Shown: in pieces, positions 1-64,000 of the stretch | How the letters are laid out: each line of letters starts with the position of its first letter | How positions within the stretch are numbered: the first letter of the stretch is position 1 | DNA from: an uncultured Acidobacteriota bacterium | Lineage (GTDB): Bacteria; Acidobacteriota; Polarisedimenticolia; Polarisedimenticolales; DASRJG01 | Assembly (NCBI GenBank): GCA_964383585.1 | Contig: CAYLHQ010000012.1 | Coordinates: 36,714 to 100,713, forward strand | DNA: 64,000 bases | Reading direction: 5' to 3' | The notes under the pieces: model-generated | Database searches by the model: none | The model's input: the letters and a program-made list of their open reading frames with translations, nothing else | Told to the model about the DNA's origin: nothing | Translations under genes and position numbers: made by a program

Positions 1-2
1 CG

Positions 3-191
3 AAGGACGAGCGCGGCTGCTGCATGAAGACGGTCTACGATCGCTGCCTCCCGAGCGCGCTCGCCTTCGCCGACCGGTCGGCGGCCGAGAGGTTCGCGAA
101 GGAGCACGGAGGATTCGTCACCTCCTTCGATCGCCTCGCCTCGGCGGGGTTCCGCCCGCCGATCTCCCAGCTCCGCACCCGGCCCCAGTAG
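3..191 (+). CDS. 3' fragment of a NosL-like gene (5' end lies outside the window)
   Basis: Frame 3 is open from the window edge to TAG 189-191. The translation ...LAFADRSAAERFAKEHGGFVTSFDRL resembles the conserved C-terminal A-x2-F-x2-EHGG-x-V-x-F block of NosL-family proteins (recalled from memory). It overlaps the convergent radical SAM ORF by 157 nt, which lowers confidence. Confidence 0.35.
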   Translation, partial: KDERGCCMKTVYDRCLPSALAFADRSAAERFAKEHGGFVTSFDRLASAGFRPPISQLRTRPQ

Positions 192-1462
192 GCGGCGTCG
201 AGCGCCGCCGCGTAGAGGACGCTCGGCCATCCGTTCGAACGGAGCGCGTGTCGCGCGAGACGCGCGGCGATCCGGTCGGGCCGGTAGAACTGCCGGGTGA
301 TCCAGTCGTGCCCTTCCTGGAGCTCCTTCGAGGTCATCCGCGCGGGCTCGAAGACGACGTGGTGGTAGTCGTAGCGCGCCCAGTCCCTCTCGAAGACGCG
401 ATCGCCCATCGTTACGAAGAGGCGGGTCCCCGGAAGCGGCGTCAGGACCGAGACCTGGATCGCGTCGACCTCGAGCGCGCCGAGTCCTGCGAGGGTCTCC
501 TCGAAAACCGCGGGGCCGTCCGCGTCGAAGCCGAAGACGAGCCCCGCCTCGACGCCGATCCCGTGGGCGTGGAGGAGGCGGATCCGGTCCCGGTACTCCT
601 CGGCGCGGTGAAACCCCTTGTCCACGGCGCGCAGGTTCGTCTCGCGAAGCGTCTCGAGACCGACGAAAAGGCCGACGCACCCCGAATCGGCGGCGAGGCG
701 CACGAGCGCGAGGTCGTCGGTGATCGCGAGCGCCGACTGGCTCACCCAGCGCTTCCCGAGCGGCGCGAGCCCGCGGAAGAGGTCGCGCGCGTACGCCGGG
801 TCCGCGGTCAGGTTGTCGTCGACGAAGACGACGAACCGCTTCGGTAGGGCGGCGACCTCGGCGACGACCTCCGCGACGGGACGGGTCCGGAAGTTCCCCC
901 CGTGGAGCGCGCCGACCGAGCAGAAGGCGCAGCGGTTGGGGCAGCCGCGCGTCGCCTGAACGGCCTGGACGGTGACGTAGTCGCGGCCGGCGAGAAGCTC
1001 TCTCGGGACGCGCTTCAAACCGGCGAGCGAGGGAGGCTCCTCGTTCCGGTAAACCGGCCGCAACGCGCCGCGGCGCGTGTCCTCGACCGCGAGCGGCCAC
1101 ACCCCTTCCGCCTCGCCGATCACGACGGCGTCGGCGTGGCCGCAGGCCTCCTCGGGCCGGAAGGTGGGGTGCATTCCGCCGAGGACGACCGGAACGCCGC
1201 GCGCGCGGAACCGCCGGGCGATCTCGTACGCCCGCGGCGCCGCCGCCGTCATGCACGAGATCCCGACGAGGTCCCAGACCCCCTCGAACGGGACGTCGTC
1301 GACCTGCTCGTCCACGATCGTGACCCGGTCGCACGAGGGAGTCTCCGCCGCGACGGTGAGCAGGCTCAGGAGAGAGAACCGGAAGGTCTTCCCGTTGAAG
1401 AGGCGTTTCCGGCCGATCCGGTGCCAGCCGGCGCTCGCGGGGGCGATCAGGAGGATGTTCAT
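35..1462 (-). CDS. B12-binding-domain radical SAM protein
   Basis: 475-aa ORF. The N-terminal region looks like a B12-binding domain (MNILLIAPA...VVLGGMHPT). The canonical radical SAM cluster motif CPNRCAFC (CxxxCxxC) is followed by a TIM-barrel-like region. The last ~50 aa are low quality and overlap the NosL-like fragment. Confidence 0.85.
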   Translation of the reverse strand: MNILLIAPASAGWHRIGRKRLFNGKTFRFSLLSLLTVAAETPSCDRVTIVDEQVDDVPFEGVWDLVGISCMTAAAPRAYEIARRFRARGVPVVLGGMHPTFRPEEACGHADAVVIGEAEGVWPLAVEDTRRGALRPVYRNEEPPSLAGLKRVPRELLAGRDYVTVQAVQATRGCPNRCAFCSVGALHGGNFRTRPVAEVVAEVAALPKRFVVFVDDNLTADPAYARDLFRGLAPLGKRWVSQSALAITDDLALVRLAADSGCVGLFVGLETLRETNLRAVDKGFHRAEEYRDRIRLLHAHGIGVEAGLVFGFDADGPAVFEETLAGLGALEVDAIQVSVLTPLPGTRLFVTMGDRVFERDWARYDYHHVVFEPARMTSKELQEGHDWITRQFYRPDRIAARLARHALRSNGWPSVLYAAALDAAYWGRVRSWEIGGRNPAEARRSKEVTNPPCSFANLSAADRSAKASALGRQRS

Positions 1463-1589
1463 CGGCGTCTCCCTTCCACCCGGTCATGCGCGGAGGGAGG
1501 GCGGGAAGGATCACTCCCGGTCGAAAGCCGTGCGTGGGGCGCTGGGGGTATCATCCGGGTCGTCCAGCGGAAACCCGGGAGGGACGACG

Positions 1590-1775
1590 ATGGATCCGGA
1601 GGCGCCCCTCGAGCCCGACCCCGTCATCGAGGCCTACAAGGCGCACGTGGACCGGACCCTCCTCCGCGAGAACCTGAAGCGCAGCGTCGCCGAGCGGCTC
1701 GCGAACTTCCTGGAGCTGCAGCGCCTCGCGGAAGAGGCCAGGCGCGCGGGCGAGAGGGCGCGGGGCGGGCGGTGA
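1590..1775 (+). CDS. small helical protein, putative antitoxin-like partner of the downstream nucleotidyltransferase
   Basis: ATG at 1590 is preceded by GGGAGGG. The 61-aa product is charged and helical (...VIEAYKAHVDRTLLRENLKRSVAERLANFLELQRLAEEARRAG). Its stop TGA 1773-1775 overlaps GTG 1772 of the next ORF (GTGA coupling). Confidence 0.5.
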   Translation: MDPEAPLEPDPVIEAYKAHVDRTLLRENLKRSVAERLANFLELQRLAEEARRAGERARGGR

Positions 1776-1930
1776 CCGACTTCGCCGGTTTGATCGGCGC
1801 CCTCGCGAACGGTCGGGTGGAATTCCTGATCGTCGGCGGCCTGGCGGCCATCGTGCACGGCTCGGCGCGCATGACGCAGGACATCGACGTCGTGTACTCC
1901 CGGGCCCCCGAGAACGTGAAGAGGCTCGTG

Positions 1931-1942
1931 GAGGCCCTCACG
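1931..1942. repeat. left copy of the 12-bp direct repeat (putative target-site duplication) GAGGCCCTCACG
   Basis: Identical 12-mer at 1931-1942 and 2142-2153. Both copies are in frame with the respective gene halves (E-A-L-T). Confidence 0.75.
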
Positions 1943-2141
1943 ACGTGACGCGAATCGTGGGGACGGGAGGATCGAGGGACGCCACCGAAGTTGCGGTGGG
2001 ATCTGGGGATTCCCTTTCCGCGCCGATCGGAAGCCCAGGGCTCGCGACTTCGCGGCACGGGCTTCGCGATGGAACTCTCGGACCCACCGCAACTTCGGCC
2101 CCATGCACGGCGCGAGTCCTCCCCACCGTTCGCACCACCTT
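1943..2141 (+). mobile_element. MITE-like non-autonomous element, copy A (199 bp, no ORF)
   Basis: Flanked by the 12-bp direct repeat. The ends form imperfect inverted repeats: left ACGTGACGCGAATCGTGGGGACGGGAGGA versus the reverse complement of the right end, AAGGTGGTGCGAACGGTGGGGAGGA. There is a perfect 16-bp internal stem (1985-2000 pairs with 2083-2098). The element is homologous to 51897-52096. Confidence 0.6.
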
Positions 2142-2153
2142 GAGGCCCTCACG
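2142..2153. repeat. right copy of the 12-bp direct repeat GAGGCCCTCACG
   Basis: See the entry for 1931-1942. Confidence 0.75.
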
Positions 2154-2525
2154 CCCTTCGCGCCCTATCTGCGCGGCGCGCCCGCCGGGCTTCCGTTCGA
2201 ATGGTCCGTTTCGACGGTGCTTCGTGGACTCAACTTCACCCTGACGACTAGGCTCGGCGACATCGACCTTCTCGGCGAGCTTACCGGCGGGGGAACGTAC
2301 GAGGACCTCGAAGGATCGACGCTCGGCGTCGAGCTCTTCGGGTGTCGGTGCCGTTGCCTCGATCTCGACACGCTCATCCGGGTCAAGCGAGCGGGGGGCA
2401 GGCCGCGTGATCTGGAAGCCGTCGCGGAGTTGGAGGCGCTGGCGGAGGAGAGAAGGCGCCTCGGCGGGACCTGACCCCGACAGGGACCTGTCGCATATCC
2501 CACACCCGCCGTCCGAGACGGAACA

Positions 2526-3860
2526 GTGCGGGGCCGGTTCCGACGAAATTCGATGGAATCCTCGTCCGGCACGTCGGTTGCCTGGACCGGGGACGTGCTC
2601 ACGAAACGACTCCTCCACGCTGTCCTGCTCCTGTCCGCCATCCCCGCCGCGGCGGGAGAGCTTCCGCTCCTCGATCTCGCCGCCCTCCTCTCCGAGGCCG
2701 AGGCGTCGGCCCCCGCGCTCCGCGCCGCAGGGTCGCGCGTTCTCGCGGCCGAAACCCTCCCTGCGCGGGCGGAGGCCCTTCCCGATCCGATGGTCTCGTT
2801 TTCCCTCCAGAACGAGAGCCTCGAAACGTTCACGCTCGGCGATTCGCAAATGTCGAACGCGACCTTCACCTGGACGCAGGAGATCCCCTTCCCTGGAAAG
2901 CGGGCCCTCCGCGCCGAGGCGGCGCGGGCGGAAAGCGGCGTTGCCACGGCGGAGGCGGAGCGGATCCGACGCGAGATCCTCGCCGCAGTGAAGACGCTCT
3001 ACGTCGAACTCCACCGGATCCATCGCGTGCGCGGGCTCGTCGAGGAGAACCGCCGTCTCGTCGTCGCCCTGCGCGACGCCTCGCGGGCGCGCTTCGAGAC
3101 GGGGGAGGCCCCCCTCGAGGGGCCTCTCGGCGCCGGGGCCGAGATCGCGCGGATCGACGCCGAGATCGAAGATCTGGAGGGGCAACGGTCGGAGGCCGAG
3201 GCGGGTCTTACGCGTCTTCTCGGCAGGAGCGAGACGGACCGCTTCGGTCCCGCCGTCGCCGCGCCGGCGGTGGCCCCTTTCGATCCGGACGAGCTCCTGC
3301 GGGCCGCCGCCCTGCACGCGACCCGCGTCGGCGTTCTCCGCGCCGTCGAGCGGCGCGAGGAAGCGCGCATCGAATCCCTCAGGCGCGATCTCAAGCCCGA
3401 CTTCTCTTGGAGCGCCGGGTACGCCTACCGAGGAAGCCTCGACCCGATGGTGATGGGGATGTTCGGCGTCACGCTCCCCCTCTTCCGCGACCGGAAACAG
3501 GTTCAGGCGCTCGCCGGGGCCGAGCGCTCGCTCGAGGCCGTCCGTCACGAGGCGAAAGACGCCGCGCTCGAGGCGGAATCCTCGGTGCGCGAGGCACTCG
3601 CGCGCGCGAAAAGCGCCGAGGATCAGGCGCGGGTCTTCGAGGACGCCGTCCTCCCCCAGGCCCGCGCCGCCCTCGACGCCGCGACGGCCGCCTACACGAC
3701 CGGCCGCGTGGACTTCGCGACGATCCTCGGGTACGCCCGCGAGCTTCTGGCCGACGCGCGGCGGATCGAAGATCTCCGCGCTCGGCGCCTTGCCGCCCTC
3801 GCCCTGCTCGAGCCCAGCGTCGGGCGCGACCTCGTCCTGCCCGCGGGAGACCCGTCATGA
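2526..3860 (+). CDS. TolC-family outer membrane efflux protein (CusC/CzcC-like)
   Basis: 444-aa ORF with a signal-like N-terminus (LLHAVLLLSAIPAAAG) and two coiled-coil/beta-barrel repeats typical of outer membrane factor proteins. Its stop overlaps the next start (ATGA at 3857-3860). The start is uncertain (GTG 2526 or ATG 2553). Confidence 0.85.
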   Translation: MRGRFRRNSMESSSGTSVAWTGDVLTKRLLHAVLLLSAIPAAAGELPLLDLAALLSEAEASAPALRAAGSRVLAAETLPARAEALPDPMVSFSLQNESLETFTLGDSQMSNATFTWTQEIPFPGKRALRAEAARAESGVATAEAERIRREILAAVKTLYVELHRIHRVRGLVEENRRLVVALRDASRARFETGEAPLEGPLGAGAEIARIDAEIEDLEGQRSEAEAGLTRLLGRSETDRFGPAVAAPAVAPFDPDELLRAAALHATRVGVLRAVERREEARIESLRRDLKPDFSWSAGYAYRGSLDPMVMGMFGVTLPLFRDRKQVQALAGAERSLEAVRHEAKDAALEAESSVREALARAKSAEDQARVFEDAVLPQARAALDAATAAYTTGRVDFATILGYARELLADARRIEDLRARRLAALALLEPSVGRDLVLPAGDPS

Positions 3861-5119
3861 GCCCCCGCGGACGCAGCGTTCTCGTCGTCGTCTCGCTCGC
3901 CGTCCTCGTCGCCGTCGTCGCCCTCGCGTGGCTTACCCCGCGCGGGACGGCACAGCACCACGGTTCGGCGACGCAGTTCCACTGCCCGATGCATCCGCAG
4001 GTCGTGCAGGACCGCCCGGGGAAGTGCCCGATCTGCGCGATGGGTCTCGTTCCGGCCTCGCGAGTCGAAACCGAAGTGCCGCACGAGGGCGCGCACGGCC
4101 CGAAAGGGCTCGCGCGCGTGCGTCTGACGGAGGCGAAGGCGCGCCGGATCGGCGCGCGGTCGGTGCCGGTCGAACCCGCCCGCTTCGACCGGGTCGTGCG
4201 CGCCGCGGGAAACGTCGCGATCGACGAGACCCGCCTGCGGCAGGTCCACACGAAGACGGCGGGATGGGTGGAGAGGTTGTGGGCGAACGCGGTGGGAGAG
4301 CCCGTCCGACGCGGCGCGCCCCTCCTCGCGATCTACAGCCCCGAGCTGCTCGCCGCGCAGGAAGAGTTCCTCGTCGCGCTCCGGGCGAACGAGCGGCTCG
4401 CGGCGAGCGGCTCCGAGGAGGTTGCCGCTTCGGGGGACTCCCTCCTCGCCGCCGCGCGCAGCCGGCTGCGCCTGCTCGACATGACCGAGGACGAGATCGC
4501 GGCCCTGGAGAAGACGGGGGTTGCGTCCCGCACCGTCGTCGTTCCGTCCCCCCTCTCGGGGACGATCCTCTCGCGCGGCATCGCCGAAGGGGCGCGCGTC
4601 GAACCGGGGACGATGCTCCTCGAGGTCGCGGACCTCTCGAAGGTCTGGGTGCTCGCCTCCGTCTACGAGTACGAGTTGCCGTTCGTCCGGGAAGGCCAGG
4701 AGGCGTCGATGACCCTCCCTTACCTTCCGGGGCGCGAACATCGGGGGAAGGTGGCGAAGGTCTATCCGACCCTCGACTCGGCGACGCGGACCGCGACCGT
4801 GCGGATCGAGTTCACGAACCCGGACGGGTCGCTCAAGCCGGAGATGTACGCCGAGGTCCGCCTCGTCGCCGACCTCGGGGAGAGGCTCGCCGTCCCGACG
4901 GGGGCGGTGATGGAGACGGGAACGCGGAGCGTCGTGTTCGTCGACGAGGGGGACGGCGTCTTCACGCCGCGCGAGATCGCGGTCGGCCTCCGTCTTCCGG
5001 ACCGGGTCGAGGTGCTCTCCGGGCTCGAGCGTGGAGAACGGGTCCTCGCGGAGGGGAACTTCTTCGTCGATTCGGAGTCGAGGCTCCGCGCCGGGCTCGA
5101 GGCCGCGGCGGAGCGATGA
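3857..5119 (+). CDS. cusB: RND efflux membrane fusion protein, CusB-like, with an N-terminal heavy-metal-binding domain
   Basis: One TM helix is followed by FHCPMHPQVVQDRPGKCPICAMGL (the YHCPMHP...CPxCGM metal-binding motif). A barrel-sandwich/beta-barrel MFP body follows. ATGA overlaps occur at both ends (3857 and 5116). Confidence 0.85.
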   Translation: MSPRGRSVLVVVSLAVLVAVVALAWLTPRGTAQHHGSATQFHCPMHPQVVQDRPGKCPICAMGLVPASRVETEVPHEGAHGPKGLARVRLTEAKARRIGARSVPVEPARFDRVVRAAGNVAIDETRLRQVHTKTAGWVERLWANAVGEPVRRGAPLLAIYSPELLAAQEEFLVALRANERLAASGSEEVAASGDSLLAAARSRLRLLDMTEDEIAALEKTGVASRTVVVPSPLSGTILSRGIAEGARVEPGTMLLEVADLSKVWVLASVYEYELPFVREGQEASMTLPYLPGREHRGKVAKVYPTLDSATRTATVRIEFTNPDGSLKPEMYAEVRLVADLGERLAVPTGAVMETGTRSVVFVDEGDGVFTPREIAVGLRLPDRVEVLSGLERGERVLAEGNFFVDSESRLRAGLEAAAER

Positions 5120-8100
5120 TCGAGCGGATCATCGACTTCTCCGCGCGGCACCGCCTCCTGGTGCTGATGCTGACGGTCGTCGCCGTTCTGTTCGCGGTGC
5201 GCGCGATGCGCGAGGTCCCGCTCGACGCGATCCCCGATCTCTCGGACACCCAGGTCATCGTCTTCTCGAAGTGGGACCGTAGCCCCGACATCGTCGAAGA
5301 CCAGGTGACGTACCCCATCGTCACCTCCCTCCTCGGAGCGCCGGGCGTCAAGTCGATCCGTGGCTTTTCGGATTACGGCTTCTCCTACGTCTACGTGATC
5401 TTCGACGACGGGACCGACCCCTACTGGGCGCGGAGCCGGGTGCTCGAGTACCTGAGCGAGATCCTCCCGCGGCTTCCCGCAGGGGTGACGACGGAGCTGG
5501 GGCCGGACGCGACGGGGGTCGGCTGGGTTTACCAGTACGCGCTCGTCGACCCCGAAGGCCGCCACGACCCGGCAGACCTGCGATCCTTTCAGGACTGGAC
5601 GCTCCGGTACTGGCTCCAGGGTGTGGAAGGGGTCGCCGAGATCGCGTCGTTCGGCGGGTATCAGAGGCAATACCAGATCACGCTCCGTCCCGAAGCGCTC
5701 CTCGCGCGGAACGTCACCGTACCGCAGGTCGTCGAGGCGATCCGGAAGGGGAACGACGAGGTCGGGGCGCGGGTGCTCGAGCTTTCCGGCGCGGAGTACA
5801 TGGTGCGGGCGCGGGGGTACGCGCGATCGATCGAGGACTTCGAGAACCTCGTCGTGACCGCGGACGCTCGGGGGGTCCCCGTCCTCGTGCGCGACGTCGC
5901 GCGGGTCGGCGTGGGTCCCGACATGCGACGAGGGATCGGCGACCTCGACGGACGGGGGGACGTCGCGGGAGGGATCGTCGTCATGCGCCACGGGGAGAAC
6001 GCGCTCCGCGTGATCGAGCGCGTGAAGGCGAGGCTCGACGACGTGCGAGGCTCGCTTCCCGAGGGGGTGGAGATCGTCGCGACCTACGACCGGTCGGAGT
6101 TGATCGAGCGCTCGATCGACGTGCTGAAGAAGGAGCTGATCCTGGCGATGGTCGTCGTGAGCCTGGTCGTGCTCCTCTTCCTGTGGCACGTCCCTTCCGC
6201 GATCGTCCCGATCGTCACGATCCCGGTCTCGGTCTGCCTCGCCTTCATCCCGATGTGGGGGATGGGGATCACCTCGAACATCATGTCGCTCGCGGGGATC
6301 GCGATCTCGATCGGGGTCCTCGTTGACGGCGCGATCATCGAGGTCGAGAACGCCTACAACAAGATCCACCGGTGGCAGGCCGCTGGAGGGAAGGGGGACT
6401 TCCACGAGGTGCGCCTGGAGGCGCTCAAGGAGGTCGGGCCGGCGGTCTTCTTTTCCCTCCTCGTCATCACCGTGTCGTTCCTTCCGGTCTTCACCCTCGT
6501 CGATCAGGAAGGGCGGTTGTTCAAGCCGCTCGCCTACACGAAGACGCTGACGATGGCCCTCGCCGCGGTCCTCGCGACCACGCTCGACCCCGCGATGCGC
6601 ATGCTCTTCGCGCGGATCGAGCCGTTCCGGTTCCGGCCGCGAGTCCTGTCGAAGGCCGCGAGCGGTTTGTTCGTCGGGCGGTACCGCGCCGAGGAGGATC
6701 ACCCGATCAGCCGGCGGCTGATTCGGTGGTACGAGCCCGTCTGCCGCCTGGTCCTCGACTGGCCGAGGGCGACGATCGCGATCGCTCTCGCCCTTCTGCT
6801 GTCGACGATACCGGTGTACTTCTCCCTGGGCTCCGAGTTCATGCCTCCGCTCGACGAGGGGACGCTCCTGTACATGCCGACGACCCTCCCCGGGATTTCC
6901 GTCGCGGAAGCCGCGGCCATGCTCGAAGAGACGGGACGGCTCATCGCCGAGGTGCCCGAGGTCGCGAGCGTTCACGGGAAGGCGGGACGCGCCGATTCGG
7001 CGACCGACCCGGCGCCGTTGTCGATGATCGAGACGGTCGTCGTCTTGAAGCCGCGCTCGGAGTGGAGGTCGGTCGAGCGGTTCTACTCCGGCTTTCCGGA
7101 TTGGATGAAGGCCCCGTTCCGGCTCGTCTGGCGAGACCGGATTTCCCGAGAGGAGTTGGTCGCCGACCTCGACCGGCGCGTCCGCCTTCCGGGCGTCACC
7201 AATTCGTGGACGATGCCGATTCGCACGCGGATCGACATGCTGACGACGGGGATCCGGACGCCCGTCGGAATCAAGATCCTAGGACCGGACCTCGGTGAGA
7301 TCGAGCGGCTCGGCTCGGAGATCGAGTCGGTCGTCGCCGGGCTGAGCGGCACGCGAAGCGTCTTTGCCGAAAGGACCGCCGGCGGGTACTTCCTCGACTT
7401 CGACCTGAAGCGTGAGGCCCTCGCGAGGTACGGAATCGCCGTCGCGGACGCGCAGATGGTCCTGATGGCCGCCGTCGGGGGCGAGACGGTGACCACGACG
7501 ATCGAGGGGCGCGAGCGCTACACGGTGAGCGTCCAGTATCCGAGAGAACTGCGCGACAACGTCGAGGCGCTACGACGGGTGCTGGTCCCGGCCTCATCCG
7601 GTGTGCAGATCCCTCTCGAGCAGATCGCCGATCTCCGCTTCTCGACGGGCCCCGGGATGATCCGGAACGAGAACGGCCTCCTCGCGGGGTACGTTTACGT
7701 CGACATCTCGGAGTCCAACGTCGGCGGGTACGTGGCCCGTGCGAAGGAAGCGGTCGCGCAGGCGGTGTCGTTCCCTCCGGGCTATACCGCCGTCTGGAGC
7801 GGGCAGTACGAGAACATGCTGCGGGTGCGGGAGCGCCTGAAGCTCGTGATCCCGCTCACCTTGTTCCTCATCTTCCTCATTCTCTACATGAACACGCGCT
7901 CGGTGGTGAAGACGGGCATCGTCCTCCTCGCGGTTCCCTTCTCCCTCGTCGGTGCCGTCTGGTTCCTGTGGCTTCTCGACTACAACGTCTCGATCGCCGT
8001 CTGGGTGGGGATGATCGCCCTCATGGGCCTCGACGCGGAGACGGGCGTCTTCATGCTCCTCTTCCTCGATCTGTCGTACGAGCAGGCGGTGCGCGAGGGA

Positions 8101-8409
8101 AGGATGCGGAACCACCACGACCTTCGGGAGGCGATCGTCCACGGGGCCGTGAAGCGGATCCGGCCGAAGATGATGACCGTCCTCGCCGCCTTCGTGGGTC
8201 TCCTCCCGATCATGCTCTCCCAGGGGACCGGCTCCGACATGATGAAGCGCGTCGTCGCGCCGATGATCGGCGGCCTCGTCACGTCGTTCGTGCTGGAACT
8301 ACTCGTCTACCCGCCGCTCTACGAGATGTGGAAGCGGCAAAGGGGACATTCCGGTTTTTCTTTCCATTCTTCAAGCAGCGGTGAACCTCAGATCGCCGGG
8401 GCGCCTTGA
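5116..8409 (+). CDS. cusA: CusA/CzcA-family heavy-metal RND efflux pump
   Basis: The product reads co-linearly with E. coli CusA as I recall it: MIERIIDFS...DAIPDLSDTQVIVFSKW...DPYWARSRVLEYL...LGPDATGVGWVYQYAL...EGTLLYMPTTLPGIS. The last ~22 aa (RGHSGFSFHSSSSGEPQIAGAP) are encoded by the palindromic repeat at 8341-8439. Confidence 0.92.
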   Translation: MIERIIDFSARHRLLVLMLTVVAVLFAVRAMREVPLDAIPDLSDTQVIVFSKWDRSPDIVEDQVTYPIVTSLLGAPGVKSIRGFSDYGFSYVYVIFDDGTDPYWARSRVLEYLSEILPRLPAGVTTELGPDATGVGWVYQYALVDPEGRHDPADLRSFQDWTLRYWLQGVEGVAEIASFGGYQRQYQITLRPEALLARNVTVPQVVEAIRKGNDEVGARVLELSGAEYMVRARGYARSIEDFENLVVTADARGVPVLVRDVARVGVGPDMRRGIGDLDGRGDVAGGIVVMRHGENALRVIERVKARLDDVRGSLPEGVEIVATYDRSELIERSIDVLKKELILAMVVVSLVVLLFLWHVPSAIVPIVTIPVSVCLAFIPMWGMGITSNIMSLAGIAISIGVLVDGAIIEVENAYNKIHRWQAAGGKGDFHEVRLEALKEVGPAVFFSLLVITVSFLPVFTLVDQEGRLFKPLAYTKTLTMALAAVLATTLDPAMRMLFARIEPFRFRPRVLSKAASGLFVGRYRAEEDHPISRRLIRWYEPVCRLVLDWPRATIAIALALLLSTIPVYFSLGSEFMPPLDEGTLLYMPTTLPGISVAEAAAMLEETGRLIAEVPEVASVHGKAGRADSATDPAPLSMIETVVVLKPRSEWRSVERFYSGFPDWMKAPFRLVWRDRISREELVADLDRRVRLPGVTNSWTMPIRTRIDMLTTGIRTPVGIKILGPDLGEIERLGSEIESVVAGLSGTRSVFAERTAGGYFLDFDLKREALARYGIAVADAQMVLMAAVGGETVTTTIEGRERYTVSVQYPRELRDNVEALRRVLVPASSGVQIPLEQIADLRFSTGPGMIRNENGLLAGYVYVDISESNVGGYVARAKEAVAQAVSFPPGYTAVWSGQYENMLRVRERLKLVIPLTLFLIFLILYMNTRSVVKTGIVLLAVPFSLVGAVWFLWLLDYNVSIAVWVGMIALMGLDAETGVFMLLFLDLSYEQAVREGRMRNHHDLREAIVHGAVKRIRPKMMTVLAAFVGLLPIMLSQGTGSDMMKRVVAPMIGGLVTSFVLELLVYPPLYEMWKRQRGHSGFSFHSSSSGEPQIAGAP

Positions 8410-8439
8410 AGTATTGGAACAAAAAGCGGAATGTCCCCT
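8341..8439. repeat. AT-rich imperfect palindrome, AGGGGACATTCCG(C/G)TTTTT family; likely hairpin/terminator
   Basis: The left arm AGGGGACATTCCGGTTTTTCTTTCCATTCTTCAAG (8341-8375) pairs with the reverse complement of 8405-8439, AGGGGACATTCCGCTTTTTGTTCCAATACTTCAAG. The first 22 nt of the reverse complement of the right arm (AGGGGACATTCCGCTTTTTGTT) are identical to the outer arms of the 46778-46952 palindrome; the left arm has two substitutions in that stretch. Confidence 0.7.
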
Positions 8440-8450
8440 ATCTTGTCCCC

Positions 8451-9479
8451 GTGCGAATCCTCGCTGTCGAATCCTCTTGCGACGAGACCGCCGCCGCGGT
8501 CGTGGAGGACCGGAGCAAGGTCCTCTCCTCCGTCGTCGCCTCGCAGGACGACGTTCACGCGCGGTTCGGGGGGGTCGTCCCCGAGCTCGCGGCGCGGCGC
8601 CACGTCGAGCGGATCCGACCGGTGATCGAAGAGGCGCTCGCGCGGGCGGGAACGACGCTCGACGGGATTGACGCGATCGCGGTGACGGTGGGACCGGGCC
8701 TCATCGGCTCGCTCCTCGTCGGCCTTTGCGCCGCGAAGGCGATCGCGTGGCACCGGGGCCTTCCCCTCCTCGCGATCAACCACCTCGAGGGGCACGTCCG
8801 GTCCCCCTTCCTCGAACACCCCGACATCGAGTTCCCCGCGGTCGCCCTCGTCGTCTCCGGTGGGCACACCGCCCTGTACCTCTGCCCCGAGGAGGGGGTC
8901 TACGGGTCGCTCGCGCGCACCCGCGACGACGCCGCGGGCGAGGCGTTCGACAAGGTCGCGAAGCTCCTGGGCCTGGGGTACCCCGGGGGGCCGGTCATCG
9001 ACCGCCTGTCCGAGGGGGCCGACGAGCGCCGGTTCGACTTCCCCCGCGCGGTGATGAAGAACCACTCCCTCGACTTCTCCTTCAGCGGCCAGAAGTCGGA
9101 GGCCCGGCGGCAGGCGCTCGAGCTCGGCATCGCCTACCCCGAGGCGTCGGGAGGGGAGCCGACCGGCCTCATTCGGGATTTCGTCGCCTCGTTCCAGCGA
9201 TCGGTCGTGACGCCGCTCGTGCGGAACACCGTCACGGCCTGCCGGGAGCACGACGTCCGCTCGGTGATCGTCGCGGGGGGGGTCGCGTGCAACCGGCGGC
9301 TTCGGCGGGCGTTCGAGGAAGCGGCCCAAAAGGAAGGGCTGCGCGTGCACATCCCGTCGCCGAAATACGCCACCGACAACGCCGCGATGATCGCCGCGGC
9401 CGCCTTCCTCCACCTCGAAGCAGGACGGTTCGCGCCGCTCACGCAGGGAGCGGACGCGAACCTCCGACTGGGTGCCTGA
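8451..9479 (+). CDS. tsaD: tRNA N6-adenosine threonylcarbamoyltransferase
   Basis: VRILAVESSCDETAAAVV..., HLEGH and other Kae1/TsaD family hallmarks. GTG 8451 was chosen because the upstream TTG-extended part lies inside the repeat. Confidence 0.9.
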   Translation: MRILAVESSCDETAAAVVEDRSKVLSSVVASQDDVHARFGGVVPELAARRHVERIRPVIEEALARAGTTLDGIDAIAVTVGPGLIGSLLVGLCAAKAIAWHRGLPLLAINHLEGHVRSPFLEHPDIEFPAVALVVSGGHTALYLCPEEGVYGSLARTRDDAAGEAFDKVAKLLGLGYPGGPVIDRLSEGADERRFDFPRAVMKNHSLDFSFSGQKSEARRQALELGIAYPEASGGEPTGLIRDFVASFQRSVVTPLVRNTVTACREHDVRSVIVAGGVACNRRLRRAFEEAAQKEGLRVHIPSPKYATDNAAMIAAAAFLHLEAGRFAPLTQGADANLRLGA

Positions 9480-9484
9480 ACGGG

Positions 9485-9649
9485 CTACTCGCGTTTCTGG
9501 TCCCTCTTCCCGTACTTCTCCTCGACCGCCCGCCTCAGGATCCACTCGATCTGGCCGTTGACGCTCCGGAGATCCTGGGAGGCCCACCGATTGAGGGCCT
9601 CCCAGAGCTCCGGGTTCATGCGCAGAAGGAAGGACTTCCGCTCGGCCAC
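9485..9649 (-). CDS. Arc/CopG-type ribbon-helix-helix DNA-binding protein (54 aa)
   Basis: Not in the supplied ORF track. GTG at 9649 is preceded by GAGGAGGGG. The translation is VAERKSFLLRMNPELWEALNRWASQDLRSVNGQIEWILRRAVEEKYGKRDQKRE, a typical RHH pattern. It lies 12 nt downstream of the SPFH gene stop. Confidence 0.6.
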   Translation of the reverse strand: MAERKSFLLRMNPELWEALNRWASQDLRSVNGQIEWILRRAVEEKYGKRDQKRE

Positions 9650-9661
9650 CCGCCCCTCCTC

Positions 9662-10540
9662 TTACTGGTAGAGGGTTCCGGCATTGACGACGGGGGAGGC
9701 AGCGCTCTCGCTGCAGAGCACGACGAGCAAGTTGCTCACCATCGCCGCCTTCCGCTCCTCGTCGAGTTGCACGACGTTCTTCGCCGACAGCCGGTCGAGG
9801 GCCAGTTCCACCATGCTGACGGCGCCCTCGACGATCTGGTGTCTCGCGGCGACGACCGCGACCGCCTGCTGGCGGCGGAGCATCGCCTCGGCGATCTCCG
9901 GCGCGTAGGCGAGGTGGCTGATCCGCGCTTCGACCACGCGGATCCCGGCGCGGTCGAACCGCTCCTGCAGCTCCCGCTCGAGCTGGGCGTTGACGTGCTC
10001 GGTCCCGCCGCGGAGGGTCATGGTGTCCTGCTCGTGGTCCTCGAACGTGTCGTACGGGTAGGCTCCCGCGAGGTGCCGGACCGCCGCCTCACTTTGGACG
10101 ACGACGTACTGCTCGTAATCGTCGACGTCGAACGAGGCGCGGTAGGTGTCCTCGACCTGCCAGACGACGACCGCTGCGATCTGGATCGGATTCCCCGCCT
10201 TGTCGTTGACCTTGAGTTTCTCCCCGTTCAGGTTCCGGGCGCGGAGCGTGATCCTCTTCTTCGCGTAGAAGGGGTTGGCCCAGCAGAACCCGTTCTTCTT
10301 CACCGTCCCCGTGTAGGTGCCGAACAGCACGAGGACCCGGGCGTCGTTGGGGTTCACGATGAAGAGTCCGACGAAGATGAGAATGGTCGCCAGCAGGAGC
10401 AGGCCGGCGGGGATCAGGAGCAGGACCCGTTCGGTTCGGATCCCCGTGACGAACACCCCCACCGTCGCGACCGCGAGAAGGAGACCGAGAAAGAGCATCG
10501 GATAGCCCGACACGACCGTACGCGCCCGTTCCTGATTCAT
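9662..10540 (-). CDS. SPFH/band-7 domain membrane protein
   Basis: 292 aa with two N-terminal TM helices, followed by an SPFH core ([18 protein letters not shown]...IAAVVVWQV...) and a coiled-coil-like tail. Confidence 0.85.
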
Positions 10541-10698
10541 GACCGCTCTCCTTTCCGAGAAAGCAATCGTATTGATATCATTTTGCTTTCATCCGTCAAG
10601 GACTTCTCAAAAAGATCGAAATTGTTCCCTTTCTTCCCCCTGCGGGAGGGCTTGGAGGGACGGGCGCGACCCGCTACCCTTTGCGGCCGGGAGGAGAC

Positions 10699-11481
10699 AT
10701 GGCCCGGACGATCGACCTCTCGGGGAAGACCGCGCTCGTGGCGGGGGTGGCGAACCAGCGGTCGCTCGCGGCCGTGATCGCGGAAACGCTCGCCGAGGGA
10801 GGAGCGCGCCTCGTGCTCACCTACGCGGGGGAGCGCTTCCGCGAGAACTGCGAGGCGCTGGCGGCGCGCTGGCCGGGGACGGTGCTCGTCCCTTGCGACG
10901 TGACGAGCGACGAGCAGATCGACAACGCGTTCGAGGTCGTCGCCGGCCGCGTCGGAGGGATCGACGCCTTCGTCCATTCCGTCGCCTTCGCGAGGCGGGA
11001 GGATCTCGAGGGGGAATTCCGCGCCACCTCGAGGGACGGATGGCGGACCGCGCTCGAAATCAGCGCCTATTCGTTCATCGCGATGTCCCACCGCGCCGCG
11101 CGCTTGATGGAAGGGCGCGGCGGGGGATCGATCGTGACGCTGACCTTCCAGGCCAGCCAGTGGGTCTTCCCGAATTACAACGTGATGGGCAGCGCGAAGG
11201 CGGCGCTCGAGCACGCCGTGCGGCAACTCGCCTACGAACTCGGCCCGGGAGAGGTGCGCGTCAACGCGATCTCCGCGGGCCCGATCCCGACGCTTTCGTC
11301 GAGGGGAATCTCGGGCTTCACCGACATCCTCTCCCACCACCGGGAGATCGCGCCGCTCGGACGGGTCATCGAAGCGCGAGAGGTCGGCGACACCGCGCTC
11401 TTCCTGTGCAGCGAGATGTCGTCGGGGATCACCGGCGCCACGATCTACGTGGACACCGGCTACCACATCATGGGGTACTGA
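10699..11481 (+). CDS. fabI: enoyl-[acyl-carrier-protein] reductase (NADH), FabI
   Basis: MARTIDLSGKTALVAGVANQRSLA...NYNVMGSAKAALE...ISAGPI are FabI family signatures. ATG 10699 is preceded by GGAGGAG. Confidence 0.9.
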   Translation: MARTIDLSGKTALVAGVANQRSLAAVIAETLAEGGARLVLTYAGERFRENCEALAARWPGTVLVPCDVTSDEQIDNAFEVVAGRVGGIDAFVHSVAFARREDLEGEFRATSRDGWRTALEISAYSFIAMSHRAARLMEGRGGGSIVTLTFQASQWVFPNYNVMGSAKAALEHAVRQLAYELGPGEVRVNAISAGPIPTLSSRGISGFTDILSHHREIAPLGRVIEAREVGDTALFLCSEMSSGITGATIYVDTGYHIMGY

Positions 11482-11800
11482 GAGAGTCTCGCCGCGCGAC
11501 GACCGGACGCTCCGGGAGCGCGGGATCCCCCTCGGGGACCCGCCCCTTGACGGTCTTCGGAGGCTCCCCGATCGTTCCCGTGGCGGACGCGAAGACTTCC
11601 CCCCGGCGAAGGACGTTGACACGGACCCTCGTCGCGTCGATCTGGAGACGCTCCAGTTCGTAACCGCTCCGGAGGATCGCGCGGGCAGCGGCGTCGACCC
11701 CCAAGGGAGCAGCCTCCACCGCGGCGGGGATGCCGGGAGCCGCGAGGCCCGCGAGGGCCCCGACGAGAGCCATCGCTCGAATCGCTCGCGCTCGTTTCAT
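11468..11800 (-). CDS. small secreted protein, diverged paralog of 11887-12240
   Basis: ATG 11800 is preceded by GAGAGGAGAG. There is a signal peptide (MKRARAIRAMALVGALAGLAAPG). The core VRVNVLRRGEVFASATGTIGE aligns to VRVIRGGKVLATATGRIIE of the neighbour. The C-terminal tail is poor and overlaps the fabI 3' end by 14 nt. Confidence 0.45.
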   Translation of the reverse strand: MKRARAIRAMALVGALAGLAAPGIPAAVEAAPLGVDAAARAILRSGYELERLQIDATRVRVNVLRRGEVFASATGTIGEPPKTVKGRVPEGDPALPERPVVARRDSLSTP

Positions 11801-11886
11801 GACGCTCTCCTCTCGATCGAAGCACGGGGCCCCGGGCCGGAAACGCCGGGGAGGGCCGCCGCGGACGGCGCCGGGGCCCGGGGGGG

Positions 11887-12240
11887 TCAACCGTCGATCT
11901 TCACGACCTGCGTCGAGCCTGCGGTGTGGATCTCCGCCAGCGTGCGCTTTCCCCCCTCCGTTTTGTAGAGCACGCGGTCGCTTTCGGGCCGGGAGGAGGT
12001 CTCGATGATCCGTCCGGTCGCGGTGGCGAGGACCTTCCCGCCTCGGATCACCCGCACCTCGACGGCTCCGCCGCCTTTGTCCTTCCACTGCAGGTCGTAC
12101 CAGCCCTTCTGGATCGCCTGCCCGCCGATCAGAATGTCCTGGGAGAAGTTGACCTCGCGGGTGTCGACCGCGAGAAGGGGCGTGGCCGCGAGGGCCAGCG
12201 CGAAGAGAACCGTGAGCGCGATCCGGGAACGATTCGTCAT
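11887..12240 (-). CDS. small secreted protein of unknown function (117 aa)
   Basis: Signal peptide MTNRSRIALTVLFALALAATPLLA, with a beta-rich mature part. I recognise no family. Confidence 0.6.
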   Translation of the reverse strand: MTNRSRIALTVLFALALAATPLLAVDTREVNFSQDILIGGQAIQKGWYDLQWKDKGGGAVEVRVIRGGKVLATATGRIIETSSRPESDRVLYKTEGGKRTLAEIHTAGSTQVVKIDG

Positions 12241-12285
12241 GGCGTTTCCTCCGTGGTACGCGTCCAGGAGTACGGCTTCGCGCCC

Positions 12286-12310
12286 TTGAAGTTCGCAATC
12301 GAACGTTGAA
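12286..12310. promoter_or_regulatory. candidate operator: TTGAA-GTTCGCAATCGAAC-GTTGAA
   Basis: The 14-bp palindrome GTTCG-CAAT-CGAAC is flanked by TTGAA repeats. It lies 46-70 nt upstream of the 12240 start and directly downstream of the Crp/Fnr gene. It does not match the TTGAT-N4-ATCAA consensus cleanly. Confidence 0.2.
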
Positions 12311-12366
12311 ACCGCGCGAGCGGTCGCGGGGAGGCGGCGAGCGGCGGCGAAAACGCCGCGAGCGAA

Positions 12367-13161
12367 TCAGGCGCCGGGGTGGGTTTCGTCCTCGATCTGG
12401 TCGATCAGGAGATCGAGGTCGGGAATGATCACCTCGCGCGTTCCGAACTTCGCGATCCCGGCGTCGTGGAAATCCCGGATCATACGGGAGAGGCTCTCCG
12501 GGCGCGCCCCGAGCATCGCCGCGAGATCGCGACGAGAAAGGGGCAGCTCGATCGTGATCTGCCCGCGGTCGTCGACCTCCGCCGAGCGGTCCTTCAGGAC
12601 GAGGAGGATGTGCGCAAGCCTCGCCCGCAGCGGGAGGGTGAGGGCGCGCACCCGCTCCTCCTCCGAGCTCTGGAGGTCCTCGGCGAAGCGGCGGAGGAAG
12701 GCCATCCCCACCGCCGGATTCTGCTGGAGGATCTGACGAACCGCCGCCTTGTCGACGAAGCAGACCCGGCAGGAGGTCAGGGCCTCGGCCGTCACGTTGT
12801 ACGGCCCCCCGGAGAAGTATGCGAGGTACCCCAGGGTGTGCCCCGCCCCGAGCATTCCCACGACGACCGACCCCCCTTGGGAATCGGACTTCCGGAGGGT
12901 GACGGTGCCGTCCTCGATGCAATGGATCCCGAGACAGGTGTTCCCCTCGTAAAAGACCACCTGTCCCGGCTCGTAGATGTTACAGGTCTTGGCGCGGTCG
13001 AGGAGGTCCAAGTCGTCGTCCGCGAGGCCGCACCACTCGCTTTGCTCCCGCGCCTGGCACGCGAAGCAGTTCGCCGGCCGGAGGACTCGGAGGCGGCCGA
13101 GACTCTTGGGTTCCCCGTTGGGCACGCCGCTCATTGTGGACACGGACTTGACCTTCATCAA
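12367..13161 (-). CDS. Crp/Fnr-family transcriptional regulator with an N-terminal Cys cluster
   Basis: cNMP-binding-like beta-roll plus a C-terminal HTH (LSRRDLAAMLGARPESLSRMIRDF). The N-terminal CFACQAREQSEWC, plus further Cys residues, is suggestive of an FNR-type Fe-S sensor. The start is uncertain (13161 or 13134). Confidence 0.85.
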   Translation of the reverse strand: MMKVKSVSTMSGVPNGEPKSLGRLRVLRPANCFACQAREQSEWCGLADDDLDLLDRAKTCNIYEPGQVVFYEGNTCLGIHCIEDGTVTLRKSDSQGGSVVVGMLGAGHTLGYLAYFSGGPYNVTAEALTSCRVCFVDKAAVRQILQQNPAVGMAFLRRFAEDLQSSEEERVRALTLPLRARLAHILLVLKDRSAEVDDRGQITIELPLSRRDLAAMLGARPESLSRMIRDFHDAGIAKFGTREVIIPDLDLLIDQIEDETHPGA

Positions 13162-13234
13162 GCCCGCGCCTGAGAGTCGTCAAGGTAGGACCTCCGGCCC
13201 TCGGGTAAGGTCCCCGGGCCCAGGGGAGCCGAAC

Positions 13235-13633
13235 ATGAGGCCGATCTCCCGAGACATGGCTGCCGAACAGGCCCGTCAGGTCGAGTTGCTGGAGTCGTTC
13301 CAGGACGTGATCCGGATCCGGGCGCAGGCCGGTCAGTTCGTCTTCTATTCCCGCCACATCCCCCCGGGCCTCTTCCTCGTCCTCGCCGGATCGGTGGCGG
13401 TGCTCCGGGGGGGTGGGCGCGAGGACCTTCCGGCGCTGGGAACCCAGGACGCCGCCGGGGGGGCGTTCTTCGTGCCGGCCCTCGAAGAACTCGACCAACC
13501 TGCCGGGGCGGGGGTCGTGGTGCAGCGCGAAGCGGAGATGCTCTTCATCCCACGGAGCCTCGCCCTGGGCGCCACCGCCGTCCGCCGCTTTCTCGAGAAC
13601 GAAGGGCGATTCCCCGCCCTGTCCTTGCGCTGA
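13235..13633 (+). CDS. stand-alone cyclic-nucleotide-binding-like domain protein (132 aa)
   Basis: ATG 13235 follows GGGGAG. The sequence FVFYSRHIPPGLFLVLAGSVAVL... resembles a cNMP-binding/Crp effector domain, and there is no HTH. Confidence 0.55.
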   Translation: MRPISRDMAAEQARQVELLESFQDVIRIRAQAGQFVFYSRHIPPGLFLVLAGSVAVLRGGGREDLPALGTQDAAGGAFFVPALEELDQPAGAGVVVQREAEMLFIPRSLALGATAVRRFLENEGRFPALSLR

Positions 13634-13663
13634 TCCGCCGACGATGGAGGAGGAGCCGACCCG

Positions 13664-15937
13664 ATGACGACACGGACCGAAACGTTCACCTACGACGACG
13701 CCATCGTCCGGAAGTTTCTGCTCGCCACCCTGGTCTGGGGGGCGGTGGGGATGCTGGTGGGCGTCCTGGTCGCCATCCAGCTCGCCTTCCCGGCGGCGAA
13801 CCTGGGTCTCCCTTGGACTTCCTTCGGACGTCTGAGGCCGCTCCACACGAACGCGGTGATCTTCGCGTTCGCCGGAAACGCGATGTTCACCGGCATGTAC
13901 TACTCGACCCAGCGCCTGCTCAAGACCCGGATGTTCTCGGACCTCCTGAGCTCGCTCCACTTCTGGGGCTGGCAGGCGATCATCGTCGCCGCCGCCGTGA
14001 CGCTTCCCTTGGGTTTCACGACCTCGAAGGAGTACGCCGAGCTCGAGTGGCCGATCGACGTCGCGATCGCCCTCGTCTGGGTGATCTTCGCCGTCAACTT
14101 CTTCGGAACCCTGGCCCGGCGCCGGGAGCGCCACATTTACGTCGCCATCTGGTTCTACATCGCCACCATCCTCACGATCGCGCTCCTCCACATCTTCAAC
14201 AGCCTCGAGGTCCCGGCGAGCCTCTGGAAGAGCTATTCGGTCTACGCGGGGGTCCAGGACGCGTTCATGCAGTGGTGGTACGGCCACAACGCGGTCGCGT
14301 TTTTCCTGACCACCCCCTTCCTCGGCCTCATGTACTACTTCATGCCGAAGGCCGCCGACCGCCCCGTCTTCTCCTACAAACTCTCGATCCTCCACTTCTG
14401 GTCGCTGATCTTCATCTACATCTGGGCGGGCCCCCACCACCTCCACTACACCGCCCTCCCCTCGTGGGCCGCGACGCTCGGGATGCTCTTCTCGCTGATG
14501 CTTTGGATGCCCTCGTGGGGCGGCATGGTGAACGGCCTGCTGACCCTCCGGGGCGCCTGGCACAAGGTCGCCGACGACGCGATCCTGAAGTTCTTCGTCG
14601 TGGCGATCACGTTCTACGGGATGTCGACCTTCGAGGGGCCGCTCCTTTCGATCAAGAGCGTCAACTCGCTCTCGCACTACACCGACTGGACGATCGCCCA
14701 CGTGCACGGCGGCGCGCTCGGCTGGGTCGGGTTCATGACCTTCGGCATGGCGTATTGGCTCATGCCGCGTCTCTTCCAGACGAAACTCTGGAGCAACCGT
14801 CTCATGGAGATCCACTTCTGGACCTCCACGGTCGGGATTCTCCTCTACGTGCTCCCGATCTACGCGGCCGGGCTGACGCAGGGGCTCATGTGGCGCGCGT
14901 TCGACGAGACGGGTCGCCTGGCCTACGGCGACTTCATCGAGACGACGATGCGCCTCATCCCGATGTACTGGTTCCGCGTGCTCGGTGGGGTCTTCTACCT
15001 CTCCGGCACGGTCCTGTGCATCGTGAACCTCGCGAAAACCTGGGGTTCCCGGCCTTCGCGGTACGAAGTGCCGGTCCACGAGGCCCCCGCCCTCTCCCCC
15101 GAGTACACGGACCCGTCGCCGGTTGCGTCCTACCTGCGGCGCGTCAAGGCCCCGGTCGCCGGTCTCGCCTACACGATCGAGCGGTTCGTCGACGCGACCT
15201 GGCACCGCCGCTGGGAGCGCCTCCCCCTCGTCTTCAGCGCGTGGGTAGCCGTCGCGGTCGTCGTGGCCTCGCTCTTCGAGATCATCCCGACCTTCCTGAT
15301 CCGGTCGAACGTGCCGACGATCGCCTCCGTGAAGCCGTACACCCCGCTCGAGGTCGTCGGGCGCGACCTCTACATCGCCGAGGGGTGCAACAACTGCCAC
15401 TCGCAGATGGTTCGGCCGATCCGCGCCGAAACGGTCCGCTACGGCGAGTACGGGAAGCCCGGGGAGTTCGTGTACGAGCACCCGTTCCTGTGGGGATCGC
15501 GCCGCATCGGACCCGACCTCCAGCGGGTCGGCGGGAAGTACCCGAACCTCTGGCACGTCCGCCACATGGAGAATCCGCGCTCGACCACGCCGCAGTCGAT
15601 CATGCCGCCGTATCCGTGGATGCTCACCGAGCGGATCGATTTCGAGGGGATCCCCGTGAAGCTGCGTGCGATGCGCACCGTCGGGGTTCCCTACACCGAG
15701 GCCGACGTCGCAGGAGCCGCGGCGTCGGCCCGCGAACAGGCGCGCGCGATCGCGGAGGACGTCGCCGCCCAGGGCGGCGCTCCGGGGCTCGAGGACAAGA
15801 AGATCGTCGCCTTGGTCGCCTACCTCCAGCGGCTCGGCCAAGACATCAAGGCCGTTCCACCCCCCGGCGCGCCGGCCGAAGCCGCACCCGCGATCGCCTC
15901 CGCCGGGAGCGGCGGGGGCTCCGGAGGGGACAGGTGA
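13664..15937 (+). CDS. ccoNO: cbb3-type cytochrome c oxidase, fused subunits I and II (CcoN-CcoO)
   Basis: A single 757-aa ORF. The CcoN part has 12+ TM helices and His ligands (HFWSLIFIYIWAGPHHLHY, HVHGGALGW). A ~50-aa linker follows, then CcoO with a TM anchor and heme motif CNNCHSQMVRP. Confidence 0.92.
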   Translation: MTTRTETFTYDDAIVRKFLLATLVWGAVGMLVGVLVAIQLAFPAANLGLPWTSFGRLRPLHTNAVIFAFAGNAMFTGMYYSTQRLLKTRMFSDLLSSLHFWGWQAIIVAAAVTLPLGFTTSKEYAELEWPIDVAIALVWVIFAVNFFGTLARRRERHIYVAIWFYIATILTIALLHIFNSLEVPASLWKSYSVYAGVQDAFMQWWYGHNAVAFFLTTPFLGLMYYFMPKAADRPVFSYKLSILHFWSLIFIYIWAGPHHLHYTALPSWAATLGMLFSLMLWMPSWGGMVNGLLTLRGAWHKVADDAILKFFVVAITFYGMSTFEGPLLSIKSVNSLSHYTDWTIAHVHGGALGWVGFMTFGMAYWLMPRLFQTKLWSNRLMEIHFWTSTVGILLYVLPIYAAGLTQGLMWRAFDETGRLAYGDFIETTMRLIPMYWFRVLGGVFYLSGTVLCIVNLAKTWGSRPSRYEVPVHEAPALSPEYTDPSPVASYLRRVKAPVAGLAYTIERFVDATWHRRWERLPLVFSAWVAVAVVVASLFEIIPTFLIRSNVPTIASVKPYTPLEVVGRDLYIAEGCNNCHSQMVRPIRAETVRYGEYGKPGEFVYEHPFLWGSRRIGPDLQRVGGKYPNLWHVRHMENPRSTTPQSIMPPYPWMLTERIDFEGIPVKLRAMRTVGVPYTEADVAGAAASAREQARAIAEDVAAQGGAPGLEDKKIVALVAYLQRLGQDIKAVPPPGAPAEAAPAIASAGSGGGSGGDR

Positions 15938-16131
15938 GCCTCACCGAGATCATGTCCCACGCGGGACTCGAGGGGTACGCCGAGGTCGGGCTCGTCCTGT
16001 TCCTCCTCCTTTTCCTCGGGATCCTGGTCTACACGTTCCGCAGGCGTAATCAGGCCACGTTCGACCGCGCGAGCCGCATGCCGCTCGACGACGCCCCGAC
16101 CCAGACGGAGGGACCGCGCCGCCATGACTGA
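15934..16131 (+). CDS. ccoQ: cbb3 oxidase small subunit CcoQ/FixQ-like
   Basis: GTG 15934 overlaps the ccoNO stop (GTGA); ATG 15952 is an alternative start. A single TM helix (AEVGLVLFLLLFLGILVYTF) is followed by RRR, as in FixQ. Confidence 0.55.
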   Translation: MSLTEIMSHAGLEGYAEVGLVLFLLLFLGILVYTFRRRNQATFDRASRMPLDDAPTQTEGPRRHD

Positions 16132-16774
16132 GATGAGCGAGAGGGACAAGCTGTTCGATCACGAGTACGACGGGATCCGGGAGTACGACAACCCCCTTCC
16201 CGGCTGGTGGGTCTTTCTCTTTTGGGCCTCCATCGTCTTTTCGGTCGTCTATTTCATCTACTACCAGCTCGGCCACGGCGAATCGGAGACGGCGCAGTAC
16301 GAGAGGACGATGCTCGCGCACTACGCGCTTCTGGCCGAGCAAATCACGAAGGCCGGTCCGATCACCGACGAGACGATCCTCGGATTCCAGGACAAGCCGG
16401 ACATGATGGCGGCGGCCGCGAACCTCTTCCAGTCGAAGTGCGCGGTCTGCCACGGGACACAAGCCCAGGGGAACATCGGCCCCAACCTCACCGACGATTA
16501 CTGGCTCCACGGCGGAAGGCCGACCGATCTCTACCGGGTGATCTCCGACGGGGTGGTCGAGAAGGGGATGATCTCCTGGAAGACCCAACTCGGCCTCGGC
16601 GACATGCTCGCGCTCGCGGCGTACGTGGGCACCCTCCACGGAACGAACCCTCCGAACGCGAAGGCCCCGCAGGGAGAGAAGGTCGATCCCGCGGCGATCG
16701 CGACCGCGGCGCCTCCCGCTCCGGAATCCCCGGGAGCCGAGGCCGCGCCGCGCGCCGCCGGCGCGAACCCGTGA
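16124..16774 (+). CDS. ccoP: cbb3 oxidase subunit III (CcoP), monoheme form
   Basis: The N-terminal FixO/CcoP signature is HEYDGIREYDNPLPGWW. There is one TM helix and only one CxxCH motif (CAVCH). The product is 216 aa. Confidence 0.8.
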   Translation: MTEMSERDKLFDHEYDGIREYDNPLPGWWVFLFWASIVFSVVYFIYYQLGHGESETAQYERTMLAHYALLAEQITKAGPITDETILGFQDKPDMMAAAANLFQSKCAVCHGTQAQGNIGPNLTDDYWLHGGRPTDLYRVISDGVVEKGMISWKTQLGLGDMLALAAYVGTLHGTNPPNAKAPQGEKVDPAAIATAAPPAPESPGAEAAPRAAGANP

Positions 16775-16787
16775 CGGAGGTGGCCTC

Positions 16788-18188
16788 ATGACGGTGGAGG
16801 TCTCGGCTCCGCCCACACCGCCCGAGCGCGTGCTGCCGACCCTCAACCGGGACGGGACCAGGCGCTGGTTGCGCCCGAAGCTCTCGAAGGGGCCGTTCTG
16901 GCGGCGGCGCCTCTTCACGGCCTGGGGGCTCATCGCCCTCTTCACGGCCATTCCGTACCTTCGCTGGGACGGAAAGCCGTGGATTCTCCTGGACGTCGTG
17001 CAGCGGCGTTTCACCCTGTTCGGCAGCACCTTCCACCCGACCGACACGGCGCTCCTGATGCTCTTCCTGCTCGCGATCTTCGTGGCGATCTTCCTCCTGA
17101 CCGCGATCCTCGGCCGGGCGTGGTGCGGCTGGGCCTGTCCGCAGACGGTCTACATGGAGTTCCTCTACCGGCCGATCGAGCGCTGGATCGAAGGGACCCG
17201 CGCGAGGCAGCTCAAGCTCGACGCGGAGGGACCGAACGTCCGCCGATTCGTCAAGAACGCCGTCTTTCTCGTCGTCTCGATGTTCCTCGCGCACACCTTC
17301 CTCGCCTACTTCGTCGGTGTCGAGGCTCTCGCCCGCTGGATCGCCCGCTCCCCGTTCGAGCATCCGGCCGCGTTCCTCGTGATGGCGGCAACGACCGCCC
17401 TCATGTTCCTCGACTTCGGCTGGTTCCGCGAGCAGGTCTGCCTCGTCGCGTGCCCGTACGGACGCTTCCAGTCGGTTCTTCTCGATCGCCGGTCGCTGAT
17501 CGTCGGCTACGACCCGCTGCGAGGAGAGCCGCGCGCCCCGCTCAAGGGGAGGACCTCCGCGAAGGGCGACTGCATCGACTGTTCCGCGTGCGTGATCACC
17601 TGCCCGACCGGGATCGACATCCGCGACGGGCTTCAGATGGAGTGCATCCATTGCACACAGTGCATCGACGCTTGCGATGTCGTCATGGAAAAGGTGGGAA
17701 AGCCCCGAGGCCTCATCCGTTACGGCTCGCGTGACGAGTTCGAGGGGAAGCCCCGGAAAATCTTGAGGCCGCGGGTGGTGCTCTACCCCGCACTCCTCGT
17801 CGTGATCGTCGGGGCGCTCGGCTGGGCGCTCGCCCACCGTGCGCCTTTCGACGTCACGGTGCTGCGAGGGATGGGCGCGCCGTACGCGGTGCTTCCCGAT
17901 GGAGAGGTCTCGGGACCGATCCGCGTGAAGGTCGTGAACCGGAGCGGCGCCGAGCGGCGCTACACCGTCTCGATCGCGGAGCCTCCCGGGCTTTCCCTGA
18001 TCGCGCCGGTCAACCCGTTCACGCTGGGGGACGGCCGGTCGGAAACTTCCGGGATGTTCGTGAACGCTCCGGCGAGCGTCTTCCGGGACGGCCTTCTCGA
18101 AATCGTCGTTCGCGTCGAAGACGATTCCGGATTCGTGAGGGAAGTCCCGTATCGGCTCCTCGGTCCGTCGGGTGGAGGGGTGTCATGA
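16788..18188 (+). CDS. ccoG: cytochrome c oxidase accessory protein CcoG/FixG (polyferredoxin)
   Basis: GRAWCGWACPQTV and two ferredoxin-type Cys clusters (CIDCSACVITCP, CIHCTQCIDAC), followed by a C-terminal Ig-like domain. Confidence 0.9.
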   Translation: MTVEVSAPPTPPERVLPTLNRDGTRRWLRPKLSKGPFWRRRLFTAWGLIALFTAIPYLRWDGKPWILLDVVQRRFTLFGSTFHPTDTALLMLFLLAIFVAIFLLTAILGRAWCGWACPQTVYMEFLYRPIERWIEGTRARQLKLDAEGPNVRRFVKNAVFLVVSMFLAHTFLAYFVGVEALARWIARSPFEHPAAFLVMAATTALMFLDFGWFREQVCLVACPYGRFQSVLLDRRSLIVGYDPLRGEPRAPLKGRTSAKGDCIDCSACVITCPTGIDIRDGLQMECIHCTQCIDACDVVMEKVGKPRGLIRYGSRDEFEGKPRKILRPRVVLYPALLVVIVGALGWALAHRAPFDVTVLRGMGAPYAVLPDGEVSGPIRVKVVNRSGAERRYTVSIAEPPGLSLIAPVNPFTLGDGRSETSGMFVNAPASVFRDGLLEIVVRVEDDSGFVREVPYRLLGPSGGGVS

Positions 18189-18673
18189 AGCGGGGCTGGT
18201 ACTGGCCGCTCCTCATCGTCGTGCTTCTCTTCGTCGGAGGAATCGGCCCGAACTTGATCCTTCTCGCGTTCGCGACCGGCGACCCGTCGTTCTCGGTCGA
18301 GCCCGATTACTACGAGAAGAGCCTTCGCTGGGACGAACGGCTCGCCCAGGATCGCCGGAACTCCGAACTCGGCTGGACGCTCGCGATCGCCACGCGTCCC
18401 GGCCCGCCTCCCGAGGGCGGGATCGAGCTGACCGCGCGCCTCGCCGACCGGTCGGGAGCGCCCCTCGAGGGTGCGACGGTGACCCTCGAGGCGTTCCACA
18501 ACGCCCGCGCGAGCGACGTGCTCGCGCTCGCGCTCGAAGACGTCGGGGAGGGCTCGTACGGTGCCCGCCTCCTCGCAAGGAGGCCGGGGCTGTGGGAGTT
18601 CCGCTTCGTCGTGCGGCGGGACGGAGAGGTGTTCACCCGCACGCTCGTGGAGGACGTGTGGCCGGGGATCTGA
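18185..18673 (+). CDS. ccoH: FixH/CcoH-family protein
   Basis: ATGA overlap with ccoG. The N-terminal TM helix is followed by the FixH-like motif ...DPSFSVEPDYYEKSLRWDE... Confidence 0.8.
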   Translation: MKRGWYWPLLIVVLLFVGGIGPNLILLAFATGDPSFSVEPDYYEKSLRWDERLAQDRRNSELGWTLAIATRPGPPPEGGIELTARLADRSGAPLEGATVTLEAFHNARASDVLALALEDVGEGSYGARLLARRPGLWEFRFVVRRDGEVFTRTLVEDVWPGI

Positions 18674-19380
18674 TCGCCCTCTGCGCGGCCGTGCTGGGGG
18701 CGAGCCTCGTCGGGAGCCTGCACTGCGCCGGAATGTGCGGCGGGCTCGTCGCGTTCGCCTCCGGGTCCGCGGGCGACGGCCCCCGCGGCGGGCGCGTGGC
18801 GCGCCATGGCGCTTACCACGGCGGGCGCCTCGCCGCGTACGCCCTCCTCGGGGCGGCGGCCGGGGCTCTCGGCGCCGCCCTCGATCTCGGCGGGAGGCTC
18901 GTCGGGGTGCAGCGCGCGGCGGCCCTCCTCGCGGGACTCTTCGTGGCGCTGTGGGGCGGCCATACCCTCCTGACGGCGCTCGGGCTGCGCCTGCCGCAGC
19001 CGAAGGCCCCGGCCCCGCTACGGCGCGCGCTCGGTCGCGGCCTCGACCGGTTCGCCGCGCGGCCACCCGCGGAACGTGCCCTCGCGGTGGGGCTCCTCTC
19101 GGCACTCCTTCCGTGCGGCTGGCTCTGGGCCTACGTGGCGGTCGCAGCGGGGACCGGCGGTGCCGCGGCCGGCGCCGCGGTGATGACGGTTTTCTGGGCG
19201 GGGACGGTGCCCGCGCTCGTGGCGGTCGGCGCGCTCGTACAGGCGGCGTCGGGCCGCCTGCGGCGCGTCGCTCCCGCCGTTTGCGCCGCAGTGCTCGTCG
19301 CCGTCGGCTTGACGACGGTCGTCCTGCGGGCGGCGGCCCCCCCCGCGCACGAGGAGCCCTCCTGCCATGCCGGTCGCTGA
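18658..19380 (+). CDS. integral membrane protein, DsbD_2/TauE-like (HCAGMCGG motif)
   Basis: GTG 18658. The product is multi-TM and Ala/Gly-rich, with LHCAGMCGGLV and LLPCGWLW motifs typical of the membrane protein family often found between ccoH and ccoI. Confidence 0.65.
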   Translation: MAGDLIALCAAVLGASLVGSLHCAGMCGGLVAFASGSAGDGPRGGRVARHGAYHGGRLAAYALLGAAAGALGAALDLGGRLVGVQRAAALLAGLFVALWGGHTLLTALGLRLPQPKAPAPLRRALGRGLDRFAARPPAERALAVGLLSALLPCGWLWAYVAVAAGTGGAAAGAAVMTVFWAGTVPALVAVGALVQAASGRLRRVAPAVCAAVLVAVGLTTVVLRAAAPPAHEEPSCHAGR

Positions 19381-21814
19381 GGCCGCTCCTCCTTCGCTCG
19401 CCTGCGTCCACTGCGGGCTCCCCGTGCCCCGCGCGCGCCGCCCCGCCGGAACCGCGGCGGAGGCGTTCTGCTGCGACGGGTGCGAAGCGGTCTACGGGGC
19501 GCTCCGCGCGCACGGCCTCGCCCGTTACTACGCTCTCCGCGAATCTTCGGGAGCGGCCGGCCGGCCGGCGCGGGTGACCGGTCGTTCGTTCGAGGAATTC
19601 GACGACCCTTCGTATGCGGCGCGCATGGTACGGGAACTCCCGGACGGCTCCGCGCGGACCGAATTCTTCCTCGAAGGCGTCCACTGTGCCGCGTGCGTGT
19701 GGCTCGTGGAGCGCCTTCCGGACCTCGATCCCGGTGTCCTCGAGGCGAGGCTCGACCTCCCCCGCTCTCGTGTGCGCGTCACCTGGGACCCCGAGCGCAG
19801 CCCCCTTTCCTCCGTCGCGCGGAACCTCGATCGTCTCGGGTACACCCCGCACCCGCTCCGCGGGGAAGCCGCGGAATCGGCCCGGCGCCGGGCGGAACGC
19901 TCGATGCTGATGCGCCTCGGGATCTCGGGGGCCTCGGCGGGGAACACGATGGCGATCGCCTTCGCGCTTTACGGAGGTCTCCTCCACGGGATGGAGCCCC
20001 CGTACGAAGCGCTGTTCCGCTGGACGAGCCTCGCGATCTCGATCCCCGCGCTGATCTGGGGCGGTGGCGTGTTCTTCCGCGGCGCCCTCGGTGCCCTGCG
20101 GGCGAGGACCCTCCACATGGACGTTCCGATCGCGCTCGGGATCGTCGCCGGCTTCGCCCACGGCGTCGCGAACACCGTCCGCGGCGAGGGTCCCGTCTAC
20201 TTCGAATCGGTGACGATGCTGATCTTCCTCCTCCTCGCGGGGCGCTGGATCCAGATGCGGCGGCAGCGCACCTCGGCCGATTCGGCGGAACTCCTCGCGG
20301 CGCTCTGCCCTTCCTCCGCCCGTCTGCTCGACGGCGGCGCGGCGCGGACGGTGCCGGCCGAGTCGCTCGTGCCGGGCATGGCGATCGAGGTACTCCCCGG
20401 CGACCTCTTTCCGGCGGACGGCACCGTGACGATCGGAAGCTCCACCGTCAACGTCGCCCTTCTGACCGGAGAATCGCGCCCCGTCGAGGTCGAACCCGGC
20501 TCCGCCGTCCACGCGGGAACGCTGAACCTCGCGTCGAGACTCGAGGTCGAAGTCGTCGCCGCAGGGGAGGAAACGCGGGTCGGGAAACTCATGCGGCTCG
20601 TGGAGGAGTTCGCATCGCGCCGCGCCCCGATCGTGCTCCTCGCGGACCGGATCTCCGGGATCTTCGTCGGCGCCGTCCTCCTCCTCGCCGCCGTCACCTT
20701 CGCCCTGTGGGCGTCGCGCGGGGTCTCGACGGCCCTCGACCACGCGATCGCGCTACTCATCGTGACCTGCCCGTGCGCGCTGGGGCTTTCCACCCCGCTC
20801 GCCACGACCCTCTCGATCGGTCAGGCGGCGCGTGCGGGGATCCTGGTGAAGGGAGGGGACGTCCTCGAGGCGCTGACGCGGCCGGGGCGCGTTTGGCTCG
20901 ACAAGACCGGCACGCTGACCGAAGGGCGTCTCCGGCTGCTCGAGCGGGAGGGTCCCGAAGAGGCCTGGCGCCTCGTCGCCGCCGCCGAGCGGCACTCGGG
21001 CCATCCGGCGGCGCGGGCGATCGTGGAGGCGTGCGGGGAACTCGACGCGCACGTACGGGTCCGCGAGACCCAGGGGGGCGGAATCGAGGGGACCGTCGAC
21101 GGCCGGGCGATCGTCGTCGGTTCGCCCGGCTTCGTCGCCGCGCGATGCGGCCCGCTCGACGAGGTCCGGTCTTCTCGTCTCGCGGAGTGGACCGCGCGCG
21201 CCCTGACGCCGGTCGTCGTCGCGGTCGACGGCCGCGTCGTCGGGGCGGCCGGGCTCGGGGATCCGATACGTCCCGACGCACCCCGTGCCGTCGAGCGGCT
21301 GCGCCGGTCGGGGTGGAAGGTCGCCATCCTCTCGGGGGACCACCGGGACGTCGTCGCTGCCGTCGCACGCGCCCTCGGGATCGATCCCGCGGACGCGCGC
21401 GGGGAGATCGGTCCGGAGCAGAAGTCGCGCATCGTGCGAGAGTCGGCCTCGGACGGGACGGTCGTGATGGTGGGGGACGGCGTGAACGACGCCGCCGCAC
21501 TCGCCGCCGCCCGTGTCGGGATCGCCGTGCACGGGGGGGCGGAGGCCGCCCTCGCCGCCGCCGACGTCTTCGTCACGCGAAGCGGGGTGGAGCCGCTTCT
21601 CGAGGTCTTCGACGGGGCGCGCCGGACGTTGCGCACCATTCGCTGGAACCTCACCTTCTCGCTGCTCTACAACGTCGTCGGAGCGGGGCTCGCCATGGCG
21701 GGACTCATCAACCCGATCGTCGCCGCCGTCCTGATGCCGCTGAGTTCGCTCACCGTCGTGGGGACGACGGCGGCGTCTCGGATGTTCCGGCCGTCCGGGG
21801 GGGGAGCGCCGTGA
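19367..21814 (+). CDS. ccoI: copper-translocating P1B-type ATPase (CcoI/FixI)
   Basis: N-terminal Cys motifs and an HMA-like GVHCAACV; CPC in TM6 (CPCALGLSTP); DKTGTLT; GDGVNDAAAL. Confidence 0.9.
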   Translation: MPVAEAAPPSLACVHCGLPVPRARRPAGTAAEAFCCDGCEAVYGALRAHGLARYYALRESSGAAGRPARVTGRSFEEFDDPSYAARMVRELPDGSARTEFFLEGVHCAACVWLVERLPDLDPGVLEARLDLPRSRVRVTWDPERSPLSSVARNLDRLGYTPHPLRGEAAESARRRAERSMLMRLGISGASAGNTMAIAFALYGGLLHGMEPPYEALFRWTSLAISIPALIWGGGVFFRGALGALRARTLHMDVPIALGIVAGFAHGVANTVRGEGPVYFESVTMLIFLLLAGRWIQMRRQRTSADSAELLAALCPSSARLLDGGAARTVPAESLVPGMAIEVLPGDLFPADGTVTIGSSTVNVALLTGESRPVEVEPGSAVHAGTLNLASRLEVEVVAAGEETRVGKLMRLVEEFASRRAPIVLLADRISGIFVGAVLLLAAVTFALWASRGVSTALDHAIALLIVTCPCALGLSTPLATTLSIGQAARAGILVKGGDVLEALTRPGRVWLDKTGTLTEGRLRLLEREGPEEAWRLVAAAERHSGHPAARAIVEACGELDAHVRVRETQGGGIEGTVDGRAIVVGSPGFVAARCGPLDEVRSSRLAEWTARALTPVVVAVDGRVVGAAGLGDPIRPDAPRAVERLRRSGWKVAILSGDHRDVVAAVARALGIDPADARGEIGPEQKSRIVRESASDGTVVMVGDGVNDAAALAAARVGIAVHGGAEAALAAADVFVTRSGVEPLLEVFDGARRTLRTIRWNLTFSLLYNVVGAGLAMAGLINPIVAAVLMPLSSLTVVGTTAASRMFRPSGGGAP

Positions 21815-21948
21815 GCGTGATGTTCATCCTCCTCCCGGCCTCCCTGCTCTTCGCCCTGGGCGCGGTCCTCGTGTTCCTTTGGGCGGCCCGCTCCGGGCAG
21901 TACGACGACGTCGAGACCCCCGCCTCCCGCATCCTCGATGATGAATAG
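21811..21948 (+). CDS. ccoS: cbb3 oxidase maturation protein CcoS/FixS
   Basis: GTG 21811 overlaps the ccoI stop (GTGA). The translation (V)SVMFILLPASLLFALGAVLVFLWAARSGQYDDVETPASRILDDE matches the CcoS pattern. Confidence 0.7.
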   Translation: MSVMFILLPASLLFALGAVLVFLWAARSGQYDDVETPASRILDDE

Positions 21949-22010
21949 GGGACAGGTTACTCGTTTGTCGCAAAAAGGGACTTCTTGCGACAAATGAGTA
22001 ACCTGTCCCC
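21948..22010. repeat. palindrome GGGGACAGGTTACTCGTTTGTCGCAA / TTGCGACAAATGAGTAACCTGTCCCC (hairpin directly after ccoS)
   Basis: 26-bp arms (21948-21973 and 21985-22010) with one mismatch and an 11-nt loop. It starts on the last base of the ccoS stop codon. It shares the GGGGACA start with the other palindromes, and no U-tract follows it. Confidence 0.65.
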
Positions 22011-22014
22011 GAAT

Positions 22015-22023
22015 TGCTATACT
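22015..22023 (+). promoter_or_regulatory. candidate extended -10 promoter element TGcTATACT for lepA
   Basis: TG-N-TATACT lies 27 nt upstream of the lepA ATG (22050) in otherwise GC-rich DNA. There is no convincing -35 element. Confidence 0.3.
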
Positions 22024-22049
22024 GCCCGGCCGCCTCGGGCGGAAACCCC

Positions 22050-23846
<1,797 letters not shown>

Positions 23847-23856
23847 ACGGGTTTCG

Positions 23857-23896
23857 GGGCCCCCTGCCCGGGTCCATCCCACCCTGCAGGGGGCCC
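23857..23896 (+). terminator. GC-rich hairpin downstream of lepA
   Basis: GGGCCCCCTGC (23857-23867) pairs perfectly with GCAGGGGGCCC (23886-23896) around an 18-nt loop. No U-tract follows, so function is uncertain. Confidence 0.35.
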
Positions 23897-24069
23897 GTCC
23901 GAATCCTCCGCGGTGGAGCCAGCCGCCGTCGATTCCGCCCGAAAGATGGGTTCCGGCCCGTGGAAATGCCAGCCCGCGCCCGCCGGTTTGCGCGGATGCC
24001 GAACTGGACGAATAATCTCGAAGGTTTACGGTTCCCCTGGAGTCCAACCCCCGCGGAGGGTCCCCCGAA

Positions 24070-26223
24070 ATGCGTCGACTCCTGTTTGCCGCGCTGCTCG
24101 TCGGGCTGACGGGAGCGGCGGCGGCGCAGACAACCGTGTACGTCTCCCCGACGGGGACCGACCCTGCCAACTGCGCGGTCTCGACGAACTGCCGCAGCAC
24201 GGGAACGGCCTGTCGGACGATCCAGTGCGCGATCGACTCGACCGTCGGCGGGGAGACGATCCGCGTCGCCCCCGGGACCTACAACGAGTGCGTGACCGCG
24301 TTCTTCGTGGACGGCGGGTCCGGGGCCCCGGTTCCGGCCGATCTCACGATCGTCGCCGAGGACTACGAGGTCAACCGCCGGTCGAACACGACGATACTCG
24401 ACGCGACCGGTCTCGATTGCTTCGTCGACATCGGCGGACAGATCGTGTCGCTCCCGGTGGTGGAACTGGGAGATCGGGCGGTGCTTCGCGGATTCACGGT
24501 CAAGGGGAACCAGGGAGGCGGAGGCGTCCGCGGATACGGCGCCGTTCAAATCACGAACAACGTGATCGAGGGGAACTCGGCCCTACGGGGGGGCGGGGTC
24601 TACGTTTATACGGGTTATTACGTCACCGACGTCGACGGCCAGACCGCGGTCAAGCAGAACGTCATCCAGAACAACTCCGCCGCCCTCGGGGGAGGGGTCA
24701 TGGTCCGCGGCATCGCGTTCTACGGGGCCGGCGGCACGGTGACCGTGGAGTCGAACACGATCGCCTCGAACACTGCGGAAGGCGTTGACGGCGGGTACGG
24801 CGGAGGGCTCTACGTTCTGACCGACTCGTACGACCCGGCCGACGTCTCGCGCGTGAGGATTACCAAGAACTTGATCGAGGGGAACAACGCGACCCTCGGC
24901 ACCTCGGGGGGCGTCGCGTACGGAGGCGGCCTGTACGTGTCGACGTACGGGTATCCCGCGTCGGGGAGCGAGGTCATCGACGTCGACGACAACGTGATCC
25001 GAAACAACTTCGCGGAGGGATACGGCGGCGGCGTCATCGCGCAGGTGCTCGGAACGACCGGTCCCGCGTCGAACGACGATCCCGGTTACGAGATCCGGGT
25101 GCGGAACAACTCCCTTACGGCCAACGTCGCCGACGGCGGAGGAGGCGGCGTCTACGTTTACGCCCAGCACGCCGATCTCGATTCGACCGCGAAGACGACC
25201 CTCGCCGTCGAGGGAAACGCGATCGCCGGGAACTCCCACACCGGCGTCATCCAGTCCCCCTTCGTTCCGGGCGGAGGCGGGGGGGTCTACGCCGAGGTCA
25301 TCCAGGCGAGAAACCTGACGCCGAACGTCGACATCGAGTTCGAGAACAACACGATCCAAACGAACACGACGGCCGCGGTCGGCGGCGGGGCGAGCCTCTA
25401 CGTCCTCGCCGACTCCCAGCCGGACGGGGGCGCGTCTCTCGCCACCGACGCGAGGGTGCGATTCGAGAACAACCTGGTGACGACGAACACCGCGGCCACG
25501 CCCGGTCTGACCGGGGAGGGTGGCGGCGTGTATACCCTACTCGAGTCGAGAGGTCTCGCGACCGCAACCGCGACGCTCGAATTCAACACGGTCGCCGCGA
25601 ACTCCGTCGATCCGGGAGGCGCCGGCCTCTACGTCGACGCGTTCACCTATCCGGACACCTCGCTCAACCTCGGATCGACCGCGACCGAGGTCTCGAACTC
25701 GATCCTCTACGTCAACGAAGATCTCGAGTTCGAAACCGGCTTCGTCGGCGGAACCGACCAGCGATCGCTCACGGTCCGGTACAACGACGTCTACGACGTC
25801 GCCGACTCGCTGTACGGGCCGAACGTCGGGAATCGGACGGGACAGTCCGGCAATCGGAGCTTCGATCCCGAGCTGAGCGCCTTCTACGTCCCCCTGCTCT
25901 GTTCGGCCTCGATCGACGCCGGGGACCCGCTCGAGGGAACCCGCGACTCGGTCGGCCGCCTCACCTCGGAGCCGCAACCCAACGGCGGGATCGTGAACCT
26001 CGGCCACCTCGGCAACACGCCGAACGCGCCGCGGACCTTTCCCGACGTGAGCGGGGACGGGATCGTGGACGGCGTCGACGTCCTGCGCATCGCGTCGTCG
26101 TTCGCGTCGATCTCGTCGCAGCCGACCCGATTCAATCCCGCCGCCGACCGAGACCGTGACGGCGACGTGGACGGAGACGATCTCTCGTACGTGGCCGCCT
26201 TCTACGGCCAGGCATGTCCGTGA
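24070..26223 (+). CDS. secreted right-handed beta-helix repeat protein with a C-terminal dockerin-like module
   Basis: Signal peptide MRRLLFAALLVGLTGAAAAQ. Many GGG(V/L)Y...N-x-I/V-x-x-N repeats are characteristic of parallel beta-helix (PbH1) proteins. The C-terminus carries two Ca-binding-like loops (DVSGDGIVDGVDVLRIASSF ... DRDRDGDVDGDDLSYVAAFYG). Confidence 0.8.
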   Translation: MRRLLFAALLVGLTGAAAAQTTVYVSPTGTDPANCAVSTNCRSTGTACRTIQCAIDSTVGGETIRVAPGTYNECVTAFFVDGGSGAPVPADLTIVAEDYEVNRRSNTTILDATGLDCFVDIGGQIVSLPVVELGDRAVLRGFTVKGNQGGGGVRGYGAVQITNNVIEGNSALRGGGVYVYTGYYVTDVDGQTAVKQNVIQNNSAALGGGVMVRGIAFYGAGGTVTVESNTIASNTAEGVDGGYGGGLYVLTDSYDPADVSRVRITKNLIEGNNATLGTSGGVAYGGGLYVSTYGYPASGSEVIDVDDNVIRNNFAEGYGGGVIAQVLGTTGPASNDDPGYEIRVRNNSLTANVADGGGGGVYVYAQHADLDSTAKTTLAVEGNAIAGNSHTGVIQSPFVPGGGGGVYAEVIQARNLTPNVDIEFENNTIQTNTTAAVGGGASLYVLADSQPDGGASLATDARVRFENNLVTTNTAATPGLTGEGGGVYTLLESRGLATATATLEFNTVAANSVDPGGAGLYVDAFTYPDTSLNLGSTATEVSNSILYVNEDLEFETGFVGGTDQRSLTVRYNDVYDVADSLYGPNVGNRTGQSGNRSFDPELSAFYVPLLCSASIDAGDPLEGTRDSVGRLTSEPQPNGGIVNLGHLGNTPNAPRTFPDVSGDGIVDGVDVLRIASSFASISSQPTRFNPAADRDRDGDVDGDDLSYVAAFYGQACP

Positions 26224-26288
26224 AGGTCGGCCAGGAGACGACGATGAACTGCACGGCAACCGCACGGACGGAACGGAAGGGAGGCCGC

Positions 26289-26891
26289 ATGGGCCGGTGG
26301 GCTTTGGCCACGATCGCGATTCTGGCGCTCGGAACGACCGCATGCGGCGGTGGGGGGGACGACGACCCCGCTCCTTCGGGCCCCGTCGCATCGTTCACCC
26401 CCGGAACCGCGACCGCCGGCTCGATCGCGCAGCTCGCGGGGAGCTCGAGCGGCACGAGCTTCACGATCCGGATCTCCGCGACCGACATCCCCGACTTCTT
26501 CGGGGCTGCGTTCCGGATCCAAATCGATCCCGACTTCGTCGCGTACCAGGGATTCACCTCGACGGGGTCGTTCCTCCGGGACGGTGGCGTGACCAACCTC
26601 GACTTCCGCGTCGACGCCACGACCGTTCCGGGCCAGGTCATCGTGAACGCCACCCGCGTTCAAAACGCCAGCGGCACGATCCCGGGAGTGAACGTCGTCG
26701 GGACCCGCGAGTTGATCTCGCTCACCTTCCGGGTGCGGACGTTCTTCAACGCGACCTCCGACGCGAACGCGAACGGGATCCCGGACGGGAGCCTTGAATT
26801 CGTCGACCCGCGTGAGGTCTGCGACTCGGACCAGCCCGTCTGCACCCCGATCTTTGTCACGTGGTCGGCCGGGTCGGTCCGGGGCAGCTGA
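26289..26891 (+). CDS. lipoprotein with a cohesin-like domain
   Basis: ATG 26289 follows AAGGGAGG. The lipobox is LALGTTAC. The mature part (FTIRISATDIPDFFGAAFRIQIDPDFVAYQGF...GTRELISLTFRV) resembles a cohesin beta-sandwich. Confidence 0.6.
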   Translation: MGRWALATIAILALGTTACGGGGDDDPAPSGPVASFTPGTATAGSIAQLAGSSSGTSFTIRISATDIPDFFGAAFRIQIDPDFVAYQGFTSTGSFLRDGGVTNLDFRVDATTVPGQVIVNATRVQNASGTIPGVNVVGTRELISLTFRVRTFFNATSDANANGIPDGSLEFVDPREVCDSDQPVCTPIFVTWSAGSVRGS

Positions 26892-26892
26892 T

Positions 26893-29800
26893 TCACGGGA
26901 TCGTCGCCGTCCCCCCCGCCTCGATGACGACGGTCCCGCGCGGATTCCCGTCGAGCTCGACGGCGTAGACCCCCGGCGGCAGGTACCGGAGGAGCCACGC
27001 CGCTCCCAGCTCGGGGGTCTCGATCCGCTGGATCGCCCCGCCCGAGGTCCGGGAGAGGACGCCCCCCCAGTCGAGCCCCGCCGCGTCCCGGACCACCGGC
27101 GTCCCCTTCGACCCCTGGGGCCTCGCCAGGAGGAGTTGCCCGCAACGGACCGCGGTGACCGTGACTTCGAGGTCTCCGTCCTCCGGGACGACGAGCTCGG
27201 TCCTCCCGATCCCGAAGCCGTCGACCCGGAAGATCACCTCCGCCGGACCGGGTTCGAAGGGGCATTCCTGGACCCCCGAGACGAAGCCGTAGCTGTGGCG
27301 GTTTTGCCCTCCCCCCGCGACGCACTCGAGCGTCCCGGGAAGTCCGGGTGGGTCGCTCTTCAGGGTGACGCGCACGCGCGGGCCCGGAGTCGGCGTCAAC
27401 TCGACCGAGAACGCGTTCGATCCTTCCCCGATCTCGACCCGCCCCTCGTGCGTTTCGTAACGCTTCGCTCCGACCTGAATCGCGTGTGGACCTGGACGGG
27501 AGAGGAAGATCCGAGCGCGTCCCGAAGCGTCCGTGCTCCCGAACCCGCACCCTCCGTCGCTCACCGAAACGTCGATGTCGGGCTCGAACAGGTTCCCCCA
27601 CGAGCGGCGACTCATCGACGCCATGCACTTCGCCCCCTCGGGCGTCAAGAAGAGCGACGCGTTGGGAACGGGCCCTCCCGACTTCCTGTCCCGGACGAGG
27701 ACGTCGACGAGAACGGTCGAAACGGCGAGGTCGACTCGGACGAGCCCCTCCTGCGGGAGGTCGACCTGCTTGTCCGCCCGACCCTCCGGGCCGATCGCGG
27801 AGAACATGTAGGTCCCCGGTTTCTTGTTCTCGAGACGCCACCGACCGGCCGCATCGGTCTCGACGCCTCCGTCGGACGCCATTCCCCCGTCCCGAAGCTC
27901 GGAGACGGCCACGATGTAATTCGCGAGCCCCCGTCCGTCCTTCGAAACGGTGCCCTCGACCGCAGGCCCGTCCCGCAACTCGACGACCGTCGTACGCCCC
28001 GCAACGATCTCCACGCCCTTCTCGGCTCCCGGGGGAAGCGAGGCCGCCCCCTTTCCCGCCGCGAGGTCGGAGAAGAGAACGCTCGTCCGGCCGGCGACGG
28101 CGGCGGAGTGCCCGACCCCGCGACCGTCCCGAACCGACACCCAGCGGGTGGGAGGCAGGTCCACAGGGAACCTCGCCTCGACCGCACCCGCGGGTGCGAG
28201 CGTCAGGACGATCTCGGAATCTCCCCTGGCCAGGACATCGGGCTCGACGGCCGGCCCGAAACCCGGGGCGGTCGCGACGAGGGACTGCCGCGGCCCCGGC
28301 TCGGCGGCGACGGTGAACTTCCCATCCGCGCCCGTCATCCCGACGGCGATGGCGCGCTCGAGCGAGACGGAACCGGAGTCGCGGACCAGTCTCACGGTCG
28401 CCCCCGCCTTGGGCACCCCCGACGGATCGAGCACCGTTCCGCGGAGCCCGTGAGCGCGCTCGAGCGTCAGGACGATCCCGGAACGGGTTTCTCCGGCCTC
28501 GACCGTCACCGCGAGCGGCTCTCCTGTCTGGTACCCCTGTGCGCTCGCGATCAGGCCGAGCCTTCCCGCTTCGGCGTCGGAAATCCGGAATGTCCCCTCC
28601 GGCGTCGCGACCGTCCGTGAAGCGAGCGCCCCCGATCCGGCGAGAGCGAACACCTCGGCGCCGGGAACCGGTTCCCCGGACTCCCCCTCGACGAGGCCCT
28701 CGAGGATCACGCCCCGATCGAGCTCGATGCGCACCGAACCGACCGAGAGGTCGAGATCGTCCCGGGTCGCGGTGCGATACCCCTCGGCCGAGACCTCGAG
28801 GCGGAGCCGGCCGGTTTCCGGGAACCCGGCGAGTTCCGCGCGGCCCGAGGAGTCGGTGAATCCCTCGACGTTGAAGACGAGCCCCGCAGAGCCGCTGCCG
28901 AGCACGCGCGCCCCTTCGACCGGGGCTCCCGAGCGGTCGACGACGTCGACGACGACCGCGGCCCCCCGCTCCACGCGGAGCACGCCCAGGTCCTCCGTCG
29001 TTCCCGCCTCCGGGGCATCCCCGCGCAGGCGCAGGGGAAGCCCCGGCTTCGGGCGGACGTAGAGATCCCACTCCGAGGAAAGGAAGGGCCCCAGCCGAAG
29101 CGAACCGTCCCCCGAGCAGGGCGAGTTCAGGGTCGCCCCGGGAAGGAGCCTCGAAAGCCACGCCGATTCCCGGTCCCGTACCGTGAGCGCCCCGCGGCAA
29201 CCGACCGGCCGGTCGTCCTCGTCGACGAGGCGAGCGACGAGGCGCACCGGCCGTGCGGGACGGAGGACGACCGTCTCCTCGGGGGGCTTCGGAAACGAAC
29301 CCGCCGCGACGCCGAGCGGATCGTCCCACCCTCCCGCAGCGAGGAGGACCGGTCCTTCGGCGTCGGCGGGGAAGGAAAACGTCCCGTCGGCCGAGGTTTC
29401 GCCCTCGAGCGGTGCCGAAGGGCCGCACGTCCACGCGCCGATCGGATCGACACCGGACGGAACTCGTTGCGCGGGCGGAGGGTCCTCGGGGTACTTCCCC
29501 CAGATCCGCACGGCGATCGATTCGACCGGAAGCCCCTCGGCATCGACAACCTTCCCCTGGACCCTCCGCGGCGGACGCCATGCCGCCGACACCGCGTGCA
29601 ATCCGTGCCCGAGGGGGCCGAGGTCGGCCCGGCAGGTCCATCCGTCCTTCACGCGGACGAGGTCGATCCGGTAGCGTCCCGCCGGGACTGGCCCGAGCGA
29701 AACGCGAGGGAGCTCCTCGTTCTTCGTCGGGGGGGCGAGCGGCTCGCGCGCGGCGAGGGCGTTTCCTCCCGGCCCGTACAGCCGCGCCTCCATGCCGTCG

Positions 29801-30129
29801 GCCGAAGCGAGGCCGCGGACCGGCCCCTCGATCCGCGCCGCCGCCGTCACCCGGCAGTCGACCGAAGGTCCCGCGACCTCCGCCTCTCCCGGAAGGAAGC
29901 CGTCGGCCCAGCATCGGACCTTCCTGCACGCCGCGAGGACCGGAATGCGCCCGTCCGCCCCGACGGTCGCGCCGGGGCCCGCCGGGTCGGCGCACGAAAC
30001 GCCGGCGAGGGCGAGGGGCTTTTCCCCCGCGGGGTCGAGGACGCGCACCGCAATGCGGTCGGCCTGCTGCGCGGATACGGAGGGCGTCAGGAGGAAGACG
30101 AGCAGAAGGACGGAACGGTCGCGGCGCAT
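26893..30129 (-). CDS. large secreted protein built of carboxypeptidase-regulatory-like (CarboxypepD_reg/Ig-like) repeats
   Basis: 1078 aa with signal peptide MRRDRSVLLLVFLLTPSVSAQQ. It contains about ten repeats of the G-x-V-x-D-x-x-G-x-P-x-x-G-A-x-V type (for example GTVLDPSGVPKAGATVRLV). Confidence 0.75.
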   Translation of the reverse strand: MRRDRSVLLLVFLLTPSVSAQQADRIAVRVLDPAGEKPLALAGVSCADPAGPGATVGADGRIPVLAACRKVRCWADGFLPGEAEVAGPSVDCRVTAAARIEGPVRGLASADGMEARLYGPGGNALAAREPLAPPTKNEELPRVSLGPVPAGRYRIDLVRVKDGWTCRADLGPLGHGLHAVSAAWRPPRRVQGKVVDAEGLPVESIAVRIWGKYPEDPPPAQRVPSGVDPIGAWTCGPSAPLEGETSADGTFSFPADAEGPVLLAAGGWDDPLGVAAGSFPKPPEETVVLRPARPVRLVARLVDEDDRPVGCRGALTVRDRESAWLSRLLPGATLNSPCSGDGSLRLGPFLSSEWDLYVRPKPGLPLRLRGDAPEAGTTEDLGVLRVERGAAVVVDVVDRSGAPVEGARVLGSGSAGLVFNVEGFTDSSGRAELAGFPETGRLRLEVSAEGYRTATRDDLDLSVGSVRIELDRGVILEGLVEGESGEPVPGAEVFALAGSGALASRTVATPEGTFRISDAEAGRLGLIASAQGYQTGEPLAVTVEAGETRSGIVLTLERAHGLRGTVLDPSGVPKAGATVRLVRDSGSVSLERAIAVGMTGADGKFTVAAEPGPRQSLVATAPGFGPAVEPDVLARGDSEIVLTLAPAGAVEARFPVDLPPTRWVSVRDGRGVGHSAAVAGRTSVLFSDLAAGKGAASLPPGAEKGVEIVAGRTTVVELRDGPAVEGTVSKDGRGLANYIVAVSELRDGGMASDGGVETDAAGRWRLENKKPGTYMFSAIGPEGRADKQVDLPQEGLVRVDLAVSTVLVDVLVRDRKSGGPVPNASLFLTPEGAKCMASMSRRSWGNLFEPDIDVSVSDGGCGFGSTDASGRARIFLSRPGPHAIQVGAKRYETHEGRVEIGEGSNAFSVELTPTPGPRVRVTLKSDPPGLPGTLECVAGGGQNRHSYGFVSGVQECPFEPGPAEVIFRVDGFGIGRTELVVPEDGDLEVTVTAVRCGQLLLARPQGSKGTPVVRDAAGLDWGGVLSRTSGGAIQRIETPELGAAWLLRYLPPGVYAVELDGNPRGTVVIEAGGTATIP

Positions 30130-30234
30130 GGCCCCCTCCTCGCAACGAAGACTTGCGAGCAGTTTCCCCCGGGCGCGTGGACCTCGTCAAACGAAACGCG
30201 AGCGCCCCCCGTCTCCGATCGGAAACCCTCGTGC

Positions 30235-32889
30235 CTACGGAGCGGGGTGGAGCGCCTCCCACCACTCCGGCCGATCTCGGAGCCAACGGTCGAACCAGGC
30301 GACGATCGAGCGCGACCAGACGATTCGCTTCGCGTGGTCGAGGATGAGGTGGTCCTGCCCTTCGATTTCCAGGAACTCCGACGGCGCCCCCACGAGGCGG
30401 AGTGCGGCGAAGAACTGGTCGCTCTCTCCGACGGGGACGTTCGTGTCGGAGGCACCGTGCGTGAGGAGCACCGGCGTCTTCACCTTGTCGGCGTGATAGA
30501 GCGGGCTCCGGTCGACGTAGATGTCGCGCCGGTTCCAGGGGAACGAATCGGCCGTCGCCCCGGCGCTGTACGGGACTCCCCAGTACCCCTCGCCCCAGTA
30601 CGACGCGAGTTGGGAGATCCCCGCGTGCGCGACGGCCGCGGCGAAGCGCTCGCTCTTGGTCACGAGGGTCATCGTCATGAAGCCGCCGTACGACGCGCCG
30701 ATGCAGCCGACGCGCTTGCCGTCGACCGCGGGATGCGCCGCGAGGAACTTCTCGGTCCCCTCGAGGATCTCGGCCGCCGTGACCTCCCCCCAGTCGTTCA
30801 CGTGGACGGCGGAGGCTTCCTGGCCGTACCCAGTGGCGCCGGTCGGCTGGAGAACGTAGACGACGTATCCGTTCGCGGCCCACCACTCCTTCGGGTAACG
30901 GCCGCCGAAGTCGCGCTCGACGGGGGTCGTCCCCCCGTAGTAGTAGACGATCGCGGGGTAGGCGCCTCGCCGCGAGGCGTCGTAGCCCGGCGGGAAGTAG
31001 ACCCGTCCGTCGACTTCACGCCCCTTCGAGGTCGTGAAGCGGAAGGGTTCGACTCCTCCGGTGCGGACCGTGTCGAACCAGCTTCCCGAAGGCTTCGCGA
31101 GGAGCCGCGACTCTCCCGACGCGAGATCGACGAGACGGAGCGTCTCCGGCTGCCACGGCGAGGTTCCGGTCACGGCCGCCACGGAGGCGTTCTCTGCGAA
31201 GGCCCAGTCCTCGACAACGTCGACCCCCGCTTCGAGCATCTCGATCCGGCGAGTCTTCGGGTCGTAGCGGAAGAGCCGTTCGAAGTCGCGGTCGGCGGCG
31301 CGGAAGTAGACGTTCCCGTCCCGCCGGCTCCAGATCGCCCCCGTCACCGCAGGGTCGAATTCACGCGTGATCGCCTCGACCGCGTTCGCGGCCGGGTCCC
31401 ACAGATAGAGCTGGCCGTCGTACTCGTTCGGGGTGACCCCGTCGGGCACGTTCTTTCCGGCGTCTCCGAAGGTCGACGGGCTTCCCAGGACGAGGAGTCT
31501 CTCGCCGCCCGGTGACCAGGCGACGCCCGTGAGCCAGCCCGACTCGAGGAGCTTCTTCGCCTCTCCGGAGGCGAGGGTCAGCTCCCACAACTCCTGCACC
31601 GTGTAGGGGCGCTCCTTCAGGTTCTCCTTCTGACGCAGGAAGGCGATCTTCGCGCCGTCCGGAGAGAAGACCGGACCCCCGACCGAGAGCATTCCCGCCG
31701 TCAGCCGGCGCCGCCCTCCGTCCGAGACGCGCACGAGATGAAGGACTTGCCGGTCGCGCCACCCCTCCTGGCGGTCGGCGACGCCGCGATGGAGCTTCAC
31801 GCCGCGCTTGTCCTTCTCCTCCTTGATCGTCGCGGCGTAGACGATCGAGTTCCCCGCGGGGGACCAGACGTACCCGGCGAAGTTCTCGATCCGCTCGAGG
31901 AGCGGTCGCGTCTCCCCCGTTTCGAGATTCGAAAGCCACAGCGTCGAGAACGACTTCCCGTCCTTCGAGGCCTTGCGGTCCTGGGTCACGTAGGAGAGGG
32001 TCCGTCCCTGGGGCGACCAGCCGACGCCGGTCATCTCGAAGCCGCCGCGCCAACTCTGCAGGAGCCCCCCGTCTGCGGCGGCGCGCAGCTCGATCCACGT
32101 CTCGGAATCGTCGGTTCCCGGAAGGACCCGCGAAAGGGTCGTCGCGACCTGCGTCCCGTCGGGGGAGACCGCGAGCGAGGTGATCTGCGGGGGATCGAGG
32201 ATGTCGTGGATCGTGAGGTCGCGCTCGGGGGCAACGTCGCTCGAAAGACCGTCGAGACCGACCTTCGCGTCCTTCGCCTCGAGGACCGCGCCCACGTTCC
32301 ATTCCCCTTCCCGCGCGGGATCGAGGATCGTGCGGATCAAGAGGAGATGGGTTCCGGTGGGGATCTGGATCTTCCCCGAGACCTTCTCCGGCTCCTTCCC
32401 CTCCACCGCCTTCGCGGTCCCACCGGAGGCCACCGGCTCGCCGTCGAGCCACGCCCGCCTCGGATGACCCCCTTCGACCGTGAGGGTCATCTCGCGGAAC
32501 CGGTCGGTCCGGATCCGCACGGCGAGCCAGGCGACTTCGGGGACATTCCGCTTTTCGCCCGATGCGGACGCGATCGCGACACGTCCGTCGCTCCCCGCCT
32601 TCGCCGCCCTCCAACCCCCTTTTCCGTCGACCGGATCGAGCGCGCGCACGTCGAGGAGGACGTCGTCGAGCATCTCGTTCAGGCCGTACGCTCCCGGCTT
32701 CTCTTCCGCGAAGGCGGGGAGCGGGACCGGGTCGGGCCCGAGCACGAGCCACTCGGTCACGGAAATCGTCGGCTTGGCGGCGTTGTCTCCCATCGTCGCC
32801 CCCCCGGGCGTCTGCGCAGCCTCGACGGCCGGAGAGACCAGGATCAGAACCAGAGAAAGGCAAATGGAGCGGATCTTGGTGTTTGTCAT
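30235..32889 (-). CDS. S9-family serine peptidase (prolyl oligopeptidase/acylaminoacyl-peptidase type) with N-terminal extra domain and beta-propeller
   Basis: The start at MTNTKIRSICLSLVLILVSPAVEA was chosen for its signal peptide. WD/TolB-like propeller repeats are present. The C-terminal alpha/beta hydrolase domain carries GASYGGFMT (GxSxGG), with Asp/His downstream. Confidence 0.85.
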   Translation of the reverse strand: MTNTKIRSICLSLVLILVSPAVEAAQTPGGATMGDNAAKPTISVTEWLVLGPDPVPLPAFAEEKPGAYGLNEMLDDVLLDVRALDPVDGKGGWRAAKAGSDGRVAIASASGEKRNVPEVAWLAVRIRTDRFREMTLTVEGGHPRRAWLDGEPVASGGTAKAVEGKEPEKVSGKIQIPTGTHLLLIRTILDPAREGEWNVGAVLEAKDAKVGLDGLSSDVAPERDLTIHDILDPPQITSLAVSPDGTQVATTLSRVLPGTDDSETWIELRAAADGGLLQSWRGGFEMTGVGWSPQGRTLSYVTQDRKASKDGKSFSTLWLSNLETGETRPLLERIENFAGYVWSPAGNSIVYAATIKEEKDKRGVKLHRGVADRQEGWRDRQVLHLVRVSDGGRRRLTAGMLSVGGPVFSPDGAKIAFLRQKENLKERPYTVQELWELTLASGEAKKLLESGWLTGVAWSPGGERLLVLGSPSTFGDAGKNVPDGVTPNEYDGQLYLWDPAANAVEAITREFDPAVTGAIWSRRDGNVYFRAADRDFERLFRYDPKTRRIEMLEAGVDVVEDWAFAENASVAAVTGTSPWQPETLRLVDLASGESRLLAKPSGSWFDTVRTGGVEPFRFTTSKGREVDGRVYFPPGYDASRRGAYPAIVYYYGGTTPVERDFGGRYPKEWWAANGYVVYVLQPTGATGYGQEASAVHVNDWGEVTAAEILEGTEKFLAAHPAVDGKRVGCIGASYGGFMTMTLVTKSERFAAAVAHAGISQLASYWGEGYWGVPYSAGATADSFPWNRRDIYVDRSPLYHADKVKTPVLLTHGASDTNVPVGESDQFFAALRLVGAPSEFLEIEGQDHLILDHAKRIVWSRSIVAWFDRWLRDRPEWWEALHPAP

Positions 32890-32895
32890 GGGGCC

Positions 32896-33198
32896 ATGAA
32901 GATAGCACCGGGGGTTTCCGCGCGGAAACCGAGTTCGGGCAACCTGCGAGCGTCGAATTTTCGGAAGCACGACGTCACGTTCGAGGAGGCGATGAGTGCC
33001 TTCGGAGACCCACTGTCCGTCACCGTTGAAGACCCCGATCACGGGGACGGAGAGCCTCGTTTTCTCCTTCTGGGACTATCTTACGCAGGACGTCTGCTGG
33101 TGGTCTCTCATACGGAGCGCGGCGAATCGGTTCGCATCATCAACGCGCGGCAGGCCAGTCGCAGAGAGAGGACGATCTATGAAGAAGCGGAGGAATGA
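32896..33198 (+). CDS. BrnT-like (DUF497) ribonuclease toxin
   Basis: ...NFRKHDVTFEEAMSAFGDPLSVTVEDPDHGDGEPRFLLLGLSYAGRLLVVSHTERGESVRIINARQASRRERTIYEE follows the BrnT pattern (KHG-V-x-F-x-EA ... E-x-R ... RIISAR-x-A). The N-terminus is atypical. Confidence 0.7.
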   Translation: MKIAPGVSARKPSSGNLRASNFRKHDVTFEEAMSAFGDPLSVTVEDPDHGDGEPRFLLLGLSYAGRLLVVSHTERGESVRIINARQASRRERTIYEEAEE

Positions 33199-33424
33199 GG
33201 TTCGAGAACCAGACATGCGGGCCGAGTACGACTTCCGCGGCGGAGTCCGCGGGAAGTACGCAGCTCGCTTCGCCGCCGGGACCAACATCGTCGTGCTCGA
33301 CCCGGACGTCGCAGCCCGCTTCCCCGATTCACGAACCGTCAACGAAGCGCTGCGCGCGCTGGTCGCTGTCGCCGATCGCAGGGTGAGTCGGCGGTCGAAA
33401 CCACGCGCGAGTTCAAAGCGGTGA
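33179..33424 (+). CDS. putative antitoxin (BrnA-position protein, 81 aa)
   Basis: It overlaps the BrnT-like gene by 20 nt. The motif MRAEYDFRGGVRGKYAARF...VVLDPDVAARFPDSRTVNEALRAL is common in small antitoxin-like proteins paired with BrnT-type toxins (recalled from memory). Confidence 0.55.
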   Translation: MKKRRNEVREPDMRAEYDFRGGVRGKYAARFAAGTNIVVLDPDVAARFPDSRTVNEALRALVAVADRRVSRRSKPRASSKR

Positions 33425-33936
33425 TCCCACCGGCCCCCGCGATCGAGCGCCTCTCGCAACCCGTGAATGCCGACGACCTCCGTGCGCGCGCCGCACTCCT
33501 CCTCGACGCCGTCGCGTCCGGCGCGGCGGAGAGCTTTCTCGCCACGCTCACGCTCGAGCAGGCCGAAGACTGGTGGCGGAAGACACTTCGAGAAGCCCAC
33601 TCCTCCGCGATCGTCTTCGCCGCCCGCGATGCGGGCTCGATCGTCGGAACCGTGCAGATGCACCCCGCCTGGGCGCCGAACCAACCGCACCGCGCGGAGA
33701 TCGCGAAGCTCCTGGTACACCGGAGCCGGCGGGGCGAAGGCCTCGGGACCCGCCTCATGCACGCGATCGAGGGCGAAGCGGCGCGCGCCGGGTTCCGGCT
33801 TCTCACGCTCGACGCGAAGCGCGGCGCGGAGGCGGAGCGCCTCTACCGCAAACTCGGGTGGATCCACGCGGGGACGATCCCCGACTTCGCCCTCGATCCC
33901 GACGGGGTCACCCCGCACGACGCGGTGGTGTTCTAG
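33421..33936 (+). CDS. GNAT-family N-acetyltransferase
   Basis: GTG 33421 overlaps the upstream stop (GTGA). The acetyl-CoA-binding motif is LLVHRSRRGEGLGTRLMHAIEGEAARAGFRLLTLD. The product is 171 aa. Confidence 0.85.
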   Translation: MIPPAPAIERLSQPVNADDLRARAALLLDAVASGAAESFLATLTLEQAEDWWRKTLREAHSSAIVFAARDAGSIVGTVQMHPAWAPNQPHRAEIAKLLVHRSRRGEGLGTRLMHAIEGEAARAGFRLLTLDAKRGAEAERLYRKLGWIHAGTIPDFALDPDGVTPHDAVVF

Positions 33937-34003
33937 AAGCGACTCCCGTCCGCCCCTCTCGGCGGGTGAGGTGTACGATGTCGGCGCTTCCGGAGGAGTC
34001 CGA

Positions 34004-34393
34004 GTGAATCGATGGCCGGACTGGTGGGCGCAGGCCGAGCGGGATCTGGCACACGCTCGCCATGCCCTCGAGGACGCCGACCATGAGTGGGCGTGCTTCG
34101 CGGCGCAACAGGGGGCGGAGAAGGCCCTCAAGTCGCTCGTCCTCGCCCTCGGGGGCGAGCCCTGGGGTCATTCGGTCCTCGCGCTCGTGGAGGCCCTACC
34201 CGAGTCCGTCGGGCGGACCGAAGCGACGACGGACGCCGCGAGCCGACTCGACAAGCACTACATCCCGACCCGCTATCCGAACGGTTTCGACGCGGGCTTC
34301 CCCGGGAAGCTCTACACCCGCGGCGAGGCCGTCGCGGCGATCGAGGACGGGGAGCACATCCTTGCGTTCTGCAGGCGCCATCTACCTCGATAG
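34004..34393 (+). CDS. HEPN domain protein
   Basis: GTG 34004 follows GGAGGAG. The sequence WWAQAERDLAHARHALEDADHEWACFAAQQGAEKALKSL...LDKHYIPTRYPNGF is typical of HEPN proteins from HEPN/MNT pairs. Confidence 0.75.
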   Translation: MNRWPDWWAQAERDLAHARHALEDADHEWACFAAQQGAEKALKSLVLALGGEPWGHSVLALVEALPESVGRTEATTDAASRLDKHYIPTRYPNGFDAGFPGKLYTRGEAVAAIEDGEHILAFCRRHLPR

Positions 34394-34712
34394 GCCACGC
34401 CGGATCGAGGAACTGCGCGACGCGGCCCGCCGTCTCGCGACACGCCGCCCGGAAGTCCAGCGCGTGATCCTCTACGGCTCCCTCGCCCGCGGTACGGCGA
34501 CGCCCCGCTCCGACGCCGATCTTCTCGTGGTGGTCCGGGAGAGCGTCCATGGGAGCCTCCGCGACCGGATCCCGGAGATCTTGCTCGCCCTGTCTCCGCT
34601 TCCCTGTCCGGTCGATCTGCACGTTCTCACCGTCGCGGAATTCGACCAAGGCGTCGAGGAGCGAAACCCCCTCGTCCGGGAAGCGCGAGAGGGGGGAATC
34701 GCGCTGATCTAA
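34362..34712 (+). CDS. MNT-type nucleotidyltransferase domain protein
   Basis: ILYGSLARGTATPRSDADLLVVV is the GSxxRG...DxD minimal NTase motif. The only in-frame start I can find is TTG 34362 (GGGGAG lies upstream), which overlaps the HEPN gene by 32 nt. Confidence 0.7.
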   Translation: MRSAGAIYLDRPRRIEELRDAARRLATRRPEVQRVILYGSLARGTATPRSDADLLVVVRESVHGSLRDRIPEILLALSPLPCPVDLHVLTVAEFDQGVEERNPLVREAREGGIALI

Positions 34713-34746
34713 AAAAAACGGCACGCGGAAGAGACGTCGCGTGCCG
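34711..34746 (-). terminator. intrinsic terminator for the LysR-family gene (possibly bidirectional)
   Basis: CGGCACGCG (34719-34727) pairs with CGCGTGCCG (34737-34745). On the minus strand the hairpin is followed by T8 (the A8 run at 34711-18 on the plus strand). Confidence 0.65.
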
Positions 34747-34847
34747 TTCCCAATTGGGGAGGTCGCGACGTTTGTACACGGGTTTCTCCCCGCCCGTCCA
34801 ATGTCGCAAAACCATATCGCTGTATCGACCCCGCATCGCCGGTACGA

Positions 34848-35741
34848 CTAGAGTTTTTGGAGGAATCTCCTCGCCGGCTCGGGGAGGGGCGCGTCCGATC
34901 GCACCGCGCTCACGTAGGAGATCCTCGGAGCCTCCGCGAGCTCTCGACGTTCGACCCGCGGCCCCGGCGCACGCCGAGAAAAGGCGATCGCGGGAACCGC
35001 CGCGACCCCCGCCCCCGCGGCCACGAAGCGTCGCACGAGGGAGAGGTTTCCCACCTCGACCGCGGGATCGAAGCGAAGCCCTCGCTCCTCGAAGAGCCTT
35101 TCGAGACGCCGACGGAATCCCGACCCGGACTGGAGGGCCACGATCCGTTCCCGGGCCAGGTCTCCGATCGAAACCTTCCTGCGCCTCGGCGCCGCGCCGA
35201 CGGGGTAGAACAGCTCGATCCTCGTTTCGAGAAGGGGCGCGAACGAGAGCCCGTCGGTCCGCACGCCCGCCTCCGGAGCGACGAGGAGCGCGACGTCGAT
35301 CTCGCCTCCCCGGAGGGCGTCGAGGAGCCGCGGCCCCGGACCCTCCAGGAAGCGCATCGACAGCGCGGGGGTCTCCCGAAGGAGCCTCGCGAGAGTCTTC
35401 GGGAGAACCTCGCGACCGAGCGCGTCCCCCGCCCCCACGCGGAGCGCCGCCGGCCCCCCGAGGGGAAGCCCCGCCGCGGCGTCGAGCGCCTCGACCGCGG
35501 CGATCGCCGCTTCCGCGAGCGGGAGGAGCCGCGCCCCTTCCGGGGTGAGGGTCATGCCGCGGGCCCGCCGGACGAAGAGGCGAACCCCCCAGGCCGACTC
35601 GAGCTTCGCGAGGCGCGCGCTCACGCTGGGCTGGGTACGCGCCAGCGCTTCGGCCGCGCGGCCCACGCTCCCACGTCGCGCAACCGCCGCGAACGCGCGG
35701 AGCGCGGGGAGGTCGGAGGCAGGATCGGACATTGGATTCAT
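34848..35741 (-). CDS. LysR-family transcriptional regulator
   Basis: N-terminal wHTH (LRAFAAVARRGSVGRAAEALARTQPSVSARLAKLE) plus a LysR substrate-binding domain. It is divergent from purL across a 64-bp AT-rich spacer. Confidence 0.85.
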   Translation of the reverse strand: MNPMSDPASDLPALRAFAAVARRGSVGRAAEALARTQPSVSARLAKLESAWGVRLFVRRARGMTLTPEGARLLPLAEAAIAAVEALDAAAGLPLGGPAALRVGAGDALGREVLPKTLARLLRETPALSMRFLEGPGPRLLDALRGGEIDVALLVAPEAGVRTDGLSFAPLLETRIELFYPVGAAPRRRKVSIGDLARERIVALQSGSGFRRRLERLFEERGLRFDPAVEVGNLSLVRRFVAAGAGVAAVPAIAFSRRAPGPRVERRELAEAPRISYVSAVRSDAPLPEPARRFLQKL

Positions 35742-35805
35742 CGATCGATATGATACGACAAATTGATTGGATCGATGATGCGAACGGCGGTACGGTACGG
35801 GCACC

Positions 35806-38800
35806 ATGAACACCCTTCCCGTCCACCGTCTCGAAATCGGTCTCCGGCCCGGCCATCGCGATCCCCGCGGCGAGGGGGTGTCGCGCACCGTCCGCGGGTT
35901 CCTGCGCATCCCCGTCGGCCGGATCCGCACCCGCGACGTCTATCGGATCGAGGCCGACCTGACAGAAGAAGACGCGCGCCGGGTCCTCCACGAGATCGCC
36001 GACCCGATTCTCCATGCCGGCGCGGTCGGGCGTCTCGAGGACGGCCCGTTCGACCAGGCGATCGAGGTCGCCTACAAGCCCGGGGTGACCGACCCGGTCG
36101 GGAAGTCGGCGCTCGTCGCCGTGCGCGACACCCTCGGCCGCACGCTCGATCCGCGCGCGGCCGTCTACACCTCGACGCTCTACCTCTGCGAAGGTCTCGA
36201 CGGGAAGGAGGCCGCCCGGATCGCCGCGGAGTTGCTCGCGAACCCCGTGATCCAAAACGTCACCGTCCTCTCCTACGAGGATTGGCGAAGGGCCGGCCCC
36301 GACCTTTCCGTCCCCCGCGTCCGCGAGCACGCGCGCCCCGCCGTGGCGACGATCGATCTCTCCGGGACCGACGCCGACCTCGAGCGGATCTCGAAGGAGC
36401 GTCTGCTCGCGCTTACGCTTTCGGAGATGCGGACCGTTCGCGATCACTTCGCCGCGCAGGCGCGAGGGGGACGCCGCCGGGACGCCGGGCTCGGCCCCTC
36501 CCCGACCGACGTCGAGATGGAGGCGATCGCGCAGACCTGGAGCGAGCACTGCAAGCACAAGATCTTCCGTTCGACGGTCACCTACCTCGAGCCCGGCCGC
36601 TCTCCCGAAACGATCCGCTCCCTCTTCGAAACCTTCATCCGGGGGACGACCGAGGCGCTCGACCTCCCGTGGCTCGTCTCGGTCTTCCACGACAACGCCG
36701 GGGTGGTCGCGTTCGACGAGGCGATCCACCTCGTCTACAAGGTCGAAACCCACAACTCCCCCTCCGCTCTCGACCCCTACGGCGGGGCGATCACCGGGAT
36801 CGTCGGCGTCAACCGCGACCCGTTCGGGACCGGCCTCGGGGCCGACCTCCTCGCGAACGTGTGGGGCTACTGCTTCGCCTCCCCCTTCTTCGAGGGGAGG
36901 CTCCCGGCCGGCCTCCTCCACCCGCGTCGTATCCGGGACGGGGTCCATCAGGGGGTGATCGACGGGGGGAACCAGAGCGGCGTCCCGTACGGGCGCGGCT
37001 GGGAGCTCTTCGACGGCCGTTTCCTCGGGAAACCCCTCGTCTTCTGCGGCACGGTCGGCGCGCTTCCCGTGACCGTCGCCGGAAGGCCCGGCCACGAGAA
37101 AGGCGCCCGGCCCGGCGACCGGATCGTGATGGTCGGCGGCAGGATCGGGGCCGACGGGATCCACGGGGCGACCTTCTCCTCGGCCGCGCTCGACGAATCG
37201 GCGCCGATCCAGGCGGTCCAGATCGGCGACCCGATCACGCAGAAGCGGATGTTCGACTTCCTCCTCGAGGCCCGCGACCTCGGCCTCTACACCGCGATCA
37301 CCGACAACGGCGCGGGGGGCCTTTCCTCCTCCGTCGGAGAGATGGCGCGCGTCCCTGGCGGCGCCCGCCTCGACGTCGAGAAGGCCCCGCTCAAGTACGC
37401 CGGACTCGCGCCGTGGGAGATCCTCGTCTCCGAGGCGCAGGAGCGGATGACGGTCGCGGTAGCCCCCGAGCGGGTCGGGACATTCCTCGAACTCGCGCGG
37501 CGGCGCGAGGTGGAAGCGACCGACCTCGGGGAATTCACCGGGGACGGCGTCTTTCACGTCGTGTGCGGGAACGAAACCGTCGCCCTCCTCGACATGGAGT
37601 TCCTCCACGAGGGGGATCCGGACCTCGACCTGACCGCCCGATGGGTGCCGCACGTCTGGCCGGAACCGGCCTCCGAGCCTCCGAACGATCTGGGGGAGAC
37701 GCTCGTCGCGATGGCGCGCCGGCTCAACCTGGCCTCGGGCGAGGAGAAGGCGCGCCACTACGACCACGAGGTCAAGGGGCTCACCGTCGTGAAGCCTTGG
37801 GTCGGCTCGCGCGCCGACGTCCCCGCCGAGGCGACCGTCTTCCTCGCCCGGCACGGCTCCCTTCGCGGGTACGTCCTGTCGGAGGGGGTGAACCCCTTCC
37901 TCTCCGATATCGACACCCACGCCATGGCGCGCGCGGTCGTCGACGAGGCGGTCCGCCGGCAGATCTGCGCCGGCGCCTCCCTCGAGCGGATCGCGCTCCT
38001 CGACAACTTCTGCTGGCCCGATCCGGTGGCCTCTCCCACGAACCCCGACGGTGAGCTCAAAGCGGCTCAACTCGTCCGTGCGTGCCGCGGACTGCACGAA
38101 CTCTGCGTCGCCTACGGGGCGCCGCTCGTCTCGGGGAAGGACTCGATGAAGAACGACTCGACCTTGGGGGGGGTGCGGATCAGCGTGCCGCCGACCCTCC
38201 TCGTCTCGGCCCTCGGGCAGATCGACGACGTGCGCGGGGCACTGACCCTCGAGCCGCGGGAGGAGGGAGACCTCGTCTACCTCCTCGGAACCACGCGCGA
38301 CGAGACGGGGGGAAGCGAGTACTTCCGCTGGCTCGGCGAACGGGACGGTTTCCTCCCGGAGGTCGGGAAGCCGGCACCGTACGTGGGAAACAAGGCGCCG
38401 CGGGTCGATCCCGAGGAGACGCTCCCGCTGTACAGGACGCTCGCGCGCGCGATCCGCGACGGCCTCGTCCGCTCCGCGGCGACGCCGTCCCGGGGCGGGC
38501 TCGCGTGGGCCCTCGCGCGGAAAGCCCTCGCCGCGCGCCGCGGCCTCGACCTCGACCTCGACCTCTGTCCCGACCTCGTCGAGCTCCCCCCCGACGTGGC
38601 CCTCTTTTCGGAATCGTGCGGACGATTCGTCGTCACCGTGGCCGGAAAGGACGCGGACGCCTTCGAGTCGCGCTTCGCCGGAATGGCCTGCAGCCGGGCG
38701 GGGAAGGTCGGCGGCGATCGCCGGATTCGCGCTCGCCTCGGGGGGCGGACGGTCGTCGACGTCGACCTTTCCATCCTTGGCCGCGCGTGGAAGGAGACCT

Positions 38801-38814
38801 TCGCCGATGTCTGA
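35806..38814 (+). CDS. purL: phosphoribosylformylglycinamidine synthase subunit PurL with an N-terminal tandem PurS-like extension
   Basis: The product is 1002 aa. The PurL core starts at about aa 190 (...AQTWSEHCKHKIF...), followed by the AIR-synthase-like repeats. The first ~185 aa contain two PurS-like units (HRLEIGLRPGHRDPRGEGV... and IEVAYKPGVTDPVGKSAL...). Confidence 0.9.
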   Translation: MNTLPVHRLEIGLRPGHRDPRGEGVSRTVRGFLRIPVGRIRTRDVYRIEADLTEEDARRVLHEIADPILHAGAVGRLEDGPFDQAIEVAYKPGVTDPVGKSALVAVRDTLGRTLDPRAAVYTSTLYLCEGLDGKEAARIAAELLANPVIQNVTVLSYEDWRRAGPDLSVPRVREHARPAVATIDLSGTDADLERISKERLLALTLSEMRTVRDHFAAQARGGRRRDAGLGPSPTDVEMEAIAQTWSEHCKHKIFRSTVTYLEPGRSPETIRSLFETFIRGTTEALDLPWLVSVFHDNAGVVAFDEAIHLVYKVETHNSPSALDPYGGAITGIVGVNRDPFGTGLGADLLANVWGYCFASPFFEGRLPAGLLHPRRIRDGVHQGVIDGGNQSGVPYGRGWELFDGRFLGKPLVFCGTVGALPVTVAGRPGHEKGARPGDRIVMVGGRIGADGIHGATFSSAALDESAPIQAVQIGDPITQKRMFDFLLEARDLGLYTAITDNGAGGLSSSVGEMARVPGGARLDVEKAPLKYAGLAPWEILVSEAQERMTVAVAPERVGTFLELARRREVEATDLGEFTGDGVFHVVCGNETVALLDMEFLHEGDPDLDLTARWVPHVWPEPASEPPNDLGETLVAMARRLNLASGEEKARHYDHEVKGLTVVKPWVGSRADVPAEATVFLARHGSLRGYVLSEGVNPFLSDIDTHAMARAVVDEAVRRQICAGASLERIALLDNFCWPDPVASPTNPDGELKAAQLVRACRGLHELCVAYGAPLVSGKDSMKNDSTLGGVRISVPPTLLVSALGQIDDVRGALTLEPREEGDLVYLLGTTRDETGGSEYFRWLGERDGFLPEVGKPAPYVGNKAPRVDPEETLPLYRTLARAIRDGLVRSAATPSRGGLAWALARKALAARRGLDLDLDLCPDLVELPPDVALFSESCGRFVVTVAGKDADAFESRFAGMACSRAGKVGGDRRIRARLGGRTVVDVDLSILGRAWKETFADV

Positions 38815-39607
38815 GACCGTCGCCGTTGTCGTGATCACCGGTCTCGGCCTGAACTGCGAGGCCGAAACCGAAGCCGCGTTCCGGATGGCGGGGGCCCACC
38901 CCGAGCGAGTTCACCTGCTCGATCTCCTCGACGGGACGGCGAAGCGCCGTCTGTCCGACTACCGCCTCGCCGCGTTCATCGGGGGGTTCGCCTTCGGAGA
39001 CCACCTGGGGGCGGGAACCGTCTTCGCGAACAAGATCCGCTGGCGGCTCTACGATGACCTCCTCCGGTTCGTCGAGAAGGGAGGTCTCGCCCTCGGGATC
39101 TGCAACGGGTTCCAGACGATGACCCGCCTCGGTCTCGTCCCGGGCCTCGACGGCGACTACCGGACACCGCGCGCGACCCTCGCCCCGAACGAACGCCCCG
39201 GGTACCGCGACGCCTGGGTGACTCTCGCCTTCGACCCCGCGTCGCCGTGCGTGTGGACGCGGGGCCTCGACACGATGGATCTCCCCGCGCGGCACGGCGA
39301 GGGGCGTTTCCTCTGTGACGAGGACGTGCGGGAGCGGCTCGAGTCGGGACGGCAGATCGCCTGCCGGTACGTCGGCCCGAGCGGAAAGCCGACGCAGGAG
39401 TGGCCGTACAACCCCAACGGTTCCCCGGACGCGGTCGCCGGGGTGTGCGATCCCTCGGGACGTCTCTTCGGCCTCATGCCCCACCCGGACGCCTACCTGT
39501 ATCCCTTCCAGCACCCGCGTTGGTTCCGGGATCGGGGCGAGTCCCGGCAAGGAGACGGGATTAGGATCTTTCGGAACGGGGTCGAGGCCGCGATCGGGAT
39601 ACCATGA
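38807..39607 (+). CDS. purQ: phosphoribosylformylglycinamidine synthase glutaminase subunit PurQ
   Basis: It overlaps purL by 8 nt. Class I glutamine amidotransferase features are the nucleophile elbow LGICNGFQ and a downstream HP(D/E) (LMPHPD). Confidence 0.85.
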   Translation: MSETVAVVVITGLGLNCEAETEAAFRMAGAHPERVHLLDLLDGTAKRRLSDYRLAAFIGGFAFGDHLGAGTVFANKIRWRLYDDLLRFVEKGGLALGICNGFQTMTRLGLVPGLDGDYRTPRATLAPNERPGYRDAWVTLAFDPASPCVWTRGLDTMDLPARHGEGRFLCDEDVRERLESGRQIACRYVGPSGKPTQEWPYNPNGSPDAVAGVCDPSGRLFGLMPHPDAYLYPFQHPRWFRDRGESRQGDGIRIFRNGVEAAIGIP

Positions 39608-39629
39608 GCCCGGAGGAGGGCTCCGCGAC

Positions 39630-40439
39630 GTGCCCGAGACCACGTACAACGCGACGCTGATCGGCCGCGAAGACCTCCACGCGCACCTTCGGATCTTCCG
39701 AGTCCGTCCGGACGCCGACCTCTTCGACTTCGAGCCGGGGCAGTACTCGGTTCTCGGCCTCCTCGGCGGCGAGCCGAGGGTCCCCGAGGCAGACCCCGAA
39801 GAGCCTCCGCCTCCCGCCGGCGCGATGATCCGGCGCGCCTACAGCATCGCATCGTCGAGCCTCGAGCGCGGTTACGTCGAGTTCTTCGTGAACCTCGTGA
39901 CGAGCGGAAGCCTCACCCCACGTCTCTTCGCGCTGCCTCGCGGCGGGCGGATCTGGCTCGGGCCGAAGGCGACGGGGATGTTCACGCTCGACCGGGTGTC
40001 GCCGGGGCGGGCGGTCGTGCTCGTCGCGACGGGAACGGGGCTCGCTCCGTACGTCTCGATGCTGAGGACCATGCTCGTGCGCGAAACGGCGCGGCGGTTC
40101 GTCGTCCTGCACGGGGCGCGCTACTCGTGGGACCTCGGATATCGCGGAGAGCTCGAAAGCCTCTCGAGGCTTCGCACGAACCTCACCTACATCCCGTCGA
40201 TCACGCGGCCCGAGCGCGATCCTCACTTCACCGGCGCCGTGGGGCGCGTGCAAGCGCTCCTCGACCAGGGGATCGTCGAGAAGGAGACGGGTGTTCTTCT
40301 CGACCCCGCGCGGACCGAGGTCTTCCTCTGCGGAAACCCGGACATGATCCGGGACGCGAAGGCGATGCTCGTCGGGCGCGGCTTCGTCCCCGACAAGGGG
40401 CGCGAGGCGGGAACGCTGCACGTCGAGGAATATTGGTAG
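39630..40439 (+). CDS. ferredoxin-NADP(+) reductase (Fpr-type)
   Basis: GTG 39630 follows GGAGGAGGG. FAD-binding motif RRAYSIAS and NAD(P)-binding motif VVLVATGTGLAPY are present. The C-terminus ...HVEEYW is typical of bacterial subclass I FNR. Confidence 0.8.
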   Translation: MPETTYNATLIGREDLHAHLRIFRVRPDADLFDFEPGQYSVLGLLGGEPRVPEADPEEPPPPAGAMIRRAYSIASSSLERGYVEFFVNLVTSGSLTPRLFALPRGGRIWLGPKATGMFTLDRVSPGRAVVLVATGTGLAPYVSMLRTMLVRETARRFVVLHGARYSWDLGYRGELESLSRLRTNLTYIPSITRPERDPHFTGAVGRVQALLDQGIVEKETGVLLDPARTEVFLCGNPDMIRDAKAMLVGRGFVPDKGREAGTLHVEEYW

Positions 40440-40440
40440 G

Positions 40441-40526
40441 AAAAGGGGACTGGCACCTTTTCCGGTCGCCGGAAAAGGTGCCAGTCCCCTTTTTCACACC
40501 GGAAAAAGTGCCAGTCCCCTTTTTCA
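40441..40526. repeat. AT-rich perfect palindrome (GGGGACTGGCACCTTTTCC family) plus a tandem extra half-copy; likely bidirectional terminator
   Basis: AAAAGGGGACTGGCACCTTTTCCGG (40441-40465) pairs with CCGGAAAAGGTGCCAGTCCCCTTTT (40469-40493). A second right-arm copy, CCGGAAAAAGTGCCAGTCCCCTTTTT, lies at 40499-40524. The element lies in the ~100-bp gap between the convergent stops of fpr (40439) and the TonB-dependent receptor (40539). Confidence 0.75.
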
Positions 40527-40538
40527 CAGTCCCCATTC

Positions 40539-42611
40539 TCACCACCCCCATTTCGTCACGAGCCGCACCGACCGGCTCTCCATCGGGTGGAAGTGGACGT
40601 CCTCCACCCCCTCCTCCGGTTCCCCGGGGAGGCGCGAGGCGTAGAAGTACTCGATATCGCTGTCGTCCCGGTCGAAGAGGTTGAAAACCTCGACCGCGAG
40701 CGACACGTCGCGCGCGAACCGCCATCCGGCTCGGAGCGACGCGAGGGATGTCGAGCCCGAGCGGACCGAGCCGTCCTCGATCAGCGGGCGCGGACCGAAG
40801 TAGCGCCACCGGATCGCACCGAAAAACCCGCGTGGGGAATCGAACGCCGCTCCCGCCGACACGGCCGAGGTCAGCGCCCCGGGGATGAACTCCCCGGCCG
40901 AATCGTCGTCGGTGAAACGGCCGCGGGTCCACGCGGCGTCGAGCTCGAGGGTGAGCCAGGGAGCGGGCCGCCAGTGATTGGCGATCTCGACGCCCGTGCG
41001 CCGGCTCGGCCGGCTCGCCTCGGTCCCGCCCGCGTCCCCGACGAAGAGAAGTTCCGAGTCGAGCTCTAGGACGAAGAACGTGACGCTCGTCTGCAGCCCA
41101 TCGAGTGCGGAGGTACGAAACCCGACGTCGGCCCCGGTCGCGCGCACCAGGGGATCGACCGGCTCGGCGGGCTCGCCCGAACGCGGATCGACCCGGATCG
41201 TCGCGCCCCGCGCGTCGTTGCTGTGGTAGCCGGCGCCGAGATTGACGTAGACCTCGGTGCGAGACCACGGCCCGAAGACGAGCGAGAGTTTCGGACTCAG
41301 GAGAGAGTCCGACCGGCTCCCGGAGTTCTCCGCCAAGTCGCTCGAGACGTCGGCCCGGAACACGTCGGCCCGGAGGCCGGCGCGGGTCCGGAACCAGGCG
41401 TTCCACTCGATTTCCGCGTCCACGAACGCGGCGCCGAGAAGTTGCTCGACGTCGTCGGCGCGGACCGTGTCCCGAATTGCGCCGCCTGCGGTATCGAAGA
41501 GGCCGTTGTCGATGAAATCCGCACGCGCGTCGAGGCCCCAGTTCCACCGAACGGCGCGTCCGCCCGGACCCGCGACGTACCCTCGCGCGAATCGCGCGCC
41601 GAGGGCTGTTCGGCGGTCCCTCTGAAGGAACTCGTCTCCTTCCGCCGGGTCGTCGAGGAAGTAGGTGAAGTTCGAGAGGAGGTCGAGGGAGTAGCGGAGG
41701 ACGTACCCCGAAAGCGTCGTCGTCGAGCCGACGTTCCGGGTCCGCCAGGACGCGGAGAGGCTGTACCGCCCCGATTCCCCGCCGAGATCGTCGTCGAGTG
41801 AGCCGAAACGGCCGACGAGCCCCTGCTCGACGGCGCGCCTCGGGATCTGGTCGGTCGCGTCCCACTCCCCGTCGTACGCCATCGCGGTCACCGTGAGCCC
41901 ACGGTCGGCCTCCCCCCGCGTCCAGCGGACGACGCCGTTCCAGCGACGGAAGTCGTCGGGGCGCTCCCACGGGCCGTCGTAGTGGGAGAACTCGACCGCG
42001 CCGAGGACGGTCCCTTCGCCGATCGGGAGCGAGCCCGCCGCGAGCGCGCGCGCGTAGTCGTCGGTCCCGGCGACGAGATCCACGATCGGCCGATCGAGCG
42101 CGCGGACGAGATCGAAATCGACCGATCCGGCTGCCGAGAAGTCCCCCACCTCCGCCCAGTACGGCCCCTTCCGGAACCGCGCGCGCTCGACGAGTTCCGG
42201 GATGACGAAGTTGAGGTCGGCGTATCCCTGGCCGTGGGCGTGCGTCGGGAGGTTCACCTGCATCCCGTCGAGCGTCACGTGAAAGTCGGTGCCGTGGTCC
42301 AGGTTGAACCCGCGCAGGAAGTACTGGTTTCCCTTTCCGCCCCCGCTGTGCTGCGTTGCGATCGTCCCGGGAACGGTTTCGACCAGTTCCCCGGGGCGCA
42401 GAAGGGGTCTCCGTGCGAGGTCTTCCTTGCCGGTCACCCCCTCGGAGCCCGAGGTCGCGATCCCGACAAGATCGTCGGCCCGGGCCGTGACCTCCACGTC
42501 CTCCGGTGTTTCGGGAGCCGGGAGGGGTTCTTCGCTTCTCGTTTCCTCCTGTGCGAAAAGACAGACGGAGCAGGCCATGGCGAGCGCCATCGAAGTGGCC
42601 GCCGTTTTCAT
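40539..42611 (-). CDS. TonB-dependent outer membrane receptor
   Basis: Signal peptide MKTAATSMALAMACSVCLFAQ. The plug domain reads ...PGTIATQHSGGGKGNQYFLRGFNLDHGTDF... A long beta-barrel ends in the aromatic C-terminus ...VTKWGW. ATG 42641 is an alternative start. Confidence 0.85.
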   Translation of the reverse strand: MKTAATSMALAMACSVCLFAQEETRSEEPLPAPETPEDVEVTARADDLVGIATSGSEGVTGKEDLARRPLLRPGELVETVPGTIATQHSGGGKGNQYFLRGFNLDHGTDFHVTLDGMQVNLPTHAHGQGYADLNFVIPELVERARFRKGPYWAEVGDFSAAGSVDFDLVRALDRPIVDLVAGTDDYARALAAGSLPIGEGTVLGAVEFSHYDGPWERPDDFRRWNGVVRWTRGEADRGLTVTAMAYDGEWDATDQIPRRAVEQGLVGRFGSLDDDLGGESGRYSLSASWRTRNVGSTTTLSGYVLRYSLDLLSNFTYFLDDPAEGDEFLQRDRRTALGARFARGYVAGPGGRAVRWNWGLDARADFIDNGLFDTAGGAIRDTVRADDVEQLLGAAFVDAEIEWNAWFRTRAGLRADVFRADVSSDLAENSGSRSDSLLSPKLSLVFGPWSRTEVYVNLGAGYHSNDARGATIRVDPRSGEPAEPVDPLVRATGADVGFRTSALDGLQTSVTFFVLELDSELLFVGDAGGTEASRPSRRTGVEIANHWRPAPWLTLELDAAWTRGRFTDDDSAGEFIPGALTSAVSAGAAFDSPRGFFGAIRWRYFGPRPLIEDGSVRSGSTSLASLRAGWRFARDVSLAVEVFNLFDRDDSDIEYFYASRLPGEPEEGVEDVHFHPMESRSVRLVTKWGW

Positions 42612-42687
42612 CAATGTGAACACGCATCCCCCTTCCCGCATCGCGCGGGCGTTTCCTCTGGACCGCGTCTTGTGGATGGGTCGGAGA

Positions 42688-43161
42688 TCAGGAAGGTGGG
42701 GCGCGGGGAGATCGGTGGAGGGCGAGCGGGACGCCACCCGGCCGAAACAGAACCGTCGGAGTTGCAATCGAGAGTGGGCGTTCCGGAGGCGTGGCCCCCG
42801 TGTCCTCGAAGCCGGATTCTCCCGGGGGCGCCGCGCCCGGAAGGAAGCGTGCGGACTTGCGGGGGTCGTCCCGGTCTGCGGGGGGCGACCAGGGATCGGG
42901 CCTCCCCTCGTCGAAGCCGCCGCGATCGGCGTGAGTGTGACCGGCGCCTCCGTGCTCATGGAACCCGAGATGGAGGTGGTCGTGGACGACGTGCGCGGAG
43001 CCGTTCCGGTGATGGTGGGGACGATCTTCACCCGTTGCACCCAGCCAGAAGAGACAAACGAACCCGAGCAAACCCGAGACGCTCCGCTCGGGGAAAAAAT
43101 GGGGACTGGCACCTTTTCCGAAGACCCTCCCGGAAAAGGTGCCAGTCCCCATTTCTCTCAT
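42688..43161 (-). CDS. hypothetical His-rich protein (start uncertain)
   Basis: The ORF has high GC3 by eye. It encodes a hydrophobic segment (LLGFVCLFWLGATG) followed by HHHRNGSAHVVHDHLHLGFHEHGGAGHTH. ATG 43161 overlaps the upstream stop (ATGA) but would put the 43099-43152 palindrome inside the coding region. The next in-frame start is TTG 43071. Confidence 0.35.
   Translation of the reverse strand: MREMGTGTFSGRVFGKGASPHFFPERSVSGLLGFVCLFWLGATGEDRPHHHRNGSAHVVHDHLHLGFHEHGGAGHTHADRGGFDEGRPDPWSPPADRDDPRKSARFLPGAAPPGESGFEDTGATPPERPLSIATPTVLFRPGGVPLALHRSPRAPPS
43099..43152. repeat. perfect palindrome of the GGGGACTGGCACCTTTTCC family
   Basis: ATGGGGACTGGCACCTTTTCCG (43099-43120) pairs perfectly with CGGAAAAGGTGCCAGTCCCCAT (43131-43152). 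It starts 6 nt downstream of the sulfatase-like gene stop. Confidence 0.75.
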
Positions 43162-45275
43162 CGCGCCTTCTCAAGCGCGAGGCGCGCGTTCTCGAGCGTT
43201 GGGTCGAGCTCGAGCGCCCGCTCGAGGTGGGGCACGGCGCCTCGCCGGTCTCCCCGGTTGAGGGCCAGGATCCCGAGGTTCGCCCAGGCAACCGCGTCTT
43301 CAGGATCCGCGGCGACGGCGCGCTCGAACCACTTCGAAGCCTCGTCGTACGCCCTGCGCTTCAGGGCGACCGTACCGAGGCCCGTCGCCGCTCCGGGTGC
43401 CGTCGGATCGAGGTCGATCGCCGCACGGAAATGCGTCGCGGCATCTTCGATCGCTCCGGCGTCGTCGAGAAGCTCTCCCAGGCGCACCCTCAGCGCCGCG
43501 TTCGAGGGGGCGAGCGCGACCGCGCGCTCGAGGAGGGAACGCGCCTCCGCCTCGTTCCCGGCCGCGAGCGTGAGCGCGCTCAGGCGTTCGAGCGCGTCGA
43601 CCCGCCTCGGATCGCAGGCGAGGGCCTGACGGAACCGCCGCTCGGCCAGGACGCGGTCGTTCCGGGCGACGAGGGCGTTCTCGCCGAGGCGATACGGCGC
43701 CTCGCAGTGCTCGGGATACCGCTTCAGGACCTCCTCGAACACGGCATCGGAGCGGGAGGTGTTTCCAGCGAACTGCCAGGCGCGCCCCATCTCGAGCCGC
43801 ATCCAGAGATTCCCGGGGTCCGCCGCGAGGATCTTCTCCATCAGGGCGATCGCCTCGTCGTAGCGACCCGCGGCCAGGAGACCGGTCGCGCGCTTCGTGT
43901 CGAGGAACTCCCGCACCCGGTCCTTCGGATCGGGGAGCGAATCCCGGTCGACGTCTTCGAGATCCGGAGGGGCGACGGCTCCGACGTAGCCGAGACTCTG
44001 CAGCCGGTCGACCACGTCGGCGTCCGCCGGGCCGGGTGAACCGTCGGAGGCGTCGCGCGCGAGACGCCCCACCCAGTCCCGCACGAGCCCTCGTCCCGCC
44101 TCCATCTCCTCCGGGCGGTCGGAGGCGAGATCGCGCGTCTCTCCTTCGTCCCCGCGGAGGTCGTACAACTCGGGCCGGGGGGCGTCGATCAACTTCCAGC
44201 CCCCCCGCCGCAGCGCGTACAGCTCGCTCCAACCGAACTCGAGTCGCGGAAGGAGGTTCTCGACCAGCACCCCGTTCCCCGCCTCCGGCGCCTTTCCCCC
44301 TCCGAGGAGCAGGGGGGAAAGGTCCCTCCCGTGCAGCGCGTTCGAGAATCCGACCCCGGCGAGCGATGCAACGGTCGGCGCCACGTCGACGAGCGAGACC
44401 TCGTCCTCGAAGACCGCCCGCGCGGGAATCTTCCCTTCCCACGCGACCAGGACCGGTACGCGCACCGTCGGCTCGTAGACGAAGAGGCCGTGTTGCGTCT
44501 CCCCGTGCTCGCCGAAGGCCTCCCCGTGGTCCGCCGCGACGACGATCAGGGTGCGATCGAGGCGGCCGCCCTCGTCGAGGCCTCTCAGGAGTCGGCCGAT
44601 CTGCATGTCGGTGTAGGCGATTTCGCCTCGATACCGGTCCGGGAAATCCGACAGGAACGGCTCGGGCGGGGCATAGTCGGCGTGCGGGTCGAAGTAGTGG
44701 ACCCAGGTGAACGCAGGCTCCGAACGCCCCAGCCCCCGGAGCCACGCGAGCGCCGCGTCGGTCACCGCCGCCGCCCGTCGCTCGCTCGGCCGGGCCCCCC
44801 GTGCCGCCGCTCCGGCCGGCGGCTCGATCGCGCCGGGTCCGTCGAAGCGATCGTCGAACGTCTCGAACCCCTGATCGAGGCGGAAGGGGCGGGACAGGAC
44901 ATAGGCGCCGACGAAGCCTCCGGTTCGCCACCCCTCGCGACGGAAAACCTCCGCGAGGGTTTCCTCGGATTCGGGGAGGGAAAAGGTCCCGTTGTTGCGG
45001 ACTCCATGGGCCGCCGGGTACCGGCCGGTCAAGATCGAGGCGTGGGACGGGAGCGTGATCGGGGCGACGGTCGACGCCTGGGTGAAGCGGGCGCCTCGGG
45101 CGGCGAGGCCGTCCAGGACGGGGGTCCGGGCCGCCGGATCTCCGTAGCAGCCCAGCCGATCGGCGCGGAGGGTGTCGATCGTGACGAGGAGGATGTCGGG
45201 ACGGACCGCGCCGCCGCCGCAGCCCGAAGCCGCGACGACCAAGACGGCGGCGGCGAGGACGATTCGCTTCGACAC
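43158..45275 (-). CDS. sulfatase-like (alkaline phosphatase superfamily) lipoprotein fused to C-terminal TPR repeats
   Basis: GTG 45275 gives a lipoprotein signal (VSKRIVLAAAVLVVAASGC); ATG 45338 is an alternative start. The metal site is LLVTIDTLRADRL. The nucleophile position reads TLPSH rather than C/S-x-P-x-R. The C-terminal ~300 aa are TPR-like (repeated ...A..L..A...P....). Confidence 0.8.
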   Translation of the reverse strand: MSKRIVLAAAVLVVAASGCGGGAVRPDILLVTIDTLRADRLGCYGDPAARTPVLDGLAARGARFTQASTVAPITLPSHASILTGRYPAAHGVRNNGTFSLPESEETLAEVFRREGWRTGGFVGAYVLSRPFRLDQGFETFDDRFDGPGAIEPPAGAAARGARPSERRAAAVTDAALAWLRGLGRSEPAFTWVHYFDPHADYAPPEPFLSDFPDRYRGEIAYTDMQIGRLLRGLDEGGRLDRTLIVVAADHGEAFGEHGETQHGLFVYEPTVRVPVLVAWEGKIPARAVFEDEVSLVDVAPTVASLAGVGFSNALHGRDLSPLLLGGGKAPEAGNGVLVENLLPRLEFGWSELYALRRGGWKLIDAPRPELYDLRGDEGETRDLASDRPEEMEAGRGLVRDWVGRLARDASDGSPGPADADVVDRLQSLGYVGAVAPPDLEDVDRDSLPDPKDRVREFLDTKRATGLLAAGRYDEAIALMEKILAADPGNLWMRLEMGRAWQFAGNTSRSDAVFEEVLKRYPEHCEAPYRLGENALVARNDRVLAERRFRQALACDPRRVDALERLSALTLAAGNEAEARSLLERAVALAPSNAALRVRLGELLDDAGAIEDAATHFRAAIDLDPTAPGAATGLGTVALKRRAYDEASKWFERAVAADPEDAVAWANLGILALNRGDRRGAVPHLERALELDPTLENARLALEKAR

Positions 45276-45336
45276 GGAACGCGACAAGATACCGCGTTTC
45301 CGAAGCGGCGGACGGGCGGGATAAGATCTTCCGCAC

Positions 45337-46779
45337 ATGGAAATCTTGGCGGTCCTTCTCCTCGTCGTCTCGGCGATCATCCTGTTCGCCACCGAAGCGC
45401 TGCGCGTGGACGTGGTGGCGATCCTCATCCTGGTGGCCCTCGCCCTCTCCGGTCTCATCGCTCCCGAGGAGGCGCTTTCCGGGTTCTCCAATCCCGCGAC
45501 GGCAACCGTCGCCGCGATGTTCGTCCTCTCCGCCGGACTCCGTCACACCGGGCTCGTGGACGCCTTCGCGGACGGGGTCGATGCGCTGCTCGGCCGGAGC
45601 GCGATTCTCGTGACGCTCGGTCTCATGATCGCCGTCGGTCTCGTCTCCGCGTTCATCAACAACACGGCTGCAGTCGCGGTCCTGATCCCGATCGTGATCG
45701 GACTTTGCAGGCGCCATGCCTGGTCCCCGTCCCGCTTCCTGATGCCCCTCTCGTTCATGGGGCAGATCGGCGGCGTGTGCACCCTCGTCGGGACCTCGAC
45801 GAACATCCTCGTCTCGGACATCGCGCGGCGGTCCGGGATGGAACCGTTCGGGATGTTCGAGTTCTCCGCGCTCGGCCTTTGCTTCGCCGGCGTTGGCTTC
45901 GTGTACCTCGCCCTGGTGCCGTCGTTGCTGCTCCGGAGGAACGGCGACGCCCCTCCGCAGCCGCTCGCGGCCCGCTACGAGCTGGGCCAGTACCTCACCG
46001 AGATCGAAGTGGGACCGGATTCCGAGCTCGTCGGACAGCGGCTCGCCGACACACAGATCGGTGAACGCCTCGGCCTCGAGGTCCTCGAAGTGATCCGGGG
46101 AGGGAGACCGGTCTGGATTCCCGCTCCGGAACAGGGTCTCGAGGCAGGCGACGTGCTCGTCGCGCGTGCTCCGATCTCGAACCTTCTCGACGCCCAGCAG
46201 GCGATGGGGCTCCGCTTCAAGCGGAACATCGAGATGAGCGAGTCGCGACTGCAGGGTTCGGGAGTCGTCCTCGTCGAGGCGCTGGTCGCGCCGGATTCTC
46301 GACTTGTCGGGAAGACGCTCCAGGAGGCCCAGTTCCGGAGGAGGTACCGCTGCCAGGCAATCGCGATCCGCCACCACGACCGGCTCGAGGCCGGAACGAT
46401 CGGGAAGGTCCGGCTCGCGGTCGGCGACGTCCTGCTGCTTCAGGGGTACCGCCGGGACATCGAGGCGCTCGCCGCCGGTCTCGCAGTGTTGACTCTCGAG
46501 GAGATCGCGGCGCCCGAGGTCCCATGGCTCAACAAGGGGCTCGCCGTCGGCGCAATCTCGGGAGCCGTCGCGTTCGCGACGCTCGGCGTGGCGCCGATCC
46601 TCGTGACCGCCATGGCAGCCGCCGCGTTCCTCGTCATCGCGCGCGTGCTGACGATCGAGCAGGCCTACCAGGCGATCGATTGGAAGGTGATCTTCCTCCT
46701 CGCCGGGGTGATCCCTCTCGGGATCGCGCTCGAGAGCAACGGGGCGGCCGGGCTCCTCTCTCGGGGGGTGATGTTTTAG
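45337..46779 (+). CDS. SLC13/DASS-family permease with two TrkA-C domains, apparently C-terminally truncated
   Basis: The N-terminal transport half is ~205 aa, followed by two TrkA-C-like domains (...GQRLADTQIGERLGLEVLEVIRGG..., ...GKTLQEAQFRRRYRCQAIAIRHHD...). Only ~90 aa of the second transport half remain before TAG 46777-79, which sits on the first bases of the 175-bp palindrome. Confidence 0.75.
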   Translation: MEILAVLLLVVSAIILFATEALRVDVVAILILVALALSGLIAPEEALSGFSNPATATVAAMFVLSAGLRHTGLVDAFADGVDALLGRSAILVTLGLMIAVGLVSAFINNTAAVAVLIPIVIGLCRRHAWSPSRFLMPLSFMGQIGGVCTLVGTSTNILVSDIARRSGMEPFGMFEFSALGLCFAGVGFVYLALVPSLLLRRNGDAPPQPLAARYELGQYLTEIEVGPDSELVGQRLADTQIGERLGLEVLEVIRGGRPVWIPAPEQGLEAGDVLVARAPISNLLDAQQAMGLRFKRNIEMSESRLQGSGVVLVEALVAPDSRLVGKTLQEAQFRRRYRCQAIAIRHHDRLEAGTIGKVRLAVGDVLLLQGYRRDIEALAAGLAVLTLEEIAAPEVPWLNKGLAVGAISGAVAFATLGVAPILVTAMAAAAFLVIARVLTIEQAYQAIDWKVIFLLAGVIPLGIALESNGAAGLLSRGVMF

Positions 46780-46952
46780 GGGACATTCCGCTTTTTGTTT
46801 CAGAAACGATAGGGGGGGAAGGGAAAAAGGGGACAGGCACCTTTTCGGGAGAACCTTGCGAAATGAACGCAGCGGCCCTCCCCGAAAAGGTGCCTGTCCC
46901 CTTTTTCCCTTCCCCCCCTATCGTTTCTGAAACAAAAAGCGGAATGTCCCCT
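46778..46952. repeat. ~175-bp composite near-perfect palindrome (both repeat families nested); bidirectional terminator-like
   Basis: The left arm 46778-46850 (AGGGGACATTCCGCTTTTTGTTTCAGAAACGATAGGGGGGGAAGGGAAAAAGGGGACAGGCACCTTTTCGGGAG) is the reverse complement of 46879-46952 apart from one position near the loop. It spans exactly from the permease stop to the ilvE stop. Confidence 0.8.
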
Positions 46953-47832
46953 AAACGGCGACGTACTCGACCTTGACGCCGTCCCGCACGCGCAGGCGGC
47001 GGAAGTCGTCGAGGAGTCGCTTCGTCACGGGCCCGGGCACTCCCGCTCCCACACGGCGTCCGTCCACCGCGATCACGGGGACGATCTCAGCGCCGGTGCC
47101 GGTCATGAAGACCTCCTCGGCGTTGTAGAGATCATGCAACCCCACCACGGTCTCGGCGGTCTTGAAGCCGGCGTCGCGCGCGAGCTCGAGCACCGCGCCT
47201 CGCGTGATCCCCGAAAGCGCCCCCTGCATGGTGTCGGGGGTCTTGACCCAGCCGTCGCTCACGAAGAAGAGGTTGTCGGCGGTGCACTCCGCCACGTACC
47301 CCTGATGGTTGAGCATGATCGCCTCGAGCGCTCCCGACCGCTTGGCGTCGAGCTTGCCGAGGATGTTGTTCAGGTAGTTCAGGGACTTGATCCGCGGGTC
47401 GATCGAGTCGTTCGGGATCCGTCGCACGCTCGCCGTCACGAGCGCGATCCCCTTCTCGTAGAACTCCTTCGGGTAAAGCGCGATCTCGGCGACGATGATC
47501 ACGATGGTCGGCCGCTTGCACTTCGCCGGGTCGATCCCGAGATCCCCGTCTCCACGCGAGACCACGAGCCGGATGTACGCATCCCTCTTCTCGTTGGCGG
47601 CGACGGTGTCGCAGACGGCAGCCGTCATCTCCTCGGGGCTCAGGGGGATCTCGAGCGCGATCGTCTTCGCCGACCGGTACAGACGGTCGATGTGTTCCTT
47701 CAGCCGGAAGACGTTCCCGTCGTAGACCCGGATTCCTTCGAACACGCCGTCCCCGTACAGGAACCCGTGGTCGAACACGGAGACCTTGGCGTCCTCCCTC
47801 GCGTACAGCTTGCCGTCGACGTAGATCTTCAC
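46951..47832 (-). CDS. ilvE: branched-chain amino acid aminotransferase (class IV)
   Basis: (V)KIYVDGKLYAREDAKVSVFDHGFLYGDGVFEGIRVY...IKSLNYLNNILGK... are IlvE signatures. GTG 47832 follows GAGGAGG. Confidence 0.9.
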   Translation of the reverse strand: MKIYVDGKLYAREDAKVSVFDHGFLYGDGVFEGIRVYDGNVFRLKEHIDRLYRSAKTIALEIPLSPEEMTAAVCDTVAANEKRDAYIRLVVSRGDGDLGIDPAKCKRPTIVIIVAEIALYPKEFYEKGIALVTASVRRIPNDSIDPRIKSLNYLNNILGKLDAKRSGALEAIMLNHQGYVAECTADNLFFVSDGWVKTPDTMQGALSGITRGAVLELARDAGFKTAETVVGLHDLYNAEEVFMTGTGAEIVPVIAVDGRRVGAGVPGPVTKRLLDDFRRLRVRDGVKVEYVAV

Positions 47833-47842
47833 GGGGACCTCC

Positions 47843-48445
47843 TCAGCAGGCGACGCGCGCGGCCGGACCGGCGGCGTCGCGGATCCGTCGAACGAATCGG
47901 CGGTGGAACACCGAATCGCCCGTCAACTCCGGATGAAACGTGAGCGCCATCACGCGCCCCTCCTCGACGGCCACGGGCTCGTCGCCGAGCCGGGCCAAGA
48001 CCTTCACGCCCGGTCCGATCGACCGGAAGCGCGGCGCTCGGATGAACACCGCCTCGACGGGTCCACCGACCTCGGGCGCGTCGAGCACGGTCTCGAACGA
48101 TTCGACCTGCCGGCCGAACCCGTTCCGCTCAATGACGGCGTCGAGAAGGCCGAGGCTCGGCTGGGCCGGATGGTGGACCTCGCGGGAGAGCAGGATCGCC
48201 CCCGCACAGGTGCCGAGGAGAAATCCTCCCGAGGCGTGGAACTCCGCGAGCCCCTCGAACCAAGGCTCATCCGCCATGAGGTTGAGGAGGGTCGTGCTCT
48301 CTCCCCCCGGGATCACGAGGCCGTCGAGGGAATCGAGTGCGAAGACCCTCCGCACCTCGACCGCCTCGGCCCCCGCCCTCTCGAGCGCCTTCCGGTGAGC
48401 GTTGAAGTCGCCCTGGAGCGCGAGCACTCCGATCCGCCCGGACAT
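47843..48445 (-). CDS. pdxT: pyridoxal 5'-phosphate synthase glutaminase subunit
   Basis: MSGRIGVLALQGDFNAHRKAL...GLVIPGGESTT...GTCAG...FHPE. It begins 2 nt after the pdxS stop. Confidence 0.9.
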   Translation of the reverse strand: MSGRIGVLALQGDFNAHRKALERAGAEAVEVRRVFALDSLDGLVIPGGESTTLLNLMADEPWFEGLAEFHASGGFLLGTCAGAILLSREVHHPAQPSLGLLDAVIERNGFGRQVESFETVLDAPEVGGPVEAVFIRAPRFRSIGPGVKVLARLGDEPVAVEEGRVMALTFHPELTGDSVFHRRFVRRIRDAAGPAARVAC

Positions 48446-48447
48446 CC

Positions 48448-49344
<897 letters not shown>

Positions 49345-49378
49345 CGTCCCCTCCGCCGCCGCGCTCCGCGGCGCGTGG

Positions 49379-50926
49379 TCAAAGGATCGGTACCGTCTCG
49401 AACCTCTCCCCGCGGCGGCTCGCCGCGCCCTGCGGAATGCGTTCCCGAAGCAAGGTCCCGAGGATGCGAATCCCGGCGCGAATCGCCTCGGGCTCCGCCG
49501 ACGAGAAGGTGAGGCGCATCGTGTTGCGGCCTCCTCCGTCGGGGTGGAACAAGTCCCCGCGGCTGAAGAGCACTCCGCGCTCCCGTGCCGCGCCGAAGAT
49601 GTCGCCCACGTCGACGTTCTCGGGGAGCGTGACCCAAAGGAAGAGCCCCCCTTCCGGTCGAGTCCATCGCACCGCGTCGGGGGCGTGGGCGTCGAGGGCT
49701 TCGAGCATCGCCCCGCGGCGTTCGCGGTAGGCGACGCGCACCCGTCCGAGGTGCTCCTCGAGCCCGCCGTCCTCGAGGAACGCGTGGAGGGCGGCCTGCA
49801 CGAGGAGGCTCGTCCCGTGGTCTTCGATCTGCTTTAGGACGAGGAGGCGCTCGAGCACCGGGGCCGGGGCCGTCGCCCATCCGATCCGGAGGCCGGGCAG
49901 GAGCTTCTTCGAGAACGTGCTCAGGTGCACGACGCGCCGACCGCCGTCGAGCGCATGGAGGCTCGGAAGATCCTCCCCCTCGAACCGCAAATCGCCGGCC
50001 CACTCGTCCTCGACGACCGTGCAGGAGTGCCGCGCGGCGAGGTCGAGCAGCTCCCGCCGCCGGTCGAGCGAGAGCACGCGGGTGGTCGGATTCTGGAAAT
50101 TCGGCTGCACGTAGAGAACCCGCGGACGGTGGCGCTCGAGGGCCATCGCGAGGAGGTCGGTTCGGATCCCTTGCTCGTCGACCGGTACGCCCACGAGGCG
50201 CGCGCCGAGGGACGCAAGCGCGCTCAACGCCCCCGTGTAGGTGGGCTCCTCGATCACGACCGGATCGCCGGGATCGAGGAAGGCCCGGAAGACGAGCTCG
50301 ATCGCCTGCTGGGAACCGTTCGTCACCAGAATGTCGTCGGCCGTCGCCGACGAGCCCTCCTTTCGCATCCCCGCGGCGATCGCCTCGCGGAGCGGAACGA
50401 ACCCCGCGGGTGGACCGTACGAGAGAACCTCCGATCCCCGCTCCTTGAGGACCCGGCTCATCGCCCTGCGGAACGCGTCAACCGGCATGAGGTCGGTCGC
50501 CGGATACGATCCGGAAAACGAGATCCCTTCGGTCGCGATGGCGACCCGGTACGCGGCGAGAAGGCCGGCAACCCCGGGGCCTTCGACCGCCCGCGAGAAC
50601 CCGGTGAACCAGGCGTCATCGTTCGACGGCGGTATCGGTTGGGATGCGGGGGCGGACGGCGAAACGAGGAATGTCCCCCGGCCGGTCTGGCTGCGGGCGA
50701 ACCCGTCCTCCACAAGCAGGTCGTATGCGGCAACCACCGTGTTCCGGTTCACCCCGAGTTGGCGGGCGAGGTCCCGCGTCGGCGGCAGCCGTTTTCCCGA
50801 CGGCAGGCGTCCCGACGCGACGGCGGCGCGGATCCCGTCCGCAATCTGGCGGTAGACCGGAACGGAGGAATCGGCGTCGATCCGGAGACCGGCGATGGTC
50901 ACGCTTGGCTCCCCTTGGACCAGCAC
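49379..50926 (-). CDS. MocR/PdxR-type regulator (GntR HTH fused to a fold-type I aminotransferase-like domain)
   Basis: The N-terminal wHTH is [50 protein letters not shown] ~360-aa aminotransferase-like domain follows, with a PLP-lysine region ([16 protein letters not shown]). Confidence 0.8.
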
Positions 50927-50969
50927 GGACTATAGGTACACCTCACCCGGCGAAGGTGCAACTAGTCCA

Positions 50970-51848
50970 TTATGGTCCAATGACGAGGAGGGAGAGAGCG
51001 ACCACCGTTACCAGCGGAAAGAAGTACCACTCCGCGTGCTTCAGGGCGTGCCGCCACCGCGGCGAGTCGGTGCTCTCCCGGAAGACGGTCGCCGCGAGGA
51101 CGATCGCCCCCGCCATGCCGAAGATCGCGACAGCCCTCTCGTCGATCGACGCCAGGACGCCGAAGACAATGCCGTTCACGAGGTGCGGTCGCGCCAGGCG
51201 GCCGCGGTAGAGGATGAGGTTCGACAGGACCGGAACGGCGAACAGAGCGAGGAGCCCGAGTTGCCAAAGATCGGGCGGGTGGCTCTGCCATTCCGGGGAT
51301 CCGCCTCTCCAGGGAGCCGCCGCCGACACCGCAAGTGCGGCCGATCCCGAGAAGCCGACCAGCCAGGCAAGGCGCTTTCGAAGACCGGGCGCGTCGGGAC
51401 GGGGTTCGAGCAGGTAGGCGGCCGCGAAAAGGAAGGCGAGCGGCCAGAACGGACTCGTCCACGCGAATCCCCCCAGGATCGCCGGGAGGGCGAAGATCCT
51501 TCCCCGCCGTTTCTCGAGGTAGCCCTCCATCGCCCAGGCGCTGGCCCCGAAAAGGGCGTACGGGAGAACCCAGACGAGTTCCGTCACGGCCGTCACGGCG
51601 AGGGCTGCGGCGGCGAAGAGCAGGAACGAGGTCACGAGGTGGTCTCGTGTCTTCTTCTTGAGGCCCATGAAGAGGAAGAACGTTCCGGCGGTGGCGAGCG
51701 CCGACTGCGTCCAATGCGGAACCCCTCGAAAATCGACGAGCCATAGGAGAAGGAAGACGGAGCCCATCCCCACGTACTCCATCTTCAACTTGCGGCCGAC
51801 CCGCTCGATCGCGTCGGGGCGGTAGTCTCGCGGAACGAACGTCTCCAT
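50970..51848 (-). CDS. polytopic membrane protein of unknown function
   Basis: ATG 51848 follows GGGGAGG. The product has about 8 hydrophobic segments, and I recognise no family. Confidence 0.6.
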   Translation of the reverse strand: METFVPRDYRPDAIERVGRKLKMEYVGMGSVFLLLWLVDFRGVPHWTQSALATAGTFFLFMGLKKKTRDHLVTSFLLFAAAALAVTAVTELVWVLPYALFGASAWAMEGYLEKRRGRIFALPAILGGFAWTSPFWPLAFLFAAAYLLEPRPDAPGLRKRLAWLVGFSGSAALAVSAAAPWRGGSPEWQSHPPDLWQLGLLALFAVPVLSNLILYRGRLARPHLVNGIVFGVLASIDERAVAIFGMAGAIVLAATVFRESTDSPRWRHALKHAEWYFFPLVTVVALSLLVIGP

Positions 51849-51896
51849 GGTGCCTCCCCGGATGGTCCGGCGACCGGATTCTACGATGCGGGGGGC

Positions 51897-52096
51897 AAGG
51901 TGGCGCGAAGGGGGGGGGAGGACTCGCGCCGCGTACGAGGCCGAAGTTGCGGCGGGACCTAGGGTTCTCCGCTCCGCGCCGAAGGGAGCGTTCCCCTCGT
52001 GACTCCGCGTCACGGGCGTTCCGATGGAACTCCAAGACTCGCGGCAGCTTCCGCTCCCCATGCGGGTGCAGCGATCCCCACGATCCGGACCACGTT
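51897..52096 (+). mobile_element. MITE-like element, copy B (diverged, intergenic)
   Basis: It aligns in the same orientation over essentially its whole length with 1943-2141. Shared strings include CCGAAGTTGCGG, TCCGCGCCGA, CACGGGC, GATGGAACTC and CCCCATGC. Its left end AAGGTGGCGCGAAGGGGGGGGGAGGACTCGCG matches the terminal repeat of copy A. I estimate identity at about 70% by eye. Confidence 0.5.
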
Positions 52097-52198
52097 GCGG
52101 CGGCCGGACGGAAGGGAAACGCCGCCTCGACCTCGCCCTCCGGGCCGACCCCGCTCTCGGGGAGGCCGGGGCGGCTGCGCGAGCGCACCGGCCGCGGC

Positions 52199-52204
52199 TA
52201 GAAT
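52199..52204 (+). promoter_or_regulatory. candidate -10 box TAGAAT upstream of the cyclophilin gene
   Basis: This is the only AT-rich hexamer in the GC-rich spacer, 36 nt upstream of ATG 52241. The -35 region is weak. Confidence 0.25.
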
Positions 52205-52240
52205 GCGCGGGTTCGCACCACTCACGAGGGAGAACGATTC

Positions 52241-52912
52241 ATGAGAACCGTCGCAGGCATCGTGGCGCTCGCCGTGTTCGCGGCCCTTCCGGCCGCGGCG
52301 GCCGACGCCCAGAAGGCTCCGGCCAAGAAAGGGGAGATCGCCATCCAACAGATCGACCAGCAGATCGCAGGCGTCAAGATCGACAAGTCCGACGCTCGTT
52401 GGAAGACACGGCTCCCGAAGCCGCAGAAGGTCGCGTTCGACGCGGCGACCAAGTACTACGCCCGCATGGAGACGAACAAGGGTCCGGTCAAGATCGAGCT
52501 CATGCCCGACGTCGCCCCCATGCACGTCACGAGCTTCATTTACCTCTCGCGCCTCGGGTTCTACGACGGCCTCTCGTTCCACCGCGTGATCCCCGGCTTC
52601 ATGGCGCAGGGGGGCTGCCCGCTCGGCACGGGAACCGGAGGGCCCGGGTACGAGTACGGCGGCGAGTTCTCCCCCTCGGTCAAGCACGACGTTCCCGGGC
52701 TCCTCTCGATGGCGAACGCCGGACCGGGCACCGACGGGAGCCAGTTCTTCCTGACGTTCGTCCCGACGCCCTGGCTCGACGGGAAGCACACGATCTACGG
52801 GAAGGTCGTCGAGGGGATGGACACCCTGAAGAAGCTCGAGGCCGCGGGCTCGCAGAGCGGCCGGACCACCGAGCCTCTGAAGATCGAGAAGGTCACGATC
52901 GAAGTGAACTGA
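52241..52912 (+). CDS. secreted peptidyl-prolyl cis-trans isomerase (cyclophilin type)
   Basis: Signal peptide MRTVAGIVALAVFAALPAAAA. Cyclophilin signatures are FHRVIPGFMAQGG...GGPGY...MANAGPGTDGSQFF. Confidence 0.9.
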   Translation: MRTVAGIVALAVFAALPAAAADAQKAPAKKGEIAIQQIDQQIAGVKIDKSDARWKTRLPKPQKVAFDAATKYYARMETNKGPVKIELMPDVAPMHVTSFIYLSRLGFYDGLSFHRVIPGFMAQGGCPLGTGTGGPGYEYGGEFSPSVKHDVPGLLSMANAGPGTDGSQFFLTFVPTPWLDGKHTIYGKVVEGMDTLKKLEAAGSQSGRTTEPLKIEKVTIEVN

Positions 52913-53381
52913 TCCGGAAGGGACGCGCGAGCTCGTCGAGGACCGCCTCGACGATCGCCTCGAAACGCTCGCGGAGGCGCGGGCCCAGTTCGAGCGAGAA
53001 GCGGTCGAGGAACTCCGGCACGACGCCCACGATCCGGACTTCCGGCGCGGGGTCGAGCGCGAGCGCGGCCCGGATCAGCTCTCCGAGGTCCGATCCATGC
53101 GCGGAGGAGGGGTGGGGAAGGAAGCCCGCCACCTCCTCCGCGGGAATTCGGTAGATCGCCCCCGCCTCCGCGCGCGTCCGGATCGCGTCGACCAGGATCA
53201 CCCGCTCCTTCCCCCGAAACCACGGGAGCAGCTCGAAACCGGTCGTTCCTCCGTCGAGCACCTCGACCCCTTCGCCGAGCGCTCTCGCGCGAAGTGCGCG
53301 CGCGACGTGCACCCCGATCCCCTCGTCGCCGAGAAGCTCGTTCCCGACGCCGACGACGAGGGTGTGCGCGTGCCCGGTCAC
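52893..53381 (-). CDS. [NiFe] hydrogenase maturation endopeptidase (HyaD/HybD/HoxM family)
   Basis: GTG 53381 overlaps the large-subunit stop (GTGA). The sequence reads LVVGVGNELLGDEGIGVHVA...DGGTTG...VILVDA. Its 3' end overlaps the convergent cyclophilin gene by 20 nt. Confidence 0.8.
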   Translation of the reverse strand: MTGHAHTLVVGVGNELLGDEGIGVHVARALRARALGEGVEVLDGGTTGFELLPWFRGKERVILVDAIRTRAEAGAIYRIPAEEVAGFLPHPSSAHGSDLGELIRAALALDPAPEVRIVGVVPEFLDRFSLELGPRLRERFEAIVEAVLDELARPFRISSLRS

Positions 53382-54868
53382 CGCACCCGGAACTCCCGGA
53401 CCGGCCTCCCGGGCTCGAGCACGTGGACCGCGCACGCGAGACAGGGATCGAACGACCGTACGATCCGGGCGAGGGGGAAGGGATTCTTCGGATCGGCGAC
53501 CGCGGTCCCGATCATCGCCTGCTCGATCGGTCCGGGCTTGCCGGCATCGTCGCGCGGGGAGGCGTTCCAGGTGGTCGGCACGACCGCCTGGTAGCGCGCG
53601 ATCACCCCGTTCCGGATCTCGATCCAGTGTCCGAGGGCCCCCCGAGCGGCGCACCAGAGGCCCATCCCGCGCGCCTCTTTCGGGATCTTGTGCTCGTTGC
53701 AGACCGGATCGTCGAGCTTCACCTCCATGACCATTGCGGTCAGCTCGTCCGCGATCACCTTGCACTCCACGGCACGCGCGAGGTGGCGTCCCATCACCGA
53801 GCAGAGGTCCCCGAGCTCGACGTCGAGCGTCGTCATGCACTCGTCGAGGAGTTTGACGACCTTCGGGTTCGATTTCGTGCGGTAGGCCAGCATCATCCGC
53901 GCGAGCGGCCCCACCTCGTAGGCGGACCCGTCGTAGCGGGGCGCCTTGAGCCAGCTGTACCCCCCCTTCTTGTCCGGGTTCGGGCTCGTCTCGCCCTCCG
54001 CCGGATGGAGCCCGCTCGGCGAGTCGTACCAGGACGAGGCGACGTCCTCGGCGATCTTCGCGGGATCGACCGGGCCCGGAACTCCCCCGGTCAACCGTCC
54101 CATCGGGAAGAATCGCTTCCGCTTCAGGACGTCGGGCTCGTCGTCGAGATCGAACAACCCGAACGAGAGGAAGTTCCCGCAGCCCTTCCCGAGCTGGAAG
54201 TGGTCCCGGTAGACCTGGGCGATCGTCAGCACGTCGGGAAGGTAGACGTTGTCGATGAAGTCGGTGAGTTCCTTGAGCCGCCACACCGAAGTCGTGACGT
54301 TGTCGAGCCGCGGGACGATCGTCACGCCGCCCGGGGCGAGCGAGGCCATGTGCGGCATCTTCCCCGACCAGATCGAGCACAGCTCGTGGGCCTTCAATCG
54401 GGCCTGGTAGGCCTGGATGTAGTGATCGATGAGCGCCTCGCGGACCGCGCGCGGCACCCGGTAGTCGGCCTCGTACCGCGGAACGAAAGGCGGCATGTCG
54501 GGCCCCTCGAAGTAGTCGAGGGCCGAGAGGTGGTAGAAGTGCAGCACGTGGGATTGGATGTAGTTCGCCCCCTGCATGAGGTTCCGGATCACGCGGCCGT
54601 TTCTCGGCGGCATGATGCCGAAGGCGTTTTCGAGGGCCTGGGAGGACGCGATGCCGTGGGGCGTCGGGCAGACGCCGCAGAACCGCTGCGAGATCTGGAT
54701 CGCGTCGAGCGGGTTGCGGCCGATGAGGATCTGCTCGAATCCGCGGTAGAGCGTCCCCTCGCACCGCGCGTCGACGACCTTCCCCTCCTCGACGGACGCC
54801 TCGATCTTGAGGTGCCCTTCGATGCGCGTCATCGGGTCGATGGAGACCTTGGTGGTGGACGTGCTCAC
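53378..54868 (-). CDS. [NiFe] hydrogenase large subunit
   Basis: The N-terminal Ni-binding region is RIEGH...QRFCGVCPTPH. The C-terminal region DPCLACAVH is followed by a 15-aa extension (protease substrate). The product is 496 aa. Confidence 0.92.
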   Translation of the reverse strand: MSTSTTKVSIDPMTRIEGHLKIEASVEEGKVVDARCEGTLYRGFEQILIGRNPLDAIQISQRFCGVCPTPHGIASSQALENAFGIMPPRNGRVIRNLMQGANYIQSHVLHFYHLSALDYFEGPDMPPFVPRYEADYRVPRAVREALIDHYIQAYQARLKAHELCSIWSGKMPHMASLAPGGVTIVPRLDNVTTSVWRLKELTDFIDNVYLPDVLTIAQVYRDHFQLGKGCGNFLSFGLFDLDDEPDVLKRKRFFPMGRLTGGVPGPVDPAKIAEDVASSWYDSPSGLHPAEGETSPNPDKKGGYSWLKAPRYDGSAYEVGPLARMMLAYRTKSNPKVVKLLDECMTTLDVELGDLCSVMGRHLARAVECKVIADELTAMVMEVKLDDPVCNEHKIPKEARGMGLWCAARGALGHWIEIRNGVIARYQAVVPTTWNASPRDDAGKPGPIEQAMIGTAVADPKNPFPLARIVRSFDPCLACAVHVLEPGRPVREFRVR

Positions 54869-54874
54869 GGCGGG

Positions 54875-55828
54875 TCACCTCCTCTGGTAGATGGGCGAGT
54901 GGGCGTCGGGGAACCCCTTCTCGGTGCAGCCGATGCAGGGGGCGTTCGCCCCGATGCACCAGTTCACGCTTCCGTTCCAACGGCGGATCGGACAGTCGGC
55001 GTTCGTGAACGGACCCTTGCAGCCGAGTTCGAGGAGGCACCCCTCCTCGCCGAACTTGGTCGCGAAGACGCCGTCGTCGAGGTAATCGCGATAGATGCAT
55101 CGGGCGTGCACCGAACGGCCGAAGAAGAGCTTGAGCCGGCCCTGTTCATCGAGCTCCTCCGGCTTCGGAAGGCCGTAGAGGAGGATCTTGGCGACCGTCC
55201 CGATGAACCAGTCCGGATGGCAGGGGCAGCCGGGGATGTTCACGACGGGGGTCTTGATCGCGCGGAGCGCGAAGAAGTCGGAAAGTCCCATGCACCCCGT
55301 CGGGTTGGGCGCCGCGGCGGGGAGACCTCCGTAGGCCGCGCAGGTGCCGACGGTGAGCGCCGCCAGGGCCTTCCGGCCGAAGCGGTCGATCCACTCCTGC
55401 ATCGGGACCGGCGTTCCTCCCTCGGACCCGATGTGACCGTACGCACCGTTCGCCTTGGTCGGGATCGCCCCCTCGACGATCAGCACGAACTTGCCCGCGT
55501 GGGTTTCGACCGCCTTCTTCGCCGCGTCGAGCGAGATCGAGCCGGTCGCCGCCATCAGCGTCCCGTGGTAGTTGACGATGAGGCGGTGGCCGGGAAGGAC
55601 CTGCTCGAGGATGACGTTTTTGATGCTCGGGTGGATCGTGTTGATGACCGAGACGGAACAGCCGCTGCACGCCGAGGCTTGGAGCCAGACGATCGGGTAC
55701 TCCCTGACCGCCCCCTCGAGCGCGAAGGCGAGGCGGCCGAGGAACTCCTCGGCCACCGCAGCGGCGACCGGGGCGGCGACGGCCCAGCGCACGAACTCCC
55801 TCCGTGAGATCCCGCGGGCGCGGCTCAT
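54875..55828 (-). CDS. [NiFe] hydrogenase small subunit with a twin-arginine signal peptide
   Basis: ATG 55828 follows GGAAGGAGG. The Tat motif is SRREFV. Fe-S cluster ligand motifs are CSGCSVS, GTCAAYGG, PGCPCHPDW, CLLELGCKGPFTNADCP and WCIGANAPCIGC. There is no C-terminal hydrophobic anchor. Confidence 0.9.
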   Translation of the reverse strand: MSRARGISRREFVRWAVAAPVAAAVAEEFLGRLAFALEGAVREYPIVWLQASACSGCSVSVINTIHPSIKNVILEQVLPGHRLIVNYHGTLMAATGSISLDAAKKAVETHAGKFVLIVEGAIPTKANGAYGHIGSEGGTPVPMQEWIDRFGRKALAALTVGTCAAYGGLPAAAPNPTGCMGLSDFFALRAIKTPVVNIPGCPCHPDWFIGTVAKILLYGLPKPEELDEQGRLKLFFGRSVHARCIYRDYLDDGVFATKFGEEGCLLELGCKGPFTNADCPIRRWNGSVNWCIGANAPCIGCTEKGFPDAHSPIYQRR

Positions 55829-56050
55829 CGAGGCCTCCTTCCTGTCGAGATTCTCGGCACCGGCGTTGAAAATCCCCACACCCCACCCTTTCGCTCCGCA
55901 AATCCGAGGAACGGAAAAGCGGCGCTCTCATGGACCTTTCGCCCGGCCGTCGTTCCGAGAGTTCCGGCGTCCGGTCCTCGGGAGGGGTTTGGAGGCAATC
56001 CCGATGCCCGGCGGTGGGGGGTGCGGAGCGGCCCGGCGAGCGCGCGGCGG

Positions 56051-57667
56051 TCAGACGGCCGACGTCGCCCGCGCACGCATCGGGAGCCGGTCGTCGACGG
56101 CCCGGAGAAACGCGTCGATCCCCTCTCCGCGGACGGCGGAGAGGAGCCACGCCTCGCGCCCGTCGAGGAGCGCGTTCCTCCGCTCTTCATCGATCAGGTC
56201 GGCCTTCGTGAACACGAGCATCCTCGGGATGTCGAGGTACTCGAGGTCGCGCAGGATCCCCTCGACCGCCGCGATCTGCGCCTCGTAGCGCGGGTGCGAT
56301 CCGTCGACCAGGTGAACGAGGAGGTCCGAGCCCTCGATCTCTTCGAGCGTCGCCCGGAAGGCGGCGATCAGGTCCTTCGGGAGGTCGCGGATGAACCCGA
56401 CCGTGTCGTTGATCACGATGTCCCGTTCCCGGGGGAGCCGGAGCCTCCGGCTCGACGGGTCGAGCGTCGCGAACATCCGGTGCTCGACGAAGACCTCGCT
56501 CTTGGTCAGCACGTTGAGGAGGGTGCTCTTCCCCGCGTTCGTGTACCCGACGAGGGAAACGACGGGGACGTCGCGCTCCTTCCGCCGCGCCCTGCGCTGT
56601 TCGCGCCGCGTCCTCTCCGCGGCGAGCTGCTTCTCGAGATGGCGGATGCGGTCGCGCACGCGCCGCCGGTCGATCTCGAGCTTCTGCTCTCCGGGTCCGC
56701 GCCCGCCGATCCCCCCCTCGAGGCGGGAGAGCCCCGAGTCGCCGCGCGTCATGAGGCGCGGAAGCAGGTACTTGAGCTGCGCGAGCTCCACTTGGATCTT
56801 CCCCTCGGCGGTCTTCGCGCGACGGGCGAAGATGTCGAGGATCAACTGCGAGCGGTCGAGCACCTTGAGCGCGGTCGCCTCGGCGAGGGCCCGCGCCTGC
56901 GCCGGGGAAAGGTCCTGGTCGGCGACGATGTAGTCGGCCTGGAGCCGCGAGGCGCGCACGATCAGGTCCTGGAGCCGCCCCGAGCCGATCCAGGTCCGCG
57001 CGTCGTACGCCTGCCGCCTCTGGAGAATCCGGTCGACGACGCCGAGATCCGCCGACGCGGCGAGCTCTTCGAGCTCGTTCATCGACTCCTCCGCGAGCGC
57101 CCGGCTTCCCGTCGTGACGTGGACGAGGATCGCCCGTCCCGACTTCCCCGCGACCTTCGTGCGCGTCCTCCGGCGGTCGAACTCGCGTTCGAGCGCGCGG
57201 ATCATCTCGAGGAAGTCGTCGTCGATGACCCCGGCCGGCCGCGGAGGGAAGACGCGGTAGCGGCCGCCGTCGGCGACGACGTCTTCGATCTCCCGCTCGC
57301 GACGCCTCCGGGCTCCCTCCCGACCGAGCGGCACGACGGCGCCCCTGGGAAGCGCCGGAAGCGAGGGCTCCGCCGGCGGAGGGGGCGACTGCTCGTCGGC
57401 CGGAAGGAGGTGCGCCACGCGGACCGGACCGGGGGCCCCGTCTTCCTCGACCGCCACGAGGGCCATCGCGTCGAGGCGATGGAGGGCGAGGGGAAGGAGG
57501 TCCGCAGCGGAGAGCGGGTCGTCCGCGGCGCGCGTGGCGATCCACCGGAGCGTGCAGAAGCGTTCCCTTCCGGCGGGGGCGCTGGGCTCCCGCGGGACCC
57601 GGACCGACTTCGCGTCGCCGAGGCTCACCGCCTCGACCCGTCCCGCGCGGTCCACGAGGACCCCCAC
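56051..57667 (-). CDS. hflX: GTPase HflX (annotated from the first canonical start; the true N-terminus is probably further upstream)
   Basis: The HflX N-domain reads DRSQLILDIFARRAKTAEGKIQVELAQLKYLLPRL. The G-domain has GYTNAGKSTLLN, DTVGF and TKAD. The in-frame sequence upstream of GTG 57667 (to 57886) still reads like a long-form HflX N-terminus. Confidence 0.85.
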   Translation of the reverse strand: MGVLVDRAGRVEAVSLGDAKSVRVPREPSAPAGRERFCTLRWIATRAADDPLSAADLLPLALHRLDAMALVAVEEDGAPGPVRVAHLLPADEQSPPPPAEPSLPALPRGAVVPLGREGARRRREREIEDVVADGGRYRVFPPRPAGVIDDDFLEMIRALEREFDRRRTRTKVAGKSGRAILVHVTTGSRALAEESMNELEELAASADLGVVDRILQRRQAYDARTWIGSGRLQDLIVRASRLQADYIVADQDLSPAQARALAEATALKVLDRSQLILDIFARRAKTAEGKIQVELAQLKYLLPRLMTRGDSGLSRLEGGIGGRGPGEQKLEIDRRRVRDRIRHLEKQLAAERTRREQRRARRKERDVPVVSLVGYTNAGKSTLLNVLTKSEVFVEHRMFATLDPSSRRLRLPRERDIVINDTVGFIRDLPKDLIAAFRATLEEIEGSDLLVHLVDGSHPRYEAQIAAVEGILRDLEYLDIPRMLVFTKADLIDEERRNALLDGREAWLLSAVRGEGIDAFLRAVDDRLPMRARATSAV

Positions 57668-57902
57668 GAGCCGGTTGAGATCGCGGGTGACGGCGGCGAG
57701 CTCGCGGGCGAGGTCGTGGCTGACGACCGAATGGGGCGGAACCTTGCGGCGGTACAGACGCTCGAGGCGGTCGCGTTCCGCGTGGGACAGCCCGTGCAGG
57801 TTCCCGTGGACGGTGTGAATCTCTCGCGACCTCCGCGGGGCCGGATCGGCCCGCGAAGAACGGTGTACCGCGAGCGGCCCCGGACTTCAAGCCCGGCGGG
57901 TG

Positions 57903-58865
57903 TCAGATCCTCCCGACGAAGTGGGTCCCCGCCCTCCCCTCGATCGCGTCCGGGAGGCTCGGGGGGTCGGTGATGAGGGCGCGGCGCCCCCCCGACTCGA
58001 GGAAGTGGATCACCGCCTCGATCTTCGGCCCCATGCTCCCGGGAGGGAAGTGCCCCTCGGCGTGGAGCCGCTCGATCTCCTCCAGCGTGACGGCGCCCAG
58101 GGGACGTTGGTCGGGCTTCCCGAAGTTCACGTAGACCTTCGGCTCCGCCGTGAGGATGATCAGGAGGGCCGCCCCGATGTTCGCCGCGAGGACGCTCGAC
58201 GTGAGGTCCTTGTCGATCACCGCCTCGATCCCGACGTATTTCCCGTCGTGGTCCTTCTTGATCGGGATTCCGCCGCCCCCGCACGCGACGACGATGTGCC
58301 CCTGCCTCGCGGCGTCGCGGATCATCTGCCGCTGGACGACCCGGAGCGGCCTCGGGGAGGGGACGAGCCGCCGCCAGCCGCGACCGGAGTCTTCGCGGAT
58401 CTTCCAGCCCATCGTGTCCCGCCGCCTCTCGGCCTCCTCCCGGGTCAGAAACGGCCCGATCGGCTTGTTGGGATCGGTGAAGGCGGGATCGCTCTCCTCG
58501 ACGAGCACCTGCGTCACCACGGTGACGACGTACCGCTGCACGTTCCGCCTGCGCAACTGGTTCAGAAGCGCCTGCTGGAGGATGTACCCGAGGCTCCCCT
58601 CGGTCATCGAGACGAGCACGTCGAGCGGCATGATCGGAACTTCGTCCCGGGCCTTCTCTTGCTGGATCAGGAGGCTCCCGACCTGCGGGCCGTTCCCGTG
58701 GGTGATGACGAGGTGGTAGTCTTTCTCCACGAGCGACATCAGGAGCTGCGCGATGATCTCCGCGTTCCGCTCGTGCTCTTCGATCGTCCCCCGCTCCCCC
58801 TTCTGCATGAAGGCGTGGCCGCCCATGGCGACGAGGACGATCGGCTTTCCCTGTGGTTCCGTCAT
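57903..58865 (-). CDS. arcC: carbamate kinase
   Basis: IVLVAMGGHAFMQ...VITHGNGPQVG...GGGGIP...IDKDL... are carbamate kinase signatures. The product is 320 aa. Confidence 0.9.
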   Translation of the reverse strand: MTEPQGKPIVLVAMGGHAFMQKGERGTIEEHERNAEIIAQLLMSLVEKDYHLVITHGNGPQVGSLLIQQEKARDEVPIMPLDVLVSMTEGSLGYILQQALLNQLRRRNVQRYVVTVVTQVLVEESDPAFTDPNKPIGPFLTREEAERRRDTMGWKIREDSGRGWRRLVPSPRPLRVVQRQMIRDAARQGHIVVACGGGGIPIKKDHDGKYVGIEAVIDKDLTSSVLAANIGAALLIILTAEPKVYVNFGKPDQRPLGAVTLEEIERLHAEGHFPPGSMGPKIEAVIHFLESGGRRALITDPPSLPDAIEGRAGTHFVGRI

Positions 58866-58941
58866 GGCGCCAGTCTAGCCCCTTTGAACTTCCCCCGCCT
58901 TTCGGTCAAGATGCCAGGGACTCGAGAGGAAAGGAGATCCC

Positions 58942-60987
58942 ATGGCCCGAAAGCCCGTCGCGGCCGCCCCCGCCCGCGTTCTGCCCGGCCCGAAGACCGG
59001 CGTCCCGCCCGAGGTCTACCTCAAGCTGCTCCGCAAGATGCTCGAGGTGTATTACACCGAGGAGCGCCTCAAGCTCTTCGTCCGTGCCGGGAAGGTCTCG
59101 TTCCACGCCTCCACCCGCGGCCACGAGAAACTGCAAATCGCGACCTCCATGCTCCTCGAGCCGGGCAAGGACTGGTTCTTCCCCTACTACCGCGAGAAGG
59201 CCCTCATGATCGGTCTCGGGATGAGCCCGAAGGACGTCTTCCTCCACATGCTGTCCAAGGCCGACGATCCGTGCGGCAACGGGCGGAACATGAGCGAGCA
59301 CTTCTCGAGCCGCGCGCTCCGCGTCGTCTCTCCCACCGCCTGCACCGGCACGCAGTACCTCCAGGCCGTCGGGATGGCGAAGGGGGTGAAGGCCGAGAAG
59401 GGGGACGAGATCGTCTACGTGTCTTCGGGAGAGGGGGCGACCTCCGAGGGGGAGTTCTTCGAGGCGCTCAACTACGCGGGGAGGGACCGGCTCCCCGTCC
59501 TCTTCATGATCCAAAACAACGGCTACGCGATCAGCGTCCCCCAGAGCGTCCAGACGGGGACGGAGATCCACACCGTGGCGAAGGGCTTCGGCGTGCGGTC
59601 GATCGAGGTCGACGGGACCCGCTTCACCGACATGTACACGGCGCTCGCGCCGCTCGTGAAGGAGATGCGCGGCGGTTCGGGGCCGCTCCTCGTCGAGGCC
59701 CACGTCGTGCGCCTCGACTCCCACTCCTCCTCGGACGACCAACTGAAGTACCGGAGCGAGGAGGAACTCGAGAAGATCCGCGAGCGCGACCCCGTCGCCC
59801 ACACCCAGGGGCGCGTCCTGTCCTGGGGGCTCATCGACGAGAAGGGTCTCGAGGCGCTCCACGCCGAGATCAAGGCCTCCGTCGACCGGGCCGCCGACGA
59901 GGCGGACGCGGCGCCGGCTCCCGATCCCTCGATCGCCGCGCTCCACGTCTTCTCCGGGAAGAGTCCGGTCGAGAGCGAACGGGCGCCGAAGGCGATCTCC
60001 TCCGCCCCGATCACGATGATCGACGCGCTGAATCACGGCTTGCGGGAGGAGATGGAGCGGAACCCGAAGATCGTCATGTGGGGCGAGGACATCGCGGACC
60101 CGAAGGGAGGGGTCTTCGGCGTCACCCGGGGGCTGACCGACGCCTTCCCCGGCCGCGTGGAGAACTCCCCGCTCGCCGAGGCGACGATCGTCGGGGTCGC
60201 GAAGGGGATGGCGATCCGCGGCTACAAGCCGGTCGTCGAAATGCAGTTCTCCGATTACTCCTTCCCCGCCTTCATGCAGATCCGGAACGAGATCTCGACC
60301 TTGCGCTGGAGGAGCGGCGGCGCCTGGTCGTGCCCCGTCGTCGTGCGGATGGCGACCGGCGGGTACATCCGGGGAGGACCGTTCCACAGCCAGTCGCCGG
60401 AATCCCTCTACGTCCACACCCCCGGTTGGTACGTCGTCTATCCCTCGAACGCGGAGGACGCCAAGGGCCTGATCAAGACCGCCTGCCGAATCGACGACCC
60501 CGTGATCTTCCTCGAGCACAAGGGGCTCTACCGCCAGGTCTTCTCGAAGTCTCCGGAACCCGACGCCGACTTCCTGATCCCGTTCGGGAAGGCGAAGATC
60601 GTGCGGAGCGGGACCGATCTGACGGCGATCACCTGGGGGAGCGGCGTGATCCGCTGCCTGCGTGCGGCGGACGCCCTGGAGCGGGAGGGATTCTCGGTCG
60701 AGGTGATCGACCTCAGGACGCTCGTCCCGCTCGACGAGGAGACGTGCCTCGCCTCCGTCAAGAAGACCGGCAAGTGCATCGTGGTCCACGAAGCGCCGGT
60801 CCTCGGCGGGTTCGGGGGAGAGGTCGCCGCCCGGATCGCGTCGGGGGCCTTCGAGCACCTCGACGCGCCGGTGCGTCGCTGCGGCGCCAAGGACGCCTTT
60901 CCGCCGTATGCTCCCTCCCTCGAGGCGGCGGTCCTGCCGTCCCAGGAGGACGTGACGGAAGCCATCCGGGAGCTCGCAACCTGGTGA
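58942..60987 (+). CDS. 2-oxoacid dehydrogenase E1 component, fused alpha and beta subunits
   Basis: The alpha part has a TPP-binding region (SSGEGATSEGEFFEALNYA...NNGYAISVP). The beta part reads ITMIDALNHGLREEM...GEDI...FGVTRGL...RVENSPLAEA. The whole is a single 681-aa ORF. Confidence 0.85.
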   Translation: MARKPVAAAPARVLPGPKTGVPPEVYLKLLRKMLEVYYTEERLKLFVRAGKVSFHASTRGHEKLQIATSMLLEPGKDWFFPYYREKALMIGLGMSPKDVFLHMLSKADDPCGNGRNMSEHFSSRALRVVSPTACTGTQYLQAVGMAKGVKAEKGDEIVYVSSGEGATSEGEFFEALNYAGRDRLPVLFMIQNNGYAISVPQSVQTGTEIHTVAKGFGVRSIEVDGTRFTDMYTALAPLVKEMRGGSGPLLVEAHVVRLDSHSSSDDQLKYRSEEELEKIRERDPVAHTQGRVLSWGLIDEKGLEALHAEIKASVDRAADEADAAPAPDPSIAALHVFSGKSPVESERAPKAISSAPITMIDALNHGLREEMERNPKIVMWGEDIADPKGGVFGVTRGLTDAFPGRVENSPLAEATIVGVAKGMAIRGYKPVVEMQFSDYSFPAFMQIRNEISTLRWRSGGAWSCPVVVRMATGGYIRGGPFHSQSPESLYVHTPGWYVVYPSNAEDAKGLIKTACRIDDPVIFLEHKGLYRQVFSKSPEPDADFLIPFGKAKIVRSGTDLTAITWGSGVIRCLRAADALEREGFSVEVIDLRTLVPLDEETCLASVKKTGKCIVVHEAPVLGGFGGEVAARIASGAFEHLDAPVRRCGAKDAFPPYAPSLEAAVLPSQEDVTEAIRELATW

Positions 60988-60997
60988 GGAGGGCAGC

Positions 60998-61255
60998 ATG
61001 AGCCGTGGGCGCGTGGGCATCCTGGTGTATCTGGTCGTGAGCGTGCTGCTCGGCCTCGGAGCGGGCGAGTGGTTCTTCCGAATGTTCGATCAGGTCGTGC
61101 CGAAGGCGGTTTCCACCGATTTCAACCGGGCCGCGGCGCGGGCCTATTTTTTGTTCAACGGCGCTCTGCTGGGAGTCGGGATGTGCCTCTGGGGTCTGCT
61201 CGCCGTACTCCTCGCGCCGGTCCTGCGCGACAAGCCCGCGAGCCCCGAGCCGTGA
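60998..61255 (+). CDS. small two-TM membrane protein (85 aa)
   Basis: ATG 60998 follows GAGGAGGG. There are two hydrophobic helices. Its stop overlaps the next start (GTGA at 61252-55). Confidence 0.45.
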   Translation: MSRGRVGILVYLVVSVLLGLGAGEWFFRMFDQVVPKAVSTDFNRAAARAYFLFNGALLGVGMCLWGLLAVLLAPVLRDKPASPEP

Positions 61256-62097
61256 CCGCCCTCGCCCCCGGGCTGCTCCGCGGGAAGACCGCCTGGGTCA
61301 CGGGAGGCGGTTCGGGTCTCGGGCGGGCGATGGCGACCCGGTTCGCGTCGCTCGGAGCGAGCGTCGCCCTTTCGGGCCGGCGCGAAGAGCCGCTTCGCGA
61401 GACGGCGGAGGCGATCCGCGCGGCGGGGGGAGACGCGGTCTGGGCGCCGTGCGACGTGCGGGTCCCCGACGAGGTTGCGGCCGCGCTCGACCGGATCACG
61501 GAGTCGGCCGCGCTTCCCGACATCCTGGTCAACAACGCGGCCGGGAACTTCCTCGCGCGCTCGGAGGATCTCTCCCCGAACGCCTTCGCGTCGGTCGTCG
61601 GGATCGTCCTCCACGGGACCTTCCACTGCACCCAGACGATCGCGAAGCGCTGGATCGCGGCGAAGCGCGGAGGGACGGTCCTCTCGATCGCGACGACCTA
61701 CGCCGAGACCGGGTCCGGGTTCGTCCTCCCCTCCGCGTGCGCGAAAGCGGGTGTCGTCGCCCTCACGCGATCGCTCGCGGTCGAGTGGGCGCGCCACGGG
61801 ATCCGCCTGAACGCGATCGCCCCGGGGCCGATCCCGACGGAAGGGGCGTTCTCGCGCCTCCTCCCGTCGAAGGACCTCGAGGCCGAGCGGAAGAAGCGGA
61901 TCCCGGCGGGGCGGTTCGGCACGCCGGAAGAGCTCGCGGAAGTCGCGGCCTTCCTCGTGTCCGACGCCTGCGACTGGATGCGGGGCGAAGTCGTGACGTT
62001 CGACGGCGGCGAGTGGCTCCGCGGCGCCGGGGAGTTCAACGACCTCCTGGAGATGCCCGAGCCGGTGTGGGAGATGTTGCGGAAGAAGAAGGGGTGA
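61252..62097 (+). CDS. short-chain dehydrogenase/reductase (2,4-dienoyl-CoA reductase-like)
   Basis: GKTAWVTGGGSGLGRAMA..., NNAAGNF, and S...K active-site spacing (CAKAGV). Confidence 0.8.
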   Translation: MTALAPGLLRGKTAWVTGGGSGLGRAMATRFASLGASVALSGRREEPLRETAEAIRAAGGDAVWAPCDVRVPDEVAAALDRITESAALPDILVNNAAGNFLARSEDLSPNAFASVVGIVLHGTFHCTQTIAKRWIAAKRGGTVLSIATTYAETGSGFVLPSACAKAGVVALTRSLAVEWARHGIRLNAIAPGPIPTEGAFSRLLPSKDLEAERKKRIPAGRFGTPEELAEVAAFLVSDACDWMRGEVVTFDGGEWLRGAGEFNDLLEMPEPVWEMLRKKKG

Positions 62098-62792
62098 GCG
62101 TCTTCCTCGTCACCGGGGCGGCGCGCGGGCTCGGCCTCGAGATGGTCCGGCAACTTCTCGAGTCGGGGCACAGGGTCGTTGCCTGCCCCCGTCGCGCCGA
62201 GTCGTGCGGCCTCGACGCCCTTTCGGTCGCCCACGCGTCGGCGCTCTGGATCGTCCCCATGGACGTGACCGACGGGCCCTCGGTGCGGGAGGCGGCACGC
62301 CGGGTCTCGTCGCGCGTTCCCCACCTCGACGTGCTGGTCAACAACGCCGGGGTTCTCCATCGCGGAGAACCTTCGGTCGAGGCGCTCGATTTCTCGGGTC
62401 TCGAAGATGCCTACCGCGTGAACGCCCTCGGGGCGCTCCGCGTCACGGCGGGGTTCCTCCCCCTCCTCCGGAAGGGAGCGGGCAAGAGGATCGTCAACGT
62501 CTCGTCGCTCATGGGCTCGATCGAGGACAATGCGAGCGGCGGCGCCTACGGGTACCGGATGTCCAAGGCGGCGCTCAACATCGCGACGAAGAATCTCGCG
62601 ATCGAGTTGAAGGGCGATGGGTTCGTCGTCGTTGCGATGCACCCGGGGTGGGTCCGCACACGGATGGGAGGGGAACGGGCGCCGCTCGACATCGAGCCCG
62701 CCGTCCGGGAGCTGCTGGCGACCGCCCTCTCGGCCGGACCCGACCGGAGCGGCGGGTTCTACGGCCCGGGAGGAACGAGGTTGCGTTGGTAA
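62094..62792 (+). CDS. short-chain dehydrogenase/reductase (CsgA/C-factor-like subgroup)
   Basis: GTGA overlap with the previous SDR. Motifs are VFLVTGAARGLGLEMVRQL, NNAG and YRMSKAALN. Confidence 0.8.
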   Translation: MSVFLVTGAARGLGLEMVRQLLESGHRVVACPRRAESCGLDALSVAHASALWIVPMDVTDGPSVREAARRVSSRVPHLDVLVNNAGVLHRGEPSVEALDFSGLEDAYRVNALGALRVTAGFLPLLRKGAGKRIVNVSSLMGSIEDNASGGAYGYRMSKAALNIATKNLAIELKGDGFVVVAMHPGWVRTRMGGERAPLDIEPAVRELLATALSAGPDRSGGFYGPGGTRLRW

Positions 62793-62848
62793 GAAAAGGG
62801 GACTGGCACCTTTTCACGGCTGTGAAAAGGTGCCAGTCCCCTTTTCTT
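62791..62848. repeat. perfect 27-bp-arm palindrome of the GGGGACTGGCACCTTTTC family; bidirectional terminator-like
   Basis: AAGAAAAGGGGACTGGCACCTTTTCAC (62791-62817) pairs with GTGAAAAGGTGCCAGTCCCCTTTTCTT (62822-62848) around a 4-nt loop. It fills the entire gap between the convergent stop codons (TAA 62790-92 and TGA complement 62848-50). Confidence 0.8.
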
Positions 62849-63159
62849 CAATACCCGCCGCGGCCGTAGCCGCCGCCGCCGCCCCTGCGGCCGCCACCGC
62901 CACCGCCCTCACGCTCGCGCGCCTCGTTGACGGTCAGCGGACGGCCTCCGTAGTTCGTGCCGTTCAGCGAACGAATCGCCGCGTCGGCCTCGTCCTGACT
63001 CCCCATGTCGACGAAGCCGAACCCGCGCGGCCGGCCGGTGTCGCGGTCGGTGATCAGCTTCACCTCGCGCACCGTACGGCCGTCCTGGGCGAAGAGCGCC
63101 CGAACGTCGTCTTCGGTCGCGTTGAAGGGGAGGTTGCCGACGTAGAGTCTCGTACCCAT
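62848..63159 (-). CDS. RRM-type RNA-binding protein with a Gly/Arg-rich tail
   Basis: MGTRLYVGNLPF (RNP-2) ... RGFGFVDM (RNP-1) ... GGGGGGRRGGGGGYGRGGY. ATG 63159 was chosen because AGGAG lies 9 nt upstream. Confidence 0.85.
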   Translation of the reverse strand: MGTRLYVGNLPFNATEDDVRALFAQDGRTVREVKLITDRDTGRPRGFGFVDMGSQDEADAAIRSLNGTNYGGRPLTVNEAREREGGGGGGRRGGGGGYGRGGY

Positions 63160-63260
63160 CGAACCCATCTCCTGCCGAACGGCCGGGGCGGCCCGTTCAC
63201 CGGCTCGGAGCCTTCCGGCTCCGTCATCCTTCCGCGCCCTCACGCCCCGAGGTGGGGCCG

Positions 63261-63297
63261 AAACGAAAAACGCCGCAAGACCGTTCCTGCGGCGCGC
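63261..63297 (-). terminator. intrinsic terminator-like hairpin plus U-tract between the decarboxylase and RRM genes
   Basis: On the minus strand CGCCGCA-GGAACGGTCT-TGCGGCG is followed by TTTTTCGTTTC. Confidence 0.45.
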
Positions 63298-63349
63298 GAA
63301 ATCCGAGTTCCCCTGACACAGACATCGGTGAGGCCGCGAACCGCGCCGA

Positions 63350-63378
63350 AGTTAGACCCGGAAGCCCCTAACTGTCAA
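63350..63378 (-). promoter_or_regulatory. candidate sigma70-type promoter TTGACA-N17-CTAACT
   Basis: The minus strand reads CTTGACAGTTAGGGGCTTCCGGGTCTAACT. It overlaps the decarboxylase stop and would give a ~180-nt leader for the RRM gene. Confidence 0.3.
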
Positions 63379-64000
63379 GAGTTAGAGCCCACCGCCCCTG
63401 CGGCCTCCTTCAGGAGGTCGAAGGCGAGATCGAGGTCTTCGGGAAGGGTCCTCGGGTTCCCGATCGAGACTCGGAGCGTGAACCGGTCCCTGAGGCGGGT
63501 GTGGGAGAGGTAGATCTTCCCGCCGCGGTTCACCCGTTCGAGGATCGCCTCGTTTCGCCGGTCGAGCTCGGCCTCCACACCGGAGAACGCCCGCGGTCGG
63601 TTCCGGAAGCAGACGGTGGCCATGGGGACGGGGGCGAGGAGCTCCCAGTCGGGGTCGGCCTCGATCCGGAGGGCGAAGCGCCGGGCGAGGCGGACGTGCT
63701 CGCGAATACGCGCCCCGAGCCCCTCGGCCCCGAACCACCGGATCAGCATCCACATCTTGAGGGCTCGGAACCGCCGGCCGAGCTGGATCCCGTACTCGTT
63801 GTAGTTCCGCACCCCCGGCGCGTCCGGGGTCCTGAGGTACTCCGGGACGAGGGAGAAGGCCTCGCGGAACCGTTCGGATCCACGGAAGAGGAGGAGCGAC
63901 GCGTCGAACGGGGTGAACATCCACTTGTGGGGGTTGACGACGATCGAGTCGGCCTCCTCCCAGCCCGCGAGGAGGGAGCGGTACTCCGGGACGAGAGCCA
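63375..64000 (-). CDS. group II PLP-dependent (aromatic-L-amino-acid/glutamate-type) decarboxylase, 3' part (5' end outside the window)
   Basis: The frame is open to the window edge. It contains the PLP-lysine motif SIVVNPHKWMFTPFDAS and the C-terminal small domain. Confidence 0.85.
   Translation of the reverse strand, partial: ALVPEYRSLLAGWEEADSIVVNPHKWMFTPFDASLLLFRGSERFREAFSLVPEYLRTPDAPGVRNYNEYGIQLGRRFRALKMWMLIRWFGAEGLGARIREHVRLARRFALRIEADPDWELLAPVPMATVCFRNRPRAFSGVEAELDRRNEAILERVNRGGKIYLSHTRLRDRFTLRVSIGNPRTLPEDLDLAFDLLKEAAGAVGSNS

Follow-up and report, generated by a model that had tools for sequence, protein, structure and literature searches.

Near the start of the 64,000-nt stretch of DNA analyzed here (the window), what appears to be a single nucleotidyltransferase gene is divided between two short reading frames by 199 bp of non-coding sequence, called c1 below, which has a copy of the same 12-bp sequence on either side. 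The question raised by this arrangement is whether the gene has been interrupted by a mobile element and, if so, how recently, by what kind of element, and by what route. The answer proposed here, which we regard as very probably correct, is that 1943-2141 is a recent MITE insertion disrupting a DUF6036 nucleotidyltransferase gene.

Insertion site and interrupted gene

The layout predicted from the letters of this locus was verified (Table 1). The 12-bp direct repeat is present at both positions, and the element between its copies contains the perfect 16-bp inverted repeat described for it, with 82 nt between the arms. Terminal inverted repeats are also present and, as expected, imperfect, but they extend over 19 nt (1945-1963 and 2120-2138, 79% complementarity) rather than the approximately 25 bp first proposed. 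The claim that the 199 bp hold no credible ORF agrees with what was found, the largest ORF entirely within c1 being just 50 aa long with no family matches; yet four of its six reading frames are open from end to end.

The 61-aa ORF upstream is coupled to the nucleotidyltransferase gene in the way originally described, by a GTGA in which the GTG start at 1772 overlaps its TGA stop. The 5′ fragment of the interrupted gene stops at a TGA two codons into c1, while the 123-aa ORF on the other side starts at an ATG inside c1 and has native gene sequence from 2154 on. Removal of 1943-2153 in silico rejoins the two halves in frame, as had been foreseen, and gives a 492-nt ORF of 163 codons (...LVEALTPFAPY...). 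The element and one copy of the repeat (199 bp + 12 bp) add 211 bp, a frame shift in this gene. The protein is cut short at 58 aa, and a remainder of 123 aa could be translated from the ATG within the element. For annotation purposes, the two ORFs (1772-1948 and 2103-2474) are best entered as a single disrupted gene.

The repaired protein matches Pfam DUF6036 above the cut-off (26.5 bits, residues 13-72). This match spans the insertion junction at residue 57/58, indicating that the uninterrupted state of the gene is ancestral. Searches of NCBIfam and PDB sequences with the nucleotidyltransferase gave no convincing match, and the 61-aa partner matched no Pfam, NCBIfam, or PADLOC family. The gene pair had been called a toxin-antitoxin-like module; comparison with AbiE-type or MNT/HEPN-type modules was negative, as the repaired protein scores 18.9 bits against Pfam AbiEii (below the cut-off of 22.5) and is marginal against PADLOC AbiEii (E = 0.009), with no recognizable AbiEi or HEPN partner. 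The toxin-antitoxin label for the 61-aa/163-aa pair is therefore unsupported, and amounts to a guess.

The flanking repeat is not by itself an argument for insertion. Exact 12-mer direct repeats 50-300 nt apart are found at nine loci in the window, vs. a mean of about seven in 30 first-order Markov simulations of it; the 12-bp repeat alone is within chance expectation and not significant. The significance of the insertion comes instead from empty sites, and from other copies of the element whose homology stops exactly at the same boundaries.

Table 1. Coordinates of features in the window, and flanking sequences (12 nt on each side) of the element copies with recognizable duplications.
Feature	Positions	Strand	Sequence	Remarks
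61-aa ORF upstream of nucleotidyltransferase gene	1591-1775	+		gene call in all 8 related contigs
5′ fragment of DUF6036 nucleotidyltransferase gene, 58 aa	1772-1948	+		58-aa call in L003, L010
Left flanking direct repeat	1931-1942	.	GAGGCCCTCACG	positions 1-10 probably true target duplication
Probable MITE copy c1, 199 bp, non-coding	1943-2141	+		missing from six sister-lineage contigs
Left terminal repeat region	1943-1972	+	RCGTGACGCGAATCGTGGGGACGGGAGGAT	nearly invariant in seven family copies
Left arm, 16-bp internal inverted repeat	1985-2000	+		other copies with uncompensated mismatches
Right arm, 16-bp internal inverted repeat	2083-2098	+		
3′ fragment of nucleotidyltransferase gene, 123-aa ORF	2103-2474	+		123-aa call in L003
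Right terminal repeat region	2109-2141	+	GGCGCGAGTCCTCCCCACCGTTCGCRCCACCTT	conserved across copies; G always next
Right flanking direct repeat	2142-2153	.	GAGGCCCTCACG	
Diverged copy c2	51897-52097	.		nhmmer E = 7e-17; intergenic
c1 flanks			left GAGGCCCTCACG, right GAGGCCCTCACG	12/12 match
L018a flanks			left GAGCGACCCGCA, right GAGCGACCCGAG	shared GAGCGACCCG, then CA / AG
L025 flanks			left GTCCAGCTCCGG, right GTCCAGGTCCCT	GTCCAG[C/G]TCC, then GG / CT
L023B flanks			left GGTGGGGCCGAG, right GGGGGGGCCGCA	GG[T/G]GGGGCCG, then AG / CA
L023A flanks			left GCGAGGACCGCG, right GCGAGGAGCACC	9/12 match

Empty sites in a sister lineage

A lookup of the exact 61-aa upstream protein in public assemblies gave 12 contigs. 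On two of them, L003 (JGI 3300043177, a 275-kb contig) and L010 (a Logan assembly), the nucleotidyltransferase gene is split into 58 and 123 aa, as in the window. On six others (L004-L009) there is a single intact 163-aa gene in the same neighborhood, the order with the empty site being radical-SAM, 61-aa, and nucleotidyltransferase genes followed by OEP/CusB/CusA-like efflux genes. In the alignment, the two alleles differ by a clean indel of 211 bp, GAGGCCCTCACG being present just once in the empty one, and only six residues separate the natural intact protein from the product of the conceptual repair. The original prediction of a recent insertion of a MITE-like element, for which uninterrupted homologs of the repaired product were proposed as a check, is thus borne out by six natural 163-aa alleles, each uninterrupted and with a single 12-mer.

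DNA flanking the empty sites is 91-96% identical to the window, which makes these contigs a sister lineage rather than the same strain. Filled and empty alleles are both represented among related natural populations in public metagenomes. The locus is a clean and dated case, from an uncultured environmental bacterium, of a gene inactivated by a MITE. Between the window and the filled contig L003, which is of the same strain, there are two differences in 11,775 bases, both inside the core of the element (within 1943-2141, L003 10354-10552). This suggests either mixing of reads between copies during assembly or real heterogeneity among copies.

A family of related copies

A second copy in the window, the diverged c2 (Table 1), sits between a membrane-protein gene (-) and a cyclophilin gene (+). 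Compared with c1, it has the arm that is conserved best on the other side of the core (82% to the c1 right arm, inverted), with an 82-nt core that is co-linear with that of c1 (73% forward vs. 57% reverse). Such a layout would be consistent with inversion of the core between the 16-bp inverted repeats, or with c2 representing a separate subfamily.

Other copies were reached by way of proteins. Protein databases searched with the concatenated six reading frames of c1 returned 4, then 12, protein clusters containing translated copies (13 distinct); all were read-through copies of the element, and no protein family was among them. The JGI-sourced proteins were traced back to DNA, while four NCBI-sourced ones, including P0001 and P0021, are known as protein only. 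At the DNA level the tally is nine full or partial copies plus one solo end, on the window and four other contigs: L018 has two full copies (L018a and L018b) and the solo end, L023 two full copies (L023A and L023B), L024 a full copy (copy 1) and a second one cut by the contig end, the two forming a tandem pair, and L025 one full and one truncated copy. Several are intergenic (c2, L018b, L023A, and the full L025 copy).

The seven full copies (c1, L018a, L018b, L023A, L023B, L024 copy 1, and that of L025) have mutual identities of 80-96%, with c1 at 84-96% to the other six, and terminal regions of about 30 nt that are nearly invariant. Their homology ends exactly at the boundaries set by the c1 repeat. 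In addition, the assembly of a Logan contig stops 28 nt inside the element, as commonly happens at repeats.

Searches of DNA collections were less productive. A scan of metagenome_contigs for CAACTTCGGCCN{6,12}GGCGCGAGTCC gave two matches, both due to chance; a scan of genome_contigs for CCGAAGTTGCGGN{60,80}GATGGAACTC gave five, in unrelated phyla and with no extended similarity; and three scans of viral_contigs gave no real copy of the element. The source lineage is evidently lacking from these collections. Look-ups of the cyclophilin and PdxS genes, aimed at the c2 site in other lineages, returned the same strain only.

The further copies with the same ends that the original prediction proposed to seek by BLASTN thus exist, both in the window (c2) and on L018 and L023-L025, and c1 belongs to a real, previously undescribed family of elements in uncultured high-GC bacteria. 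It has several of the properties by which MITEs are recognized: a length under 500 bp without coding capacity, terminal inverted repeats, a duplication backed by an empty site, and dispersed copies. One practical consequence is that gene callers translate this GC-rich family as spurious or chimeric proteins, of which there are 13 clusters in public databases.

Insertions read in frame

Some copies form part of the reading frame in which they lie. There is a 198-bp variant which, together with 12 bp of flank and tip, amounts to 210 bp, or 70 codons, free of stops. It is read through in frame in a membrane-protein gene at L018 742-1638 (copy L018a, protein P0003), and again at L023 11078-15169 (copy L023B), within a gene for a 1363-aa HAMP/HisKA histidine kinase; gene callers read each of these as a single ORF. 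Five homologues of P0003 lack exactly the 70 residues, which identifies these as an insertion. A near-identical uninterrupted allele, which would be an empty site for L018a, was sought and not found, the closest homologue being 65% identical. In P0022, the gene call restarts inside a copy of the element and runs on into membrane-protein-like sequence. In the L018 and L023 proteins, these stretches of 70 residues need to be recognized as originating from the element.

Target duplication and flanking pattern

Five copies have recognizable duplications (Table 1); in a further case, P0017, the flanking residues are compatible with a perfect repeat. Pooled over the five, flank positions 1-10 agree in 46 of 50 comparisons, and positions 11-12 in 3 of 10, which is the chance level for this composition. 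When duplication lengths of 8, 9, 11, and 12 bp were also weighed, 10 bp fitted the pooled flanks best, with 9-12 bp possible for individual copies. From this difference in agreement, the duplication typical of the family appears most likely to be 10 bp, the 12 bp seen at c1 probably being in part coincidence. The original prediction of a 12-bp target duplication therefore holds for the repeat at c1, which matches at 12 of 12 positions, but most likely not for the length of the duplication itself. Nor is its length at the long end for IS families, as had been suggested: about one helix turn (approximately 10 bp) is the norm in the IS4 family (PMC2266710), and that of the c1 family is accordingly not exceptional.

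The two bases adjoining the left end vary among copies (CG, CA, AG, GG), which is unusual for the tip of a transposon. The most economical reading is that two extra bases, usually C-R, travel with the left end, and the last CG of the left repeat of c1 may thus belong to the element. There is also a target preference in the flanks, for G at position 1 and C-R at positions 9-10: G directly follows the right end in eight of eight aligned copies, C and then R occupy positions 9-10 in nearly every right flank read, and nearly every left flank has C at both -4 and -2.

Proposed mobilization, and tandem arrays

The insertion at c1 has exact boundaries, an empty site, conserved ends, and a family of relatives. 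To account for it, c1 is proposed to be a copy of a non-autonomous transposon (a MITE) of the cut-and-paste or copy-and-paste type. A transposase from elsewhere in the genome would most likely recognize the conserved terminal repeats of about 30 bp and join the ends of the element to target cuts staggered by about one helix turn, and repair of the gaps would then duplicate approximately 10 bp of the target. At c1, the next two bases of the target (CG) would happen to equal the first two of the element, making the visible repeat 12 bp long. As to the enzyme, its DDE-type chemistry, its action in trans, and the 10-bp stagger are, like its identity, inferred.

No transposase was seen in the window when the original prediction was made, and none was found here among window ORFs that were scanned or have precomputed Pfam hits, the scan covering the window apart from 33076-34850 and 62100-64000. 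There is likewise none among the precomputed Pfam annotations listed for L018 and L023-L025, and no full-length parent element was recovered.

The only lead to a parent is the solo left end on L018 (JGI 3300043177, contig Ga0484859_0001529). At L018:328-348 it is identical to the left terminus of c1 over 21 of 21 nt, or 96% over 25 nt if the adjacent CACA is included. Approximately 125 nt inward of this end is the beginning of an ORF with a CxxC...CxxC pattern, of which 67 codons are present before it is cut by the start of the contig (1-348 region; MRVRSAPVERTPPSEFRPRFCPSPVCEDHH...RFRCKRCKTGFS). This zinc-ribbon ORF, which is reminiscent of IS1-type and IS1595-type zinc fingers, had no match in Pfam, NCBIfam, PDB, plasmids (by tblastn), a set of 5.8 billion proteins, or IMG/VR. 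It may be unrelated to the element.

Several copies do not fit simple independent insertion. On L024 (10351-10639), the right end of one copy is joined head-to-tail to the left end of the next across the spacer GAGGGTTCCACG, which matches the outer left flank TCGGCTATCGCG at just 6 of 12 positions. Protein P0001 has three tandem units with spacers of 4 aa (12 nt; RGDD, RARR, and RARR), and P0021 likewise has three, of an element that is related but longer. Arrays of this head-to-tail kind, in which the 12-nt spacers are unlike the outer flank (L024 and P0001), are not predicted by simple independent insertions. The length of the spacer equals that of the duplication plus the two tip bases, which suggests intermediates that are circular or have abutted ends, or else recombination between copies.

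It is possible, if on balance rather improbable, that the same family moves through such an intermediate, by the copy-out/paste-in route (as in IS3, IS30, IS256, ISL3, and IS1 circles). The ends would then be joined across about 12 nt of donor flank, a few donor bases would be carried along, and a circle could also recombine with a resident copy. The L024 junction and the P0001 and P0021 triples would be expected on such a scheme; the bases next to the left end follow, in every copy, the C-R of target positions 9-10, as if carried over, and no duplication can be recognized at two of the young copies (L018b and L024 copy 1). However, clean duplications, with 9-10 of 10 bp matching, flank c1, L018a, L025, and L023B, and their origin in the target is shown by the empty site; no circle junction was directly observed. 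Recombination between copies could also yield tandem arrays, and the L024 junction, being short-read assembly at a contig end, is weak evidence.

An extended form of the circular scheme, which we consider doubtful, would bring these observations together. Here the enzyme would be an unclassified transposase with an N-terminal zinc ribbon, represented by the truncated L018 ORF and defining a new IS group; the intermediate would be circular or have abutted ends, with about 12 nt kept between these, and in-frame insertions of 70 residues would arise repeatedly from the 198-bp variant. If correct, this would explain the arrays, the donor-like C-R at the left tip, and the copies without duplications. 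Discovery of the parent element could establish a further IS group, one that has a zinc-ribbon transposase and makes 10-bp duplications.

Alternatives to a recent disruptive insertion

Direct insertion of a MITE into an intact gene, the reading preferred here, can also be set against two further explanations. In one of these, there was no recent insertion: the element is ancestral in the gene and was lost from the sister lineage by precise deletion between the 12-bp repeats. Recombination at short direct repeats can indeed delete the intervening DNA precisely, and this locus was compared in two lineages only. Nevertheless, such a history is very improbable. The DUF6036 model is uninterrupted across the junction; the interrupted gene, with its premature stop, is otherwise little changed from the intact allele; the flanking repeat is still perfect; and other copies are found at unrelated sites, each with a duplication of its own.

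The second explanation concerns the folding potential of the element, for which Rfam and RNA folding had been proposed as checks. Rfam has no match at gathering thresholds over the window, and none up to E = 10 for 1700-2400; a search around the element for sites resembling promoters or terminators was negative. No compensating changes accompany the stem mismatches of L018a and L018b, which are young copies, and what few stem changes there are on both sides come from the diverged copy c2. That the element might be a structured RNA or a self-splicing intervening sequence which leaves the gene functional is scarcely credible, since its strong predicted fold (-117.9 kcal/mol, z = -5.2) is equaled by that of the opposite strand (z = -5.3), as expected for inverted repeats at the DNA level, while the covariation term of the consensus fold is unfavorable (+0.96, five copies compared), Rfam is silent even at E = 10, introns do not duplicate their target, and the same element also occurs in intergenic positions. 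The structured-RNA reading was rejected on the grounds of like folding of the two strands, lack of covariation support, and lack of an Rfam match; the hairpin potential is just a consequence of inverted repeats nested within the DNA.

Other features of the window and related contigs

A near-perfect palindrome of approximately 179 bp is located at 46776-46954, between the convergent genes 45325-46779 (+) and 46951-47922 (-). It is AT-richer than its surroundings and unrelated in sequence to c1, with arms of about 75 bp that are 91% self-complementary; it could represent a further MITE-like element, or else a terminator that acts in both directions. Hairpin motifs in common with it (e.g., AAAAGGGGACAGGCACCTTTTC) are found elsewhere in the window (40441-40495, 43091-43154, and 8415-8440) and in L025 (10904-10930, 12489-12517, 13137-13162, and 16213-16238). 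These match the inner or the outer part of the palindrome, and several lie just past the ends of genes; one in L025 comes directly after the truncated copy of the 199-bp element. The recurring hairpins look like a REP-like or terminator-like repeat family.

The window also contains, at 13634-15934, a 767-codon ORF that matches both Pfam COX1 (CcoN-like) and FixO (CcoO), and so corresponds to a fused cbb3-oxidase subunit gene. FixP-like and FixG-like genes follow it.

Comparison with known systems

Prokaryotic MITEs, such as Correia elements, ERIC, Nezha, and MITEAba12 (PMC10969869), are the most general point of comparison. They share with the c1 family a non-coding length below 500 bp, terminal inverted repeats, a target duplication that is present in young copies and decays with age, strong hairpin potential, multiple dispersed copies, and polymorphism of insertion between related strains. 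While MITEs are typically AT-rich, the c1 family is GC-rich (approximately 68%) and found in GC-rich DNA. It further differs from MITEs in general in its duplication of about 10 bp and in its head-to-tail arrays with a fixed 12-nt spacer.

The IS4 family, with the MIC231 cassettes mobilized by IS231, is similar in several respects: a duplication of approximately 10 bp (PMC2266710), a target sequence preference (here G1...C9-R10), and non-autonomous elements bounded by IS-like ends. The ends of the c1 family differ, however, from the 5′-CAT of IS231 and ISH8. A DDE/YREK transposase did not come to light for the c1 family, and the only candidate ORF, that of L018, begins with a zinc ribbon, which is not a known IS4 feature.

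Some resemblance to IS1 can also be seen. The right end of the c1 family includes GGTGGTG, which fits the IS1 end motif GGnnnTG, and IS1 forms circles with a short spacer. The motif VRNG...QRFxCxxCKT in the candidate ORF is reminiscent of the InsA zinc finger. Searches for such a finger were nonetheless negative: Pfam Zn_Tnp_IS1 was unmatched, as were other Pfam and NCBIfam models, and BLASTP against InsA of IS1A gave an insignificant E = 0.097 over 9 residues (the InsA DNA used matched real IS1A at 100%). The IS1 duplication is 8-9 bp, vs. 10 bp here, and in the c1 family two extra bases lie outside the GG.

Rickettsia palindromic elements (RPEs), along with other MITEs known to enter genes in frame (PMC10969869), are the parallel for in-frame insertion into genes, here by the 198-bp variant with its 70 stop-free codons. 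They have no sequence similarity to the c1 family, whose host is a high-GC environmental bacterium, and unlike RPEs the 199-bp c1 does not preserve the reading frame and is disruptive to its host gene. Taken together, the kind of element (a MITE) is well known and the event an ordinary one, in a family that is previously undescribed; with its tandem arrays, its recurrent in-frame insertions of 70 residues, and a transposase that is possibly novel, this family may stand slightly above the routine.

Follow-up and report, generated by a model that had tools for sequence, protein, structure and literature searches.

Two adjacent genes of an uncultured soil-type Acidobacteriota genome, here called A and B, probably form a dedicated two-gene cohesin-dockerin cassette that would hold a beta-helix protein on the cell envelope, as judged from sequence comparison and structure models. 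They lie within a 64-kb stretch of DNA that was analysed as a whole (hereafter the window), and their features are collected in Table 1.

According to our analysis, both proteins would be exported by Sec, as their signal peptides suggest. B would be lipidated at Cys19 and thereby attached to a membrane, most probably the outer one, with a flexible tether of about 14 residues linking its cohesin to the lipid. The C-terminal dockerin of A would fold around two Ca2+ ions and plug into the single cohesin of B, and the long beta-helix would thereby be held non-covalently on the cell envelope. Anchor and cargo are expected at a ratio of 1:1, or of 2-3:1 for those B proteins that have several cohesins; such a system would not be a cellulosome. 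The docking is predicted from the domain identity of the two modules and from their strict gene linkage.

Table 1. Features of the A/B locus and its convergent neighbours, in positions of the window.
Feature	Position	Strand	Description	Basis
Gene A	24070..26223	+	717 aa, secreted right-handed beta-helix with C-terminal dockerin	ORF
Sec-type signal peptide of A	24070..24126	+	MRRLLFAALLVGLTGAAAA, then QTT after cleavage	sequence inspection
Beta-helix body of A	24133..25869	+	residues ~22-600	AF2 strand pattern
Dockerin of A	26038..26220	+	residues 657-717, conserved terminal Cys-Pro	Pfam, PDB, family profile
Ca loops of the dockerin	26044-26079 and 26146-26181	+	D659-D670 and D693-D704	
A-B spacer	26224..26288	+	65 nt, Shine-Dalgarno-like GGAAGGGAGG before B	sequence
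Gene B	26289..26891	+	200-aa lipoprotein, single cohesin (putative anchor)	ORF, Pfam, AF2, Foldseek
Lipoprotein signal peptide and lipobox LGTTAC of B	26289..26345	+	lipidated Cys19 at 26343-26345	homologue conservation
Cohesin beta-sandwich of B	26385..26885	+	residues ~33-199	AF2 pLDDT mostly > 90
CarboxypepD_reg protein	26893-30129	convergent to B	1078 aa, five CarboxypepD_reg stretches; stop-to-stop 1 nt from B	
S9 peptidase	30235-33042		after the CarboxypepD_reg gene	

Domain identity of the two proteins

The ORF translation of gene A ends in ...FPDVSGDGIVDGVDVLRIASSFASISSQPTRFNPAADRDRDGDVDGDDLSYVAAFYGQACP. This tail carries the duplicated calcium-loop and helix segment of the dockerin type, in which the copies are ~33-35 residues apart: its two loops of 12 residues are spaced by 34 residues and both have D/S/D/D/D as EF-hand residues 1, 3, 5, 9 and 12, AF2 places helices at 668-676 and 702-715, and D663, G668, D670, D693 and G702 are invariant in the homologue alignment. 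Taken alone, A scored 22.3 bits against Dockerin_1 (PF00404; E = 1.5e-4, profile positions 3-52 of 57), where the gathering cut-off is 22.9 bits, and matched the dockerin 2y3n_B among PDB sequences (1.7e-4). Dockerin_1 is matched by 18 of the 22 A homologues (E <= 0.01, best 1.7e-7), and a profile of 14 A-type tails returned eight matches from the PDB, all of them dockerins and led by 2y3n_B (2.5e-9). Because of these homologue and profile matches, we regard membership of the A C-terminus in the dockerin family as settled at the family level.

The AF2 model of A (pLDDT 82.6, pTM 0.82; low confidence at residues 1-19) shows a long beta-helix in the remainder of the protein, and Beta_helix (PF13229) matches above its gathering cut-off (36.7 versus 25.9 bits). 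About ten [VF]xxNx[IV]xxNxAxxxGGG[VL]Y repeats run through the body, and the eight cysteines of the protein (35, 41, 48, 53, 74, 117, 611 and 716) fit an extracytoplasmic location. Homologues of 695-863 aa share this architecture and match Pel9A-like_beta_helix (PF22842) and DUF1565 (PF07602) in Pfam. Foldseek gave generic beta-helix matches only (TM <=0.48), enzymes and adhesins alike; GH120 XylC and PL9 Pel9A are among the top matches, the latter (1ru4) with E = 3e-4 and TM 0.26/0.43. Chlam_PMP (PF02415) did not match A and matched one of the 22 homologues weakly (E = 0.0046), while NCBIfam yielded just an N-terminal similarity to Leptospira LIC10774-type surface proteins in nine of them. 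The residues conserved at >=80% in the helix body (21-599) comprise 40 Gly, 20 Asn and scattered Asp/Glu, with no Lys, Arg or His among them, and the invariant positions are nearly all Asn or Gly. No conserved catalytic signature, including an acid/base cluster, was found in the beta-helix. Since the Asn/Gly repeat is Pmp-like and a conserved acid/base cluster is lacking, there is a weak indication that the beta-helix may be an adhesin or structural envelope protein rather than a polysaccharide-cleaving enzyme.

By its lipobox and invariant cysteine, B is a bacterial lipoprotein. Cys19 is present in all 25 homologues, and LGTTAC fits the PROSITE-type lipobox pattern. A strict lipobox occurs in 96 of 120 small B-family representatives; the other 24, except for one 5'-truncated entry, have near-lipoboxes of the PSC/PAC/PGC type, mostly with a Gly-rich stretch next. 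In B, a Gly/Asp/Pro-rich tether (residues 20-33) follows Cys19, and AF2 models roughly the first 30 residues with a pLDDT under 60. An in-frame alternative ATG at 26244 would yield a protein of 215 aa, a form that occurs among the homologues.

The mature part of B is, according to profile and model evidence, one cohesin with the flattened beta-sandwich (jelly-roll) fold. It shows conserved FFGAAF, SFLRDGG and ATRxQN motifs and a C178-C185 pair. Scored alone, B reached 16.9 bits against Cohesin (PF00963; E = 7e-3, gathering cut-off 24.1), over just profile positions 10-55 of 139; 17 of its 25 homologues match at E <= 0.1 (best 1.1e-16), and the relatives in loci L012, L008 and L059 score 60, 29 and 47 bits, all above the gathering cut-off. 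The AF2 model of B (pLDDT 86, pTM 0.79) retrieved cohesins only in the Foldseek PDB top 50, each with probability 1.00 (best 2xdh, 1.3e-5), at target-normalised TM values of up to 0.74. Among PDB sequences, the best match of the B-family profile reached just E = 0.14, to the ScaC cohesin of R. flavefaciens. The weak PDB sequence matches of B to antibody light chains, which run through an 'SGSGSGTxFTLTIS'-like strand, were set aside as generic Ig-strand resemblance.

These assignments agree with an earlier note on this DNA, made from the sequence, which had described a PbH1 beta-helix cargo lacking a recognisable glycoside hydrolase domain, two EF-hand-like loops with dockerin spacing at its end, and a lipoprotein with a lipobox whose mature part looked like a single cohesin. 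The Pfam check it had proposed came out mixed: Beta_helix was above the cut-off, whereas Dockerin_1 and Cohesin stayed below it for the window proteins and were matched by their homologues.

Conservation and variation of the gene pair

The spacer between A and B is a probable operon junction by its sequence, and no terminator-like site was found between the genes of the locus. Related loci have spacers of 12-60 nt or a 4-nt gene overlap. An A-type dockerin gene followed by a B-type cohesin gene is found in the window and in L001-L003, L005, L006 (two cassettes), L007, L009, L011 and L012, and the same order appears in the gene tables of two further contigs. In 40 of 40 metagenome loci that were retrieved by the dockerin pattern alone, matched the dockerin in full and extended far enough downstream, the dockerin gene is followed by a B-type cohesin gene at a distance of 12-60 nt, and full matches of this dockerin subtype are always on an A-family beta-helix, at every locus. 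Across loci, the cohesins form 42, 33 and 16 distinct clusters at 90, 70 and 50% identity, respectively. The B family counts at least 513 representative clusters at E <= 1e-10; a cluster look-up gave no name beyond 'hypothetical protein'. The cassette is conserved across Acidobacteriota and Gemmatimonadota. It is probably inherited vertically, as part of a housekeeping backbone between lepA and purSL. Since dozens of environmental genomes carry this pair, A/B probably serves as a dedicated snap-on anchor that has nothing to do with cellulose breakdown.

Several variant cassettes point, by their domain composition, to an anchoring role of such pairs. In L008, an 87-aa protein consisting of a signal/lipobox and a dockerin (Dockerin_1, 38 bits), by sequence a probable lipoprotein, adjoins a secreted protein that combines a cohesin with an LCAT-like lipase domain and TSP3 repeats. 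L012 and L006(-) encode lipoproteins with 2-3 cohesins, and L010 has a T9SS tail in a related cassette. A protein search with the dockerin profile retrieved mostly contig-end fragments of 43-115 aa; its only informative match was in Massilia varians (L059), where a reprolysin-like protease with an in-frame dockerin precedes a 193-aa PEP-CTERM-anchored cohesin.

Co-variation of dockerin and cohesin is suggestive at one pair of positions. In 32 of 33 pairs, Ala at dockerin residue 675 (position 17 of repeat 1 in our own numbering) goes with Arg at cohesin residue 123, and Ser with Leu, Ile or Phe. This switch maps to two clades of an unsupported neighbour-joining tree of the beta-helix alone, as two apparent coincident changes. 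The 675/123 pair is the only one to stand out in inter-protein mutual information over the 33 pairs, which was not stronger overall for dockerin-cohesin (99th percentile 0.296) than for the beta-helix-cohesin control (0.277).

Concerning the surroundings, the ORFs bear out the layout given in the earlier note, with a convergent 1078-aa gene at a 1-nt gap from B and no terminator. The note's suggestion that this CarboxypepD_reg protein belongs to the same machinery was abandoned on synteny grounds: beyond the window, the gene was seen in just two close relatives, and its product has neither dockerin nor cohesin. The S9 peptidase, likewise devoid of both modules, may be a conserved partner in a subset of loci at most, since it lies convergent to the cassette in only about one third of them. 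Rfam and tRNA scans gave no match in the window. The note's central proposal of a minimal two-gene tethering module gains in silico support from the strict adjacency and from the role-swapped and re-anchored variants.

Alternative explanations

The same binding could take place elsewhere, with B as an ordinary lipoprotein that faces the periplasm from the inner or outer membrane, and with the beta-helix kept in that compartment without surface display. The only export signals of A and B are of the Sec or lipoprotein kind, A lacks any recognisable tag for outer-membrane export, such as a T9SS CTD, PEP-CTERM or autotransporter barrel, and no secretion-system genes lie near the locus of this diderm phylum, whose envelope type is also indicated by a TonB-dependent receptor encoded in the window. 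However, related cassettes use surface-type anchors (PEP-CTERM in Massilia, the T9SS tail in L010), and most large beta-helices of the Pmp-like or pertactin-like kind are surface proteins. Neither point is decisive, and we consider the periplasmic location rather unlikely.

We judge it improbable that the pair belongs to a reduced cellulosome-like system, in which A would be a displayed polysaccharide lyase or hydrolase and B would be shared by other dockerin enzymes encoded elsewhere in the genome. The Pel9A-like_beta_helix and DUF1565 matches of the A homologues and the presence of XylC and Pel9A among the Foldseek top matches speak for such a system, but the constant association of this dockerin subtype with A-family beta-helices and the Gly/Asn-dominated conservation of the helix body argue against it. 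PMC13487519 defines a cellulosome as a scaffoldin that bears at least two cohesins, together with glycoside hydrolases fused to dockerins; the whole window contains one dockerin, one cohesin and, according to Pfam, no GH or CBM domain, and thus no such assembly. Even less probable, in our view, is that no docking occurs, the EF-hand pair just stabilising A through calcium and B, co-transcribed by chance, being an Ig-like lipoprotein with a function of its own, or else a chaperone or export helper. The sub-threshold Pfam scores of both single sequences, the predicted nature of the docking and the spurious antibody matches of B would allow this reading, yet by profile and structure evidence the two modules clearly belong to the dockerin and cohesin families, and without binding it would be difficult to account for the near-absolute linkage, the L008 role swap and the forms with several cohesins. 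The envelope-anchoring cassette is our preferred explanation.

Comparison with known systems

OlpA and OlpC of Clostridium thermocellum (type I; PDB 3ul4 and 4dh2, both among the Foldseek matches of B) likewise use one envelope-anchored cohesin for one dockerin-tailed protein without a scaffoldin, an interaction that is predicted for A and B. SLH domains fix the Olp proteins on a monoderm wall, where many glycoside hydrolases with dockerins use them, whereas B would be held by an N-terminal lipid in a diderm, and its partner is a single, always adjacent beta-helix protein in which no glycoside hydrolase domain was detected. The best structural match to B, the cohesin of Archaeoglobus fulgidus (PDB 2xdh), is non-cellulosomal. 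Structural neighbours of B include the Clostridium perfringens toxin-complex modules (PDB 2jh2, 2o4e, 2vo8 and 2w1n), which are non-cellulosomal and pair secreted proteins; they join glycoside-hydrolase toxins of a Gram-positive pathogen to each other rather than to a membrane anchor.

Cag_2037 and Cag_2038 of Chlorobium chlorochromatii are likewise neighbouring genes of a diderm with complementary modules, a cohesin and a C-terminal dockerin, for which the authors propose from AF3 modelling that a secreted beta-helix-containing protein is retained at the cell (bioRxiv 10.64898/2026.03.19.712371). There, unlike in A/B, the cohesin is on a giant T1SS-secreted RTX cargo and the dockerin on a BIg-repeat filament, with no lipoprotein, so that the closest parallel is the swapped arrangement of L008 rather than the pair in the window. 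The regular [FV]xxN...GGG[VL]Y repeats of A recall chlamydial Pmp/pertactin-type beta-helix adhesins, and pertactin (1dab) is among its Foldseek matches; lacking an autotransporter barrel and a Chlam_PMP match, A shares a resemblance only.

Outside cellulosomes, the parent proteins that bear cohesins and dockerins are for the most part non-catalytic (Peer et al., 2009, FEMS Microbiol Lett 291:1, as relayed in PMC13487519 and PMC10066038). As far as these relayed accounts go, that literature catalogues scattered modules, in contrast to the fixed cassette of a lipoprotein-cohesin and a beta-helix-dockerin, of which no description was found in the literature searched.

Biological significance

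The A/B cassette is a variant of the known non-cellulosomal cohesin-dockerin theme, whose modules have been catalogued for more than a decade with almost no functional assignments. It provides a clean minimal test case, with one plug and one socket that are always adjacent, in a major and poorly understood soil phylum, and with natural variants in which anchor and cargo trade roles or another type of anchor is used. We tentatively posit that a single-cohesin anchor with an adjacent dockerin-tailed secreted protein may represent a widespread, so far unrecognised non-covalent envelope fastening in diderms, a 'choice-of-anchor by adaptor' with a co-evolving plug and socket. The anchor would be a lipid in Acidobacteriota and Gemmatimonadota or PEP-CTERM in Massilia, and the acidobacterial cargo would be a Pmp-like adhesin or coat protein that is core and vertically inherited. 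If A and B do bind, this would reveal the means by which Acidobacteriota fasten a large, conserved beta-helix protein to their envelope, and engineers of protein display in Gram-negative hosts would gain new orthogonal pairs of cohesin and dockerin.

Layout and conservation of the gene pair

Gene A, encoding a secreted beta-helix protein, and gene B, encoding a small lipoprotein, are co-oriented open reading frames, with the start of B located 65 nt past the stop of A and preceded by a Shine-Dalgarno-like motif (GGAAGGGAGG). An in-frame ATG at 26244, upstream of this start, would give a 215-aa form of B, as in several homologues. Protein A begins with a Sec-type signal peptide (MRRLLFAALLVGLTGAAAA/Q) and terminates in ...FPDVSGDGIVDGVDVLRIASSFASISSQPTRFNPAADRDRDGDVDGDDLSYVAAFYGQACP, and B begins with a lipoprotein signal peptide (MGRWALATIAILALGTTAC/GGGGDDDPAPSGP). 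A single nucleotide separates the stop of B from the end of the convergent 1078-aa gene, beyond which lies the S9 peptidase gene, and no terminator-like sites were found around the gene junctions. All factual elements of the earlier note are borne out, among them the secreted beta-helix protein, the lipobox, the 1-nt convergent gap and the lack of a terminator.

The A-B pair is a conserved cassette. Linkage was examined in three independent ways, using homologue contigs, a cohesin-motif scan of one genome per species, and a metagenome scan. Each contig examined for distant A or B homologues carries a dockerin-tailed beta-helix gene directly followed by a cohesin gene of about 200 aa, the two overlapping by 4 nt in one contig. 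The cohesin-motif scan matched Acidobacteriota, Terriglobia and Gemmatimonadota MAGs, in which our own dockerin and cohesin HMMs place a dockerin gene immediately 5' of the cohesin gene wherever contig extent permits. Searching metagenome contigs with the dockerin motif only yielded 46 loci. In 40 of them a B-family cohesin ORF begins on the same strand 12-60 nt past the dockerin gene; five others end at a contig edge at most 132 nt from the dockerin and one is a weak partial match. The collected cohesin genes form 42, 33 and 16 clusters at 90, 70 and 50% identity, and therefore do not represent repeated sampling of one lineage. Wherever this dockerin subtype is matched in full, the protein that bears it can be aligned to the A-family beta-helix. 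Within the 64-kb window, the HMMs detect one dockerin and one cohesin, no more.

Coordinates of the features discussed in the window and in related loci
Sequence	Feature	Coordinates	Strand	Basis
Window	Fused CcoN-CcoO	13634-15937	+	
Window	CcoI-like P-type ATPase	19367-21814		
Window	Gene A, 717 aa	24070-26223	+	ORF
Window	Gene B, 200 aa	26289-26891	+	ORF
Window	CarboxypepD_reg gene, 1078 aa	26893-30129	-	ORF
Window	S9 peptidase gene	30235-33042	-	
Window	BrnT-type toxin gene, 81.6 bits	32905-33198	+	Pfam
Window	Small ORF overlapping BrnT-type gene, without Pfam match, possibly antitoxin	33179-33424	+	
Window	HEPN-domain protein gene, near BrnT-type gene	33950-34393	+	
Window	PurS-PurL frame	35779-38814	+	
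Window	TonB-dependent receptor	40539-43157		
L006	Cassette 1	19-3230	-	
L006	Cassette 2	3047-6477	+	
L008	Dockerin-only gene, 87 aa	5736-5999	+	
L008	Cohesin-lipase-like gene, 892 aa	6001-8679	+	
L010	Dockerin/cohesin/T9SS gene and neighbouring four-cohesin gene	807-6905	+	
L012	Beta-helix-dockerin and multi-cohesin genes	318-4941	+	
L059	Metalloprotease-dockerin	3565-6291	+	
L059	Cohesin-PEP-CTERM protein, 193 aa	6360-6941	+	

Identity of the two modules

Family-level evidence makes the dockerin and cohesin assignments unambiguous, in agreement with the earlier reading of A as dockerin-tailed and of mature B as a single cohesin. Taken alone, protein A falls just under the Pfam Dockerin_1 cut-off (22.3 against 22.9 bits, E = 1.5e-4), and its best PDB sequence match is 2y3n_B, the Cel48 dockerin of B. 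cellulosolvens (1.7e-4). Dockerin_1 is matched by 18 of 22 orthologues (best 1.7e-7), and a profile built from 14 orthologous tails retrieved eight PDB sequences, all of them dockerins (best 2.5e-9). At EF-hand positions 1, 3, 5, 9 and 12, both loops (659-670 and 693-704) have Asp or Ser, and a helix follows each of them (668-676 and 702-715) in the AF2 model, in which the dockerin is less confident (pLDDT 50-74) than the helix body.

Likewise, B alone scores 16.9 bits against Pfam Cohesin (cut-off 24.1, E = 7e-3), the match being confined to the first third of the profile, and 17 of 25 homologues match this family (best 1.1e-16). The AF2 model of B, built on the homologue alignment, is confident (pLDDT 86, pTM 0.79), and the 50 best Foldseek matches to it in the PDB are all cohesins, including type I, type II and C. 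perfringens representatives and led by the non-cellulosomal Archaeoglobus fulgidus cohesin 2xdh (1.3e-5). The proposed lipoprotein nature of B is borne out by the lipobox Cys, which all 25 homologues retain. Among 1.84 billion representative proteins searched, 1213 belong to the B family at E <= 1e-3 and 513 do so at E <= 1e-10, with lengths of 180-215 aa in most of the top 150. A strict lipobox is present in 96 of 120 small members; apart from one 5'-truncated entry, the remainder show near-lipoboxes of the PSC/PAC/PGC type, in most cases ahead of a Gly-rich stretch.

Covariation was assessed by mutual information on 33 non-identical A-tail/B pairs, with the pre-dockerin beta-helix columns, which share the same phylogeny, as control. 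The dockerin columns were not enriched overall across these pairs (99th percentile 0.296 versus 0.277). The top pair couples dockerin residue 675, position 17 of repeat 1 when the first loop Asp is taken as position 1, to cohesin residue 123, which lies within the conserved ATRxQN motif. In type I dockerins, position 17 is among the canonical recognition positions. The combinations are Ala/Arg in 20 pairs, Ser with Leu, Ile or Phe in 12 and Thr/Arg in one, and the double switch falls in two separate clades of an NJ tree of the beta-helix part only. As a sign of A-B contact, this covariation is suggestive, not significant.

Role of the beta-helix

The AF2 model of A shows a confident, long right-handed beta-helix (pLDDT 82.6, pTM 0.82). 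An activity on polysaccharides could be read from its Foldseek neighbours, among them GH120 XylC (1.7e-4), PL9 Pel9A (3e-4), lyases and epimerases, and from homologues that match Pel9A-like_beta_helix and DUF1565 over the N-terminal cap and first coils. These neighbours, which also include pertactin (6e-3) and phage tailspikes, are generic beta-helices with low TM-scores. At positions 21-599, residues conserved at >=80% comprise 40 Gly, 20 Asn and scattered Asp/Glu only, with no Lys, Arg or His. They build about ten [VF]xxNx[IV]xxNxAxxxGGG[VL]Y repeats that recall chlamydial Pmp repeats, a resemblance only, as the Pfam model of the latter does not match A and is matched by one of 22 homologues (0.0046). 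Because of this Gly/Asn-dominated conservation, the generic neighbours and the Pmp-like repeats, we lean towards a structural or adhesive role and regard a polysaccharide-active enzyme as rather unlikely.

The eight Cys of protein A, of which C74 and C117 are invariant, are consistent with an extracytoplasmic, oxidising environment. Two further ones, Cys611 and the penultimate Cys716 (in a terminal 'CP'), are conserved throughout the family and might form a disulfide that fastens the dockerin C-terminus back onto the linker, as a 'clasp' does in some dockerins. Cys-Asn or Cys-Pro also closes the dockerin-only and Massilia-type proteins.

Genomic setting

The closest genome match is an uncultured Acidobacteriota MAG (90% identity). 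The window backbone starts with tsaD, an SPFH protein, a fabI-like reductase, crp, fused ccoNO, ccoP and ccoG, continues with a Cu-type P-ATPase, lepA, A and B, and closes with fused purSL. The backbone of L001, a related locus, is partly shared (adh_short_C2 reductase, tsaD, lepA, one unrelated gene, A, B, purS and an AIRS-domain, purL-type gene), and the cassette is therefore part of a housekeeping region passed on vertically rather than of a mobile island. That the envelope is diderm is confirmed by a TonB-dependent receptor in the window. CcoN and CcoO of the cbb3-type oxidase are fused in a 767-aa ORF (COX1 and FixO), with ccoP, ccoG and a CcoI-like P-type ATPase on its 3' side. PurS and PurL domains also appear fused, in a 1011-aa stop-to-stop frame with PurS placed near the N-terminus by Pfam; the corresponding L001 genes were called separately.

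An insertion after B holds the CarboxypepD_reg protein, the S9 peptidase, a BrnT-type toxin, a GNAT, a HEPN protein and a LysR regulator. Toxin-antitoxin-like small genes (BrnT-type, its overlapping ORF, HEPN) lie between cassette and purSL. The first two had been suggested to belong to the same extracellular machinery as the pair. Neither contains a dockerin or cohesin, and of the window and the 59 related loci, only the window, L003 and L042 have the CarboxypepD_reg protein, a distribution that places it outside the system. It is secreted, with at least five CarboxypepD_reg domains, Big_1-like stretches and no TonB barrel, and weakly matches the anammox Kustd1514 S-layer glycoprotein model (1.1e-6). 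The S9 peptidase, which has a signal peptide and a beta-propeller, recurs convergently 3' of B at ten places (window, L003-L007, L011, L028, L041, L056), but is missing from many other loci with sufficient flank. At L011 the upstream neighbours differ, with murD instead of lepA. The recurrence may reflect plain synteny or a functional link, the latter possible but unsupported.

Variant cassettes and proposed anchoring

Anchor and cargo roles are swapped in L008, where an 87-aa protein has only a dockerin (Dockerin_1, 38.3 bits) behind a signal peptide bearing a lipobox-like VTGTAC, and the adjacent downstream gene encodes a secreted protein of 892 aa in which a cohesin at the N-terminus (29.4 bits) is combined with an LCAT-like lipase domain and thrombospondin-type (TSP3) repeats. 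L012 is a mini-scaffoldin form, in which an 823-aa dockerin-tailed beta-helix protein is followed first by a lipoprotein of 512 aa containing about three cohesins, then by a 201-aa single-cohesin lipoprotein. In L006, from a Terriglobia MAG, two divergent beta-helix-dockerin/cohesin cassettes lie side by side, the minus-strand B having two cohesins; their dockerins differ mostly in helix 1 (VDGVDVLRIATAF versus VDGKDLLWVTTAF), which might reflect diverged specificity. In L059 (Massilia varians, AP026966.1), one in-frame stop, which could be a pseudogene mark, a sequencing error or a read-through site, separates a reprolysin-like metalloprotease from its dockerin (40.1 bits), and the adjoining cohesin protein (signal peptide, cohesin at 46.9 bits, PEP-CTERM at 31.2 bits) is predicted to be anchored through an exosortase signal rather than lipid. 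L010, a low-GC marine bin, encodes a protein with dockerin, cohesin and T9SS C-terminal sorting domain next to a four-cohesin protein, a different, more scaffoldin-like non-cellulosomal arrangement.

The proposed working principle is cohesin-dockerin anchoring. The closest functional match to the A-B pair are the single-cohesin OlpA/OlpC anchors of C. thermocellum, and the closest by sequence and structure are non-cellulosomal cohesins such as A. fulgidus 2xdh. A cellulosome was rejected because the window shows no multi-cohesin scaffoldin, GH domain or CBM. Non-cellulosomal cohesins and dockerins are already recognised as a class of their own (Peer et al., 2009, as cited in PMC13487519 and PMC10066038), and a neighbouring cohesin/dockerin gene pair was recently proposed in the diderm Chlorobium chlorochromatii (bioRxiv 10.64898/2026.03.19.712371). 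Our literature search returned no description of a lipoprotein-cohesin and beta-helix-dockerin cassette or of its spread in Acidobacteriota, and database copies of both families are all unnamed or 'hypothetical protein'.

Both module identities, the lipobox, the strict gene linkage and the variants with swapped or different anchors are established. We posit that A and B would be exported via Sec, that B would be lipidated at Cys19 and carry a flexible tether of about 14 residues, and that the dockerin of A would insert into its cohesin in a Ca2+-dependent manner, thereby keeping the beta-helix on the envelope. We see an even chance that the complex sits at the cell surface, and a location on the periplasmic membrane face seems less likely. 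In every variant, a membrane or surface anchor is found on one partner and a bulky extracytoplasmic domain on the other, a division that matches the prediction of an anchoring function.

Follow-up and report, generated by a model that had tools for sequence, protein, structure and literature searches.

The window, meaning the whole 64-kb stretch that was analysed, is Acidobacteriota DNA with about 69% GC. It contains four hairpins with perfect arms, formed by copies of a common core, GGGGACWGGCACCTTTT, and referred to here as family A (Table 1). When up to two mismatches are allowed, the core occurs nine times in the window, against 0.03 occurrences expected from shuffles. An earlier, sequence-only reading of this DNA had described one arm that recurs at four loci, is perfect, and is enriched in A and T. 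These observations hold: at the three simple loci the arms are 24-27 nt long and fully complementary, and arm GC is 0.48-0.56, compared with about 0.69 for the window. All four loci are dimers, one of them with an extra arm and one nested in a second family. A single arm has no self-complementarity. A literature search with the core sequence returned no relevant match.

Table 1. Hairpins, palindrome and tandem repeat in the window. Where two folding energies are given, they are separated by a slash.
Feature	Position	Arms	Arm or unit length	Identity	Loop	RNA fold (kcal/mol)
Family-B hairpin, AGGGGACATTCCGGTTTTTC	8341-8439		35 nt, imperfect	86%	29 nt	
Family-C hairpin, GGGGACAGGTTACTCGTTTGTCGC	21948-22010		30 nt	93%		
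Family-A copy 1, arm AAAAGGGGACTGGCACCTTTTCCGG	40441-40493	40441-40465 / 40469-40493	25 nt	100% complementary	3 nt	-52.9 (z = -10.4)
Tandem duplication (right arm and 10 nt of flank)	40469-40528		30-nt unit, 2.0 copies	29/30 (~96%)		
Family-A copy 2	43097-43154	43097-43120 / 43131-43154	24 nt	100%	10 nt	-49.6 / -51.4
Perfect palindrome, 181 nt	46775-46955	46775-46849 / 46881-46955	75 nt	100%	31 nt	
Nested family-A hairpin, GGGGACAGGCACC	~46826-46905					
Family-A copy 4	62791-62848	62791-62817 / 62822-62848	27 nt	100%	4 nt	-52.7 / -51.2 (z about -12)

The hairpins lie at the ends of genes. Copy 1 is separated by one nucleotide from the TAG (40437-40439) of an oxidoreductase gene on the plus strand, with NAD_binding_1 and FAD_binding_6 domains, and faces the stop codon (40539-40541) of a minus-strand TonB-receptor gene. 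Copy 2 lies 3 nt past the TGA (43158-43160) of a minus-strand sulfatase-TPR gene. Beyond it are about 500 nt of non-coding DNA and then a TonB-receptor gene on the same strand, which makes this a tandem context. Copy 4 spans the gap between a plus-strand short-chain dehydrogenase gene (TAA 62790-62792) and a minus-strand RRM-protein gene (TGA 62848-62850). The two stop codons overlap the ends of the palindrome, and the gap is filled exactly, as had been proposed. The broader proposal that the hairpins sit on the stop codons of convergent genes applies to three of the four loci, but not to copy 2, which lies between same-strand genes.

The GGGG head is at most 10 nt from the stop codon that it faces in 15 of 22 cases. 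Where both flanks could be called, four contexts are convergent, nine are tandem and none is divergent. These contexts were called by a GC-phase method; a length-based gene caller let reading frames run through the hairpins. Copies thus lie at stop codons or a few nucleotides from them, and they can supply a new one (TA|GGGG, TAGGGGAC). REPs lying up to about 15 nt from a stop codon reportedly influence translation as well (Liang, Rudd & Deutscher 2015).

Two further types of GGGGAC-headed hairpin occur in the window, families B and C. A long reading frame (3790-8409) runs through the left arm of the family-B hairpin to a TGA at 8407-8409, and the start of tsaD is just 3' of the hairpin. The first G of the family-C hairpin is the last base of the TAG (21946-21948) of a small reading frame upstream of lepA. 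The family-C hairpin is an insertion polymorphism between relatives. A close relative (L213) with about 86% identical DNA lacks it at the orthologous position, where 7 nt correspond to window positions 21945-22013. The comparison with this empty site gives an insertion of 63 nt plus about 3 nt, with no clean duplication. No consistent target-site signature was seen at the junction or in the outward flanks.

The heads of these repeats can be compared with a published motif. The inverted repeats of TIRYT/TIRtron elements have the consensus GGGGWSAS, and dispersed families with a dimeric or clustered arrangement are known among them (Di Nocera et al. 2013, BMC Genomics 14:522; PMC3733652). The head GGGGACAG, found in the nested copy (46829/46901) and in the family-C hairpin (21948/22010), fits this consensus exactly. 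The head of the three main family-A copies, GGGGACTG, is off at position 7, and that of family B, GGGGACAT, is off at position 8. With 32 matches against 36.8 expected, the 8-mer by itself is no commoner in the window than chance predicts.

The sequence-only reading had raised the question of whether related genomes share the motif. Paired copies of the core 17-mer are common to at least five phyla (Planctomycetota, Acidobacteriota, Omnitrophota, Actinomycetota, and Firmicutes, including one cultured Firmicute), so the motif is not confined to one lineage. Family A is multi-copy in several other genomes, and Desulfoscipio geothermicus DSM 3669 is one carrier in culture. Viral contigs are not enriched for it, having only eight matches, which by a rough estimate is no more than chance. 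Metagenome assemblies have N gaps at hairpin positions.

Evidence for a possible mover comes from a Solirubrobacteraceae MAG of the Actinomycetota (L073). Here a reading frame of 243-256 amino acids lies between an exact family-A 18-mer, GGGGACAGGCACCTTTTT, and the inverted copy of it. The predicted protein is a Pfam Y1_Tnp match (E = 2.6e-7) with an HUH motif (NHAH), the motif RYVALNP and a C-terminal HTH tail. It is 41% identical to the TIRYT protein aba2776 of Koribacter (E = 2e-29), but only 21% identical to the RAYT of E. coli. Its NHxH, FQ and YVxLNP motifs, length of about 240 amino acids and HTH tail fit TnpA-Y1 subclass 2.1 (Quentin et al. 2018), which is the same group as TIRYT and as RAYT Group 1 (Bertels et al. 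2017; PMC6006769). On this evidence the family appears to match the TIRYT/TIRtron class. The repeats in this genome are of the A variant, and not of the window's main T variant, GGGGACTGG; this is the sole TIRtron with an exact match, and it lies in another phylum.

Homologues of the gene were detected at about 570 metagenomic loci. About 55 of 80 homologues are flanked by inverted repeats with GGGG(T/A)CAG heads, of the type GGGGTCAGGTCTTG. Near-family-A repeats flank homologues in L209 (AAAAAAGGGGACAGTCACCTTTC) and L132 (AAAAAGGGGACAGGCCCCTTTTT), and the repeats of others read GGGGTCTGACCCC or GGGACWGTCCC. At several of these loci the stop codon of the transposase gene itself lies inside the downstream repeat. 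The homologues are mostly on contigs of 1-3 kb. A search of the window with tblastn found no Y1 transposase gene. The suggestion that a RAYT or IS200-like Y1 gene accompanies the repeats is therefore borne out in the Solirubrobacteraceae genome, where exact 17/18-mers flank such a gene, but not within the 64 kb of the window.

The family-A hairpins most likely belong to a small mobile family of REP-like DNA, one of a known kind that has received little study, with TIRYT as its mover. More specifically, the palindromes would be non-autonomous, REP/REPIN-like head-out dimers of a TIRYT-clade terminal inverted repeat that double as terminator-like gene-end modules. This reading is given a probability of roughly two in three. 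In this model, each hairpin would have the layout of a TIRtron with a loop of 3-50 nt in place of the transposase gene. The proposed movement follows the analogy of IS200/IS605 and TnpA-REP. The genome would have one copy of the transposase gene at another site, and the enzyme would recognise stems with a GGGGAC head in single-stranded DNA and copy or move them. The resulting copies would be portable modules made of a stop codon and a terminator.

Another model keeps mobility and changes the mover. The enzyme could be a class 3 TnpA-Y1, a classical IS200/IS605 TnpA, in which case the hairpins would be PATEs, or a DDE transposase, in which case they would be MITEs. Class 3 enzymes are found mainly in Planctomycetes, Acidobacteria and Proteobacteria, a range that resembles that of the 17-mer matches. 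They are associated with high-copy hairpins that carry a 5' CnGA foot, and Solibacter usitatus alone has about 600 such structures (Quentin et al. 2018, PMC6006769). A different mover would also be compatible with the lack of a transposase gene in the window. Against this, no consistent CnGA foot is seen beside the window copies, and no direct repeats that could be target-site duplications. The gene between the exact 18-mers is of class 2 (Y---NP) and of the subclass 2.1 type. An all-against-all BLAST of the reading frames at 113 loci linked only orthologous Collinsella loci and revealed no further protein family with enrichment near the motif. A mover other than TIRYT is thus unlikely.

Existing copies can be further rearranged. 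The locus at 46826-46905 had been listed as one more simple copy with a single substitution. It is indeed a family-A hairpin, but merely the inner part of the 181-nt palindrome. The outer part belongs to family B, GGGGACATTCCG, which is also present at 8341-8439, so that the family-A hairpin sits inside family-B arms, GGGGACATTCCGCTTTTTGTTTC. Both of the convergent genes at this locus stop inside the outer arms (TAG 46777-46779 and TAG 46951-46953). Comparison with a relative (L212) places the palindrome at the junction of a 1679-nt deletion, where a transporter gene is cut at residue 479-480, compared with a length of 592-601 amino acids in homologues. The left edge of the palindrome mirrors the native bases of the right flank (GTTT/AAAC). 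Together with the complete identity of the 75-nt arms, this mirroring suggests an inverted duplication coupled to the deletion. A contig of 2.1 kb, matched through a protein of the window, ends inside the palindrome.

Copy 1 provides a second example. The half-copy noted beside it is confirmed as the product of the 30-nt tandem duplication, which gives rise to one more right arm (40498-40523, 96%). Nesting, tandem duplication and an association with rearrangement are therefore all seen among the copies.

Such events could in principle explain the family with no transposase at all. Copies would then arise by template switching or fold-back repair, gene conversion and tandem slippage, and selection for terminators would keep them at gene ends. 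The identical 75-nt arms with their mirrored edge, the 1679-nt deletion and the 30-nt duplication speak in favour of it. It does not explain why the same 17-mer occurs at unlinked loci and across phyla, why it forms inverted repeats around Y1 genes, or why a 63-nt hairpin is cleanly present or absent at a stop codon. As the origin of the family this is improbable; it is more likely that template switching, conversion and slippage act on copies that already exist.

The shape of the hairpins suggests what they may do for the host. A pattern scan finds terminator-like structures on both strands at 40445-40489 and 62798-62841. At 43102-43149 it finds one on the minus strand only, where the only T6 tract lies. 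At 46829-46901, the inner hairpin has a T5 run behind it on each strand. Folding energies of the window hairpins range from -50 to -71 kcal/mol, with z-scores of -8 to -12. The sequence-only reading had each hairpin bracketed by runs of A and T. The terminator form is supported by the scan and by folding, but in copy 2 the runs are broken up (AAAAAATGGGG and CCCCATTTC). An A-tract, a stem of 25-29 bp whose base is rich in G+C, and a T-tract together look like a very strong intrinsic terminator for both directions or like a 3'-end stabiliser. Judged by this shape, the family-A copies are predicted to act as bidirectional transcription terminators, and the host may tolerate or exploit them as gene-end modules. 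No other strong terminator-like sites occur in the 64 kb, the rest being at shuffle level, and for this reason the family-A copies could shape operon boundaries. Not all hairpins of the superfamily have the terminator shape, since those of families B and C have no T-tracts.

The same features allow for a model with no mobility. The hairpins might be ordinary intrinsic terminators of the host, or sites for one of its RNA- or DNA-binding proteins, and be conserved by function. They combine a stem and a T-tract on both strands at gene 3' ends, and a core conserved across phyla is expected if conserved machinery reads it. However, no Rfam family matches: the window has no hit at the gathering score, with only generic miRNA-precursor hairpins below threshold, and 18 related loci give no relevant match. 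About one-third of the hairpins in other genomes have two conserved mismatches (an A.A / U.U asymmetry). These show no orientation bias relative to transcription, in the few cases that can be called, which argues against selection on an RNA hairpin. The stems of 25-29 bp are also far longer than a terminator needs. Finally, neither the insertion polymorphism nor the association with a transposase gene fits host sites, and this model is very improbable.

Several other candidates can be set aside. A sigma-54 promoter (TGGCAC-N5-TTGC) shares TGGCAC, but its -12 element and spacing are wrong and the W variants break the match. Mimicry of a Shine-Dalgarno or anti-Shine-Dalgarno sequence (AAAGGTG / CACCTTT) covers only part of the core and leaves GGGGACWGG unexplained. 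A coding role (AAG GGG ACW GGC ACC TTT, or KGTGTF) does not agree with copies that follow stop codons in both orientations. A CRISPR-like array in one related locus (L087) is not a CRISPR array, having only three units, spaced about 57 nt apart, with a mini-hairpin at the end. A phage origin is not indicated by the eight viral-contig matches, nor a DDE-transposon MITE by window copies without flanking direct repeats and an empty site with no clean duplication.

The TIRYT reading can also be extended, more tentatively. It is possible, though on balance doubtful, that GGGGAC palindromes are pan-bacterial non-autonomous elements driven by Group 1 RAYTs. In this version, the 17-nt core would be conserved from Firmicutes to Planctomycetota and Acidobacteriota, the two-mismatch asymmetry might mark left and right ends, and insertion would be targeted to stop codons, with the element bringing its own stop codon and bidirectional terminator. 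Such portable gene-end cassettes would also remodel gene 3' ends, of which the transporter truncation and the 1.7-kb deletion would be examples.

If the TIRYT link holds in this genome, Group 1 RAYTs, the largest and least understood group, would spread abundant repeats in uncultured Acidobacteriota and Planctomycetota. This would be contrary to counts in reference genomes, where Group 1 RAYTs have few copies of their flanking repeats, with about 12 occurrences of the flanking 16-mer per genome (PMC5581495), and to published surveys, in which subclass 2.1 is entered as "no REP". A recognition sequence conserved across phyla would also supply a substrate with which TIRYT biochemistry could begin. 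For annotation, the palindromes appear to break metagenome assemblies, and they alter gene ends while gene callers extend reading frames through them. Canonical terminators are otherwise not detectable in this lineage, where family-A copies could set operon boundaries.

Sequence-conserved repeats that serve as terminators are known from inverted DUS/USS pairs and Correia elements in Neisseria and Pasteurellaceae and from the TRIT motif of Mycobacterium tuberculosis. Like these, the window repeats form terminator-like hairpins from a repeated sequence, often between convergent genes. Unlike these lineage-restricted systems, they have other sequences and no evidence of DNA uptake. They share with class 3 TnpA-Y1 hairpins a high copy number, a presence in Acidobacteria and Planctomycetes and a link to a Y1 HUH enzyme, but differ in having no CnGA foot and in that the only linked gene has the class 2 motif.

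The resemblance to REP, BIME and REPIN sequences, such as those of E. coli TnpA-REP and the Pseudomonas REPINs, is closer. The repeats are dispersed extragenic palindromes at gene 3' ends, and two inverted units form one long hairpin as in a REPIN. In both cases repeats flank a Y1 transposase, which in REP systems is single-copy and domesticated, and in both cases roles in termination and mRNA stability have been proposed. The earlier assignment to a REP/BIME-type mobile family therefore stands insofar as the repeats are dispersed, sequence-conserved and REP-like. It fails in detail and gives way to the TIRYT/TIRtron match. Unlike the repeats of Group 2 and 3 RAYTs, the arms start with (A)nGGGGAC and have no GTAG or GTGG head, and none of the arms forms a small imperfect palindrome by itself. 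The one gene that was linked shows features of subclass 2.1 and not of 2.2 or 2.5. REPs are normally species-specific, whereas the family-A core crosses phyla.

TIRYT/TIRtron elements are the remaining comparison. Here the differences are that the window lacks a transposase gene, that the main variant is one position off the consensus, and that the conserved core is 17 nt long and common to several phyla, compared with a published motif of 8 nt. The window copies also lie on stop codons with A/T tracts. With four family-A loci and two loci of other families in 64 kb, the repeats are more numerous than the few reported for Group 1 RAYTs. On the other hand, GGGG-headed inverted repeats flank a RAYT-like Y1 gene with an HTH tail, as the family-A 18-mer does in the Solirubrobacteraceae genome, and the window repeats are likewise dispersed, multi-copy, and arranged as dimers and a cluster.

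The palindromes of family A, which carry the core GGGGACWGGCACCTTTT, form a dispersed set in the window, partly nested and tandemly duplicated, that is sited on stop codons. With up to two mismatches the core matches nine times, compared with 0.03 expected from dinucleotide-preserving shuffles. Since perfect arms also occur at three sites (see table), the repeated family proposed by the sequence-only reading is real. The extra right arm seen near 40499-40524 is real as well: a stretch of 30 nt is duplicated in tandem (40469-40528, 2.0 copies, 96% matches) and gives rise to it. The description of the arms as AT-rich holds in a relative sense only, their G+C being 48-56% compared with about 69% in the window. 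The copy at 46826-46905 is present, but is merely the inner part of a larger perfect palindrome of 181 nt. The outer arms of this palindrome belong to a second family, B (GGGGACATTCCG...), which also includes an imperfect hairpin at 8341-8439.

According to Pfam, real genes flank the palindromes on every side. They encode an NAD/FAD oxidoreductase, a TonB-dependent receptor, a sulfatase-TPR protein, an SLC13/CitMHS transporter, a class IV aminotransferase, a short-chain dehydrogenase and an RRM protein. Stop codons touch or adjoin all four palindromes, as had been claimed, but the flanking genes are not convergent everywhere: at the 43097 copy they share a strand. Here the TonB-receptor gene probably begins about 500 nt away from the hairpin, and the DNA between is non-coding. 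The RRM RNA-binding protein encoded next to the 62791 hairpin (62848-63243) has a tail rich in Gly. Just upstream of its gene, a separate hairpin of 11 bp (63270-63295) is terminator-like and has its T-tract on the minus strand. Elsewhere, 13634-15937 is a fused ccoN-ccoO ORF (cbb3 oxidase subunit I and FixO). Another ORF, at 3790-8409, has 1539 codons and a TTG start; it is probably an RND-type efflux gene that is either fused or mis-started. It crosses the left arm of the hairpin of family B, and its TGA stop falls in the loop region. Because the ORF runs through this arm, the last 20 or so codons of the gene appear to be hairpin-derived.

Coordinates of hairpins and stop codons in the window, and related loci (L-numbers) from other genomes or metagenomes
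Feature	Position or locus	Details
Perfect inverted arms, family A	40441-40465 / 40469-40493	25 nt; repeat finder
Perfect inverted arms, family A	43097-43120 / 43131-43154	24 nt; repeat finder
Perfect inverted arms, family A	62791-62817 / 62822-62848	27 nt; repeat finder
Perfect palindrome, 181 nt	46775-46955	75-nt arms, 100% complementary; 31-nt loop
Third GGGGAC-headed hairpin type (family C)	21948-22010
Stop codon TAG	40437-40439	arm begins 40441
Stop codon TGA	43158-43160	3 nt from arm at 43154
Stop codons TAG, TAG	46777-46779, 46951-46953	within outer arms of 181-nt palindrome
Stop codons TAA, TGA	62790-62792, 62848-62850	overlap both ends of palindrome 62791-62848
Asymmetric hairpins, examples	L010:5915-5958; L021:2592-2667; L087:5390-5418; L089:651-695
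Planctomycetota MAGs sharing arms	L008, L009, L013, L036, L038, L068, L076, L079, L083, L090, L093, L104
Tandem array, Pirellulales MAG	L007:4891-5733	period 375 nt, 2.3 copies
Tandem array, Pirellulales MAG	L056:4037-4266	period 108 nt, 2.1 copies
Collinsella-type single copy	L002, L028, L029, L034, L057, L059, L062, L066, L081, L084, L091, L092, L105
Repeat heads around transposase homologues	L123	GGGACGGAGCCCTTGCGTGCA
Repeat heads around transposase homologues	L124, L125	GGGGTCTGACCCC
Repeat heads around transposase homologues	L127/L128 (Solirubrobacter)	AAAGRGGGACWGTCCCTCTTT
Repeat heads around transposase homologues	L209	AAAAAAGGGGACAGTCACCTTTC
Repeat heads around transposase homologues	L132	AAAAAGGGGACAGGCCCCTTTTT
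Repeat heads around transposase homologues	L210, L211	GCAAAAA-GGGGACGGACCCCT-GCTTGC

From their sequence, the family-A copies are predicted to be bidirectional terminators. Their RNA folds at -50 to -71 kcal/mol (z = -8 to -12), with the A-tract pairing with the T-tract. A consensus scan finds the bidirectional form proposed earlier at 40445-40489 and 62798-62841, but at 43102-43149 the site is terminator-like on the minus strand only. Terminator-like sites outside the elements stay at shuffle level (8 versus 9.2, 8 versus 7.1, and 6 non-element sites versus 7.7). In most lineages the repeated unit includes the A- and T-tracts. Hairpins of families B and C have no T-tracts, and thus the terminator shape characterises family A but not the superfamily in general.

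Gene contexts in other genomes were read by a codon-phase method in G+C-rich loci. The GGGG head lies within 10 nt of a facing stop codon in 15 of 22 cases, and contexts with both flanks callable are convergent four times, tandem nine times and divergent never. These small numbers are consistent with placement at gene 3' ends. REPs of E. coli within about 15 nt of a stop codon reportedly lower expression of the upstream gene. By analogy, stop-proximal copies could do the same here.

Rfam has no family for the palindromes, and their sequence was not found in the searchable literature. An exact-pattern scan of 596 Gb, with one genome per species, matched at least 113 stretches. Single 17-mer matches mean little, since a rough estimate puts about 140 of them in 596 Gb by chance. 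Paired inverted copies, or hairpins, number 65 among the matches listed. These hairpins come from Planctomycetota (many MAGs), Acidobacteriota, "Deltaproteobacteria" MAGs, Omnitrophota, Acetothermia, Actinomycetota (Solirubrobacteraceae) and Firmicutes; the Firmicutes comprise, among others, the isolate Desulfoscipio geothermicus DSM 3669 and a Clostridium MAG of about 30% G+C. The family-A core is common to several phyla, and the paired copies in many lineages mean that it is not private to the source lineage. Sharing with related MAGs is found too: the close relative GCA_964628935.1 holds matches L025, L039, L049 and L095. Viral contigs gave only 8 matches, roughly estimated to be no more than chance.

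The Planctomycete copies, which come from several families, also have a common 29-nt loop, GCCGGAACGGCCCTTCGGGTGCTTCGCAC, in either orientation relative to the flanks. In the two Pirellulales arrays, each unit contains two different GGGAC...GTCCC hairpins in series. In Collinsella and related MAGs, an unrelated hairpin (AACCACCAC...GTGGTGGTT) contains a single 17-mer in its loop, and six of the loci (L002, L057, L066, L084, L091 and L092) have the same gene downstream of it. This is probably one orthologous site, and possibly a chance match.

About one third of the hairpins outside the window are asymmetric. Their arms, GGGGACAGGCACC and GGGGACTGGCTCC, leave two A.A or U.U mismatches, both A/T positions being flipped on one arm only, and this recurs across phyla. 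The ascertained set has 28 asymmetric hairpins versus 36 perfect ones in which each arm has A at the two variable positions. Among the few callable cases, asymmetric hairpins have no bias with respect to transcription direction, which argues against selection on the RNA hairpin.

By its LepA, the window belongs to Acidobacteriota. Evidence for mobility comes from the same relative, whose LepA is 97% identical to that of the window (compared with 87% for a "Candidatus Polarisedimenticolaceae" protein). Two syntenic pieces of its genome, at about 86-88% DNA identity, were compared with the window. Hairpin C is a presence/absence (insertion) polymorphism: in place of window positions 21945-22013 (69 nt, including the 63-nt hairpin), the relative has 7 nt. 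The hairpin coincides exactly with the stop of a small ORF upstream of lepA, where TA followed by GGGG makes TAG. About 3 nucleotides are extra at its junction, and no target site is cleanly duplicated. In 21 kb of syntenic DNA from the relative, no GGGGAC-headed hairpins were found. Two toxin-antitoxin-type modules of the window, at 32911-33435 and 33945-34709, are absent at the orthologous positions (L213); one pairs a BrnT toxin with a small ORF, the other a HEPN protein and a nucleotidyltransferase.

One family-A copy marks a gene-truncating deletion. The relative (L212) has a transporter of 592 aa, an MFS gene and the aminotransferase in order, and the window lacks 1679 nt of this, namely the transporter 3' end and the whole MFS gene. 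The 181-nt palindrome occupies the junction. The SLC13/CitMHS transporter (45337-46779) is cut exactly at the palindrome edge, at residue ~479 of ~600, losing about 115-120 codons; all homologues have 590-600 aa, and related strains have a full-length protein (601 aa, 93% identical). The aminotransferase stop is TGA in the relative and the palindrome's TAG in the window. A pure assembly artefact is unlikely, because three contigs, of NCBI, JGI and Logan origin, contain the truncated ORF, and one Logan contig (L114) ends within the palindrome. The identical 75-nt arms, together with a left edge, GTTT, that mirrors native bases of the right flank, hint that the palindrome may have arisen by fold-back or inverted duplication.

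N gaps occur at hairpin positions in a MAG (an N-run in L039, and L212:3705-3714). The family is probably under-counted in metagenome assemblies, since palindromes coincide with assembly breaks and N gaps and the associated transposase genes lie mostly on 1-3-kb contigs.

An example of family-A sequence flanking a transposase gene can be found in a Solirubrobacteraceae MAG (L073). Here GGGGACAGGCACCTTTTT and AAAAAGGTGCCTGTCCCC lie 780 nt apart with one ORF between them, whose product matches Pfam Y1_Tnp (IS200-like) and carries a helix-turn-helix tail. The HUH motif NHAH, the FQ motif, RYVALNP and the length of ~240 aa, with this tail, fit TnpA-Y1 subclass 2.1 (PMC6006769). The protein is 41% identical (E = 2e-29) to the TIRYT aba2776 of Koribacter versatilis (Di Nocera et al. 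2013), and only 21% identical to the E. coli RAYT. Family-A sequence thus forms the inverted repeats of a TIRYT-type Y1 gene; the RAYT/Y1 partner proposed earlier exists, flanked by the same 17/18-mer, but in another genome than the source.

Homologues of this protein carry the JGI name "REP element-mobilizing transposase RayT", and their genes lie in the same architecture, with related repeat heads (see table). In a metagenome scan with an alignment of L073-type proteins, inverted repeats starting GGGGTCAGGTCTTG... flank the gene in about 55 of 80 returned loci. In several cases the transposase's own stop codon lies within the downstream repeat (TGA in GGTGAC, TAG in CTAGGGG), mirroring the host stops inside the window palindromes. 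A TIRYT from another part of the source genome would mobilise the hairpins in trans, presumably through a single-stranded DNA mechanism like that of IS200/IS605 and TnpA-REP.

TIRYTs, scarce by name in the literature searched, are RAYT-like tyrosine transposases between terminal inverted repeats, the whole being a TIRtron (Di Nocera et al. 2013, PMC3733652). Many TIRtron repeats share GGGGWSAS, and some also make up dispersed families of moderate abundance, in which they occur as dimers or clusters (PMC3733652). GGGGACAG fits this consensus exactly, and GGGGACTG and GGGGACAT are each off by one position. By itself the 8-mer shows no enrichment in the window, so the argument draws its weight from the 17/18-mer shared with the L073 repeats and from near-variants. 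TIRYT equals subclass 2.1 and Bertels' RAYT Group 1 (Quentin et al. 2018), and this subclass is the second largest, found in 14.9% of strains, with HTH tails and "REP: no" in the table (PMC6006769). Group 1 flanking 16-mers have only ~12 genome-wide occurrences and were not counted as REP-associated (Bertels et al. 2017, PMC5581495).

The window hairpins have the layout of a TIRtron with a short loop replacing the gene, GGGG heads outward and tails facing. Cross-lineage sharing of the core is unusual for REP-like repeats. Family A is best filed not with classical REP/BIME, as first suggested, but with the TIRYT / Group 1 RAYT repeat families, which are known but barely studied. What is less expected is that 17 nt are conserved across phyla, that copies appear abundant for a Group 1 system, that they are placed so precisely on stop codons and that the asymmetry of the arms is conserved.
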